This document shows positions 1 to 48,932 of a DNA stretch of 48,932 nucleotides, piece by piece. The first letter of the stretch is position 1. The number at the start of each line of letters is the position of its first letter. The stretch is taken from assembly GCA_016185105.1 (NCBI GenBank), contig JACPOE010000010.1, forward strand, positions 2,370-51,301, written 5' to 3'. Both the position numbers and the translations under genes were made by a program. Source of the stretch: Bdellovibrio sp. Its GTDB lineage: Bacteria; Bdellovibrionota; UBA1018. The notes beneath the pieces were generated by a model. It ran no database searches. It was given only the letters and a program-made list of their open reading frames with translations, and was not told the DNA's origin.

Positions 1-89
1 CTATTGCTATCATCACTTCCCCCGGTCTGTTGTTTAACGGTCAAGGCACCGCTCACTTAACACATTGCATTAAATAGAGAAGACATATT

Positions 90-667
90 TTATAAATTTT
101 TTGACAACACAAAAAGCAGCCTAAAATCCTGATAGGAAGGATACTGCGTGGGTGTCTGGTAGCGAGCACCTAGTGAATCTCATGATAGGTGACAACGCCG
201 ACCCGTCCGTCAAGGCCCCCAGCATCTAGCTTATTGCTTAAGTCCTTGGAAACCCCGACTTGAAAAACCGTTCTCACGCCCGGCAAGAGGCCAAGGTAAT
301 CTACTCCTGCTCCTAGAAAAAGGTAGTTGTCATTGTAGACGGATGTTCCCTTTTCAAACATTGTTCTGGAGTCAGCCCCAAATCGTGCAGACCCATAGAA
401 TTCCAACTGGGACTGAGTTTTCAGACCAGCACGAACTTGAGTGTAGGTAGTGAGAGTTTTGGCTTGGCCTAATGCGGACTCCTCACTGTAAAGATCAGCG
501 AAGAACTCCGGTGGCTTTTTTAGAAGCGTCTGCACCTGCGCCTGAGATGTAGAAACGTCACCAACTCCTGCAAAAGCCTCTTCACGGATAGACGCGAACG
601 TACAACTCAGGGAGAGGAGACCGAGAAAACCGCGCCCTAGCTGATCCAAAATTCGTTTTTTCTCCAC
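90..667 (-). CDS. Exported, putative outer-membrane beta-barrel protein, broken by an internal deletion/frameshift near 174
   Basis: ORF 170..667 has a GTG start, a signal-peptide-like N-terminus and alternating-residue strands (YLFLGAGVDY, VFQVGVS). Another frame at 173..90 reads LGARYQ...FRLLFVLSKNL-stop, resembling a barrel C-terminal strand. Confidence 0.45.
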
Positions 668-680
668 CTCAACCCCCTTG

Positions 681-2438
681 CTAATTGACTGGCAAATATT
701 GAATTCCTAGAGTGGGCATCCCAGCTTCTTCCTTTTGCTTCTCACTCTTGTTTGTCTTTTTAAAAGGCATCAGATTAGTTTGAGCAGGTGGCAAGCTTGC
801 CGATTTGCTACCCTTCTTAGACCCAATAAAGGGGCTCGCCTTCTTTACAGCGCTTTTGTCCTGCTCCACTTTTTGCGGAGCGACCGTCGGTCGACTTACA
901 TCCTGAAGAGGTTGCATCTTGACCACAAGCTGTGGTTGAGCAACCCTCTTGTCTGACTGAGACTGAGGAACTTTGCTGTTCGACAGAGGTTGAGTTGACT
1001 TGCTTTCAGACCAGACCTTGGCGGATTCAATCCCTGGGTAAACAGAAAAATGAGGCTGAAGCAGATCGAAATACCCCCCCAATAGGAGTCGATCTAGTTT
1101 CGACGCCGCAATTTGATAATCAAATTCCGCCACGATCATCTCTTTTTGTTTTCTGACGTAGGCATGAACGCGGCGATAGATTCCTGAGCGCGGAAGCTTG
1201 TTTTTGGTTTGAATATATCTTCTTTCAATTTCAAAAATCTTCTCAAGATTCTTGTTACGCCGATCCGTGCTCTCTAGTTTCAGCTTATAGACGGCTAAAG
1301 CATGGTTGAATTCCTCAGCCACCAGAGCAGCTGACGAGAGCTCTGCTTTTAGAAATTCGCCCGCAAACCTAGCTTCCTTCCTGCTCTTCAGACCTCCCTT
1401 ATTGGAAACGAAATCTTCAAATCCCAAAGATCGCTGCGGAGCGGTCAGACTGAGTTCCTTCATTGAAATAGGTTGGCGAAGATTTTTGGAATCCAAAGGA
1501 GGAACTCGAACTTCCTCAACTGCCTCCGGGTTGGCAAACCCAAGGGCTTTGGACAAAATATAGATCTCTTGATGAGCAAGACTTGTATAGTCCAAACTCT
1601 CCTTCGCCAGGAATTCCTCTAGCTCCGCAAGCTTCGCTCTGGAGCCATCCTTCAAAATTTTGCTCTTTTCGAACTCTTCAACTTCCAAAGCAAACTTCTT
1701 CAAAGCGCTCGATGTGTCCCTAACTAGGTTTGCAATGCGTTGTGCCCGATTTAGGGAATAAGCCCTTTGCTCAACATGGGCAACGGTATTTGCTTTTTCT
1801 AAGGTTTTTAGAAATTCAGAACCTTCGGCTTTCTGATCATTCATACTAAGAGCTTTTAGAATGGCATCCTCGAGCCTGAAGACTGTGGGTTCCTCAAGTG
1901 GAATTTTCTCATTTGCTAATGTGGCGTATTCAAACCCGGTCGAAGAAAGATTAAAAACTTCGCCATTTTGCGGATTGCGTACGATGAACCTCAAGAATCG
2001 ATGCTCTTGGCAAAACTCCACATACCACTGATCTCTAAAGAGATAGCACTGACGCTCGGGGAATAGTGGATTGGCCTCTTGTCGTCTCAAATCAAACCGA
2101 GCGTGATCTAAAGCAGGAACATAAATTGAAAAGCCTTCAGAACTGATCTCTTCAATGGGTACCGAGGTGATCAACTGGCCATGGCGATTGCGCACCTGAA
2201 CAACTCCTGCTGTAGGAGTGGAAAAGAGACCCTTCCTTCCAGAAAAGGACAAATCAAGGCCAACAGGATCCCCGAAAGGAGTTTCACTCTGGCCCCATTT
2301 TAATACGCCTTCGTAGTGCCCGTCCCTCAGTTCTGTCTCGCAGCCCGACACGACAAGAAGGAAACAAAGGGAAAAGGCGACCTGAGCCAGCTTCTCCGCC
2401 CAACTTAATTTCGGTTTGCTAACTTTTGTAGTTTTCAT
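681..2438 (-). CDS. Putative lipoprotein with a helical, possibly TolC/OEP-like central region and a low-complexity K/S/P/Q tail
   Basis: Long ORF; likely start ATG 2438 after GGGGAAG; lipobox-like LLVVSGC; LEDAILKALSMN and YQIAASKLDRLL resemble outer-membrane efflux protein helices. Confidence 0.4.
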   Translation of the reverse strand: MKTTKVSKPKLSWAEKLAQVAFSLCFLLVVSGCETELRDGHYEGVLKWGQSETPFGDPVGLDLSFSGRKGLFSTPTAGVVQVRNRHGQLITSVPIEEISSEGFSIYVPALDHARFDLRRQEANPLFPERQCYLFRDQWYVEFCQEHRFLRFIVRNPQNGEVFNLSSTGFEYATLANEKIPLEEPTVFRLEDAILKALSMNDQKAEGSEFLKTLEKANTVAHVEQRAYSLNRAQRIANLVRDTSSALKKFALEVEEFEKSKILKDGSRAKLAELEEFLAKESLDYTSLAHQEIYILSKALGFANPEAVEEVRVPPLDSKNLRQPISMKELSLTAPQRSLGFEDFVSNKGGLKSRKEARFAGEFLKAELSSAALVAEEFNHALAVYKLKLESTDRRNKNLEKIFEIERRYIQTKNKLPRSGIYRRVHAYVRKQKEMIVAEFDYQIAASKLDRLLLGGYFDLLQPHFSVYPGIESAKVWSESKSTQPLSNSKVPQSQSDKRVAQPQLVVKMQPLQDVSRPTVAPQKVEQDKSAVKKASPFIGSKKGSKSASLPPAQTNLMPFKKTNKSEKQKEEAGMPTLGIQYLPVN

Positions 2439-2554
2439 GACTTCCCCGGTTTTTTCCCCGTCAAAACAAACGGTTGACAAGGCACACTCCTCAACGCAGC
2501 GCGATATACTATCGGCTATGGAAGAATGTCCAGGAAAGAATTTGGAGATGTCAG

Positions 2555-3283
2555 TTAGGAAAACTCGACGTAAAGAGGCGAATGATCTGACACTTCGTCC
2601 CCGAGCACCTTAAAGTCATGAATCATCACTCTAGGCGAGGTCAGAACATAATCCGCGAAACGTTCCTCTTTAGGATAGTAAGACGTACGGGTGGAAGTAA
2701 TTCCGTAAAGCCTTACCAGATTATGAAGATCAACTTCCATAATCTTCATACTCTCTGTTGTTGGCTTTAGATTAAAATCACCACAGAGAATTTTTTGGCC
2801 TTCAAACAAGCACATCGTGTCTCTCACTTTTTTTGCTTGTTCGATTCTCTCAGCGCTGTCTCCCTTGCCTCGTCCATTCCAAAGACCATGCAAGTTGAAA
2901 ACCGTATAGAGCTGCTCATTCTTAACAATTTGAATCCACTGGAGATCCCTCGAGTGACTAGGACCCATGCCCGAATAGCTTGGATTAGAGTATACTGACA
3001 CGGCCCCCTCTTGGGAGATTTCCAAGTCCTTTCTTACAAAGGTCGCAATTCCATAACTATGATTTAAAACCGGTTTAAAATACCCTCGGTGATCTGGCAA
3101 TTTTCTCTGAATCTGAGAAAAAATATCTAAGCTTAGGGTTCTTGCATCATCGCTGACTGCTGTTTTCGCGCGGTAATAGACCTCTTGAAGGCAGAACACG
3201 TCTACGTTTCTTTTCTCCTCGAAGAAGGAAAGCAACGGTTCGGCAAGATGCCCACCCCAAATATTGAGGGTAATAAGCTTCAT
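2555..3283 (-). CDS. Endonuclease/exonuclease/phosphatase (EEP) family protein
   Basis: Motifs ITLNIW, DVFCLQEV, NLHG, LCGDFN, ADYVL and VSDHSPL; ATG 3283 follows a GGAG SD. Confidence 0.9.
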   Translation of the reverse strand: MKLITLNIWGGHLAEPLLSFFEEKRNVDVFCLQEVYYRAKTAVSDDARTLSLDIFSQIQRKLPDHRGYFKPVLNHSYGIATFVRKDLEISQEGAVSVYSNPSYSGMGPSHSRDLQWIQIVKNEQLYTVFNLHGLWNGRGKGDSAERIEQAKKVRDTMCLFEGQKILCGDFNLKPTTESMKIMEVDLHNLVRLYGITSTRTSYYPKEERFADYVLTSPRVMIHDFKVLGDEVSDHSPLYVEFS

Positions 3284-3381
3284 TATTTGCTCCAAATTTT
3301 TAAAATTGTTAGAACTTGAGCCATTTCAAAACTTGCGCATCTTGTCAAACAGAAACGGCCCCAAATCTAAGAATCTGTACT

Positions 3382-3387
3382 TATAAT
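3382..3387 (+). promoter_or_regulatory. Candidate sigma70 -10 box (TATAAT) 6 nt before the LMF start codon
   Basis: TATAAT-gataag-ATG with no SD, the geometry of a leaderless transcript. Confidence 0.4.
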
Positions 3388-3393
3388 GATAAG

Positions 3394-4905
3394 ATGGAAA
3401 GCATCGTTAAGCGCACTCACCTCTTTTTATTGGGTAATGAAACGCCTTCCGATTCCTATCACTGGGTCCGGAAAGTTCTTCTGCAGAGTCTCGGCTTTAT
3501 TTATGGGGTAGCAAATCTAATCTTGCTGTTTCAAGCGAAGGCCCTTTGGGGAAAATCGGGCCTTCTCCCGATCGAGCCTTTTATTAATGAAGTTTTGAGC
3601 CAATCTTCGACTGCAAAGTACACTTACCCTAGTCTTTTCTATTTCTTTCCTACTGAGACACTCTTAGTCCTCCTTCCAATATTAGGACTCTTTTGTGCTA
3701 TTCCGGTAGCTCTGGGCTTTGCTACTTTTCCGCTGCTTCTGATTTTGTGGACGATCCAACTTTCTTTTGTAAACTCAGGGCAGCTCTTTTACGGATTTGG
3801 CTGGGAAACCCAACTTTTAGAACTGACTTTTTACAGTTTTTTCTTGGCTCCTTTTTGGAACCCTATGAAGACCACTGCAGCACCAAGGATTACCATTTGG
3901 GCAATGCGCTGGATGTTATTTCGACTGATGCTGGGTGCTGGTTTAATTAAAATTAGAGGGGACGAGTGCTGGAGCGATCTCACTTGTCTTCTGTATCACT
4001 ATGAGACTCAACCGAATCCTTCTCCTGTGAGCTTTTTCTACCATCACATGCCCCCATTTTTCCATTACCTAGGGACCGCATTTAATCACTTCGTAGAACT
4101 GGTGGTACCTTTTGGATTTTTTCTGAGTAAGACACGTAGGATCGCCGGCCTGATTACCATAGTCTTTCAAGGGATTCTTATCTCGAGCGGGAACCTTTCA
4201 TGGCTCAATTGGCTTACATTAGTGATGTGTATTCCTTGTTTCGATGATGGATTTTTACTTAGATTTTCCTTTTTCAAAAGAAAATTTTCTGCACAAACAG
4301 TATCTAAAGCACTCTTTTCCTGGCCCCGATTCGTAGCCCTAATTATTTTCACTGCCTTGGTGGGGATTCTGAGCATCGAACCGGCAATCAACCTCATCAG
4401 CCCTAACCAAGCGATGAACACTTCTTATGATGGGTGGCACTTGGTCAATAGCTACGGTGCATTTGGTAGCATTGGTAAGAGTCGCTACGAGATTGTGGTT
4501 TCGGGCACCGATCAAGCTAAAGATCTTCCAGAACCCCAATGGAAAGAATTCGAGTTTCACTGCAAGCCGGGAAATATTTCGAAACGTCCTTGTCTCATTA
4601 CCCCCTACCACTATCATTTGGATTGGCAGATTTGGTTTTCTGCGATGCGACCGGAGCTCCAGGAAGAATGGTTATTTCGATTAGCGGTTCGCTTGCTGGA
4701 AGACGATGCCCAAATCTCTAGCTTGCTTGAATCAGTTCCCTTTCCTAAAGGTAAAGTACAACAGATCAAGATGGATCTTTACCGGTATCAATTTGCAGAT
4801 TGGAAGGACTGGCCTAGCAAATGGTGGCAACGAACCTGGGTGAAGACTTATATGCAGCCGATTTCTCTTCAGACCCCCTTCGTTCAAGGGTATCGAAAAG
4901 ACTAG
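3394..4905 (+). CDS. Lipase maturation factor (LMF) family membrane protein
   Basis: GQLFYGFGWETQLLE, FRLMLGAGLIKIRGD, YHYETQPNP, SGNLSWLNWLT, NSYGAFG and PYHYHLDWQIWF are LMF1-type motifs; likely start ATG 3394. Confidence 0.9.
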   Translation: MESIVKRTHLFLLGNETPSDSYHWVRKVLLQSLGFIYGVANLILLFQAKALWGKSGLLPIEPFINEVLSQSSTAKYTYPSLFYFFPTETLLVLLPILGLFCAIPVALGFATFPLLLILWTIQLSFVNSGQLFYGFGWETQLLELTFYSFFLAPFWNPMKTTAAPRITIWAMRWMLFRLMLGAGLIKIRGDECWSDLTCLLYHYETQPNPSPVSFFYHHMPPFFHYLGTAFNHFVELVVPFGFFLSKTRRIAGLITIVFQGILISSGNLSWLNWLTLVMCIPCFDDGFLLRFSFFKRKFSAQTVSKALFSWPRFVALIIFTALVGILSIEPAINLISPNQAMNTSYDGWHLVNSYGAFGSIGKSRYEIVVSGTDQAKDLPEPQWKEFEFHCKPGNISKRPCLITPYHYHLDWQIWFSAMRPELQEEWLFRLAVRLLEDDAQISSLLESVPFPKGKVQQIKMDLYRYQFADWKDWPSKWWQRTWVKTYMQPISLQTPFVQGYRKD

Positions 4906-5146
4906 GAAGAGAGTATTTTTCGAATAAACCAACCCATTTCAAGTGTCAAAAGCACACCAAACAGTGAGCCCACGTCCCAGACCCAAAAGAACACCGAAAA
5001 GAAAACGACTCCGTTACAAACCATAAGAACCATAGACATTGACTCTGAACCTGCTCGGATAAATTCGCCGAAGGAGTAATCTCGGCGCATGTAAGAAACT
5101 CATGATATTCCTGGACCCACTCCGACGGCATGAGATTTTCCTTCAT
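4902..5146 (-). CDS. Probable membrane anti-sigma factor, apparently truncated by an internal deletion near 5040
   Basis: Overlaps the ECF sigma stop by 4 nt (ATGA). The soluble N-terminus (4946..5146 frame) and hydrophobic C-terminus (4902..5090 frame) lie in different frames. Confidence 0.5.
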
Positions 5147-5709
5147 ACCTTTTCCTCCGTCTTGAAAAACCTTCTCATATACCGAAGAGCGCGGCTGACT
5201 CTTTGGCGAGCATTCTCAGGAGTTACATTGAGTTTTTTTGCGATCTCCTCAAAACTCATCTCCTTGCTGTAACGAAGTTCCAGGGCCTCTTTATATCGGG
5301 ACGGAATCCCGTCGAGCTTCGGGGTTACAGCAGTGCCGGAATCGGGCTCCACTTCCTGCTGAATATTCAAGACACGTTCAGAGGTCCCAAAATCCGATGC
5401 CGTACCCAGAACAAGCTCATCCTTTCGAAAGACATCTACTGCACAGTTTCGTGCAATACAAAAAAGCCAAGGCAAAAAGGGCAGCGTGGGATCATAACGA
5501 TGCCGCCCGACATGCAATTTCATCCACGTTTGTTGAAATGCATCTTCAGCCATACCTGTGGTGGTCAGCTTTTTTCTTAAATATCCGAGCACTTTTGCAC
5601 GATGCCTTTGATAAAGCTCTAGGAAGGCCTCTTCTTGCTCCAATTGCTCGCCCTTCGTATACGTGATCATCAATTCCTCATCTGTCTTGACGCCAGCCTT
5701 CATGGGCAC
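5143..5709 (-). CDS. ECF RNA polymerase sigma factor
   Basis: Region 2 (AEDAFQQTWMKLH..YDPTLPFLPWLFCIARN) and region 4 HTH (MSFEEIAKKLNVTPENARQRVSRAL); AAGGAG upstream. Confidence 0.92.
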   Translation of the reverse strand: MPMKAGVKTDEELMITYTKGEQLEQEEAFLELYQRHRAKVLGYLRKKLTTTGMAEDAFQQTWMKLHVGRHRYDPTLPFLPWLFCIARNCAVDVFRKDELVLGTASDFGTSERVLNIQQEVEPDSGTAVTPKLDGIPSRYKEALELRYSKEMSFEEIAKKLNVTPENARQRVSRALRYMRRFFKTEEKV

Positions 5710-5733
5710 CTACTTTGCTGCTCCTTCTTTTAC

Positions 5734-5759
5734 TACGTCTGGAGCCATTTTTCGTGACA
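5734..5759 (-). promoter_or_regulatory. Candidate ECF promoter TGTCAC-N16-CGTA upstream of the sigma gene (autoregulation)
   Basis: The minus strand reads TGTCAC gaaaaatggctccaga CGTA, with the same boxes and spacing as the plus-strand copy. Confidence 0.7.
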
Positions 5760-5800
5760 CGGATAGGTTAACTCATTGTAATCCTAGGGTTTCTTCGTTA

Positions 5801-5826
5801 TGTCACAAAAATCGTTTTCCCGCGTA
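5801..5826 (+). promoter_or_regulatory. Candidate ECF promoter TGTCAC-N16-CGTA upstream of the Cys-rich peptide
   Basis: TGTCAC aaaaatcgttttcccg CGTA. Confidence 0.7.
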
Positions 5827-5905
5827 TAAAGAATAAGACGTAAGCTCTATGGGATGGGCCTCAAGGTTCACCCCTTGCGTTGATACCTTATAAGGAGGAT
5901 CTAAA

Positions 5906-6142
5906 ATGTCGAAACTATTCACTACGGCGATTTTCAGTCTGGCCTTGCTCGGGGCTTCTCCCGTTTTTGCTGATGGGCATGGAAAATGTAGCTGCGACAA
6001 GAAATGCACAAGCGAATGTAAAGAGGGCAAAGGCGAGAATTGTAAGTGCAAACACTGTGGCTGCTCCAAAGGAAAGAAGTGCAGCAAATGCACGAACCAC
6101 CACAAAGAAAAAGCAGAGGGAGTGGTTGATTCGAATCCTTAG
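5906..6142 (+). CDS. Exported Cys/His-rich metallothionein-like small protein
   Basis: Strong SD TAAGGAGG; signal peptide ending VFA; mature part has 10 Cys (CxC, CxxC, CxxxC spacing), 4 His and many Lys. Confidence 0.75.
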   Translation: MSKLFTTAIFSLALLGASPVFADGHGKCSCDKKCTSECKEGKGENCKCKHCGCSKGKKCSKCTNHHKEKAEGVVDSNP

Positions 6143-6150
6143 CGTCCTTT

Positions 6151-6187
6151 AATGAGGGGTGCGGGATAGCCCTCCGCCCCCCTCATT
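6151..6187 (+). terminator. GC-rich hairpin after the Cys-rich peptide gene (terminator or stabiliser)
   Basis: AATGAGGGG-T-GCGG...CCGC-CCCCTCATT inverted repeat; no strong U-tract. Confidence 0.55.
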
Positions 6188-6313
6188 CGTCACTCAAGTA
6201 CCTTTGGCCCCGTACGCTCTATTACACTTTTATTGTTTAGTTGAGGCGATTTCCGATTTGCCCTGCGAAGTGGGGTGTTGGATCCCATTTTGCAGAGTCT
6301 TAAAAAAGTTTTG

Positions 6314-6342
6314 TTGCAGTAGATCAAATCTTACTTTATATT
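6314..6342 (+). promoter_or_regulatory. Candidate sigma70 promoter for the MFS transporter
   Basis: TTGCAG-17 nt-TATATT. Confidence 0.5.
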
Positions 6343-6389
6343 GCTGAGCTTCAAATACTAAAACTGTCCCCTTAAACAATTCAAATCCG

Positions 6390-6495
6390 CTTTCAGATGG
6401 GAAATCCACCTGAAGGTTCTCATTGGGTTCGCGAGTCGCGAATTCCCAGGCATGCTGCCTCGCACGGGGCTGAGTGCCTAGATCAGTTAATGATC
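6390..6495 (+). promoter_or_regulatory. Structured 5' leader with four consecutive hairpins; candidate cis-regulatory RNA
   Basis: Stem-loops at 6390-6416, 6424-6448, 6448-6479 and 6481-6495, between the promoter and the GGAG SD at 6511. Confidence 0.45.
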
Positions 6496-6519
6496 ATTAC
6501 CTGTTATTTTGGAGTTTTT

Positions 6520-7791
6520 ATGTCCGCACAACATCATCTAGACTCGAACACACATTTCGAGTCAGCACGCTGGAGCAGAAAAGAAATCGGTCAAATTCTA
6601 CTGATTTCTCTGATCTTCGTGGCCGCTTGTATTGAAACCGATATCTACCTTCCGGCTTTCCCGGATATGATGACAGCCTTTCAAGTGTCTGAGGCAGAGA
6701 TTCAGAAGATTCTTACTTGGAATTTTTTTGCTCTTTGCCTTTCTGGACCCTTTTATGGACCACTGTCTGACGCCTGGGGTAGACGAAAGCCTTTACTGGT
6801 AGCCCTTCTTCTTTTTCTAGTAGGAAGCGGGGTAACCGTTTTGTCTCGCGATTTTGGCTGCCTCCTTTTTGGCCGGATTCTCCAAGGCTTGGGAAGCGGG
6901 GGTTGTTTCACCCTTGGAGCAGCGATCCTTTTTGATAGCTTCACGCCACGCAAGGCATTGGTCGGTCTGAACCATTTGAATTCAATCGTTCCTTTAGCGA
7001 TGGCCGGGGCACCCATTCTTGGTGGAGTTCTGAATCAAACCTATGGGTATCGTTCAAACTTTGTCGCAATTACCGCGGTGGTTCTATTGAGCTGGGCTTT
7101 TTGTCAGATTTTTTTCAAAGAAACTCTGCCCAAAAAGCAACGGCATCCCATCGAAAGAAAGAAACTAAAAGCCGACTTTTCCAGGGTTCTCAGTTCCTTC
7201 TCTTTCTGGCAGATGAATCTTCCTGTTTGCCTGCTCTATAGTGGGTATTTAGGATTTTTATCCGTGAGTTCGATCTATTTTGTCATCGAGCTGGGCGTGT
7301 CTAAGTCAGTCTTTCCCTTTTTTCAGACTGCAGTCTTGAGTGGCTGGCTGGTTGCCAGCGTCTCTTGCTCGTGGTTTTTGAAAAGGTGGGGATCAGTCCG
7401 AACGCTGAGGGTTGGAATCGGAATCTTTGCGATCAGCCTATTAGGATTCCAACTCAGCTATTGGTTGGCCCCAAGGAATCCTTACTGGCTCACTTTCTTC
7501 ATGATGACCTACTCGTTTGGCTACAACTGGCTTCAGACCCCCTACTTTGGAGAAATTATGGGGTTAATGCCTGACATTAAAGGAATCGTAGGAAGCATTG
7601 TCACCAGCTTTCGTCTCCTTTTAACCGCGGGTCTGATCGGGTTAGTGAGTATTTTCTATGATGGAACCCTCAACTCATTTGCTCTTGTTCAGTTAGGGGT
7701 TGCCCTGGTCGTTGCTCCGATGATCTGGTTAAGAGAAAGAAATCGAGGAGAAAGCGACACTCCATGTGTAGAAGTCCAAATTAGCCATTAA
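6520..7791 (+). CDS. Bcr/CflA-family multidrug MFS transporter
   Basis: ETDIYLPAFP, GPLSDAWGRRKPLL (motif A), GRILQGLG and APILGG; about 12 hydrophobic segments; start ATG 6520 after GGAG. Confidence 0.9.
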   Translation: MSAQHHLDSNTHFESARWSRKEIGQILLISLIFVAACIETDIYLPAFPDMMTAFQVSEAEIQKILTWNFFALCLSGPFYGPLSDAWGRRKPLLVALLLFLVGSGVTVLSRDFGCLLFGRILQGLGSGGCFTLGAAILFDSFTPRKALVGLNHLNSIVPLAMAGAPILGGVLNQTYGYRSNFVAITAVVLLSWAFCQIFFKETLPKKQRHPIERKKLKADFSRVLSSFSFWQMNLPVCLLYSGYLGFLSVSSIYFVIELGVSKSVFPFFQTAVLSGWLVASVSCSWFLKRWGSVRTLRVGIGIFAISLLGFQLSYWLAPRNPYWLTFFMMTYSFGYNWLQTPYFGEIMGLMPDIKGIVGSIVTSFRLLLTAGLIGLVSIFYDGTLNSFALVQLGVALVVAPMIWLRERNRGESDTPCVEVQISH

Positions 7792-7797
7792 AAAAAT

Positions 7798-7832
7798 AAG
7801 CCCCTCTCTTGCTCAGGGAGGGGCTTTTGTTT
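7798..7832 (+). terminator. Rho-independent terminator
   Basis: AAGCCCCTCTCT-tgctc-AGGGAGGGGCTT followed by TTGTTT, just after the MFS stop. Confidence 0.85.
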
Positions 7833-7872
7833 ATTGACTCTCGACCCAAAAGTCTGATTTGAGTAGCCTACT

Positions 7873-8187
7873 ATGAAACTAAAACGCCACGTCTTTGTCT
7901 GCACCCATGAACGCCCTCCTGAAAACCCAAAAGGGTGCTGCAAACACAAGGACGCTGAACAGCTCGTGTCTTTATTCAAAAAGGAAATCGCTAAAAAGGG
8001 AATTGTATCGGAAGTACGGGCTCAAAAAGCAGGATGCCTGGATATTTGCGAGTTCGGCCCTTCGGTTGTGGTCTACCCCGAAGGGGTTTGGTACGGACAT
8101 GTGACCGCCGCAGACGTTACGGAAATCGTAGAGTCCCACCTGATCGGCGGTAATCCTATAGAACGGTTAAAAATACCTGGAAAGTGA
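7873..8187 (+). CDS. Thioredoxin-like [2Fe-2S] ferredoxin
   Basis: HVFVCTHER..GCC..AGCLDICEFGPSVVVYPEGVWY..IVESHL pattern. Confidence 0.92.
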   Translation: MKLKRHVFVCTHERPPENPKGCCKHKDAEQLVSLFKKEIAKKGIVSEVRAQKAGCLDICEFGPSVVVYPEGVWYGHVTAADVTEIVESHLIGGNPIERLKIPGK

Positions 8188-8319
8188 TTTTCTGCCGCAA
8201 CGAATCAACCTAATAGACCCCATCTCGAATTGAAATTTAGAAAACTAGGTAGAACTTGCCTGGTGTTTTCAATTCAAGCCCTAGACCTTTCAATTAGTGT
8301 TGTTATACAATTTTAGTAT

Positions 8320-8901
8320 ATGGAAAGTCGCCCTCCGTATCATCGTAGAATTTTTCTAATCAATAAAAATTTTCAGTTACGATTTGCTTTCTATGTCTGT
8401 TCTTTTCTGTTTGCTCTGTCTTTTGCATATCCACTTATCATTTCCAGCACATTTGATTTTTTTATCCGAACCATGGCTGGGGATCCAAATGCACCGTCTG
8501 TGATCTACCTAGAGGAAACCCGCAAAGAACTGCTCTCCATGTTGATTCTTATGGAAGTAGTTTTTCTTTCAATGGCGTTTATCATCAGTATTTTTCTCTC
8601 TCACCGAGTAGCCGGACCCCTTTATAAGCTGGACCGCTATTTTCGGGAGGCCAGAGATGGAAATATTGAACAAAAGCTTTTCTTTCGAAAAAATGACTAC
8701 TTTAAGGAACTCCCGGATCACTACAATGACATGATGGATGCAATCCGAATGCGCCTAGGACAGGGTGATTCATCGAAAGCCGCCCAGACAATCTCCCAAG
8801 TCTTGCCGGTCATCGAGAAAGCCGCAGGACGTGTGGATGCACAAACACGAATCGAACTAGAATCGGTCTTGACAGTTCTTAGAAATACCCTAAAGAATTA
8901 A
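8320..8901 (+). CDS. Two-TM membrane protein with a HAMP-like domain
   Basis: Two hydrophobic helices followed by SHRVAGPLYKL...RKNDYFKEL...YNDMM. Confidence 0.65.
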   Translation: MESRPPYHRRIFLINKNFQLRFAFYVCSFLFALSFAYPLIISSTFDFFIRTMAGDPNAPSVIYLEETRKELLSMLILMEVVFLSMAFIISIFLSHRVAGPLYKLDRYFREARDGNIEQKLFFRKNDYFKELPDHYNDMMDAIRMRLGQGDSSKAAQTISQVLPVIEKAAGRVDAQTRIELESVLTVLRNTLKN

Positions 8902-8906
8902 GCTCA

Positions 8907-10736
8907 ATGACTTCCAAAAAATCCGCAGTCCTAGTTTTTCTGCTTACCCTAGCGTTTCAGTCTCTAATTGGATTCGCCGGAATCCCAAAACCAGAGACTT
9001 TTACTCCTAAGGGGCTTGATTTACTTCAAGAGGAACTTAAGGCACTCAAGACCCCAAAGAACTTTAAAACGATCAAACGAGCCTATGATCTGTTGAAACA
9101 GGAAAAATATGGCTCTGCCCATAAAGAACTCGGACCCCTGAAGAAAGATCGGGCCTTAGGCGATTACGCCCTTTGGATTTCGTCCTCTGCCCATTTGGGG
9201 TTGGCTCGAAGTGCCGTGGTCAAACGCCAGTTCAGTCAGGGAATTCAAAGTGCTAAAGCTGCGATTCACGACACCCTTCAGATCGAGGCCGAATTTCCTT
9301 ATTCTCCTTTTATTAAAGGAATTTCAAAAGATCTGGCGAAAGCTGAGGTCTTAATAGGAGACGCCTACATAGGTCAAAAAAAATGGACCCTCTCGCAGGA
9401 GTATTTTGAAAGGGCATTTCACAGATTGACGCTTCAAAATTCTTTGATCCATCTCCAAATCGGTAGCCTCTCCAAGTATGCCGAGGCTTGTAGAAAAAAA
9501 GAGTCTGATTCCTGCATCCAGTGGTTACAGAAATTCTCAGCAACGCTTCCAAAAAAATCTATGGAGATGCGTGCTATTCTGACTCAGTTTCCAAATATCC
9601 CGGAGAAGTTACGTGTTTCTAGAAATGCTCCCAGAGCCACGATCAGCTACAAATCCCCCGATCTTGATCAGGTTGCCTATGACAATGCCTTTAAGGCTTT
9701 TTCCTCTGAAAAATACGGTGACTCCATCAAAGCCTTTGAACAGTTTCTGGATGAATTCCCTAGATCGGGCCTCCGCTTTCGAGCTCGTTATTGGCTAGGC
9801 CAAGCCTTCATCAGGAAAAAAGATCCTGAGAAGGGGATTAAAATTTATGATTCTTTATTAAACGAATCTCCTCTTACTTATTATGGACTCTTGGCCAGCA
9901 TCGAGTCTCAGCGTTCGGTTGAGACTCAAATTCAAGCAAGTGCTCCCTTGGCCGCTGAAAGCGACCCAAGCCTCAACACCCAAGATCAAGGCAGGCTGAA
10001 ACGTGCCAGGCACTTCTTAAGCGAACGGGCCTACGCACTAGCCGCAATTGAACTTCGAGAAATCAAAGTTCAAGATAGCCTTTCAAACCCGTTCTTGCTG
10101 TACCTGGCTATGCTTAATTATCAGGCAAAAAACTTTAGAAATAGCTTTTCTATTCTCGGAGAGTTGATTCAGAGAGGCTATGAAGGCGTGTTGACTTCTT
10201 ACGGATTGCAGATGATTTTTCCTGAGCAAAATTTTCAGACCATTCAAGACTATGCGAAAAAAACAGGCTTGGATCCAATTCTGGTTCTAAGTCTGATTAA
10301 ACAAGAGTCTGCTTTTGAAGAAGAGGTCTTATCTTCAGCCGGTGCGACAGGACTGATGCAACTCATGCCAGCAACAGCTGCTGATGTAGATTCCGAGGTT
10401 AGTCTGACCGACTTGAGGCAGCCTGAAAATAATGGGTATAACGCAGGCCCGAATGCTGTTGATCGATGGCTAAAAGACTTTCCTGCTGAAAAAAGTATGT
10501 ACGATTTCATAGAATCGATTCCCTACAAAGAAACTCGTGAATACGTCGCAGCCATCATTCGAAACTACTACTGGTACTCAAAAAAGCTGAATAGTGCTAA
10601 TCGAGATGTAAAAATAGATATTTTCTGGAAGCCGTTTCCCAACGAGAAGCGAAGGACTCCAGCTACGGCTGACAACGGACCCTTTAAAACAGAACAAACA
10701 GAGACTAAGTTTAGCCCCGAGGATTCGCAGCCTTAG
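8907..10736 (+). CDS. Soluble lytic transglycosylase (Slt) with TPR repeats; short internal deletion in the catalytic domain
   Basis: Signal peptide, TPR-like repeats, IKQESAF (catalytic Glu), GATGLMQLMP, YNAGP and IPYKETREYV. PENN runs straight into GYNAG, so the usual intervening helices are missing. Confidence 0.88.
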   Translation: MTSKKSAVLVFLLTLAFQSLIGFAGIPKPETFTPKGLDLLQEELKALKTPKNFKTIKRAYDLLKQEKYGSAHKELGPLKKDRALGDYALWISSSAHLGLARSAVVKRQFSQGIQSAKAAIHDTLQIEAEFPYSPFIKGISKDLAKAEVLIGDAYIGQKKWTLSQEYFERAFHRLTLQNSLIHLQIGSLSKYAEACRKKESDSCIQWLQKFSATLPKKSMEMRAILTQFPNIPEKLRVSRNAPRATISYKSPDLDQVAYDNAFKAFSSEKYGDSIKAFEQFLDEFPRSGLRFRARYWLGQAFIRKKDPEKGIKIYDSLLNESPLTYYGLLASIESQRSVETQIQASAPLAAESDPSLNTQDQGRLKRARHFLSERAYALAAIELREIKVQDSLSNPFLLYLAMLNYQAKNFRNSFSILGELIQRGYEGVLTSYGLQMIFPEQNFQTIQDYAKKTGLDPILVLSLIKQESAFEEEVLSSAGATGLMQLMPATAADVDSEVSLTDLRQPENNGYNAGPNAVDRWLKDFPAEKSMYDFIESIPYKETREYVAAIIRNYYWYSKKLNSANRDVKIDIFWKPFPNEKRRTPATADNGPFKTEQTETKFSPEDSQP

Positions 10737-11836
10737 ACATTAAATCTAAAGTGCATAATATCGCCATCCTTGACAATATAATCCTTACCTTCGAGTCGGA
10801 GTGCGCCCGCATCCTTAATCGCTTGCTCGCTCTTATGCTTCATAAGATCCTCAAAATGATAAACTTCCGCTTTAATGAATCCTTTTTCAAAGTCTGTGTG
10901 AATCACTCCCGCAGCCTGAGGTGCCTTCCACCCCTTGTGAAAGGTCCAGGCTCGAACTTCGATCTGTCCGGCAGTGAAATAGGTCTGAAGACCTAGCAGT
11001 TCGTAGCCCGCCCGAATCACTCGATTTAGTCCAGGCTCCGACATTCCCATGTCTTTTAGAAAAGCTTCTTTTTCTTCTTCTGGAAGTTCGGCTATTTCAG
11101 ATTCAATCTTTCCGCAAATCTGAACCACTGGACTGCCTTCCACTTTGGCATGATCCATGAGCTTTTTGACATAGAGGTTTGGCTCTGACTTCCCAATGTC
11201 TGTGTCATCCACGTTAGCTACGTACATGACCTTCTTTTCAGTAATCAGATGAAAATCATGAATTAGGGCAAGATCATCCTCTGGAAGGTTCAGTGAACGA
11301 ACAGGTTTACCCGCTTCCAGGGCAGCCTTCACTGGCTCCAGGACCGCCATTACTGCAGCGGCTTTTTTGTCCGTCCCGGTCTTGGCTGCACGAGCCATGG
11401 TAGAATACCTTTTGCTAACTGTATCCAAATCCGCAAGAATGAGTTCAGTATCAATGACCGAAACATCTCTGAGAGGGTCGACTGAACCATCGACGTGGAT
11501 CACATTCGGATCTGAAAAACAGCGAACTACATGGGCTATCGCCTGAGTTTCCCTAATGTGCCCCAGAAACTGATTTCCAAGTCCTTCACCTTTTGAAGCA
11601 CCTTTGACCAGACCTGCGATATCTACAAAAACCATACTTGCAGGGACTAACTTGTCAGGTGGAATATACTGAGCAATCTTAGCCAATCGGGGATCAGGCA
11701 CTTTCACGATCCCAGTGTTGGGATCAATCGTACAAAAAGGATAGTTAGCGGCCTCAGCCTTAGCCGAGGTCAGCGCATTAAAAATGGTAGACTTGCCCAC
11801 GTTGGGTAAACCAACAATCCCGCATTGAAAGCCCAT
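10733..11836 (-). CDS. ychF: Redox-regulated ATPase YchF (Obg family)
   Basis: [33 protein letters not shown] and C-terminal HFRFNV. Confidence 0.97.
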
Positions 11837-11839
11837 GAA

Positions 11840-12445
11840 CTACTCCTGTTTCTTTCGGTGCAATTTATTCATCGCACTCTTAATCTGACCCTTAACTATT
11901 TCTTCCGTTGCGTAGACGACTTCATCCAAAACTGAATCCAACTCCTTCAGCTCGAGGTCATCAAAAAGACCTAGAACATGATCGGAGGGAGAATGAGTAC
12001 GCCTGCGTGTTTCATTTTCAGATAATCTGGCTGGGTGACCAATTCCTATACGAATCCTATGATAATCTATATTTTCCTTACCTATGGATGCATCGATAGA
12101 CTTTAGACCATTGTGTCCACCGGTACCACCGCCTGTTTTCAGGCGCAAAACAAAAGGATCAAGATCTAAATCATCATGAATCACGACAAGATCTTCTGCT
12201 TTACATTGGTAAAATTGAAAAAGAGCTCCGACACATTTGCCGGAAAGATTCATAAAAGTCTGGGGCTTCACTAGTAGAACTTTTTCTAGCTGGTGTTCGG
12301 CTTGGTAGACTAACCCATGAGCTTTATTTATTGGCCCGGAGGCATGCCATGCATCAATCAGCCGATCAATGGCCAAGAAACCCACATTATGACGGGAGGT
12401 TTCGTACTGCGGACCTGGATTTCCTAATCCAACTATCAGTTTCAT
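11840..12445 (-). CDS. pth: Peptidyl-tRNA hydrolase
   Basis: MKLIVGLGNPG, RHNVGF, KPQTFMNLSG, HDDLD and GGHNGLKSI. Confidence 0.97.
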   Translation of the reverse strand: MKLIVGLGNPGPQYETSRHNVGFLAIDRLIDAWHASGPINKAHGLVYQAEHQLEKVLLVKPQTFMNLSGKCVGALFQFYQCKAEDLVVIHDDLDLDPFVLRLKTGGGTGGHNGLKSIDASIGKENIDYHRIRIGIGHPARLSENETRRRTHSPSDHVLGLFDDLELKELDSVLDEVVYATEEIVKGQIKSAMNKLHRKKQE

Positions 12446-12446
12446 T

Positions 12447-13397
12447 TTAAATAAAGAGGCTGCTTACGCTATCGTAGTTATGAATTCGGTAAATCGCCTC
12501 AGCCAACAAATCAGCCACCGACAATTGGACCAATTTAGGACAGGCTGATGCTTCGGGTGAAAGAAGGATCGTGTCAGTCACAATCACTTTTTCAATTCTT
12601 GAATTTCGAATTCTTTCAACCGCTGGCCCCGAAAGCACACCGTGGGTCGCAGCCGCATAAACCTGTTTGGCCCCATTTCGCAATACCGCTTCGGAGGCTT
12701 CAGTAAGTGTCCCTGCGGTATCAATCATATCATCTAGAATAATGGCCACTTTACCAGCGACATCCCCAACCACATTCATGGCCTTGGCAACATTGGGTGC
12801 CGTTCTTCTTTTATCGATCATTGCCACAGTCGCGTCTAAGCGTTTCGCGAAGGCACGGGCACGTTCAACACCACCTGCATCTGGACTGACGACCACTAAC
12901 TCAGTCTTGGGGGGCATTTCCCTTTTGAAATAATCCAGAATAACGGGTGAAGCAAAAAGGTTATCAAACGGAATATTGAAAAATCCCTGAATCTGGCCCG
13001 CATGCAGGTCCATTGCGACCACACGCGTCGCCCCAGCCGCTACAAAAAGGTCTGCGACCAACTTCGCGCTAATTGGCGTTCGGGGTGCAATCTTTCGATC
13101 CTGACGGGCATACCCGTAATAGGGAACCAAAGCTGTAATTTCTTTAGCACTCGCCCGCTTCAATGCATCGATGATCACAAGAAGTTCCATCAAGGTGTCA
13201 TTTACTGGGCGGCAGGTACTTTGAATGACGTAGACATCCCGGCCTCGAACGTTCTCGCCTATTTCTACAAAGATTTCCCCATCACTGAAACGGCGAACAT
13301 CCGCTCGTCCTAGAGGTTTACCCAGCTTCTCACAGATTCGCTCGGCAAGTGGGCGGTTGGCATTTCCCGACAGGATAACCCATTCTCTCATTCGCAT
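12447..13397 (-). CDS. prs: Ribose-phosphate pyrophosphokinase
   Basis: [39 protein letters not shown] and DDMIDTAGT. Confidence 0.97.
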
Positions 13398-13527
13398 GAC
13401 CTTGATCTACCCTAAAGGGGTTGAATTCTCAATCCTGATCCGGAGCAACATGCTGGCCAGAACCTCAAGGCTATGGGAAAATGAGGCGAATGGGGAGTCC
13501 TAAACCCAGCGTAGGGGAAAAAACTAG

Positions 13528-14688
13528 ATGAATTCCACCCAAACTCTTAAAAGACAGGTGGGGCTACGAACAGTAGTCTCAACAGGGGCAGGTCTTGCCC
13601 TCGCTTCCATTTCCTATGTCTCGCTCATAGAGATGTCAGATCACGTCTCAGGCAATGCAGGGTGGACGGCTTTGGCCGTTGCAGGTTTCATCTGTTACCT
13701 GTCCTCTCTTTGTTTCGCTGAGCTGGGAGGGATGTTTCCATCGGCAGCGGGAATCAAACTGTACATTGAGAAGGCATTTGGCGAGTCAGCGGCCTTGGTT
13801 TTGGCCAGTCTCTATATCGTCACAACTCTTTCTATAGTTGGCGCGGAAACCTATATCCTTGGAAATGTCCTTTCGTTTGGTTTTCAAGGGGTTCCGGTCC
13901 TTTTTTGGGTAATATTGTTTTTATTTTCAGTCTGTTTAATCAACGTAAGAGGGGTCAAACTTACAGGGCTTTTTCAAGACTTCGTCGCATATTTTAAATT
14001 TTTTGCATTGATTGCAGTATCTTGGATTTCACTTACAAAGTTTAATTTTCCCTGGTCGGCTCCCTTTCAGCCCATGCTTGATAAAACACCTTTGGATTTC
14101 TTTCAGGCAGTCGGCGTGGGTGTTTTTCTTTTTTTAGGTTTTGAGTGGGTTACCCCGCTTGCTGAGGAGGTAGAACACCCTAAGTTCCTATCAAGGATTC
14201 ATGAAAGGTACTTCACGCCCCACTGGGCCATTTGGAGTCTGTTTGTTCTTTGTGCTCTTTTATCGCTTTTCGTGGCCTACACACACATCGTAAAACCGTT
14301 TATCTATATGGGAGCCTTTGCCGAATGTCTGATTTATGTGGCGATGGCTGCTTCTTTGATCAAGCTGCGCAAAACTCATCCCGAACTACAGCGCCCCTTT
14401 AAAGTGCGGTTTTTGGCTATTCCGATTTTTGTAGCGGTCTTCTTTACAGTGTTGGGTTTCGGTCTATTAGCTGAAAATCATGGCGCAGCAATTGCCATGG
14501 GAGGCCTAGCCCTAATCGTCCTTTTTTATGTAAAAGGCGTAATCCCACGAATGCGAAGTCTGGCCAGCTCTGATCCGTCAAAACCTCAGGTGAAAAGACG
14601 AAGGCCAGTCGCGCTATCAGAAAATGCGGCTTCTTCCGATAAGTCTACTGAAGGCCAAAACCCAGATGACCCAAACAAAACCCCTTAA
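13528..14688 (+). CDS. APC-family amino acid permease with an apparent in-frame internal deletion
   Basis: FAELGGMFPSAAG and FLGFEWVTPLAEEV; the segment normally between EEVxxP and PKFLSRIH is absent. Confidence 0.8.
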   Translation: MNSTQTLKRQVGLRTVVSTGAGLALASISYVSLIEMSDHVSGNAGWTALAVAGFICYLSSLCFAELGGMFPSAAGIKLYIEKAFGESAALVLASLYIVTTLSIVGAETYILGNVLSFGFQGVPVLFWVILFLFSVCLINVRGVKLTGLFQDFVAYFKFFALIAVSWISLTKFNFPWSAPFQPMLDKTPLDFFQAVGVGVFLFLGFEWVTPLAEEVEHPKFLSRIHERYFTPHWAIWSLFVLCALLSLFVAYTHIVKPFIYMGAFAECLIYVAMAASLIKLRKTHPELQRPFKVRFLAIPIFVAVFFTVLGFGLLAENHGAAIAMGGLALIVLFYVKGVIPRMRSLASSDPSKPQVKRRRPVALSENAASSDKSTEGQNPDDPNKTP

Positions 14689-15091
14689 ATACCGAGACAT
14701 TGTCACCTCGTACTTGCGAGAGGATACCCGGATCCATGCTTCAGTTTTGGCGCAGAGAAGAGTGTTTAAGAATGAACTGTACGAGGTTTTTCTCTGTATT
14801 TACTCGGGTCTAATGGAAAATCCACGCCTTCATTCGGATTTAGTAACCGCGCTCATTGTTTACCATGCCGAGGCACTCAGGGTCATGGTCAAGCTTTGGA
14901 ACGATGAAATTGGAGGGGACCGCGAAGCCTACATTCACGACGCAGTATCCCGCCTCGAAGCAGATGGAAAAACGCCTGCGCACCTCATCCACGATGCGAA
15001 GGTTTGGTGCCATCTCCCGTTTTCAGAAAAAGACCGCCAATTTCTTGGCGCTAACGGAATAGTTCCTCCCAAAGACTCAAGCCCGAGCTAG
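14666..15091 (+). CDS. Hypothetical helical protein overlapping the permease stop
   Basis: ORF with normal composition; likely start MTQTK at 14666; no motif recognised. Confidence 0.6.
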   Translation: MTQTKPLKYRDIVTSYLREDTRIHASVLAQRRVFKNELYEVFLCIYSGLMENPRLHSDLVTALIVYHAEALRVMVKLWNDEIGGDREAYIHDAVSRLEADGKTPAHLIHDAKVWCHLPFSEKDRQFLGANGIVPPKDSSPS

Positions 15092-15127
15092 ACCTCACCG
15101 ATCCAGGAGAAGAGAGGGTGAATCACT

Positions 15128-15553
15128 ATGGTATGGGATCGTACTCGCGCGGCGCGCAAAAGGTCGAAGTCTCCGTCAGTTTCAGGACGAACAAACTACC
15201 ACTTCAAGAGAACCCAAGCTGTAGTTACAATCAGGAACCCGGACAACACTCAAACAGTGGTCTCGTCTCGGTTGGTTCTAAATGACATTCATAGCAAAGG
15301 GCTTTTCATCTTTTCGCCCGTCCCAATTCCGATAGAGCAAAGGGTAGAAATCTCAATCCGAGACCCACACCCCTTCCACCAAAACGCAATCGTTCGATCA
15401 TGCCAACAGATTAGTTATGACCAAAAAATCTTATCTAATCAGCAGTTCCAATATCGAATCGCTATTGAGTTTGAAGTTGCTACCGGGCAAGACCGCGAAC
15501 GCATCGATGCCTACTGCAATGTAGTGCAGGAGACTTGTCTGCGCAGCTTTTAG
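15128..15553 (+). CDS. PilZ-like domain protein
   Basis: Arg-rich N-terminus, LNDIHSKGLFI (degenerate DxSxxG) and AIVR..YRIAIEF beta pattern. Confidence 0.6.
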   Translation: MVWDRTRAARKRSKSPSVSGRTNYHFKRTQAVVTIRNPDNTQTVVSSRLVLNDIHSKGLFIFSPVPIPIEQRVEISIRDPHPFHQNAIVRSCQQISYDQKILSNQQFQYRIAIEFEVATGQDRERIDAYCNVVQETCLRSF

Positions 15554-15577
15554 CGGTCAGGCTAAACCTTTCCCCGC

Positions 15578-17852
15578 CTAAACCACCAAATTCAAAATCT
15601 TGTCCTTCACAAAAATTACCTTACGAATGGGCTTGTCCAAAATCTGGTTTTTTACCGAAGGAATTTCTTTGGCAAGCTTTTCAACTTTACTTTGTTCAGT
15701 GCCGGGTTCTACTTCCACGGTACCTCGGGTCTTCCCCATCACCTGAACAGCAATTGTAATTAAGTCGTCTTTCGCTAAGGCTGGATCAAACTCCGGCCAA
15801 GGCGCAAATGTAAGAAATTCTTTCTCACCAGAACGCTCCCAAAGTTCCTCTGCTAGGTGCGGTGCAAACGGATGCAAAAGCTGAATGAAGGGTTTCAAAC
15901 AGGCTCTAGGTTGAGTCTGATTTTTGGTAAAATGATTCACAAAAATCATTAACTGACTGATTGCGGTGTTGAGCCTTAAGTTCTCAATATCCTCAGTCAC
16001 CTTTTTGATCGTTTTATGGGTGATCTTCAAATCTTCCAAGGTAGGCTGGGAATCCGAAATCACACACTTTTCTTCATCCATCACCAATCTCCAGCTTCGC
16101 TGTAGGAAACGGTGTACGCCTTCGATAGCCGTGGTTGACCAGGGCTTGTCCCTTTCAAGCGGTCCCATGAACATCTCATAGGTTCGCAATGCATCTGCCC
16201 CGTAATCTTTCACTACATCGTCAGGGTTGATTACATTGCCGCGCGACTTTGACATTTTTTCGCCGTCTTCGCCTTGAATCATCCCTTGATGAACTAATTT
16301 CTTAAAGGGCTCATCAAAAGAGATCATGCCCGCATCATGCAAGACCTTTGTCCAGAACCGCGCGTAAAGCAAATGCCCAACGGCATGCTCAGGCCCGCCA
16401 ATGTAAAGATCCACTGGAAGCCAATATTTCTCAGCGTCTTTACTGAAGGGTTCTTTCTCATTATGAGGATCACTGAAGCGTAGAAAATACCAGGATGAGC
16501 CGGCACTTCCCGGCATCGTGTCCGTTTCACGGCGAGCGGGCTTTCCTGTTACTGGATCCTTCGTGTTGAGCCAGGTTAATATCGCTGCGAGAGGACTCTC
16601 GCCAGTGCCGGTGGGCTCATAGCTCTTTACGTCTGGCAAAACAACAGGAAGCTCGGACAGGGGTAATCCTTTTTTATCGCCATCCAGATGAATGATTGGA
16701 AAGGGCTCGCCCCAATAACGCTGCCGTGAAAAGAGCCAATCTCTCAGCTTGTAGTGGACAGTCCTTTCCCCCAGTTTATTTTTTTCAGCCCACTCGATCA
16801 CCGCTTCTTTTGCATTTGGGGTGGATAGTCCGTTAATAAATCCGGAATTGACCGCAATTCCAACACCATCAAAAGAGGCTTCAGACCCTTTTCCGTCATC
16901 AATCACTTGGCGAATCGGGAGCTCAAACTTCTGAGCAAACTCATAGTCTCTTCGATCATGAGCTGGAACTGCCATAATTGCGCCTGTTCTTTTTACCCGC
17001 CGCCACAATATAGGCGTCGACCTTCTCTTTTTGCTCGGGGGTGGTTACTTTCAAAACCAGAGGATGCTCTGGGGCCAAAACCATGTAGGTCACCCCAAAA
17101 AGAGTGTCCGGACATGTCGTGAAAATTTCAATCGTCTCTGCAAGGCCATCCACCTTGAAATGAAGCTGCAGCCCCTCACTTCTACCGATCCAGTTGCGTT
17201 GCAATTCTTTGGTACTTTCGGGCCAATCTACCCGATTCAATCCTTCTAAGAGTTTCTCGGCGTAGGATGTAATCTTTAACATCCACTGTTTCATCGGAAC
17301 ACGAAACACAGGATGTCCCCCGCGTTCGGAAACACCATCAACCACTTCCTCATTAGCTAGGACTGTTTTCAAGGCAGGGCACCAGTTGACTGGAACTTCT
17401 TTCTGGTAGGCCAAACCCCTTTCGTAAAGCTTTAAAAACAGGAATTGAGTCCACTTGTAAAATCCGGGATCGCAAGTCGATACCTCGCGACTCCAGTCAT
17501 AGCTGAAACCAAGCGTTTTTAACTGCCTTCGGTAGGTTTCAATAGCTTTTTGAGTCGTTACAGCGGGGTGCACACCCGTTTGGAGGGCATATTGTTCCGC
17601 AGGTAAACCAAAGGCGTCCCAACCCATGGGGTGAAGAACGTTGAACCCTCGGGCCCTCTTGTAGCGAGAGATAATGTCAGTCGCGGTATACCCTTCTGGG
17701 TGGCCCACATGAAGACCAGAGCTGCTCGGGTAGGGGAACATATCTAGCGCGTAATATTTAGGCTTTGAACTGCCAGTTTCTGCCTTATGAAGGCTCTGCT
17801 CTTCCCAGAATTTTTGCCACTTTGGTTCAATTATATTTGGTTGATAAGCCAT
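15578..17852 (-). CDS. leuS: Leucyl-tRNA synthetase, split into two frames by a deletion in the CP1 editing domain (near 16988)
   Basis: N part: [34 protein letters not shown] part: [28 protein letters not shown]. Confidence 0.93.
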
Positions 17853-17895
17853 CCGTTCTATATAGTAGATTCTCGATAAATGTGGAGTTAATTCG

Positions 17896-18605
17896 GTGAA
17901 ATTCCAAGTTCATACCTTTGAAAATGGCGAATCTTCGGTGGCCTGGATTTCAGATCAATCTGAACCCCTCGAGTCCATGCATTCTTCAATTGGCCCCTGG
18001 CTCGAAGCACATCTGATTCACTTGGACCAAGCCTCTTTTCGAGAAAGACTAAATCGGGAGGACACTTCCCCACTGGTGCTATTCGATATCGGATTTGGGA
18101 TTGGAACGAATTCCATCGCTGCTTTTGAGGCCTTTTTGCGGGGTACGGCGAGGGATCTACATATCACCAAACCGCAACCGGTAGGACTCTTCAGTGGACT
18201 TTGCTAGAAGGAGATTTCAGAGAAAAAATACTGGCTTGTCCAGCTCCTGAAGTTGTCTTTTTCGATCTCTTTTCACCAAAACACTGTCCTGACCTTTGGG
18301 GCTACGAAAGTTTCGTTTTGTTACGGGAATCCATGAAAGACTCTCCACCCTCTTCCGTAGTCACCACCTACAGTTCATCGACCGCAGTCAGAGCAGCGCT
18401 TCTTTATGCCGGCTTTGTGGTCGGATACGGCGTCTCCACTGACGCCAAACTGCAGACAACGGTCGCAAGCTTGAGCAAAGAAACCCTGAAAAAGCCGCTA
18501 GACGACGCTTGGTTCAAAAAACGGCTCCGATCCTCCAGGCCCAATCCCCATGACTTACCAACGCACTTAACTTTGACCGATTTGCGGGAGAACCAGTTAT
18601 GCTGA
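17896..18605 (+). CDS. MnmC/MnmD-type SAM-dependent methyltransferase, frameshifted near 18165
   Basis: [17 protein letters not shown] in the first frame; [31 protein letters not shown] in the second. Confidence 0.75.
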
Positions 18606-19420
18606 GCGTGATTATTTGTACCTATAATCGAAAAGAACTTCTAACTCGTGCGATTGAAAGCGCCTTGAAACAAGAAACCCAGGTTCCCTTCGAAGTTGTA
18701 GTTACGGATGACGGATCTACCGATGGCACAAGAGAACATTTACGGGCGCGTTTTCCCAAAGACCTTGAGGCAGGTCGTCTCAGGTATTTTGAATTCCCTC
18801 ATAGTGGTGATCCCGCAACTGGACGCAATCGGGGAGCGAAAGAGGCCAAGGGGAACTTCTACGCATTTTTGGACTCGGATGATCTTTGGCACGCTGGTCG
18901 GCTTGCATCAGTTCAGAGCTTCCTAGGAGAGAAAGATTTGATTTTAGAGACCCGAGGAATTCCCGGGCTCACAACCGGGGGTGCTGGCATTCCGAATGAA
19001 AATGAAAAATCCAGCGCGCCCCTATCGGACCCGCTTAGACTTTTTATCTGGCAAAACTACGGAACCCTGAGCAGTGCAGTTATTTCTCGAAAACTCTTTC
19101 TAGCGGTTGGCGGCTTTCCCGAGGGGTATTTTCCAGGACCTTCACAGAAGATCTTCTCCGGCTTTGAAGACTACGAACTTTGGCTAAAATGCCTAGTTTA
19201 TCTGAAAAAAAACCATGCATTTGACCGGGTCCTCTTATTGGAAAATCGATATGTGGCCTATGAACCGCAACCTGCTGGCTTAGGGGATGTGAGAGTTCGA
19301 AGACAGATGTACCAGGAAGCAATGACTCTTCTGCGGATTGCACCGGGGTCTCCCATTGAGTATTGGCCGTTGTTTCTGAGGCGGATCGCAGGTGCGACGA
19401 AAGCAATTTTAATTGGGTGA
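18599..19420 (+). CDS. Family 2 glycosyltransferase
   Basis: [27 protein letters not shown] and EDYELWL. Confidence 0.92.
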   Translation: MLSVIICTYNRKELLTRAIESALKQETQVPFEVVVTDDGSTDGTREHLRARFPKDLEAGRLRYFEFPHSGDPATGRNRGAKEAKGNFYAFLDSDDLWHAGRLASVQSFLGEKDLILETRGIPGLTTGGAGIPNENEKSSAPLSDPLRLFIWQNYGTLSSAVISRKLFLAVGGFPEGYFPGPSQKIFSGFEDYELWLKCLVYLKKNHAFDRVLLLENRYVAYEPQPAGLGDVRVRRQMYQEAMTLLRIAPGSPIEYWPLFLRRIAGATKAILIG

Positions 19421-19426
19421 TTCCTT

Positions 19427-20533
19427 ATGAAATTAACCAGAACAAATAGCTCTACACATCTCTTAAATCGAATTTTGGCAGAGCCGGATCTACCCCAGAG
19501 AATCCAGTCTCTGTCCTCACAAGGTTTGTTTCAATTGGTCAGGGAAGTTGGTCTTGAAGACTGTGGAGAAATCCTTGCCTTAGCTACAACTGAGCAAATT
19601 GAAAAAGTATTTGATGAAGACCTCTGGCACGCTTCAAAGCCTGGATCAGACGAAGCGTTTGATTCCGAACGCTTTGGCGTATGGTTGGATGTTCTTCTGG
19701 AAATTGGCGCGAAAAATGGAGCTGAGAAGCTTCTAGAGATGGACGCTGACTTTCTAACAATGGCTGTGTCGGATTTGGTCTGGGTAATCGAGTTCCATTC
19801 TCTAGAAAAGGAAGTGTCCTCCGAGAGTCGGCTTGAAAAAATCATGGACTCTACAAATTATTTTGAACTCGAAGACTTCTTAATTTTTTCAAAGACTGCT
19901 CGTTTCTGGGATAGCCTTACCACTTTGCTTGCTGAGCTAGACCAAAATCACCACTCCTTTCTCCGGAGCCTTTTAGAGCGATGTGCTCACTTGACTCAGG
20001 AACAAATTCACGAAGAGGGAGATTTCTTTACAGTCCTCACATCCGAAGAAAAACTTCGCCAAGACGTGGCCTATGAGAGAGAAAAGCGGCGACAGGCTCA
20101 AGGTTATGTTGCCCCTGCTGATGCTCGAGCATTTCTTAAGCTGGCATCGGGGCCCCTTGAGGCGGAAGATCACGTATCCCCCAAAAAATTCCATCTGTCC
20201 CCGGTGGAGCGCCTCAAAAATCACCCTGCATTACCAGAACCTTCAAAGTCGGGCGCAATGGAAAACGCAAGAACCTCTTTGGTTGCATCTCAAGGGTCGA
20301 AATATAAGAAAGTGGAAGCCTTCTTTTCACTTAACCCCAAGGAACACCAGATCCAAACCGAGGAGCTCACCTACCTGGCCAATGTCCTTGTCGCAGGATT
20401 AGAAGCTAAAGAACGCCCCCCTCGTCCTGGCGAGGCCTTGGTAATGGTTTTGGAGACTTGTGAAAAAGGATTGGGCCTAAAAACAGATTGCCAGTCCTTT
20501 ATCGAGGCCTTTCGTGCTGGCTGGCGGAAGTAG
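19427..20533 (+). CDS. DUF6178-like acidic helical protein
   Basis: VGLEDCGEILALATTEQ..FDEDLW and REKRRQAQGYV recalled as DUF6178-type motifs. Confidence 0.65.
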   Translation: MKLTRTNSSTHLLNRILAEPDLPQRIQSLSSQGLFQLVREVGLEDCGEILALATTEQIEKVFDEDLWHASKPGSDEAFDSERFGVWLDVLLEIGAKNGAEKLLEMDADFLTMAVSDLVWVIEFHSLEKEVSSESRLEKIMDSTNYFELEDFLIFSKTARFWDSLTTLLAELDQNHHSFLRSLLERCAHLTQEQIHEEGDFFTVLTSEEKLRQDVAYEREKRRQAQGYVAPADARAFLKLASGPLEAEDHVSPKKFHLSPVERLKNHPALPEPSKSGAMENARTSLVASQGSKYKKVEAFFSLNPKEHQIQTEELTYLANVLVAGLEAKERPPRPGEALVMVLETCEKGLGLKTDCQSFIEAFRAGWRK

Positions 20534-20592
20534 GAGGTTAACTCGCTCGAATCAAGGTTGATCTCGACAAAAAATCCTCCTAAAACTTGAGA

Positions 20593-21204
20593 ATGCTAAA
20601 CCGAAGTTCAGATCATACGGCGCTTCTGATGATTGATGTTCAAAAGGGGTTTCTGGATCCGTATTGGGGGAGGAGAAACAATCCCGACGCTGAGAAAAAT
20701 ATTTTCCTTCTTTTGGATCACTTTCGCCGTCACGGACTCCCGGTTGTTCATATTCAACATCTGTCACTAGAAAAGAAGTCTCCGCTTCGTCCCGGTCAGA
20801 CGGGATCTGAATTCATGGACCTCACCTCTCCCAAATGGGGGGAGAGGATTTTTCAAAAGACGGTGAACAGCGCATTTATTGGTACGGGCCTTGAGAGCTA
20901 TCTTAGGCAGGTCGGAATCAATCATTTGAGCATAGTCGGCCTGACCACCGATCATTGTGTTTCAACTACGACTCGAATGGCAGCCAATTTGGGTTTTCAG
21001 GTTGACCTGATCGATGACGCAACAGCTACGTTCGATAGAAAAGCGACCACCGGTGAGTGGATCCCTGCAGAAGTGGTTCATCAAGTTTCTTTGGCAAGCC
21101 TGTCCGGTGAGTTCGCCCAGGTCTTTTCGACGCAAGGCTTCATCTCGTCACTCGACGGAGCTGAAAGTCCTAGAAAAATTACGCCGGTAGACAAATTCTG
21201 CTAG
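20593..21204 (+). CDS. Isochorismatase-family cysteine hydrolase
   Basis: Asp-Lys-Cys triad: ALLMIDVQ, KTVNSAF, TDHCVSTT. Confidence 0.92.
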   Translation: MLNRSSDHTALLMIDVQKGFLDPYWGRRNNPDAEKNIFLLLDHFRRHGLPVVHIQHLSLEKKSPLRPGQTGSEFMDLTSPKWGERIFQKTVNSAFIGTGLESYLRQVGINHLSIVGLTTDHCVSTTTRMAANLGFQVDLIDDATATFDRKATTGEWIPAEVVHQVSLASLSGEFAQVFSTQGFISSLDGAESPRKITPVDKFC

Positions 21205-21236
21205 ATCGCCGATCCAGTTCGAACGAGACTTTCAGT

Positions 21237-22418
21237 ATGACCCGCTTAAGAAAACCGCCTACAGTAGAGTTTTTTGCAAAACTGGTTCTAGGACTGGGAA
21301 TCCTATTTGTTCTTTTGCGTTTGGTTTTCGCAAGTGAAGTCTCAGGTCATCAGCATTACGAAACATTTATGAAAGCGGCTCGGTTGCTTTGGTCCGGATC
21401 AGACCCCTATGAGGTTGATTTGGGCTTTGGCTCTGACTATTGGTTCTACTCGCCTTTTTGTGGCCTTTTCTTTTTTGGGCTATTTGCATTTTTGCCGCCA
21501 AAGTTAGGTGTTTTTCTCTACATGGGGCTTTCCCTCAAAGTCTTATATTCCGGCGTCGTTCGCTTTTCTAGAAACTATGCCGTCCAGTTTCGACTGGTTC
21601 ATTCCCTGCTACTTGTTTCGTTCTTAGCAGGGGCTGTTTCTTGGATGAAACTCGAAGTTTTTATCGTGGGAGTGCTTCTTTCAGCCTTTGCTCGTTTGAT
21701 GCAAGAAGAGAAACGAGGTTGGATTCTTTCAGGAGCCTTGCTGGCTTTAATTACACAATGGAAATTTCAGACACTCCCGGTTCTAGGCCTCCTGGGCCTA
21801 GCCGGTGGCTGGGATAGACCTAGATTCAAAGCCTTTTGGGGAACCTTCTTTTCAGTCCTTTTACTTCTTTTCCTAATTCCCTCTGGGATTTTAGGATGGG
21901 ATGAAAATCTGGCAATTCATTCTCATTGGGTTTATTCGCTTAGCCGAAGTGTTGAGAACCGTTGGATTGGAATGGAAAATATCTATCATGTGATTCATTC
22001 CATTCGTCCGTCATTCTGGGACACGATTTCCTACAAACCGATTTTCCTGGGTGCCGCATTACTCCTTGCCTTAGCCGTGCTTTTCAATAGGGGACGACGC
22101 GACGAGACTGCTGCCCAAGCGTGGTTTCGAGCATTGGCTTGGGGCTCCTGGTTCACCGTCGTCTTTGGGCCTTTGCATCAAAACAATGCAAATATTTTAA
22201 TCTTTCCGTTCCTCCTCTATTTGGGACAGGGAGTGCTTCTTTGGTTCTGCTTTCTTATTTTCGGCTTTTCAAATCAGATGGAATTCATCCAAAAAGTAGC
22301 AGTATCAGGAAGGCTTATCCCTCTAAAACCCCTTGTTTCCAGTATCCTTTTTGCCTTTCAAACTCGCCCCATGTCATGGCGACGTTCGGGGCCACCCCAC
22401 CGAAAATCGAGGAGTTAA
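21237..22418 (+). CDS. GT87/DUF2029-like polytopic membrane glycosyltransferase
   Basis: AARLLWSGSDPY, WFYSPF and LITQWK motifs with many TM segments. Confidence 0.65.
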   Translation: MTRLRKPPTVEFFAKLVLGLGILFVLLRLVFASEVSGHQHYETFMKAARLLWSGSDPYEVDLGFGSDYWFYSPFCGLFFFGLFAFLPPKLGVFLYMGLSLKVLYSGVVRFSRNYAVQFRLVHSLLLVSFLAGAVSWMKLEVFIVGVLLSAFARLMQEEKRGWILSGALLALITQWKFQTLPVLGLLGLAGGWDRPRFKAFWGTFFSVLLLLFLIPSGILGWDENLAIHSHWVYSLSRSVENRWIGMENIYHVIHSIRPSFWDTISYKPIFLGAALLLALAVLFNRGRRDETAAQAWFRALAWGSWFTVVFGPLHQNNANILIFPFLLYLGQGVLLWFCFLIFGFSNQMEFIQKVAVSGRLIPLKPLVSSILFAFQTRPMSWRRSGPPHRKSRS

Positions 22419-22530
22419 CCCCGAATTAGGAACTTTCCACACCCAAATTGCAAATCGCCGCACTTCGTTGTATCAATAACCCTTCTAAACATCGGCCAAT
22501 CCCAAATTGTTGCCGATTCCACGACCTTGC

Positions 22531-22620
22531 GGAGAGATGGCTGAGTGGTCGAAAGCGTCGGTTTTGAAAACCGATGTGGGGGTAACCCCACCGGGGGTTC
22601 GAATCCCTCTCTCTCCGCCA
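22531..22620 (+). tRNA. tRNA-Ser (anticodon TGA)
   Basis: Acceptor stem GGAGAGA/TCTCTCC, discriminator G, encoded CCA, anticodon arm TCGGT-TTTGAAA-ACCGA, long variable arm and GGTTCGAATCC T-loop. Confidence 0.97.
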
Positions 22621-22699
22621 TATGTGGAAAATTATAAAGATAAAAACCAGAGGTTTTTGTTCCTCAGAGGGATTCGGATGCCGGCTATTCAATTTGAGC

Positions 22700-23194
22700 T
22701 TATTTCCTGTCCACGATGCAACCGTAAGACCACGTGAATCTTTGGTTCACAGTTACGTACCAGCTCTGTCTAGCGTCAAAATTTGAGTCGAGAGTCACTT
22801 CATCGTTTGGAGTATAGCAGTGCCAAGACTTCGAAGTGATTTGTTGATCATCTGCGAATTCAAAAGAGCCCTTGCCGTTGCCTCGGCTAAAAACCTTAGC
22901 CAACTCGTCCCGAGAAATAATATAATTCTGTTCTTCTCCATTTTTGATTTGTCCGGACAAACGCATACATCTGTCTTCGGTACTAATGGGGCCGTCACCA
23001 CTGGGCATGGGCGAACAAAAGAATGCAGTTAAAACTGGCTTCACTCGGTCACTCCCCATTTGTTGCTCAGGAAGGGCATTTCTGACTGTCAGGACGAGGC
23101 CTGAAGTCACACTTGAAAGTTCTTGTTTTGAAGGGTTTTGCTTTCCGCACGCACTCGCCAAAACTAGGATAACTACTGCACAAATCTTTTTCAT
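22700..23194 (-). CDS. Hypothetical lipoprotein
   Basis: MKK + hydrophobic stretch + LASAC lipobox; four further Cys in the mature part. Confidence 0.7.
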   Translation of the reverse strand: MKKICAVVILVLASACGKQNPSKQELSSVTSGLVLTVRNALPEQQMGSDRVKPVLTAFFCSPMPSGDGPISTEDRCMRLSGQIKNGEEQNYIISRDELAKVFSRGNGKGSFEFADDQQITSKSWHCYTPNDEVTLDSNFDARQSWYVTVNQRFTWSYGCIVDRK

Positions 23195-23477
23195 ACCTGT
23201 ACTCCAACCAGTTAATAATAACGTGGTCAACTGATATAAGAGGCCACAGTTAAAATTAATTTTTTATATTCTACTTGTTTAATACTCCACTTAACTTTCT
23301 CTACTTTTTCAGTTTCTATATATTCAAAATAATTTCCTCGCAATAAGACTTTCAACTCGAAAGTGATCCAGATTTGACAAGCTCAATATTCTGATATAAA
23401 TACTCAGTTAATTTCCACGGTCGAACCTACACCACGAATTTTCCACCCAGACCCTCTATTATTGAGAACGAAATAAA

Positions 23478-24839
23478 ATGCGCTTTCTGGTCGCTCCATT
23501 CTTGCTGGTATTAGGGCTACTCTTCTGCTCGACGGAAGCGCTTGCTGACGTCCGCACCGACCGATTTAAGGATTTGACCGGCAAGTCCTATGAGATCAAG
23601 TGCCAAGGGAACACCCAAGGCCTTCCATGCGTAATCTTAGGCAAAATTAACGAAAGAGTACAAAATCCTAACTTTGAAAAAGTGCTCCAACCCCTCCTGG
23701 CTCAGATGCCTGCGACGTGGGGGGAAAACTCACGCGACGTCACCCACCTTTTGGAGAGGTGGACCGGAGCCAGTTATTTTCTACAACACGGTCGCGAAAC
23801 CAAATTCACCTACCAGCTCGAGGCATTCCTTCCACCGCTTTTGTGTGCTGAAGCCAATAAGGAAGCGATTTTAAACCAGTGCAAAGCTTCTGGTCGCTAT
23901 CCGTTTGTTACCTTGACGCCTGAGTGCAGAGTTCAAACGGACCAATCGCTCATGAAGGTCGGCTATACTTCTGATTACGGTTGTGAGCAGCTGCTACTTC
24001 TATTTCCAGGAGCTTCGATTGGGGAGGGGGCCTTCAAGAAGGCCTTTATGGCTTTCCTGTTTGATTCTTTCAACATCGTCACTTTACTTGAGTTCAAAAC
24101 TCCTTATGAGTCTTTAAGTGATTCCGAAAGAAGCAGGGTCGACACAGAACTAGAAGTTTTAGAGCTGATTCGTGAAAGTCAAAAATCAAAATCCCGGGTT
24201 GCGGGCCTGCCAACAATATACGGGGCCGACCACCGAAGAATTTACATGGAGTATTTTCCGACCGACTTAGAAGCCCTGCTTAAAACTTCAGTTGGGCAGC
24301 CTCTGCTAGGCGAAGGCTGGAAAGTCATCGCAAGTGAAATCAATCATGCCTTGGTTTACCTGCATTCTCAGGGAATCGTTTTTAACGATGTAAAACCGGG
24401 AAATATTTTGGTCGACCCGCTGACACTTCATGCGACCCTTACCGATTTTGGACTTTCAAAATTTTTAAAAAACCATTTTGACCAGCTCATTGGATGGGCA
24501 TTGGATCCTCACCCTGCGGAAAGACCCAGCATTCAGGAGTTTTCAAATAAGTTTGACGAAATATTAAGAACTCCTACACCTCCCAATCCGGAGAACCTCA
24601 CCCCGCCAGAAATGATTTATGTAACGAAGAGGCCGTCATTAGGGGTCGAAAACGAAGAAAGCCCCGTTTCCGTCAGGAACTCTTTCAAGAATTCGGCCAA
24701 GAAGAAGAGACCAAAAAAAGAACCATTGTCTCCTAGAAAGAGAAACAATAGAACGCCTTCGCCGACAAATGCTCAACAGGATCATTTAAACAATGTTCCT
24801 TCTAAAAAGTTCAGGTCTATCCCTCTTAAGTTGAAATAG
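23478..24839 (+). CDS. Secreted Hanks-type Ser/Thr protein kinase-like protein (non-RD); C-lobe partly missing
   Basis: Signal peptide ending ALA; IGEGAFKKA, IYMEY, HSQGIVFNDVKPGNIL, DFGLS, PAERPS; no APE or subdomain IX. Confidence 0.8.
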   Translation: MRFLVAPFLLVLGLLFCSTEALADVRTDRFKDLTGKSYEIKCQGNTQGLPCVILGKINERVQNPNFEKVLQPLLAQMPATWGENSRDVTHLLERWTGASYFLQHGRETKFTYQLEAFLPPLLCAEANKEAILNQCKASGRYPFVTLTPECRVQTDQSLMKVGYTSDYGCEQLLLLFPGASIGEGAFKKAFMAFLFDSFNIVTLLEFKTPYESLSDSERSRVDTELEVLELIRESQKSKSRVAGLPTIYGADHRRIYMEYFPTDLEALLKTSVGQPLLGEGWKVIASEINHALVYLHSQGIVFNDVKPGNILVDPLTLHATLTDFGLSKFLKNHFDQLIGWALDPHPAERPSIQEFSNKFDEILRTPTPPNPENLTPPEMIYVTKRPSLGVENEESPVSVRNSFKNSAKKKRPKKEPLSPRKRNNRTPSPTNAQQDHLNNVPSKKFRSIPLKLK

Positions 24840-25004
24840 CACCACCTACAGAAGTTATGCGAATGGGCAAGAAGGCCCCTGCCACCCCTCAACTGAGAAA
24901 GGTGAGTTTCATACCGTTGTGGAACTTCCACATGTTGTACCTGCGCTGGCCCTTCCCTTTAAGTTTGAATGGCGTGATTAATAGCGCGTACAACGCTTGG
25001 TTTT

Positions 25005-25589
25005 CTAAACCACCTTGCAAACATCCTCAAAGTTAAGCCGGGGTGCTCGAGGATAGATTTTAGAGTGATCGCCAAACCCGATGTTACAAAGAAAATTAGC
25101 TTTCCAGGTTGTTCCTTGGAAAAATATCTCGTCTACCTTAGCGGCATTAAATCCCGACATCGGGCCAACATCTAGGCCCAAAGCGCGTGCAGCAAGGATC
25201 AAATAGCCCCCCTGAATCGCGCTATTGCGAAACGCTGTAGCTTCGCTTAACGCCGAGTTCGACTTGTAAGCTGTCTTGTAGTCAAAGTGAGGAGAAAGAA
25301 AATCCAACTTTTCATACCAGATCGTATCGAAGGCAATGATTGCACAAACTGGGGCGGCGCGCGTTTTCTCAACATTCTTTGGCAACAAGCACGGCACCAG
25401 CTTTTCTTTGGCTTCGGCCGATTGCAAGAACAGGAGCCGCATAGGGGCCCCGTTGACACAAGTAGGTGCCCATTTGATCAGATCGTAGAGTTGGCGTAGT
25501 ATTTTTTCATCCAAAGCTCGGTCCTGCCAACCATGATGAGTATGCGCTTCGGTAAAAAGGTGATCCAATTCAGACTTAGAAAAAGCCAT
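25005..25589 (-). CDS. Nitroreductase family, RutE-like malonic semialdehyde reductase
   Basis: LFTEAHTH, WAPTCVNGAPMR, FRNSAIQGGYLILAARALGLDVGPMSGF and PRAPRL. Confidence 0.9.
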   Translation of the reverse strand: MAFSKSELDHLFTEAHTHHGWQDRALDEKILRQLYDLIKWAPTCVNGAPMRLLFLQSAEAKEKLVPCLLPKNVEKTRAAPVCAIIAFDTIWYEKLDFLSPHFDYKTAYKSNSALSEATAFRNSAIQGGYLILAARALGLDVGPMSGFNAAKVDEIFFQGTTWKANFLCNIGFGDHSKIYPRAPRLNFEDVCKVV

Positions 25590-25734
25590 TTTTCCCCCCT
25601 TGCAAAAAAGCAATTATGGATCACATTCCGCATGGCTATTCCATTGAATTTTTCGTTGGGTTCTCAAGCTTGAGATCACACTGCCTCCCAGCTGAAGGCT
25701 TATACCGGCTCGGCACTGCCCTAATTCAAAAGAA

Positions 25735-27090
<1,356 letters not shown>

Positions 27091-27133
27091 CTAACACAAC
27101 CTGAATGGCGTGACTACTCCCGCAAAACACCTG

Positions 27134-30100
27134 CTAGAGGCAGTTTTGAAAGTCACCTTTATCTGGGGCGTCCGGCTCCATAGCCAGATAGTTTCGAAAA
27201 GCCACACACGCGCTTTGGGCATCACCCATGTCTCGGTAAACCGTCCCCAGGCGTCTAAATAGAATCGGATTTCCCTTGTCGATGGCAATCGCTGAACGAA
27301 TGAGGCTAAGGGCTGCCTGAAAATTTCTTAAATAGTAGTTTGCCCAACCCGCATTCTGTTTCGCCTCGGCAGAGGCCGGATTGATCTGCATCACTTTAGT
27401 GAACTGAGCTAAGGCCTCTTGGGGGCGCTCTAGTTCCAAGAGTTCCTTTCCGTAAGCCAAGAGCGTCTGTGGACTGTCAGGGTTGTTTTGAAGCTCTTTT
27501 TTGTGTTCCTCCGCTGCAACCTTGTGGTTCCCCTGCACGGAATACAAAGCACCCATGTAGTAGTGCAGGTTAGGATATTTTGGATAAATTTCATAAATCC
27601 GGTTGAGTTCATCTTTGCCATTTTCAAATTCAGCTTTTTTGACGAAGATCTTATACCGTTCTAAATAGCCGATTGGATCCGAAGGGTTCCTCTCAGAATA
27701 GGATTTATAAGCACTCAATGCTTTTGTAAGCGCGGTTTTATCCGTATTTTCGGAGTTCATGTAAATTTGTGCCTGAAGCTTCCACGAATAAGCGTAAACT
27801 GGATTGGCCTTGATCGCCTGATCGACATAGTTCTGAGCCTCACCCCAAGCACCTTTTTGCATATAGAGTTCGGCAATGGCTGCCAAAAACTCAGCACGGG
27901 CATTGGCACGACGAGAGAGTTGATCTTGTAATGACGAAATCGCCCGATCAATCGATTCTGTCTCGGCCACACACTTGGCAATGTCGATCAAGGTTGAAAT
28001 ATTCAGTGGGTCAAAACGCAAAGACAAAGCAAAAAAGAAAGGCGCGTCTTTGAAGTTCTTAGTAGCCATCAGACTTTTTGCATAAGCGGAATAGACATCG
28101 GAATCAATACTTTCACGTGCCATCGCTTTACGGTAGAAAGTCTGTGCCTCGGCATACTTCCCCTGCTTTTGATAGAGGTCAGCCGCAGCTTTATCGATAG
28201 AGCTTTGTGCTACCGGCAGTTTTCGGAATCGATCCATAGCCTTGGTGGCTTCTTCCCACTCATAGCTTTGAATTAGAGTCCGAATATACTTTGACCAAAC
28301 CAAAATATTGTTGGGTGCGCGCTCTGCCGCCATTTTGTAGTTCTTTTTCGCATTCTCAACATCATATAGTTCTGCAAACATGTCCCCAATTTTCAACAAA
28401 GGAAGGGGAGACGAGTCATTAGCTTGTCTCGCCTGCAATAGCGGAGATAGGGCTTCTTGGTAGCGACCTTGTCCAATTAGCCGCTCACCTTCTCCAAGAA
28501 AGTAGTACATCCGTGCCTGTTTTTGAGCGGTTTCTAACGAACCGCCCGACCTAGCCTGCAATGTGTACATTTCTAAGAGATAATCGTGATTGTCTGGATC
28601 TAATTTGGAAGCACGTTCGATATCGCCAAGAGCAATGTCCCATTTCTGGTAAAGCTCCGAGAGCTGCGCATGGAGGTAATAGGCCAGTCCCAGATCCCTG
28701 GGAGCCAAAAGACCTGAATTTGTAATTAGAAAATCGATGTGATTTGCAGCCTCTTTGAGCTGGCCTTTTCTAGAGAGCAAGGTTGCAACTCTAAGTCTGG
28801 ATTTCGCATGTCTTGCGTTAAATTTCAGTGCTTTTTGATATTCGAGCATGGCTGATTCAAAGTCGTTTAGTTTTTCTGCGATCAGCCCTCGAAGAAAGAA
28901 AACCTTTGCACTAAATGCTTTACTCTCTGGGAAATTGTTAATTGCTTGGGCGGCAGCTACAGCATCGTCTTTTGCATATTTTGCCAGCGCTAAATAATAA
29001 AAGAGTTCGATGCCGAAAGGTTGATGGACTAGGGTATACTCCTCTAATCGACTCAAGGCAGCATCTGCTTTGTTTACTACCAAGTAAAATTCCACATCAG
29101 CGATAACAGTCTCGGGCAAATCCAATTGTTTAGCTCGAGACAAATCGATGAGTTTAGATAAAACTACAAAATAGTTCTCATCTTTATTGGAAGAATCAAT
29201 CAGGTTGATGTAACTCGACGCGAGCATTGCAAGGGCTTTAACGTTCGTATTATCGCGGCTAGCAGCTTTTCTAAATTTCTCTGCCGCATTCTCATAACCC
29301 TCTACTGTATCCTGAAGATAGAGTTTCACCCCCTCACCGTAGAGACGCATACTCTCTGAAGGATCGGCACGCCCCTGCTCAAAAGTAGGAAGCTTCGGGC
29401 GAATTGCCTCCCTGCGAACAACTGCTGAAGACGGTGGTTCCGTCTGAACTAAGAAGACATAGGCGAGACCCGCCAGTGCCACTCCTACTGCAATTTCCTT
29501 TGCATAATCTTTAACGCTTTTTTTCCGTTTACCGGGAAGCTTCACGCTCTCGGTTGACCTTTGAAAAATAACAGTGCTTTCATGGCTTAGGTTTCGTACG
29601 GGCTCACCCGCCAGGTCGACGGCAGGTTCTTGTTCGGCCTGCTGGGCTTCACCTTTGAGGTCCTCCTCTGAAGCAACCCGGGTCCGATCTTCTTCCTGCG
29701 TCGAAGTGGCGGTGAGAGAAGTTCCCATTTGAGTTTTTTCACCAACGTCTTCCTGCTGCGTTGGCGAGGGATCGGGAGGAGGGGGTGCTGGAGGAGCTGG
29801 CGGCAGTTCCTCTTCTAAGGCTAGAGGAATCGTCCCAAGGACACCTAAATCCAGGGGAGCAGCTCCGGGGAGTAAGTCTCCTTCCAAGAGCGTCGTCGCA
29901 CCAAATGGATTTACGCTCGCTGGAACATCTTCTTTCTTGAGCGCCCCTGTAATTTTGGCTACCAAAAGTTCCGCGATTTCTGGAATCTGGTTTATTCCGA
30001 GCCACTCGCCATCTGGGTGTCTACGGGCAGTTTCGGCTCCGGTAACTTGATTTTTGAGAATGAGAAGCTTGACCCTATCTAAATCGATAGGCCCAAGAAC

Positions 30101-30160
30101 CCGTCCAGAGACAAGTTTGATCTTATAATGGTGATTTTGACTCTGTCCTTCAGAGCCCAT
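27134..30160 (-). CDS. Large membrane-anchored TPR-repeat protein
   Basis: N-terminal GYF_2-like segment (GRVLGPIDL..GEW), Pro/Glu-rich linker, one TM (IAVGVALAGLAYVFLV), then many TPR-like repeats. Confidence 0.8.
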   Translation of the reverse strand: MGSEGQSQNHHYKIKLVSGRVLGPIDLDRVKLLILKNQVTGAETARRHPDGEWLGINQIPEIAELLVAKITGALKKEDVPASVNPFGATTLLEGDLLPGAAPLDLGVLGTIPLALEEELPPAPPAPPPPDPSPTQQEDVGEKTQMGTSLTATSTQEEDRTRVASEEDLKGEAQQAEQEPAVDLAGEPVRNLSHESTVIFQRSTESVKLPGKRKKSVKDYAKEIAVGVALAGLAYVFLVQTEPPSSAVVRREAIRPKLPTFEQGRADPSESMRLYGEGVKLYLQDTVEGYENAAEKFRKAASRDNTNVKALAMLASSYINLIDSSNKDENYFVVLSKLIDLSRAKQLDLPETVIADVEFYLVVNKADAALSRLEEYTLVHQPFGIELFYYLALAKYAKDDAVAAAQAINNFPESKAFSAKVFFLRGLIAEKLNDFESAMLEYQKALKFNARHAKSRLRVATLLSRKGQLKEAANHIDFLITNSGLLAPRDLGLAYYLHAQLSELYQKWDIALGDIERASKLDPDNHDYLLEMYTLQARSGGSLETAQKQARMYYFLGEGERLIGQGRYQEALSPLLQARQANDSSPLPLLKIGDMFAELYDVENAKKNYKMAAERAPNNILVWSKYIRTLIQSYEWEEATKAMDRFRKLPVAQSSIDKAAADLYQKQGKYAEAQTFYRKAMARESIDSDVYSAYAKSLMATKNFKDAPFFFALSLRFDPLNISTLIDIAKCVAETESIDRAISSLQDQLSRRANARAEFLAAIAELYMQKGAWGEAQNYVDQAIKANPVYAYSWKLQAQIYMNSENTDKTALTKALSAYKSYSERNPSDPIGYLERYKIFVKKAEFENGKDELNRIYEIYPKYPNLHYYMGALYSVQGNHKVAAEEHKKELQNNPDSPQTLLAYGKELLELERPQEALAQFTKVMQINPASAEAKQNAGWANYYLRNFQAALSLIRSAIAIDKGNPILFRRLGTVYRDMGDAQSACVAFRNYLAMEPDAPDKGDFQNCL

Positions 30161-30193
30161 GCTTGCCGTCCCTCCGTGGAGGCAAATCCAAAA

Positions 30194-31699
30194 TTACATT
30201 CCAATTACAGCTTTTTTAGCAATGTTGACCATTCTCTCAGGAATCAATCCTACTTGTAGAGTCAACACAACCATCGCTGCTACCGCCACACCAGCCCAAA
30301 TTGAAACTCGCAATGTCTGCGGGCTTCCAATGGGTTCATGCATATACATATAAACAAGTACTCTTAGATAATAATACACGGAAACAGCGCTACAGAGCAC
30401 TGCAATTACTACTAGGCTAATTTCTCCCGCCTGAACCGCAGAGGAAAAAAGAAGGTACTTAGCGGCAAATCCTGCCGTCGGGGGAATTCCTGCCATCGAA
30501 AGAAGAAATACCGACAACGCAAAAGCGAGTATAGGGTGGCGCCTGGAAAGTCCTGAAAGATCATGGAGATTCAAGCCTGAATCGTCTTTTCCCGAGAGAA
30601 GAGTGAGCACGGCAAAGGCACCCAGATTCATAATGGCGTAGGCGACCACGTACATAGTACCAGCTGCAAAACCAAGTTCACTTCGAGTCCCGGTAACAAA
30701 TCCAACTAGAAGATATCCAGTGTGAGCTATCGAGGAATAAGCCAACATTCTCTTTAGGTTAGTTTGGGTTAGGGCTACAAAATTTCCAATCACCATCGTC
30801 AGAACTGCACAGACCCAGAAGATGTCATGAAAATGACGTTGAACCACTTCGGTGGCACCTTGAGCTAGACCCAGATTGATAAAAACACGAAAGAAAGCCG
30901 CAAATGCCGCAGCCTTGAGTCCTGTTGTCATAAATCCCGTCACAGGAACGGGAGCTCCTTCATAAACATCCGGCATCCACATATGAAAGGGCGCCGCTGC
31001 AACTTTAAAGAGAAACCCAAAAACAACCATGGCCACACCCAGCACAAAGACCGGGGTAACCGCCGCAGGTTCTGCTTGAGCCAAGTGAACTACGCCCTTA
31101 ATCGCTGTTGTTCCTGTACAACCATAGAGCAGTGCGGTTCCATAGAGCAAAACCGCGGAAGCGGCCGAGCCCAAAATAAAATACTTCATCGCAGCTTCGT
31201 TACTTCTTCGATCAGCCCGTCTAAAACCTACCAGCACGTAGACCGCCAATGACATAAGCTCTAGCGCGATAAACAACACGATAAAATCCAACGCTGAAGC
31301 CAAGAGCATCATGCCCAGCACTGAAAACAAAATCAAAACATTATACTCAGGAAGTTGAAGCCCTTCGCGGTCGAGGTACCGGAAGGAGACCATCACACTC
31401 AGTGCTGCAGCTAAAAGAAACACGGTGTTGAAGAAATTAGAAAAGGAATCCGCCGCCATCATTCCATTGAATAGGGTTACGGGTCCTTCAGGAATCAAGC
31501 CGATTGAAACCCAAACACCGGCAAAGAGTGTTGCAAGCGTTATAATAAAAACTGGCCACTTCGGACTCAGCTTTTTTAAAACGCTACCCAGCATCGCAAC
31601 AATAGCCCCTCCGAATACCACGAAGTAGGGCATGAGAACTCGGATCTGCTCCTCACTCATTGTGAGCAATTCGGGCCGTATGGTTTTGAGAGGTTCCAT
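30194..31699 (-). CDS. nuoN: NADH-quinone oxidoreductase subunit N
   Basis: ALELMSL, FKVAAAPFHMWMPDVYEGAP, KRMLAYSSIAH and GFAAKY. Confidence 0.95.
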   Translation of the reverse strand: MEPLKTIRPELLTMSEEQIRVLMPYFVVFGGAIVAMLGSVLKKLSPKWPVFIITLATLFAGVWVSIGLIPEGPVTLFNGMMAADSFSNFFNTVFLLAAALSVMVSFRYLDREGLQLPEYNVLILFSVLGMMLLASALDFIVLFIALELMSLAVYVLVGFRRADRRSNEAAMKYFILGSAASAVLLYGTALLYGCTGTTAIKGVVHLAQAEPAAVTPVFVLGVAMVVFGFLFKVAAAPFHMWMPDVYEGAPVPVTGFMTTGLKAAAFAAFFRVFINLGLAQGATEVVQRHFHDIFWVCAVLTMVIGNFVALTQTNLKRMLAYSSIAHTGYLLVGFVTGTRSELGFAAGTMYVVAYAIMNLGAFAVLTLLSGKDDSGLNLHDLSGLSRRHPILAFALSVFLLSMAGIPPTAGFAAKYLLFSSAVQAGEISLVVIAVLCSAVSVYYYLRVLVYMYMHEPIGSPQTLRVSIWAGVAVAAMVVLTLQVGLIPERMVNIAKKAVIGM

Positions 31700-31724
31700 G
31701 TTTCGACTTCCTTCCTAACAGGAT

Positions 31725-33281
31725 CTATTTACTATTATCCGAAAACAAGGACTGGGGCGGCGCCGTCCTATTTGTTGTACTCTTCATAATAAATCTCTGA
31801 ATCGAGGGTTCCAACTTTTCAAAAAACAAGTTTGGATAAATACCCATGACAAATACTGCCGCCACCAGAGGAGCCAATACCGTCCACTCCCTGAGTGAGA
31901 GATCCTTTAGCTTCTGGTTTTCTGGATTTGTAACCGGACCAAACATAACCCTCTGAAACATCCAGAGCATATAGACTGCTCCAAAAATTACTCCGGTCGT
32001 AGCCACCGCTGTCAAACCTGGGTTAACCTTCCATGCTCCTAGAAGAATCAAAAACTCTCCTACAAACCCGTTAGTTCCGGGTAATGCTACTGAAGACAGG
32101 GTGATAATCATGAAGACGATCGCAAACATGGGCATAACCTTTGAAATCCCACCAAAAGCGGAAATATCGCGAGTGTGACGACGTTCATAGATCACCCCGA
32201 CTAAAAGGAACAGCGCCCCTGTTGAGATACCGTGATTCAACATTTGGTAGTAGGACCCTGTAACGCCAATTTCGTTCAAAGAAAAAAGCCCAATGATCAC
32301 ATATCCCATGTGACTGACTGAAGAGTAGGCAACCAATTTCTTGATATCCGGTTGCACCATCGCCACCCAAGCTCCGTAGACAATAGCAATAGTGCCGAGA
32401 ATCATGAAGGTGAGTTGAAAATAGGCGACGCTTTCAGGAAAAATAGGAAATCCTATTCTCATGAACCCGTACCCGCCCATTTTCAAAAGTACGGCAGCCA
32501 GAATCACGCTCCCAGCGGTGGGAGCCTGAACGTGAGCATCAGGCAACCAGGTGTGTAATGGGAACAAAGGGACTTTGATCGCAAAGGCCAAAGCAAATGC
32601 CAAAAACAAGATGCTTTGAGCGGACCAGAAGGTCCCGCCCTCGAGTTGAAGCTTGTAAAGATCTAGAATGTTTGTTGAATAGGCGCCCATTTGGAGTTTG
32701 TGTTGATGTGCCAAGTAAAAGATCGCAACCAACATCAAAAGTGAGCCGACCAAAGTATAGAGGAAGAATTTCATCGCGGCGTAAATACGTTCCTTGCCGC
32801 CCCAAATGCCAATTAAGAGGTACATAGGAATCAGCATGGCTTCCCAAAAAACGTAGAAGAGAAAAATATCCAATGAAACAAAGGCCCCCAGCATTGCCGT
32901 TTCGAGCGCTAAGAGAAGAAAGTAGTATTCCTTAACTCTATTCTCGATGGCACTGAAAGAACCAAGAATTGCCAAAGGCATTAAGAAGGTCGTGAGCAGA
33001 ATTAGCCAAAGGCTGATGCCATCCACACCTAGTGCGTAGGATGCCCCGAGGGTCGAAATCCACGGGACAGTTTCAGTAAACTGAAAATCAGCCCCCTCTG
33101 GGCGATAATTAATATAGAGGGAGACTGAAACGCCAAAAGTGATCAAAGACCCTAAAAGGGTCCAGAGACGCATTGCAGTTTGACCTGCCGTTCCCTTTGC
33201 AGGAATAAGAAGCCCCGCAAACGCAAACAGCAAAGGTAAAAAGACAATCCAGGATAAAAAATGAGTATCAATGCCAGCCAT
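31725..33281 (-). CDS. nuoM: NADH-quinone oxidoreductase subunit M
   Basis: FWEAML, IKVPLFPLHTWLPDAH, LLKMGGYG and FVGEFL. Confidence 0.96.
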   Translation of the reverse strand: MAGIDTHFLSWIVFLPLLFAFAGLLIPAKGTAGQTAMRLWTLLGSLITFGVSVSLYINYRPEGADFQFTETVPWISTLGASYALGVDGISLWLILLTTFLMPLAILGSFSAIENRVKEYYFLLLALETAMLGAFVSLDIFLFYVFWEAMLIPMYLLIGIWGGKERIYAAMKFFLYTLVGSLLMLVAIFYLAHQHKLQMGAYSTNILDLYKLQLEGGTFWSAQSILFLAFALAFAIKVPLFPLHTWLPDAHVQAPTAGSVILAAVLLKMGGYGFMRIGFPIFPESVAYFQLTFMILGTIAIVYGAWVAMVQPDIKKLVAYSSVSHMGYVIIGLFSLNEIGVTGSYYQMLNHGISTGALFLLVGVIYERRHTRDISAFGGISKVMPMFAIVFMIITLSSVALPGTNGFVGEFLILLGAWKVNPGLTAVATTGVIFGAVYMLWMFQRVMFGPVTNPENQKLKDLSLREWTVLAPLVAAVFVMGIYPNLFFEKLEPSIQRFIMKSTTNRTAPPQSLFSDNSK

Positions 33282-35292
33282 AGATCAAAAACCCCGCTGT
33301 TCCGATTAAACCTGCTAGAAGCATGAGTGCATAGACTTGAAGAGATCCTGTCTGTATCACTCGAACTGTTTCCCCGGTCCACTGAGACACTCTGCCAAAA
33401 CCGACCACGATGCGATCGATTACAGCGACGTCAAAGCCTTTCCACAAAAGCTGAGAAAAAACCTGAATGGGACGAACGAAGACGGCTTCATAAATTTCGT
33501 CAATGTACCACTTATTTTCCAAGATCTTATGAAGCCACTGAACGTTGCGAGTCATGGCCTCAACTAAACTCAAATTCCGGTAAACTCGAAAGCTGGTCAG
33601 AATTCCGATAAGGGCCCCAAGTACACTGACCCCCATCAAGATCCACTCTAATGATTCTGAGACACCAGAAGCAGCTTCGTGTCCGCCGCCAACTACAGGC
33701 TCCAGCCAGTGTTCAATCCAACTAGCATGGGGCCAGCCCACGTACCCACCTACGATGCTGAGAACAGCAAGAATCATAAGAGGAAGGGTCATTAAAAGAG
33801 GCGACTCATGAACAGCAATCCCTTTTACCTTCTTGGCTCCGTGTCCATGTCCATGTCCGTGGTCGTGCCCGTGATCATGTCCGGGATGATCGTGGGAATG
33901 ACCAGCGTGTTCAGCCACTTCAAAGCGAGGAGCTCCCAAAAAAGTGAGAGAAAAAAGACGAGTCATATAGAAAGCAGTCATGACCGCCGTAATGGCCGCT
34001 AAAAACCAGAGCCACGGAGATCCAGACGGAGAACTAAAAGCTTTCCAGAGGATTTCATCTTTCGAAAAGAACCCCGATAAAAGAGGGACACCGCAGATCG
34101 CTGCCGTGCCGACTGCGAAGGTCCAATAAGTGCGGGGCATCTTTGATTTCAGCCCCCCCATTTTCCAAATATCTTGTTCTTCATGCATCCCATGAATGAC
34201 GCTACCCGCTCCCAAGAATAGAAGCGCTTTGAAGAAGGCGTGGGTAATCACGTGAAAAACCCCTGCAGAAAAAGCCCCCACTCCACAGCCTAAAAACATA
34301 TATCCCAGCTGAGAAACAGTTGAGTACGCCAAAACCTTTTTAATATCTCGTTGAGTAATCGCAATTGTTGCAGCAAAAAAGGCGGTAAAAGCGCCTACTG
34401 CAGCCACGACACTCATGGCAGTAGGGGAACCAGTGTAAAAAAAGTTCAACCTGGAGACCAAATAAATCCCTGAAGTCACCATTGTCGCAGCGTGAATCAA
34501 AGCAGACACCGGTGTAGGACCCGCCATCGCATCTGGTAACCAGACATAGAGCGGAATCTGAGCCGATTTCCCCATGCAGCCAACGAAAAGGAAAAGGCTA
34601 ATGGCAGTGATCACCTGAGGACTAACACCTTCAGGCAAACTTCCAGCATGTCCAAAAAGGTGTCTCAAGCTCTCAAAATCAAGAGTTCCAAAAGTGGAAT
34701 AAATCAGGAACATCCCTAAAAGAAAACCAAAGTCCCCGATTCGATTTACGACAAAAGCCTTTTTTCCCGCCTTGGCTTTTTCAATATCGGTGTACCAATA
34801 ACCGATGAGCAGATAGCTACAGAGTCCCACGCCCTCCCACCCTAAAAACAGGACGGGTAAAGAAGACCCCATCACCAGCATCAACATGGCAAAGCAAAAC
34901 AGGTTTAAATAGGCAAAAAATTTGCCCGGAGTCTCGTCATGCCCCATGTACCCAATTGAGTAGAGATGAATCAGGGTTCCCACTCCGGTAATCACGAGAG
35001 TAAATAGGGTATTCAATGCATCGATGCGAAAAGCGACATCGACATGAAATTTCCCGACGCTCATCCAGTTGAAGAGAATCTGCTCAACCGCACGGTGCTC
35101 TGGATCCTGTCCCAAGAGCTGAATAAAGATCATGAGCGAGACTACAAAAGAAGCAAAAATAGCCCCGGTGGCGATCGCCCCCGGCAAGCCAGCACCTGCT
35201 TTCTTTCGTCCAGCTGGTGCCTGACCAAAAGCGTACCAGATGCCGTTAATCAGGAATCCAATCAAGGGAAAAAGTGGGATCCAAAATAGCAT
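33268..35292 (-). CDS. nuoL: NADH-quinone oxidoreductase subunit L with a His-rich loop
   Basis: GWEGVG, NRIGD, GKSAQIPL, PTPVSALIHAATMV, HAFFKA and GFFSKD. Confidence 0.96.
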   Translation of the reverse strand: MLFWIPLFPLIGFLINGIWYAFGQAPAGRKKAGAGLPGAIATGAIFASFVVSLMIFIQLLGQDPEHRAVEQILFNWMSVGKFHVDVAFRIDALNTLFTLVITGVGTLIHLYSIGYMGHDETPGKFFAYLNLFCFAMLMLVMGSSLPVLFLGWEGVGLCSYLLIGYWYTDIEKAKAGKKAFVVNRIGDFGFLLGMFLIYSTFGTLDFESLRHLFGHAGSLPEGVSPQVITAISLFLFVGCMGKSAQIPLYVWLPDAMAGPTPVSALIHAATMVTSGIYLVSRLNFFYTGSPTAMSVVAAVGAFTAFFAATIAITQRDIKKVLAYSTVSQLGYMFLGCGVGAFSAGVFHVITHAFFKALLFLGAGSVIHGMHEEQDIWKMGGLKSKMPRTYWTFAVGTAAICGVPLLSGFFSKDEILWKAFSSPSGSPWLWFLAAITAVMTAFYMTRLFSLTFLGAPRFEVAEHAGHSHDHPGHDHGHDHGHGHGHGAKKVKGIAVHESPLLMTLPLMILAVLSIVGGYVGWPHASWIEHWLEPVVGGGHEAASGVSESLEWILMGVSVLGALIGILTSFRVYRNLSLVEAMTRNVQWLHKILENKWYIDEIYEAVFVRPIQVFSQLLWKGFDVAVIDRIVVGFGRVSQWTGETVRVIQTGSLQVYALMLLAGLIGTAGFLIYGWH

Positions 35293-35295
35293 TTT

Positions 35296-35604
35296 CTACT
35301 CCCTCAAAATCTGAATTTCGTCGGTATCCACACTTCGAAGCGTTCGAAACATGGCAATTACCAAGCCCAAGCCAACCGCAGATTCAGCTGCTGCCACGGT
35401 AATGATAAAAAACACCGACATCTGCCCACCCAGATGGTTGAGCTGTTTGGAAAAAGTAACAAAGGTCAAGTTGACTGCGTTGAGCATGAGCTCAATACTC
35501 ATCAAGATGACGAGAATGTTTCGTCGAATCAAAACACCGGTAAATCCGATGAAAAAGATAATCGAACAAAACGATAAGACTACCCAAGGTTCAATCTGGT
35601 GCAT
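35296..35604 (-). CDS. nuoK: NADH-quinone oxidoreductase subunit K
   Basis: RRNILVILMSIELMLNA and VAAAESAVGL. Confidence 0.96.
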   Translation of the reverse strand: MHQIEPWVVLSFCSIIFFIGFTGVLIRRNILVILMSIELMLNAVNLTFVTFSKQLNHLGGQMSVFFIITVAAAESAVGLGLVIAMFRTLRSVDTDEIQILRE

Positions 35605-35607
35605 TCT

Positions 35608-36144
35608 CTAAACCCTCCCGCCCACAAGCTTACGCTTGGCGATGGCAACTGCTCCCACGATTGCTGCCAGCAAGAGGATCGAAGTCAGCTCGAAGGGAAG
35701 TATATATTCTGAAAACATCAGCTCGGAAATCACTTGCGTGTTTCCGCCAGCTGCCTCGATTTTCTCAAGAGTAAATTCGCCGCCTATAGAATGAAAACTG
35801 CTTTCCTTGAAAGCCCACACAAAAATCCCAAGCAATACGAGAGCCGAGAAGCCAGCAGAGACTCTCATCAAAAAGTGAGATCTTCCCAAATCAAAAGAGG
35901 GGACGTCTGCATTTAAAAGCATAATCACAAAAACAAACAAGACCATGATCGCCCCGGTATAGACAAATACCTGAAGCGCTGCGATCAAGTGCGCATCCAA
36001 AAGGGCATAGATTCCAGCAAAAGCAAAAAACACCAAGACAAGACTAAAGGCGCTCGTAACAGGATTTTTTTTCAAGATCACCATGGTAGAGCAAGCGATC
36101 GCTAGCCCAGCAAATAAATAAAAGAAGAATGGAGAGATATCCAT
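35608..36144 (-). CDS. nuoJ: NADH-quinone oxidoreductase subunit J
   Basis: KNPVTSA, QVFVYTGAIMVLFVFVIMLL and PFELTSILLL. Confidence 0.95.
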   Translation of the reverse strand: MDISPFFFYLFAGLAIACSTMVILKKNPVTSAFSLVLVFFAFAGIYALLDAHLIAALQVFVYTGAIMVLFVFVIMLLNADVPSFDLGRSHFLMRVSAGFSALVLLGIFVWAFKESSFHSIGGEFTLEKIEAAGGNTQVISELMFSEYILPFELTSILLLAAIVGAVAIAKRKLVGGRV

Positions 36145-36146
36145 GT

Positions 36147-36590
36147 CTACTTACTTCCTCTCTGCTCGACCAGAAACGCTTTGTCATAGACTTCTCTATG
36201 GGTCGTGCTCATCTCATAAATCGTACTTAACTTGATTGCATCCTTAGGACAGGCCTCTTCACACATCCCACAAAAGCAACAGCGTAGAACGTCGATCTCA
36301 AACTTCACCGGATACTTTTCCTTATCGGCTCTTTCGCCTGCCTCAATGTGGATGCACTCAGCGGGACAAACCGTGGGACAGAGCATACACGCAGTACAAT
36401 TTTCCACACCATTTGTGGCCTTAATGTAATGCATTCCCCGGAATCGTTCTGAATAGTTACGCCTCTGCTCCGGATACTGAATTGTGACTTTCGGAGCAAA
36501 AAGCATGTTCTTAATCGTAATGAAAAGCCCCTTGAGAATCTCGATTAGGTAAATCTCCTGAAGGGGGTTTTTCTTTTTTTTCACCAACAT
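36147..36590 (-). CDS. nuoI: NADH-quinone oxidoreductase subunit I
   Basis: Two [4Fe-4S] motifs CTACMLCPTVCP and CCFCGMCEEACP; TIQYPE. Confidence 0.95.
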   Translation of the reverse strand: MLVKKKKNPLQEIYLIEILKGLFITIKNMLFAPKVTIQYPEQRRNYSERFRGMHYIKATNGVENCTACMLCPTVCPAECIHIEAGERADKEKYPVKFEIDVLRCCFCGMCEEACPKDAIKLSTIYEMSTTHREVYDKAFLVEQRGSK

Positions 36591-36593
36591 AGA

Positions 36594-37709
36594 TTAGATC
36601 CACCCATAGTAAGCAAAAGTTCCGGTCAGCAAGATATTCACCATAGCGAGTGGGAACATCACCTTCCAACCTAAATCCATAAGCTGGTCATAGCGGAAGC
36701 GCGGCAAGGTCCATCGCACCCAGACGAAGAACCACATGAAAAATCCGACCTTAAGGAAAAAGGACAGAACTTCAAAACCGACCCTTGCCCATTCAGCCGA
36801 CATTCCAGCGAGACCAAATTGACTTTGAAGAAGACCCAAAAGAGGCCCAAAACCTGGCAATAACTGCCATCCACCAAAGTAGAGGGTAGTAATCAAACCC
36901 GAGGCTGTAAACATGTTCAGGTATTCTGCCATCATAAACATGGCAAACTTCATTGATCCATACTCGAGGTGATAACCAGCAACGATTTCCGATTCGCCTT
37001 CAGGTAGATCGAAGGGAAGTCGATTCGTCTCAGCAAACGCCGCCACTAGAAAAACCAAGAACCCAAGGGGTTGAATAAAAACACCCCATTTTGGAATCTG
37101 AAGCCACTCTGGCAAAAGCCATGGACCGAGGTGGGTCATGAGCTGGCCCTGTTGAGTTGCAATGTCTCCAAGCTTTAGCGTCGAAAAGACCAGGATAATA
37201 CCAATCACTGAGAGACCCATTGAAAGCTCGTAGCTAATCATTTGAGACGAGCTTCTGAGACTCCCCAAGATTGTATACTTATTATTTGATGACCATCCGG
37301 CCATGATAATTCCGTAAACACCCAGAGACGCGACAGAAAACACATAGAGCAGCCCCACATTCAGATCTGCCACCTGAAAATGCAAAACACGACCATCCAA
37401 ATTAATCGAGCTTGCAAAGGGGATTACACCGAATGTCATGAAAGCGGGCACTACAGAAACAAGTGGAGCCAACATGTAGTAGAATGGCTCAACATGTCCT
37501 GGAATCGGATCTTCCTTAAAGATAAATTTAATTGCATCGGCAATTGACTGAAAAAGTCCTAATGGACCGATTCGATTGGGGCCGAGGCGGTTTTGCATCA
37601 GAGCAGAACCTCTGCGCTCCACCCACGCCATAATCGGCACGACTTGGAGCAGAATAATAACCAAAAAAGCACTCTTTGCGGCCGTAGTTATCCAATCAAA
37701 GGTGTCCAT
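36594..37709 (-). CDS. nuoH: NADH-quinone oxidoreductase subunit H
   Basis: ERR..QNRLGPNR, QMISYE, AETNRLPFDLPEGESE and PRFRYDQLM. Confidence 0.96.
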   Translation of the reverse strand: MDTFDWITTAAKSAFLVIILLQVVPIMAWVERRGSALMQNRLGPNRIGPLGLFQSIADAIKFIFKEDPIPGHVEPFYYMLAPLVSVVPAFMTFGVIPFASSINLDGRVLHFQVADLNVGLLYVFSVASLGVYGIIMAGWSSNNKYTILGSLRSSSQMISYELSMGLSVIGIILVFSTLKLGDIATQQGQLMTHLGPWLLPEWLQIPKWGVFIQPLGFLVFLVAAFAETNRLPFDLPEGESEIVAGYHLEYGSMKFAMFMMAEYLNMFTASGLITTLYFGGWQLLPGFGPLLGLLQSQFGLAGMSAEWARVGFEVLSFFLKVGFFMWFFVWVRWTLPRFRYDQLMDLGWKVMFPLAMVNILLTGTFAYYGWI

Positions 37710-37710
37710 A

Positions 37711-39129
37711 TCAAGCGGCTCCCACGGCTTTTTGGTTTATCCACATCATTAGTACCTCAGGAAGGAGCTTGCTCTGCCCTGGAGGGGTAATCGCACGGGC
37801 CACTTTCTGTTCATGGCCAGCAAAATTCACGACCGTCCCATCCTTTTCAGCAAAGGAAGCGCCCGGAAGAATGACCGAAAAATCCTTGGCATGCTCTTTT
37901 TGAAACACACCGATTCCAATTGCACGCAACCCGTTCAAAGCAGGAACCACGGCCCTGCCTCCTCGAATCACCAGAGCAACCTCGCAACCAGCAGGTGCCT
38001 TTTCAAAAGGTTTGAAACCCAGGCTCTCCATTCCATGGAGATTGGCTGTTTTGCTTTTCCTTTTCAGAATCTTGTCTGCATCTGCGTCCGACTTAGAGTC
38101 AGACACCCCAGGGGTTCCAAAATGAAAAACCTGGGCGTTAGGCAAGTGCTTAGGGAAAAACTCCTTCAAGAGCTTCCCTTCCTCTTGGGTCAGATCAGAC
38201 CCTAGAAGTACAAGGGCTTTCTTCCCTGCCATCAATTTACGGGCTTGATCCAAGCCCGAGGCCCATTCAACTGAGTTCAAATGACCAGCTTCTACCAGGA
38301 CGGGATCCGTGATCCGACTTTCATCATTTACATAATGAAAATTGAATCTCCCTTCATCGCAAATCCAGTATTTGTTAATCGCTAGATTTTCTCTGGGTGT
38401 GCACCGTTGTATGACCCCAGCGTCGTGATGGAGATCAATATTACATCCCCTTGAGCATCCTTCACAAACTGTTGCAGTCTTGGTTAAGAACCAGACTCTC
38501 TTTTTGAATCGGAAGTCATGAAGCGTAAGTGAACCGGTAGGACAGATATCTGCGTAGTTCCCAGCATAGTCAGTTTCAAGCGCTCGACCGTCTGAAGTCG
38601 TGATCTCGGTATTATTTCCTCGCTGAACCGCCACCATTTCTCGGATCCCAGCGATCTCATCTCCGAAACGAATACACCGTGTACAATGAATGCAACGGTT
38701 CATATTTTTTTTGATCACAGGACCCATATCTAGGTCCATATAGGTGCGTCGTTCCTCCGTGTAGCGGGAGTAGGCGTCCCCAAAACCAAAGGAATTATCC
38801 TGGAGATCGCACTCTCCAGCCTTGTCGCAGATCGGACAGTCCAATGGGTGATTAATAAGGAGAAACTCCATGGTCGCTTTTTGAGCCTGTAAAACCCGAT
38901 CAGACTTAGTCTTGATAACCATTCCTTCGGTAGGTACGGTGGAACAAGCTGTCTGCAATTTCGGCATTTTCTCAATTTCTACAGCACACATTCGGCATTG
39001 AGCCACGACAGATAAGCCTGGGTGATAACAAAAGAAAGGGATTGAAATCCCGACTTCTTTGGCCACCTCAATAATATTTTTGCCGGGGGTAAATTCAACC
39101 TCCCGACCATCAATTATGCATTTGGGCAT
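37711..39129 (-). CDS. nuoG: NADH-quinone oxidoreductase subunit G (short form)
   Basis: [39 protein letters not shown] and [12 protein letters not shown]. Confidence 0.92.
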
Positions 39130-40391
39130 TTCCCACCTCGGATATGAGCTTCAAAATCAGCTCTAAATTTTTTTACAAAACTAGTCACTGGGCCAGCCGC
39201 AGCATCCCCTAACGCACACAGAGTCTTGCCATTGATATTATCTGCCACTTCGAGAAGCAGATTCAGATCTTGTTCTCTTCCATGACCATCTTCGATCCGG
39301 TGTAAAATGTCCTCCATCCACCGACATCCTTCTCGACAAGGCGTACACTGCCCACAGGATTCGTGAGCATAAAACTTGGTAATCCTTTTCAGAAGCCGCA
39401 CAACGCAGGTACCTTCATGGACTACCATCACGCCAGCAGATCCCAACATGGTCCCAATTTTCATCATCGGTTCGATATCTACAACCACATCGATCTCATC
39501 CGCTGTCAGAACAGGAGCCGAAGATCCACCCGGAATCACGGCCTTAAGCTTTCTATCGTCTAAAATTCCGTGACAGTGATCGTAAATCAGCTGTCTCAAT
39601 GTAACTCCACCCGCTGGCAACTCGTATAGACCTGGCTTTTTAACATGGCCAGAGACACCAAAGAGACGGGTACCACCTGACTTCTCGAGCTTGCCCAACT
39701 TGGCAAACCAATCGCCCCCTTTATTAACAATGAAAGGGATGGCAGCCAAGGTCTCCACATTGTTCACGATGGTTGGCCCACCAAACGCACCGGCTTGGGC
39801 AGGGAAGGGAGGCTTCACACGGGGTTCTCCCCGCTTCCCTTCTAAGGAATTCAAGAGCCCTGTCTCTTCACCACAGATATAAGCACCAGCGCCCCGATGA
39901 ACCGTCAAATCAAAGTTAAAGCCACTTCCGAGAATATTTTTTCCAAGATAACCGTTCTCGTAGGCCTCATCAATTGCCTGTTGAAGAAGCTTTGCCTCTC
40001 GGGTGTATTCTCCCCGAATGTAGATATAGCCGACATGTGCACCAATCGCATAGGCACCAATCACCATACCCTCAATCAATAAATGAGGGGTATACCGCAT
40101 GATATCGCGGTCCTTGAAGGTTCCAGGCTCGGACTCGTCGGCGTTGCAAACTAAGTATTTTGGTTTTGCGGATTGCTTTGGGATAAAGCCCCATTTTACA
40201 CCAGTGGGAAACCCAGCCCCACCGCGGCCCCGCAGATTCGACTTTTTCACTTCGGAAATAATGTCGTCGACCGACATACCCAGCGCTTTTTTAGCAGCCG
40301 AGTACCCTGACATTTGTTTCAAATAGTAATCAAGGGGACGGGCTTTTTCATTGAAGTGTTGAATAAACAGCGTCTCATTTTGGTTTTGCAT
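39114..40391 (-). CDS. nuoF: NADH-quinone oxidoreductase subunit F
   Basis: [33 protein letters not shown] and [12 protein letters not shown]. Confidence 0.97.
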
Positions 40392-40394
40392 TCT

Positions 40395-40868
40395 CTACTC
40401 CAACCCATCCAAAAGCTGGTCCAATTTTCCCGCACTCAGGTTTTCATGATAGTCATTGTTCAACATCATCGCTGGGGCGGTACCGCAAGCACCAAGACAC
40501 TCTTCTTCCATTAAGGTGAATTTCTGGTCTTTAGTAGTTTCGCCACACTTGATGCCGAGCTTTTTCTCACAATGCTCGACCAGCTCATCGGCACCCCTCA
40601 AACAACAAGCCACGTTAGTGCAAATTTTGAGGTGGTACTTTCCAACCGGATTCAAGTTGTACATGGTGTAAAAGGAGGCAACCTCTCGCACCTGGGCAGG
40701 ATGGATCCCGATATAATCGGCGATTTCCTGCAAAACTTCAGGCGGCAACCAAGTCATTTCATCTTGGGCCGCATGAAGAGCAGGAAGAAGAAGTGCCACC
40801 TTCGAAGGATATCGTGGCTCCAACTTCGCCATCTCACTATAAAATTTCTTTGATAGAATCTTTGCCAT
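40395..40868 (-). CDS. nuoE: NADH-quinone oxidoreductase subunit E
   Basis: VASFYTMY, CTNVAC and ECLGAC. Confidence 0.96.
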   Translation of the reverse strand: MAKILSKKFYSEMAKLEPRYPSKVALLLPALHAAQDEMTWLPPEVLQEIADYIGIHPAQVREVASFYTMYNLNPVGKYHLKICTNVACCLRGADELVEHCEKKLGIKCGETTKDQKFTLMEEECLGACGTAPAMMLNNDYHENLSAGKLDQLLDGLE

Positions 40869-40883
40869 ATCAAAAACTCTCTT

Positions 40884-42131
40884 TTACCGGTCTAACTCGC
40901 CAGCAATGATATTGATGCTACCTAACGCGGCGACCATGTCCGCTATTTTCTCACCTTGAACCATCGTAGACAGGCTCTGGTAATGCCAAAAGGAGGGGCC
41001 TCGAATTCTCATTCGATGAGAACGCGGAGACCCTTTGCTGACAATGTAGAACCCGAGTTCTCCGTTGGCAGCTTCAAACTGTGTGTAGGCTTCGCCTTCC
41101 GGAACAGAAAACCCTGTCATAAAAAACTTGAAGTGATGAATCAGGCCTTCCATTGTGTTGTAAACAACATCTTTGTCTGGAATTCGAACTCGCTTGTCTT
41201 CAGACCAGATCGGACCTTTTTTTATTTTATCTGCAATCTGACTCAAGATATTTAGGGACTGCCGAATTTCCGCAATCCGAATTAAATATCGATCGAAAAC
41301 ATCTCCGTTTTGCGAAACAGGCACATCAAATTCAACATCTTTATAGAACATGCAAGGCTGGTCACGTCTCAAATCCAAGTCAATACCTGCAGCCCTTGCA
41401 TTTGGGCCACTGTGGCTAAATTTCAAGCACTGCTCTTTATTAAAGACACCGACGCCGACGGTCCTTTTTTTCCAGATCTTGTTGCCCGTCAAAAGAGAAT
41501 CCATTTCGTCGATCACTTTTCGGGTCTTTGCGACCCAGGCCTTTAACTCACTCTCAAACCCTTCGGGCGCATCCCCCGCTAGGCCGCCGATTCTCGTGTA
41601 GGAGGTGGTTAGTCGTGCTCCAGAAAGCTTTTCAATCAAAGTATAAGCTTCTTCTCGCTGATGAAACCCATAGAGGAAAAAAGAAAAGGCACCCAAATCA
41701 ACCGCATTGATCCCAATACAGATGAGATGATCAATCACTCGAGCAAGTTCACAGCAGATCATTCGAATCCAAACGCAACGCTCGGGAACCTCGACTCCGA
41801 GCAACCGCTCCACGGACATCGAATAAACAACGTTATTAATAAGAGCCGAACAGTAATTCAGGCGGTCCGTATAAACGATAAAGTTGTGGTAAGTCCGATT
41901 TTCCCCCAATTTTTCTTTAGCTCGGTGAGTATAACCGTACTCACAATAAGATTTTTCTATGGTCTCACCATTGAGCTTTGCGACCATTCGAAGAGCGCCG
42001 TGCATCGCAGGATGAGTAGGTCCGATATTGACAATAATTCTTGAGTCGCCCCATAGATCGTCCGGATCGTGCTCAATCGAGTAACTCTCAGGCAGACCTT
42101 TGTTCAGCTTGTCAGTCGTTGAGTTTTGCAT
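40884..42131 (-). CDS. nuoD: NADH-quinone oxidoreductase subunit D
   Basis: NIGPTHPAMHG, DRLNY and C-terminal GELDR. Confidence 0.96.
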   Translation of the reverse strand: MQNSTTDKLNKGLPESYSIEHDPDDLWGDSRIIVNIGPTHPAMHGALRMVAKLNGETIEKSYCEYGYTHRAKEKLGENRTYHNFIVYTDRLNYCSALINNVVYSMSVERLLGVEVPERCVWIRMICCELARVIDHLICIGINAVDLGAFSFFLYGFHQREEAYTLIEKLSGARLTTSYTRIGGLAGDAPEGFESELKAWVAKTRKVIDEMDSLLTGNKIWKKRTVGVGVFNKEQCLKFSHSGPNARAAGIDLDLRRDQPCMFYKDVEFDVPVSQNGDVFDRYLIRIAEIRQSLNILSQIADKIKKGPIWSEDKRVRIPDKDVVYNTMEGLIHHFKFFMTGFSVPEGEAYTQFEAANGELGFYIVSKGSPRSHRMRIRGPSFWHYQSLSTMVQGEKIADMVAALGSINIIAGELDR

Positions 42132-42139
42132 ATTTCTTC

Positions 42140-42706
42140 CTAATCCAGCAGAGTCGGATCAACAGGTTCTGCATCAGCAAACACCTGGTAACCTTTTAGA
42201 GGGTAGTCTTTGCGCAAAGGATGTCCCACCCAACGAATATCCATTAAAATTCTTCGAAGGTCCGGGTGTCCTCTGAATTTAACCCCAAACATGTCATAAA
42301 CTTCCCTCTCCGCCCAGTTCGCTCCTTCCCAAACTGAAATCGCTGTTGGGACTTCATCTCCATCGGCTACTCGAACTTTCACCCGAATTCGGCAAAGCGA
42401 AGAATGAGAAAAAAGGTTGTAGACCACTTCGAATCGTGGCTCTTTCTGTTCGTCCGTGGCAGTCAAATCCGCCAAGAACCCATAATCCATTTTTGAGTCT
42501 GTTTTGAGATAATTTAGGACAGGTACAATCTCGTCCTTGCGAACATAAACAATCGGAACATCTGTTGGGTAATCGGGAGGCATTCTGACCTCCTCAATTG
42601 CCTTTCCGAATTGTGCTTTCAAGGCCTCAATCTGGGTTTTCCAAAGGTCGCCAAATTTAGGCAACCAATAACCACCATTCGTTGCAATAGGCTTTCGTAC
42701 GTCCAT
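42140..42706 (-). CDS. nuoC: NADH-quinone oxidoreductase subunit C
   Basis: ANWAEREVYDMFG, HPDLRRIL and GHPLRKDYP. Confidence 0.96.
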   Translation of the reverse strand: MDVRKPIATNGGYWLPKFGDLWKTQIEALKAQFGKAIEEVRMPPDYPTDVPIVYVRKDEIVPVLNYLKTDSKMDYGFLADLTATDEQKEPRFEVVYNLFSHSSLCRIRVKVRVADGDEVPTAISVWEGANWAEREVYDMFGVKFRGHPDLRRILMDIRWVGHPLRKDYPLKGYQVFADAEPVDPTLLD

Positions 42707-42724
42707 TTTTTTCTCTTTCAGTCC

Positions 42725-43249
42725 CTACAGACTTGTCGTTCGCAAAACTTTTCCCGAGTTTCGCTTCGCAGCTAATGCTCTTTGAGAATGGGTCTCTCCC
42801 TTGGCTACCATGTCTTGCAATCTCAAAAGCGCATGAAGTACACCCTCAGGAGCAGGGGGGCAACCCGGCACATAGACGTCTACCGGAATCATTGTGTCGA
42901 TCCCTTGAAGAACACTGTAAACATTGAAAATTCCACCAGAAGACGCACATGCCCCAAAAGACATCACGAATTTCGGATCACTCATCTGGTCATAGACCGT
43001 CTTAAGCACTGGAGCCATCTTGAGGTTGATAATGCCTGCCACAATCAAAAGGTCGCTCTGACGGGGAGAAAAACGGACAACCTCAGCGCCAAACCTCGAC
43101 ATATCGTAATCAGAACAAAGTGTGGCCATCATCTCAATCCCACAGCAACTAGTTCCAAACGGAAGAGGCCAAATCGCATTCTTACGACCCCAATTAACGA
43201 TCGTATCCAGTCTCGTTGTAAGAAAACCTACGGAACCGTCTTTACTCAT
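42725..43249 (-). CDS. nuoB: NADH-quinone oxidoreductase subunit B
   Basis: [21 protein letters not shown] and VPGCPP. Confidence 0.97.
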
Positions 43250-43270
43250 GATTTTTTATTTCCATAAAAT

Positions 43271-43630
43271 TTATTCCCACTCTAAAGCGCCTTTGCCCAG
43301 AACATAAAAATAACCAACTAAAAGAATCAAGGCAAAGAAACCCATCTCAATCAAGATGAAAGCGTTTATTGTGAGATATTTTTTATAAACTACTGCCCAG
43401 GGATAGAAAAAGATGGCTTCAACATCAAAAAGAAGAAAAAGGATCGCTACCAGATAAAATCGAACCGAGAAGCGATGCCTGGCTGACCCATAGCCGGGAA
43501 CCCCGCACTCAAAGGGCATGTTTTTTTTCTTGTTTTGAATTCCGGACCCAAGAAGAGTGGTCAGCAACAGAATTGCTCCACCGACCGTCAGACCCACCAT
43601 CATTAATATAAGTACCGGGATATAAGACAT
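43271..43630 (-). CDS. nuoA: NADH-quinone oxidoreductase subunit A
   Basis: PFECG, FYLVAILFLLFDVE and KGALEWE. Confidence 0.97.
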   Translation of the reverse strand: MSYIPVLILMMVGLTVGGAILLLTTLLGSGIQNKKKNMPFECGVPGYGSARHRFSVRFYLVAILFLLFDVEAIFFYPWAVVYKKYLTINAFILIEMGFFALILLVGYFYVLGKGALEWE

Positions 43631-43663
43631 GATACTTTTTATAGCCCGGTGCCGACGCAGGTG

Positions 43664-45142
43664 CTACCAGAAAATAAAGCCTAAGGATTGCCCCGCCCAA
43701 TTAAATAGAAACTCTGCAAACACTCCGGCCAAGACCATTGGAACAAGAAGTGTCGCTAACAAAACTTTTCTTGCAGGCGACCGCCTACTCCCCAAAACCG
43801 CAAATTCTTTGAGATCCCCAAAATCTCCAATCAGCCTATAAACCAAACGGGCCACGGCAGCAGAGGAGACCACCATTGAAAACACCCCAGCTATCGCTAG
43901 AAAGGATCTTTCATGGCGAATAGCTGCTCCGATCAAACTAAATTTTGCAATAAACCCAGGAGTCGGTGGACTGCCGACTAGACAAAAAAGAAAAATCACC
44001 AAACAAATGCACTCAGGTACAGCACCCCGCATCGCTCCCCGAAGCCGATCCAATTGATCCGCTTGAAGCTGGTCGATCAAGAAGGACAGAACATAGAAGA
44101 TTCCAACCAGCGAAAAAAGCTGAATCACTAACGAATACAGAAGCGCTGCAATTCCGACTTCATCTAGAACTAGCAGGCCAATCAAAAGAAAACCTGATTC
44201 GGCCACAACAAGGTAGCTCACCAACCGTTTTGCACGATTCTGCCGAAATGCGAGTAATGAGCCAATCCCCATCGAAAGCCCTGCAACGACAGAAAGCATC
44301 TTGGTCCAATCAAATTGTCCAAGTATTTCCCAATGTCCGGCAGAAGAAGCAGGTTGAGTGAATACAGCAACCAAGACCCGAGTCATAAACGCAAAGCCAG
44401 CAGCCCTTGGCCCAAGAGATAGGAACGCAGAAACAGGAGTCGGTGCGCCCTCTAAAACATCGGGCACCACCATGTACGCAGGGAATGCGCCAATTTGATA
44501 GGAGAGAGAAACAAGGAGAAGCACGAAAACAACCAGCAACACTTGAGGATCCAACGGCTTAGTCAAAAGAACTTTGTGGATTTCGTAAATATTTAAGGAA
44601 TGGGTAGTGGCAAACAAAATTGCGGCCGCATAGAGAAATAACGCTGCTGCAACTGCCCCAAAGGCCATCGATTTTACTGCGGCCTCAGTGGACAGAATTG
44701 ATTTTTTTCCATAGGCAGCCAAAAAATGACTAATCACATTCAAAAGCAGAAGGGATAGAAAAGCGAGAGCAAGATCGGCTACAGAAGCAATCAAGCACAT
44801 TGCTAGAGTCGAGGCTAGAATCAGAGCACAGTACTCGGAACGTCTTGCCTCTGCGATTTCTTTAGAATGCGAGACGGTAGCGATGGCAAACGATGCCAGG
44901 ACGATAAAAAAGAGCTTAAAAAAAAGTGAAAACCCGTCTATCGAAAGAGCTCCACCAAAAATTTGGGCAGCGCCATGTTCATAGGAAATCAGGGTTTGAA
45001 TAAAAGCGCCCCCTAATCCAAGTAGCGCCGTCGCCGTGATCAGCCTGACTTGTTCTCCGTAGTAGGTGATCTCACCGGCAATAACAAAAGCCAGAGTGAG
45101 CGCTAAGAAAATTTCGGGTGTGATCAGTAGAAATTCTTTCAT
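43664..45142 (-). CDS. Divergent NuoN paralog (NuoN') lacking the TM5 Glu and TM7 Lys
   Basis: PEI, STEAAVK, PDVLEGAPTPVSAFLS and PPTPGFIAKF align with NuoN. Confidence 0.88.
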   Translation of the reverse strand: MKEFLLITPEIFLALTLAFVIAGEITYYGEQVRLITATALLGLGGAFIQTLISYEHGAAQIFGGALSIDGFSLFFKLFFIVLASFAIATVSHSKEIAEARRSEYCALILASTLAMCLIASVADLALAFLSLLLLNVISHFLAAYGKKSILSTEAAVKSMAFGAVAAALFLYAAAILFATTHSLNIYEIHKVLLTKPLDPQVLLVVFVLLLVSLSYQIGAFPAYMVVPDVLEGAPTPVSAFLSLGPRAAGFAFMTRVLVAVFTQPASSAGHWEILGQFDWTKMLSVVAGLSMGIGSLLAFRQNRAKRLVSYLVVAESGFLLIGLLVLDEVGIAALLYSLVIQLFSLVGIFYVLSFLIDQLQADQLDRLRGAMRGAVPECICLVIFLFCLVGSPPTPGFIAKFSLIGAAIRHERSFLAIAGVFSMVVSSAAVARLVYRLIGDFGDLKEFAVLGSRRSPARKVLLATLLVPMVLAGVFAEFLFNWAGQSLGFIFW

Positions 45143-45145
45143 TTT

Positions 45146-46645
45146 TCACCTAACGGTTGAAAGGAGCGTCAAGACAGTCGGTCGGATGAGTTCGATCAGT
45201 GGTTTTGGATACAACCCGAAAAAAAGAAGCCCACAGACAACAGGGGCCATATAAAACCGTTCTCTTAAGGTAAGATCTTGAAACCCTTGCACAGCAGATC
45301 CAGGGCTTCCCAAAAAAACGTTCCTATACATATTAAAGAGATAGTATGAGGCTAAAAGCAAAGCGCCCCCTGACATGAAAAGGGTAAAGGGATGAACCGA
45401 GAAACTTCCAATCACAACCAAGGAGTGCCCTACAAACCCGCCAAAACCAGGAAAACCCAAAAGGGAAACAATCACAACGCCTGCGACGACTGAAACCGCA
45501 GGAGCACGAACCGCAATCCCTCCGAGAGTTCTTTGTCCTTGGGCATTTAGAAAATCCGATCGCCCGGTGCGGTCAGAGATAATACCTGAAAAAAGCCCAA
45601 AACCGGCAAGTGCCAAGCCTAAAATAAGCTGCTGAAACACTGAGCCCACAACCCCAGTTGCATTCAACGAACCAATCCCCATCATTACAATACCAACCTC
45701 ACTCAAACAAACGTAGGCCAGAAGAGAACGAAGGTTTCGCTGAGACAGCGCGCACACGCCACCCATGATCAAGTTGACCGCCCCAACCGCCAAAACAATG
45801 CGCGAGGCCGTGCCCAAGACATCAGGAAATAAACAGTAACAAATCCTCAGAAAAATATAGGTGGCCACGGGTACTGTCGCGGCCGCGAGCGCCACAAAAA
45901 CAGTCGACGGACCTTCGGTTGCCATTTCGATAAACCAGCCGTGAAGCGGCCAAACGGGAGCCCTGAGAGCCAGCCCGAAACTGATTAAAGTAAAAGCGAC
46001 CCATGAAACCTGAAAGTCATAGCCTAAAAAGTGAAAGTGTTGGCCCGCAAATTTTCCACCTGACAATTCACGAATTGAAAACCCATGCGGATCGATTGAG
46101 TAATAAACAATAATGAGAGCAATAAAAATGAGTGCGTTCCCCACCGTCGCGGCGACCGTGGAACGAAAGGCCGCTTTTTCTCGGCCTTCTCCACCCCAGA
46201 TTCCAACGAGAAAATAGAAAGGTAACGCACTTAAGCCCCAAAAAAAGAGCTGTAAGAACAAGTCCTGAGCGCAAACAGCGCCACTGAGTGCAGTCTGCAA
46301 AACCAGAAGAAGACTATGAAGCCCTCTTACCCCCACCTGCTGATTCCACTCGGCAGAAATAAGAACAGGAAAGAGAATCGCGATCAAAAGCACTAGAAGC
46401 GCATTTAAGCCATCGACTGCCATTTCATAACTAATCGCGTAGGCTCCCACCCACGGGAAGCTTTCGATCGCCTGCATCTCGGCAGTTTGAGTCTGCATTG
46501 AGGCTACTAAAATTACAGCACATGCGCTTGCAGCAAGACTCGCTATCAATGCGATCCAACGACTTCTCGGAACGGGCACGAAAGCTTGAGAAATCGCACC
46601 AATTAGCGGGAATAAAACGGTCAAACTGATCAAATGGTTATTCAA
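45146..46645 (-). CDS. Divergent NuoM paralog (NuoM') with altered charged axis residues
   Basis: AVDGLN, GIWGGEGR, PVWPLHGW, LGFPGFGGFVG, DLTLRE and FGLYPKPL align with NuoM; TTG start after GAGGG. Confidence 0.88.
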   Translation of the reverse strand: MNNHLISLTVLFPLIGAISQAFVPVPRSRWIALIASLAASACAVILVASMQTQTAEMQAIESFPWVGAYAISYEMAVDGLNALLVLLIAILFPVLISAEWNQQVGVRGLHSLLLVLQTALSGAVCAQDLFLQLFFWGLSALPFYFLVGIWGGEGREKAAFRSTVAATVGNALIFIALIIVYYSIDPHGFSIRELSGGKFAGQHFHFLGYDFQVSWVAFTLISFGLALRAPVWPLHGWFIEMATEGPSTVFVALAAATVPVATYIFLRICYCLFPDVLGTASRIVLAVGAVNLIMGGVCALSQRNLRSLLAYVCLSEVGIVMMGIGSLNATGVVGSVFQQLILGLALAGFGLFSGIISDRTGRSDFLNAQGQRTLGGIAVRAPAVSVVAGVVIVSLLGFPGFGGFVGHSLVVIGSFSVHPFTLFMSGGALLLASYYLFNMYRNVFLGSPGSAVQGFQDLTLRERFYMAPVVCGLLFFGLYPKPLIELIRPTVLTLLSTVR

Positions 46646-46724
46646 AGGACCCTCTGTCTTAAATTATTTTTGAGTTCGATTCCAAATTTTGCAGCACCCA
46701 TCTCGCACCCTGTTTATAGAACAG

Positions 46725-48659
46725 CTATAATTTTATATAATGAGCCAGCAATGCAAACCCGGAAGAAATCACGAAAAAAAGATAAAGTCGTAAATCTCCT
46801 GTTTGAACCAACTGTAAGGCTTTACCAGGAACTTCAATGACCTTACGCACCGAAGTTCCGATTCCATCTGAAATCGCCGCATCTACGCCTCTAAATAGAG
46901 ACGAGACCCTTTCAAGAAAATAGGTAATCCCAGCGGGAACCCACTCTGACCAGATCCTTCCATCAATCACTCTGGATGCTGACCTACCCACCCAAGCTAA
47001 AGTTTGAACAAATTTTTTATAAAAGAGGTCCATCTGAAAGCCTTGGGCGACGAAACTTGAAACCCGAGGAAAAACCTGCGCGATCCTGGTCCACTTGTCT
47101 TCTTTCCTTCCAGAAGTCCAATAAGCGGTGAGTAAAGAAATAAGCAGGACCCCCCAGTAGAAACTCGAGGCTGACCAACTCTCAGGCGAATCCTTGAAGT
47201 CCATACCTGGAGCGCCAAAGACTCCTTCCAATAGGGATGGGAGAACCCGATCAATCGAACCAAAGACAGCTCCCCCTGTGCAGGTCCCTGTCCAGAGCAC
47301 TGCTAATGAAAGGATAAGCCAAAGAACGGATGACAAAATCACCATCCAAGAAGAATTCGATGCAGAAGTAAGTTTAGAAATGCGCCAAGCAATACACCAA
47401 CCCAAAAGACCAAAGAAAAACAGCAAGAATAAGAAAAAGGTCACCTGAACGGGTGAATCAATGGCTTTTGCAACCCAGGGCAAGCTCCCTGAGAGGGTTA
47501 AAAAACCGATAAAACCCGTGCCACTAGCCGCAGCAGTGAAAGAAAGCCCCTTTAACCAAAAAGCTCGCGTCCTTGCTACAGCATTAGAGGTTGTGGGTTT
47601 TTCCTCTAAGGCACTCCCTAAATTCCCCTGGGCAAGCGCACTGAGGCTCATTCCCAGCAGAAAAGCAAACGCCGGCGTACGCCCAGTAAAAGCTAAGATA
47701 GTGAGGGCAAGCGATAAGCCTCCAACTGTCCAGAGTCCAAGAGCAATGCGCCAGTTTCTTTGAAACAACCCAGATAAAAAGGCTAATAGCGCGGCACAGG
47801 CAGCAAGCCAGCCCAACCCGGGGAAAAGCCCTAATGCGCGGAATTGATGTTCCAAACGAATTAGCAAAACAAAGAGCGCCCACGACGGAAAAAGTTGATT
47901 CAACAAAATCCGCTGGGTTGGACTCTGTTTAGACTCTGCAACCACCCAGCCCAGAACAGGAAACAGATGCGCTTGCAAAAAAAACCCAGCAAAAACCAGC
48001 GCTAGTCCCAAGGCACCCGTAAACGAACTCTCTTCTTTCCAAACTGATGTCTCGTTCAAAAAAAGATTGAGTTGCCCGGTCACCAAAACACAAGCACCAA
48101 AAAAAGTAAGCAGAAGACCAAATGAGTTTTCCCAAAAGAACCGTGCAGTGACTTTCGCCTCAGCGTCATTTTCCCAAAAAGCAGCAAAGGACAAACCGCC
48201 CCCAACCACCGTCAGAGCTAAACCAACAAAGAGAAGCCAGGGGGTTAAGGCCAAACTAACCACACCCATGCCAGCCATCGAAATCGCCAGTGCTCCTAGA
48301 GAACGCTCTGAATGAGCATGTTTGAAGACGGAAGTATTTAGGAGGAGTCCCGCTGCAACCAGTGCAGCAATCAAAAACAGGACTAAGCCAAAAAGGTCCT
48401 GAAAAACACCGACCGTGAGGGCATTGGCGTCCGTCTTAGGGAGAATCCATCCTGAGGACCAAACCTTACTATGAAACTCTTCTCGTAAGAACAGCCCGGA
48501 CTCCAAACCAACCCCAAGCAAAGCTAAGAGTACCCCAACCCACAGAAGCCATACCCCCCTAGCTGGAAGGCGATTTCCAAAAGCAAAGATCAAAACCCCG
48601 ATCATTAAATAAATGAATGAGAACCAAAAAAGAAGGGTAGGGGAGTTCAGTGTAATCAT
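46725..48659 (-). CDS. Highly divergent NuoL paralog (NuoL') lacking the charged axis residues
   Basis: 644 aa polytopic protein between K' and M'. GFQMDLFY..IDGRI..VQTGDLRLY matches the NuoL lateral-helix C-terminus (KWYIDEIY..IDRIV..IQTGSLQVY). Confidence 0.8.
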   Translation of the reverse strand: MITLNSPTLLFWFSFIYLMIGVLIFAFGNRLPARGVWLLWVGVLLALLGVGLESGLFLREEFHSKVWSSGWILPKTDANALTVGVFQDLFGLVLFLIAALVAAGLLLNTSVFKHAHSERSLGALAISMAGMGVVSLALTPWLLFVGLALTVVGGGLSFAAFWENDAEAKVTARFFWENSFGLLLTFFGACVLVTGQLNLFLNETSVWKEESSFTGALGLALVFAGFFLQAHLFPVLGWVVAESKQSPTQRILLNQLFPSWALFVLLIRLEHQFRALGLFPGLGWLAACAALLAFLSGLFQRNWRIALGLWTVGGLSLALTILAFTGRTPAFAFLLGMSLSALAQGNLGSALEEKPTTSNAVARTRAFWLKGLSFTAAASGTGFIGFLTLSGSLPWVAKAIDSPVQVTFFLFLLFFFGLLGWCIAWRISKLTSASNSSWMVILSSVLWLILSLAVLWTGTCTGGAVFGSIDRVLPSLLEGVFGAPGMDFKDSPESWSASSFYWGVLLISLLTAYWTSGRKEDKWTRIAQVFPRVSSFVAQGFQMDLFYKKFVQTLAWVGRSASRVIDGRIWSEWVPAGITYFLERVSSLFRGVDAAISDGIGTSVRKVIEVPGKALQLVQTGDLRLYLFFVISSGFALLAHYIKL

Positions 48660-48932
48660 TGTTTCAGTGCCTGAAGTTCATCCATTGAAATTTTTCTCTT
48701 AAGAAAAAACATTCTAATCGCTAACGAGTACCCTACAACAAGCTGAGCGATCCCTGCCAAAGTAATAAATAGACCTAAGATATGTCCCTGAATCCGAAGG
48801 CCTGATTGGATTCCCGCCATCACGAAGATCATTGTGGACCCTAAAACCAGCAGTTGTACTCCAATCAAAAGCCCAAGAAGGGTTTTTCGGGAAACCATAC
48901 AGACCAACCCCATTCCGCCAATCAATCCTGCT
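48656..48932 (-). CDS. Divergent NuoK paralog (NuoK'), 5'-partial at the window edge
   Basis: RKTLLGLLIGVQLL..GHILGLFITLAGIAQLVVG..MDELQALKQ aligns without gaps to NuoK; the frame is open to the edge; 4-nt overlap with NuoL'. Confidence 0.85.
   Translation of the reverse strand, partial: AGLIGGMGLVCMVSRKTLLGLLIGVQLLVLGSTMIFVMAGIQSGLRIQGHILGLFITLAGIAQLVVGYSLAIRMFFLKRKISMDELQALKQ

What the first reader, a model, noticed from the sequence alone, without database searches (positions are those of the whole stretch)
43664..48932. Second complex I membrane arm (NuoK'L'M'N') with the proton-pumping charge axis largely removed
Seen, by aligning each paralog by eye with the canonical copy in this window. 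NuoL': WE>LA, NRIGD>NSFGL, GKSAQ>LQAHL, LIH>LLN, the FHVITHAFFK segment has no His/Lys, and SKD>GSL. NuoM': FWE>FWG, IKVP>LRAP, LLKMG>TVPVA, NHG>ILG, VGEF>VGHS. NuoN': LELMS>LLLLN, FKVA>YQIG, LKAA>PRAA, with only the TM12 Lys kept. NuoK': both Glu>Gln. No stops or frameshifts; L'/M'/N' are 644/499/492 aa and the K-L-M-N order is kept. Established: these correspond to E. coli NuoL E144/K229/K399, NuoM E144/K234/K265/E407, NuoN E133/K217/K247 and NuoK E36/E72, the central charged axis for proton translocation, whose TM5 Glu/TM7 Lys are also conserved in MrpA/D. Inference: a maintained non-pumping pseudo-arm acting as an uncoupled alternative module, an assembly scaffold or placeholder, or a repurposed membrane complex. 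I know of no described system like this, but I could not search for one.
Basis: partly seen in the sequence, partly recalled or inferred. Interest (0 to 1): 0.92.

Follow-up and report, generated by a model that had tools for sequence, protein, structure and literature searches.

The report
Complex I paralogue without pumping residues
These genes are the end of a complete second, 11-subunit copy of respiratory complex I, conserved in one group of Bdellovibrionota, that keeps its iron-sulfur sites but has lost the residues needed to bind quinone and pump protons, so it probably does something other than ordinary energy conservation.

Summary
K'L'M'N' are the last four genes of a full nuoA'B'C'D'H'I'J'K'L'M'N' operon with no E, F or G. 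It runs off the window and sits 33 nt upstream of the canonical 14-gene nuo operon, on the same strand.

Profile alignments to solved structures and family tables (41-54 sequences per subunit) show the loss:
- The Glu/Lys/His axis of L', M', N', K' is gone, with only N' TM12 Lys kept. Replacements are conserved: Glu to Gln, Lys to Arg or Gln.
- The E-channel acids of H' and A' are gone.
- The quinone ligands of D' (Thermus H38, Y87, D139) are Pro, Pro, Ala.

All 4 N2 and 8 N6a/N6b cysteines are kept. Two other extra nuo cluster types in the phylum keep nearly every checked residue.

The cluster and its position are conserved in 55 of 56 fetched Bdellovibrionota loci. dN/dS is 0-0.17, like the canonical genes. 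L' has no Pfam match but models as NuoL, lateral helix included.

Best reading: an assembled complex I derivative, probably redox-active, that cannot pump by the canonical mechanism. Its function is unknown. I found no description in print.

The parts
43664..45142 (-). nuoN' (492 aa), last gene of the second operon
   Evidence: PF00361 8.3e-34; best NCBIfam is NuoN. In 53 family sequences: TM5 Glu is Gln 36, Leu 15, Phe 2; TM7 Lys is Gln 37; TM8 Lys is Arg 47; TM12 Lys is kept as Lys 42, Arg 9.
45146..46645 (-). nuoM' (499 aa, TTG start)
   Evidence: PF00361 2.6e-37; TIGR01972 NuoM 325 bits. Against E. coli NuoM 7p61_M: E144, K265 and E407 lost, K234 is Arg. In 54 sequences: Glu 0 of 54; Arg 54 of 54; Pro 51 of 54 at the TM8 Lys; TM12 Glu is His 28, Gln 10 and others.
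46725..48659 (-). nuoL' (644 aa), very divergent NuoL with lateral helix
   Evidence: No Pfam or NCBIfam match. The profile hits NdhF 6hum_F at 1.1e-10. AF2 pLDDT 83.4, with a 76-residue helix at 543-618 followed by a last TM helix. Foldseek top hits are NuoL/NdhF chains at TM 0.65-0.76. In 47 sequences none has Glu, Asp, Lys or His at the nine checked axis positions, apart from one Arg at the second TM11 His.
48656..48932 (-). nuoK' (99 aa in all; its first 8 codons lie beyond the window end and hold 6 N)
   Evidence: PF00420 3.7e-8. Both TM Glu are Gln: 36 of 41 and 32 of 41.

Upstream on contig C17, outside the window:
- J' 51321-51851
- I' 51848-52387
- H' 52381-53481
- D' 53478-54623
- C' 54620-55129
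- B' 55095-55568
- A' 55571-56005
- then divergent mfd
43631..43663 (-). 33-nt spacer between nuoN' and canonical nuoA
   Evidence: No promoter-like or terminator-like site in the spacer. Co-transcription is inferred, not shown.
30194..43630 (-). canonical nuoABCDEFGHIJKLMN, used as internal reference
   Evidence: ORFs. L, M, N and K have strong Pfam and NCBIfam scores. All checked key residues are present.

Best explanation
Shown: the four genes are the distal end of a complete second complex I operon, nuoA'B'C'D'H'I'J'K'L'M'N', with no N-module genes. It is fixed directly upstream of the canonical nuoA-N operon in one order-level group of Bdellovibrionota and is under strong purifying selection.

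Shown: it keeps the cysteines for clusters N2, N6a and N6b and the NuoL architecture with its lateral helix. It has replaced three sets of residues:
- the quinone headgroup ligands of NuoD;
- the acidic residues of the NuoH/A/K E-channel;
- nearly the whole Lys/Glu/His axis of NuoL, M and N. The replacements are mostly conserved, non-titratable or always-charged residues (Gln, Arg, Pro, Gly, Ala).

Inferred: the 11 proteins assemble into an L-shaped complex that can still hold, and probably pass, electrons along N6a-N6b-N2. This complex cannot couple that chemistry to proton translocation by the canonical mechanism, and it does not reduce quinone at the canonical site.

Inferred: it is therefore a complex I derivative turned to a task that does not conserve energy. 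The likeliest task is electron transfer from a soluble donor, or from the single NuoEFG module encoded downstream, to a membrane acceptor that needs no protonation. Donor and acceptor are unknown.
For: - Whole operon: Pfam on the upstream ORFs gives NuoJ, a 2x[4Fe-4S] protein, NuoH, NuoD, NuoC, NuoB and a weak NuoA.
- Synteny: primed cluster followed by canonical nuoA on the same strand in 16 of 16 loci and in 55 of 56 loci. mfd lies divergently upstream of A' in every locus that reaches that far, so there is no extra partner gene.
- Selection: NG86 dN/dS of primed genes is 0-0.10 (L036/L037), 0.005-0.17 (L050/L052) and 0.05-0.15 (L075/L081). Canonical genes give 0-0.10.
- Lost residues: for K', L', M', N'. 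In H', E161, E227, R230, E237, E239 and E249 are lost and E262 is Arg in 38 of 46. In A', D69, E71 and E95 are lost. In D', H38 is Pro in 38 of 43, Y87 is Pro in 38 of 43 and D139 is Ala in 27 of 43, with a deletion of about 20 residues.
- Kept: the 4 N2 Cys in 40 of 40 B' and the 8 Cys in 49 of 49 I'.
- Controls: two other extra nuo cluster types in the phylum keep nearly all checked residues. AHJKLMN clusters keep all but A E95 and M E127; the intact 11-gene clusters keep all but 1-3 axis positions and M E127.
- L' fold.
- Passages of PMC4758237 name Y87, H38 and D139 as the signatures of quinone reactivity.
Against: - No expression or protein data: no RNA holder was listed.
- Some buried charges are kept or newly fixed, so a different ion or proton path is not excluded. 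Examples are N' TM12 Lys (42 of 53), M' Arg228 (54 of 54), N' Arg255 (47 of 53), J' Glu53 (45 of 46), N' Glu10/24/30/377 and H' Asp/Glu at position 241.
- With the quinone ligands gone, no acceptor can be named. With no E, F or G of its own and no neighbour gene, no donor can be named.
- The own genome (82% complete) shows no POR/KOR (PF01855) and no Rnf (PF02508), so a ferredoxin link has no support there.
- In 2 genomes the D' match holds an in-frame stop: G022 TAA and G035 TAG. In G035 the gene is split into two ORFs.
- Fe-S ligands can be kept for stability alone.
Confidence: 0.55

Rival explanations
1. Purely structural pseudo-complex. The primed complex does no redox chemistry. Its Fe-S clusters are kept for folding only, and it serves as a scaffold or partner for the canonical complex I made from the same gene string, or for other respiratory complexes.
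For: - Strict adjacency to the canonical operon in 55 of 56 loci, with a spacer free of promoter or terminator consensus.
- Loss of every catalytic residue checked in the Q site and the coupling path.
- No donor or acceptor gene in the cluster.
Against: All 12 cluster cysteines are invariant in 40 and 49 sequences, and B' and I' are among the best conserved primed proteins (58-80% and 50-72% identity to the window's copies). That fits a working electron wire better. No association between the two complexes was tested successfully.
Confidence: 0.2
2. It still pumps or conducts ions, using a different set of residues from the canonical axis.
For: - New invariant charges: J' Glu53, N' Glu10, Glu24, Glu30, Arg33 and Glu377, H' Arg at position 262, M' Arg228, N' Arg255.
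- The replacements are polar (Gln) rather than hydrophobic at many sites, which could keep a hydrated path.
Against: L' has no titratable residue at any of the nine checked positions in 47 sequences, apart from one Arg. M' has Gly/Ala/Ser and Pro at two of them. Arg and Gln do not shuttle protons. The E-channel and the Q-site trigger residues are lost as well.
Confidence: 0.12
3. A member of a described relative of complex I (Mrp antiporter, group 4 [NiFe] hydrogenase such as Mbh, Ech or Hyf, Mbx/MBS, Ehr, or DAB), not a complex I derivative.
For: D' lacks the quinone ligands, as Mbx-type and 'ancestral' Nuo large subunits do according to passages of PMC4758237. D' is 381 aa, near MbhL's length (6cfw_L, 380 aa).
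Against: - Gene order is exactly nuoABCDHIJKLMN.
- D' scores 8.3e-100 against Thermus Nqo4, against 1.6e-62 for MbhL and 8.4e-77 for MbsL.
- M', N', H' and L' all score best against Nuo/Ndh chains.
- There is no Cys at Thermus positions 86 and 403, the vestigial Ni-Fe ligand positions named in PMC4758237.
- No MrpB/E/F/G-like or DabA-like genes are in the cluster.
Confidence: 0.05
4. A decaying duplicate or an assembly artefact.
For: L' is so divergent that Pfam misses it. The genome is a fragmented, 82% complete assembly. Two D' genes carry a stop.
Against: There are open full-length frames in more than 50 independent assemblies at 25-70% identity. dN/dS is 0-0.17, and many columns are invariant.
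Confidence: 0.02

Closest known systems
Canonical bacterial complex I (NuoA-N; E. coli, Thermus thermophilus)
   Same: Same 11 core subunits in the same gene order. Same Fe-S ligands for N2, N6a and N6b. NuoL fold with lateral helix.
   Different: No NuoEFG of its own. Thermus Nqo4 H38, Y87 and D139 are replaced. The E-channel and antiporter-axis residues are replaced. About 20 residues of NuoD are deleted.
11-subunit complex I forms (cyanobacterial and plastid NDH-1, Nuo11 of Chlorobi and others), some of which take electrons from ferredoxin
   Same: Subunit set without an N-module. N', H' and L' profiles score best against NdhB, NdhA and NdhF chains.
   Different: Those complexes keep the quinone ligands and the pumping axis. 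So do the intact 11-gene clusters found here in same-family genomes, apart from 1-3 axis positions each (L100-L102). No NdhS/O/V-type ferredoxin-docking genes are nearby.
Second membrane-arm clusters nuoAHJKLMN (other Bdellovibrionota, noted in PMC13147790; the search listing also shows the term in Streptomyces and other genome papers)
   Same: An extra nuo-type cluster, in some genomes directly upstream of another nuo cluster (L090, L095).
   Different: Seven genes only, closer to the canonical genes, and all 21 checked K/L/M/N axis residues are kept. The primed cluster has 11 genes and forms its own long-stemmed clade in an M-subunit tree (SH-aLRT 99).
Mbx/MBS and Ehr complexes (complex I relatives whose NuoD-like subunit has lost its catalytic ligands; the Ehr definition is recalled from Marreiros et al. 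2013 and named in passages of PMC4758237)
   Same: A NuoD-like subunit with neither Ni-Fe cysteines nor quinone ligands, next to a NuoB-like subunit with its cluster.
   Different: As far as I recall, those complexes keep functional antiporter-like subunits and have other gene orders. The primed proteins are much closer to Nuo than to Mbh or Mbs.
Laboratory point mutants of E. coli complex I (Glu to Gln, Lys to Arg or Ala at NuoK, L, M, N axis positions; recalled, not read here)
   Same: The same kinds of substitution at the same positions.
   Different: Here they are natural, combined across seven subunits, and conserved by selection.

Membership tests
Respiratory complex I / NDH-1 superfamily (homology) | Homologues of the 11 core subunits A, B, C, D, H, I, J, K, L, M, N encoded together | tested here: met
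   Pfam hits for 9 of 11 above cut-off. A' is weak (0.0064). L' is supported only by profile and fold. The order ABCDHIJKLMN holds in 16 of 16 loci.
Respiratory complex I / NDH-1 superfamily (homology) | Cysteine ligands of clusters N2 (NuoB) and N6a/N6b (NuoI) | tested here: met
   4 of 4 Cys in 40 of 40 B'; 8 of 8 Cys in 49 of 49 I'.
Respiratory complex I as a quinone reductase | Quinone headgroup ligands of NuoD (Thermus Nqo4 Y87, H38, with D139) | tested here: not met
   Pro 38 of 43, Pro 38 of 43, Ala 27 of 43. Intact in the canonical D and in L100-L102.
Respiratory complex I as a proton pump | TM5 Glu, TM7 Lys, TM8 Lys/His and TM12 Lys/Glu in NuoL, M and N, and the two Glu of NuoK | tested here: not met
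   Only N' TM12 Lys is kept. M' TM7 and N' TM8 Lys are Arg. The rest are Gln, Gly, Ala, Ser, Pro or Leu.
Respiratory complex I as a proton pump | Acidic E-channel residues of NuoH, NuoA and NuoJ | tested here: not met
   Most conserved Glu/Asp of H and A are replaced by hydrophobic or small residues. J' TM3 Tyr is Ser.
NuoL | 14-TM antiporter-like core plus long lateral helix and C-terminal anchor helix | tested here: met
   AF2 helix 543-618 plus helix 624-643. Full-length Foldseek matches to NuoL chains.
Group 4 [NiFe] hydrogenases (Mbh, Ech, Hyf, FHL) | Ni-Fe cysteine motifs in the large subunit | tested here: not met
   D' has Asp and Gly at Thermus positions 86 and 403, which PMC4758237 gives as the first and third ligand positions. 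MbhL scores far below Nqo4.
Mrp antiporter | MrpA and MrpD with MrpB, C, E, F, G, and no NuoB/C/D/H/I | tested here: not met
   The cluster holds B', C', D', H' and I'. M' and N' score higher on NuoM and NuoN models than on Mrp models.
DAB (DabB with DabA) | A single PF00361 protein paired with DabA | tested here: not met
   All 11 genes are Nuo homologues and the only neighbour is mfd.
Ehr complexes | Definition and gene content as in Marreiros et al. 2013 | not tested
   The paper was not read here and only a mention was seen. The nuo gene order and the Nqo4 score argue for a Nuo derivative.

The most novel reading that the evidence does not exclude
This would be a natural 'dead-pump' complex I. 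A complete, selected paralogue would have had both the quinone chemistry and the whole proton-coupling path neutralised on purpose, mostly with conservative swaps (Glu to Gln, Lys to Arg). It would be made together with the working enzyme from one 25-gene string and would have a new role: a non-energy-conserving electron conduit to a non-quinone acceptor, or a fixed partner of canonical complex I that shares its single NuoEFG module. That would be a new functional class within the complex I superfamily, and a natural control for models of coupling.
Probability: 0.4. Interest if true: 0.9.

Novelty: new variant of a known kind. Interest (0 to 1): 0.8.

Why it matters
How quinone reduction drives proton pumping over about 200 Å in complex I is still debated, and it is studied mainly with single point mutants. 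Here evolution has removed the trigger (the Q-site ligands), the transmission path (the E-channel) and the pumps (the L, M, N axis) together. It has kept the fold, the Fe-S wire and strong selection.

A structure of this complex would show what the architecture looks like without its charges. Its biochemistry would show what a complex I scaffold can be used for when it conserves no energy.

It also warns annotators. These genes are, or would be, named NADH-quinone oxidoreductase subunits, while L' is labelled 'hypothetical protein' in the ESM Atlas cluster. Metabolic reconstructions of this Bdellovibrionota group, which includes the magnetotactic FG-1 and FG-2 genomes of PMC13200544, would then count a pump that is probably not one.

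Tried and rejected
- **Expression.** The look-up of sequencing runs listed no RNA holder. Eight DNA runs were listed, only one holding most of the stretch, and it is probably the source sample.
- **Shared N-module.** Complex prediction of canonical NuoG (A8) with I' (A9) gave 'no answer', score 0.00. This is no evidence either way.
- **Ferredoxin link.** PF01855 and PF02508 were not found in the own genome, which is 82% complete. This does not show absence.
- **The search for homologous proteins** with the L' profile scored only 6 proteins, none named, and added nothing.
- **ESM Atlas.** The nearest cluster is unnamed and from Bdellovibrionota. Two unnamed clusters of about 560 aa, labelled mostly Pseudomonadota, scored 0.96 and were not followed up.
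- **D' model**. The stretches around the former Q-site ligands have low confidence and no coordinates can be inspected, so no cavity analysis was done.
- **Origin of the primed cluster.** In a 28-row M-subunit tree it is one clade on a long stem, apart from both other Bdellovibrionota M clades. Without sequences from other phyla, no donor and no order of events can be stated.
- **Literature.** Eight searches found no description of this cluster.
  - PMC13147790 (passages read) describes a different cluster, nuoAHJKLMN, beside the 14-gene operon.
  - PMC13200544 (passages read) does not discuss nuo genes in its main text.
  - PMC4758237 (passages read) does not treat this clade.
  - Supplementary tables of these papers were closed and may list these genes.

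Rows dropped before the counts:
- locus L089, which is of another cluster type;
- proteins shorter than 0.8 or longer than 1.3 times the window's copy;
- proteins holding X;
- exact duplicates (16 loci are the same records as L018-L033).

Only the window's own canonical L, M and N were available as canonical references for those three subunits.

Full report
**What is in the window**

On the minus strand, 43664-48932 holds four open frames with no stops:
- N', 492 aa
- M', 499 aa, TTG start
- L', 644 aa
- the 3' part of K'

Thirty-three bases downstream of N' begins a canonical nuoABCDEFGHIJKLMN operon (43630 down to 30194). Pfam and NCBIfam place N' and M' in PF00361, nearest to the NuoN and NuoM models, and K' weakly in PF00420. 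L' matches nothing. The canonical L, M, N and K score two to three times higher on the same models.

**The finding is the tail of a whole second complex**

The window is contig C17:2370-51301 of a 1.69-Mb, 97-contig, 82% complete assembly. Past the window end, the same strand carries seven more genes after six N inside K'. Pfam gives:

| Gene | Pfam result |
|---|---|
| J' | PF00499 |
| I' | 4Fe-4S dicluster families |
| H' | PF00146, 6.3e-53 |
| D' | PF00346, 6.9e-70 |
| C' | PF00329 |
| B' | PF01058, 1.2e-27 |
| A' | PF00507, weak, 0.0064 |

A divergent mfd gene follows. So there are 25 nuo-type genes in a row: an 11-gene set without E, F or G, then the 14-gene set. The spacer between them shows no promoter-like or terminator-like site. 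Co-transcription is an inference.

**The substitutions are real**

- **M'.** A profile of 17 M' sequences aligned to E. coli NuoM (7p61_M) puts E144 opposite Gly/Ala/Ser, K234 opposite Arg, K265 opposite Val/Pro and E407 opposite a variable residue.
- **N'.** The N' profile against NdhB (6hum_B) gives TM5 Glu to Gln, TM7 Lys to Gln, TM8 Lys to Arg, and TM12 Lys kept.
- **L'.** The L' profile finds only three PDB sequences. The best is NdhF 6hum_F at 1.1e-10, over the full length and including the C-terminal lateral-helix region. It shows no Glu, Asp, Lys or His at the axis positions.
- **K'.** The canonical NuoK Glu38 and Glu74 align to Thermus Nqo11 E32 and E67. Both are Gln in K'.

I then collected primed and canonical proteins from 72 fetched loci and removed duplicates and fragments (see Tried and rejected). 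I tabulated every buried charged residue of the window's canonical copies.

| Subunit (n) | Canonical residue | Found in the primed family |
|---|---|---|
| L' (47) | TM5 Glu | Glu 0 of 47 |
| L' (47) | TM6 Asp | Leu, Phe, Ile |
| L' (47) | TM7 Lys | Gln 37 |
| L' (47) | TM8 His, two TM11 His, TM11 Lys, TM12 Lys-Asp | small or hydrophobic residues, apart from one Arg |
| M' (54) | TM5 Glu | Glu 0 of 54 |
| M' (54) | TM7 Lys | Arg 54 of 54 |
| M' (54) | TM8 Lys | Pro 51 of 54 |
| M' (54) | TM12 Glu | His 28, Gln 10, others |
| N' (53) | TM5 Glu | Gln 36, Leu 15, Phe 2 |
| N' (53) | TM7 Lys | Gln 37 |
| N' (53) | TM8 Lys | Arg 47 |
| N' (53) | TM12 Lys | Lys 42, Arg 9 |
| K' (41) | two TM Glu | Gln 36 and Gln 32 |

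**The loss reaches the rest of the coupling path and the active site**

- **H'** (46 sequences). The conserved acids of TM4-TM6 and of the TM5-6 loop are mostly hydrophobic or small, and one Glu is Arg in 38 of 46.
- **A'.** The TM2 Asp and Glu and the TM3 Glu are gone.
- **J'.** The TM3 Tyr is Ser.
- **D'.** Its profile scores 8.3e-100 against Thermus Nqo4. It puts Pro opposite H38, Pro opposite Y87 and Ala opposite D139, and lacks about 20 residues. In 43 sequences the counts are Pro 38, Pro 38 and Ala 27. Passages of PMC4758237 treat exactly these three residues as the marks of quinone reactivity.
- **Fe-S ligands.** By contrast, the four N2 cysteines are present in 40 of 40 B', and the eight cysteines of N6a and N6b in 49 of 49 I'.

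**Controls**

The phylum holds two other kinds of extra nuo cluster.
- A 7-gene AHJKLMN cluster occurs in other families. It is the one mentioned in PMC13147790.
- An intact 11-gene ABCDHIJKLMN cluster lies elsewhere in some same-family genomes.

With the same alignment method, the AHJKLMN clusters keep all 21 checked axis residues of K, L, M and N, and all checked H residues. They vary only at A E95 and M E127. The intact 11-gene clusters keep 18-20 of the 21 axis residues, the H and A residues and D's His, Tyr and Asp. Their exceptions are one NuoK Glu in L100, and the M TM7 Lys and N TM10 His in L101 and L102. So the loss is specific to the primed cluster, and the method does find the residues where they exist.

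**Conservation**

- L' alone finds full-length open orthologues (25-43% identity) in 22 of 24 other genomes of the family and in 6 of 16 genomes of other families of the order.
- All 16 fetched neighbourhoods show the order A'B'C'D'H'I'J'K'L'M'N' followed by canonical nuoA onward.
- A pattern scan of one genome per species returned 56 loci, with titles naming Bdellovibrionota, Oligoflexia or Bacteriovoracaceae MAGs.
  - Fifty-five of them show the primed genes followed by canonical nuoA on the same strand. The other, L089, is of the AHJKLMN type.
  - An L' frame of 631-650 aa sits just upstream of M' wherever the contig reaches that far.
- With the D' profile over 116 genomes of the order, canonical NuoD scores about 265-277 bits and primed D' 330-689 bits.
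  - Seventy of 74 other family genomes have a best match at E of 3e-97 or better.
  - None of 19 genomes of family f10 does.
- The L' profile against 1.84 billion cluster representatives finds 180 proteins at E of 1e-30 or better and only 492 at 1e-3 or better. The family is small, distinct and far from ordinary NuoL.
- The relatives include FG-1 and FG-2 (L049, L056), the magnetotactic Bdellovibrionota of PMC13200544.

**Selection**

Nei-Gojobori dN/dS was computed in the pairs whose dS is not saturated.

| Pair | Primed genes | Canonical genes |
|---|---|---|
| L036/L037 | 0-0.10 | 0-0.10 |
| L050/L052 | 0.005-0.17 (L' 0.105, M' 0.019, N' 0.049, K' 0.014) | 0.03-0.10 |
| L075/L081 | 0.05-0.15 | 0.01-0.08 |

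This is strong purifying selection. Against it, two D' matches carry an in-frame stop, in G022 and G035.

**Fold of L'**

The AlphaFold2 model built with the 17-row alignment has pLDDT 83.4 and pTM 0.82. It shows a 76-residue helix at 543-618 followed by a terminal TM helix. Its best 50 PDB matches are NuoL, NdhF, ND5 and MrpA chains. The best is E. coli NuoL, at TM 0.68-0.76 over the whole length. The lateral helix that ties the membrane arm together is kept.

**How it most likely works**

Shown:
- a complete set of core subunits;
- conserved cluster ligands and a conserved architecture;
- no canonical quinone ligands, no E-channel acids, and almost no titratable axis residues;
- strong selection and a fixed position before the canonical operon.

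Inferred: the proteins assemble into an L-shaped complex that can carry electrons to N2. That complex can neither protonate a quinone at the canonical site nor move protons by the canonical route.

The replacements are not random decay. Glu to Gln and Lys to Arg or Gln are the conservative, charge-fixing swaps and are themselves conserved. This suggests that the packing of the polar axis is kept while its proton chemistry is abolished.

I rate an electron-transferring, non-pumping derivative at 0.55. Its donor and acceptor are unknown. The only N-module in the gene string is the canonical NuoEFG.

| Reading | Confidence |
|---|---|
| Electron-transferring, non-pumping derivative | 0.55 |
| Purely structural partner | 0.20 |
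| Alternative ion path through the newly fixed charges (J' Glu53, N' Glu10/24/30/377, the Arg residues) | 0.12 |
| Another described family | 0.05 |
| Decay or artefact | 0.02 |

**Comparison with what is known, and novelty**

By homology it belongs to the complex I superfamily and derives from the Nuo/NDH-1 branch. As an enzyme it fails the tests for quinone reductase and for proton pump. It is none of the following:
- Mrp, because it has B', C', D', H' and I';
- a group 4 hydrogenase, because D' has no Ni-Fe cysteines and a much lower MbhL score;
- DAB;
- the AHJKLMN type.

Ehr could not be tested. I found no description in eight literature searches, and supplements were closed. I file it as a new variant of a known kind, of high interest to complex I specialists.

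Noticed in passing
window 15578-17852, minus strand: Leucyl-tRNA synthetase is split into two overlapping frames: 16956-17852 (298 aa, catalytic N-part plus the start of the editing domain) and 15578-17008 (476 aa, rest of the editing domain, catalytic C-part and anticodon domain). This is a frameshift or an assembly error.
   Followed up: partly
window 13528-15091, plus strand: An amino-acid permease frame of 386 aa (PF13520 covers only the first half of the model) is followed by an overlapping 155-aa frame. This may be a second frameshift.
   Followed up: no
window 37711-39129, minus strand: Canonical NuoG is only 472 aa here and 455-486 aa in 15 relatives. From recall this is much shorter than the roughly 780-900 aa of Thermus or E. 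coli NuoG, so the C-terminal domain seems absent in this clade.
   Followed up: partly
window 27134-30160, minus strand: A 1008-aa protein made of TPR repeats starts 33 nt after canonical nuoN on the same strand. It may be part of the same transcription unit. No homologue was found in the fetched flanks, which mostly end before nuoN.
   Followed up: partly
contig C17:51302-51307, just beyond the window end, inside nuoK': Six N interrupt codons 7-8 of K'. This is a scaffold gap or withheld bases. The frame continues on both sides.
   Followed up: yes
L100 (G008), L101 (G019 = FG-1 record), L102 (G003): Some genomes of the same family carry a third complex I cluster elsewhere in the genome. It is an 11-gene ABCDHIJKLMN set with quinone ligands intact and 18-20 of the 21 checked axis residues kept. 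The window's own genome shows only two NuoD matches.
   Followed up: partly
L090-L097, L099 (other Bdellovibrionota families): Seven-gene nuoAHJKLMN clusters with intact residues occur, in L090 and L095 directly upstream of another nuo cluster. This is the same relative position that the primed cluster occupies here.
   Followed up: partly
window 3316-4905, plus strand: A 529-aa protein matches both lipase maturation factor domains: PF06762 at 1.5e-56 and PF25179 at 5.4e-42. From recall, this family is best known from animals.
   Followed up: no
L019 / L042 (G005, 5-contig assembly): The canonical nuoB, nuoD and nuoF each appear as two adjacent frames in this record. These are probably indel errors of the assembly, not biology.
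   Followed up: no
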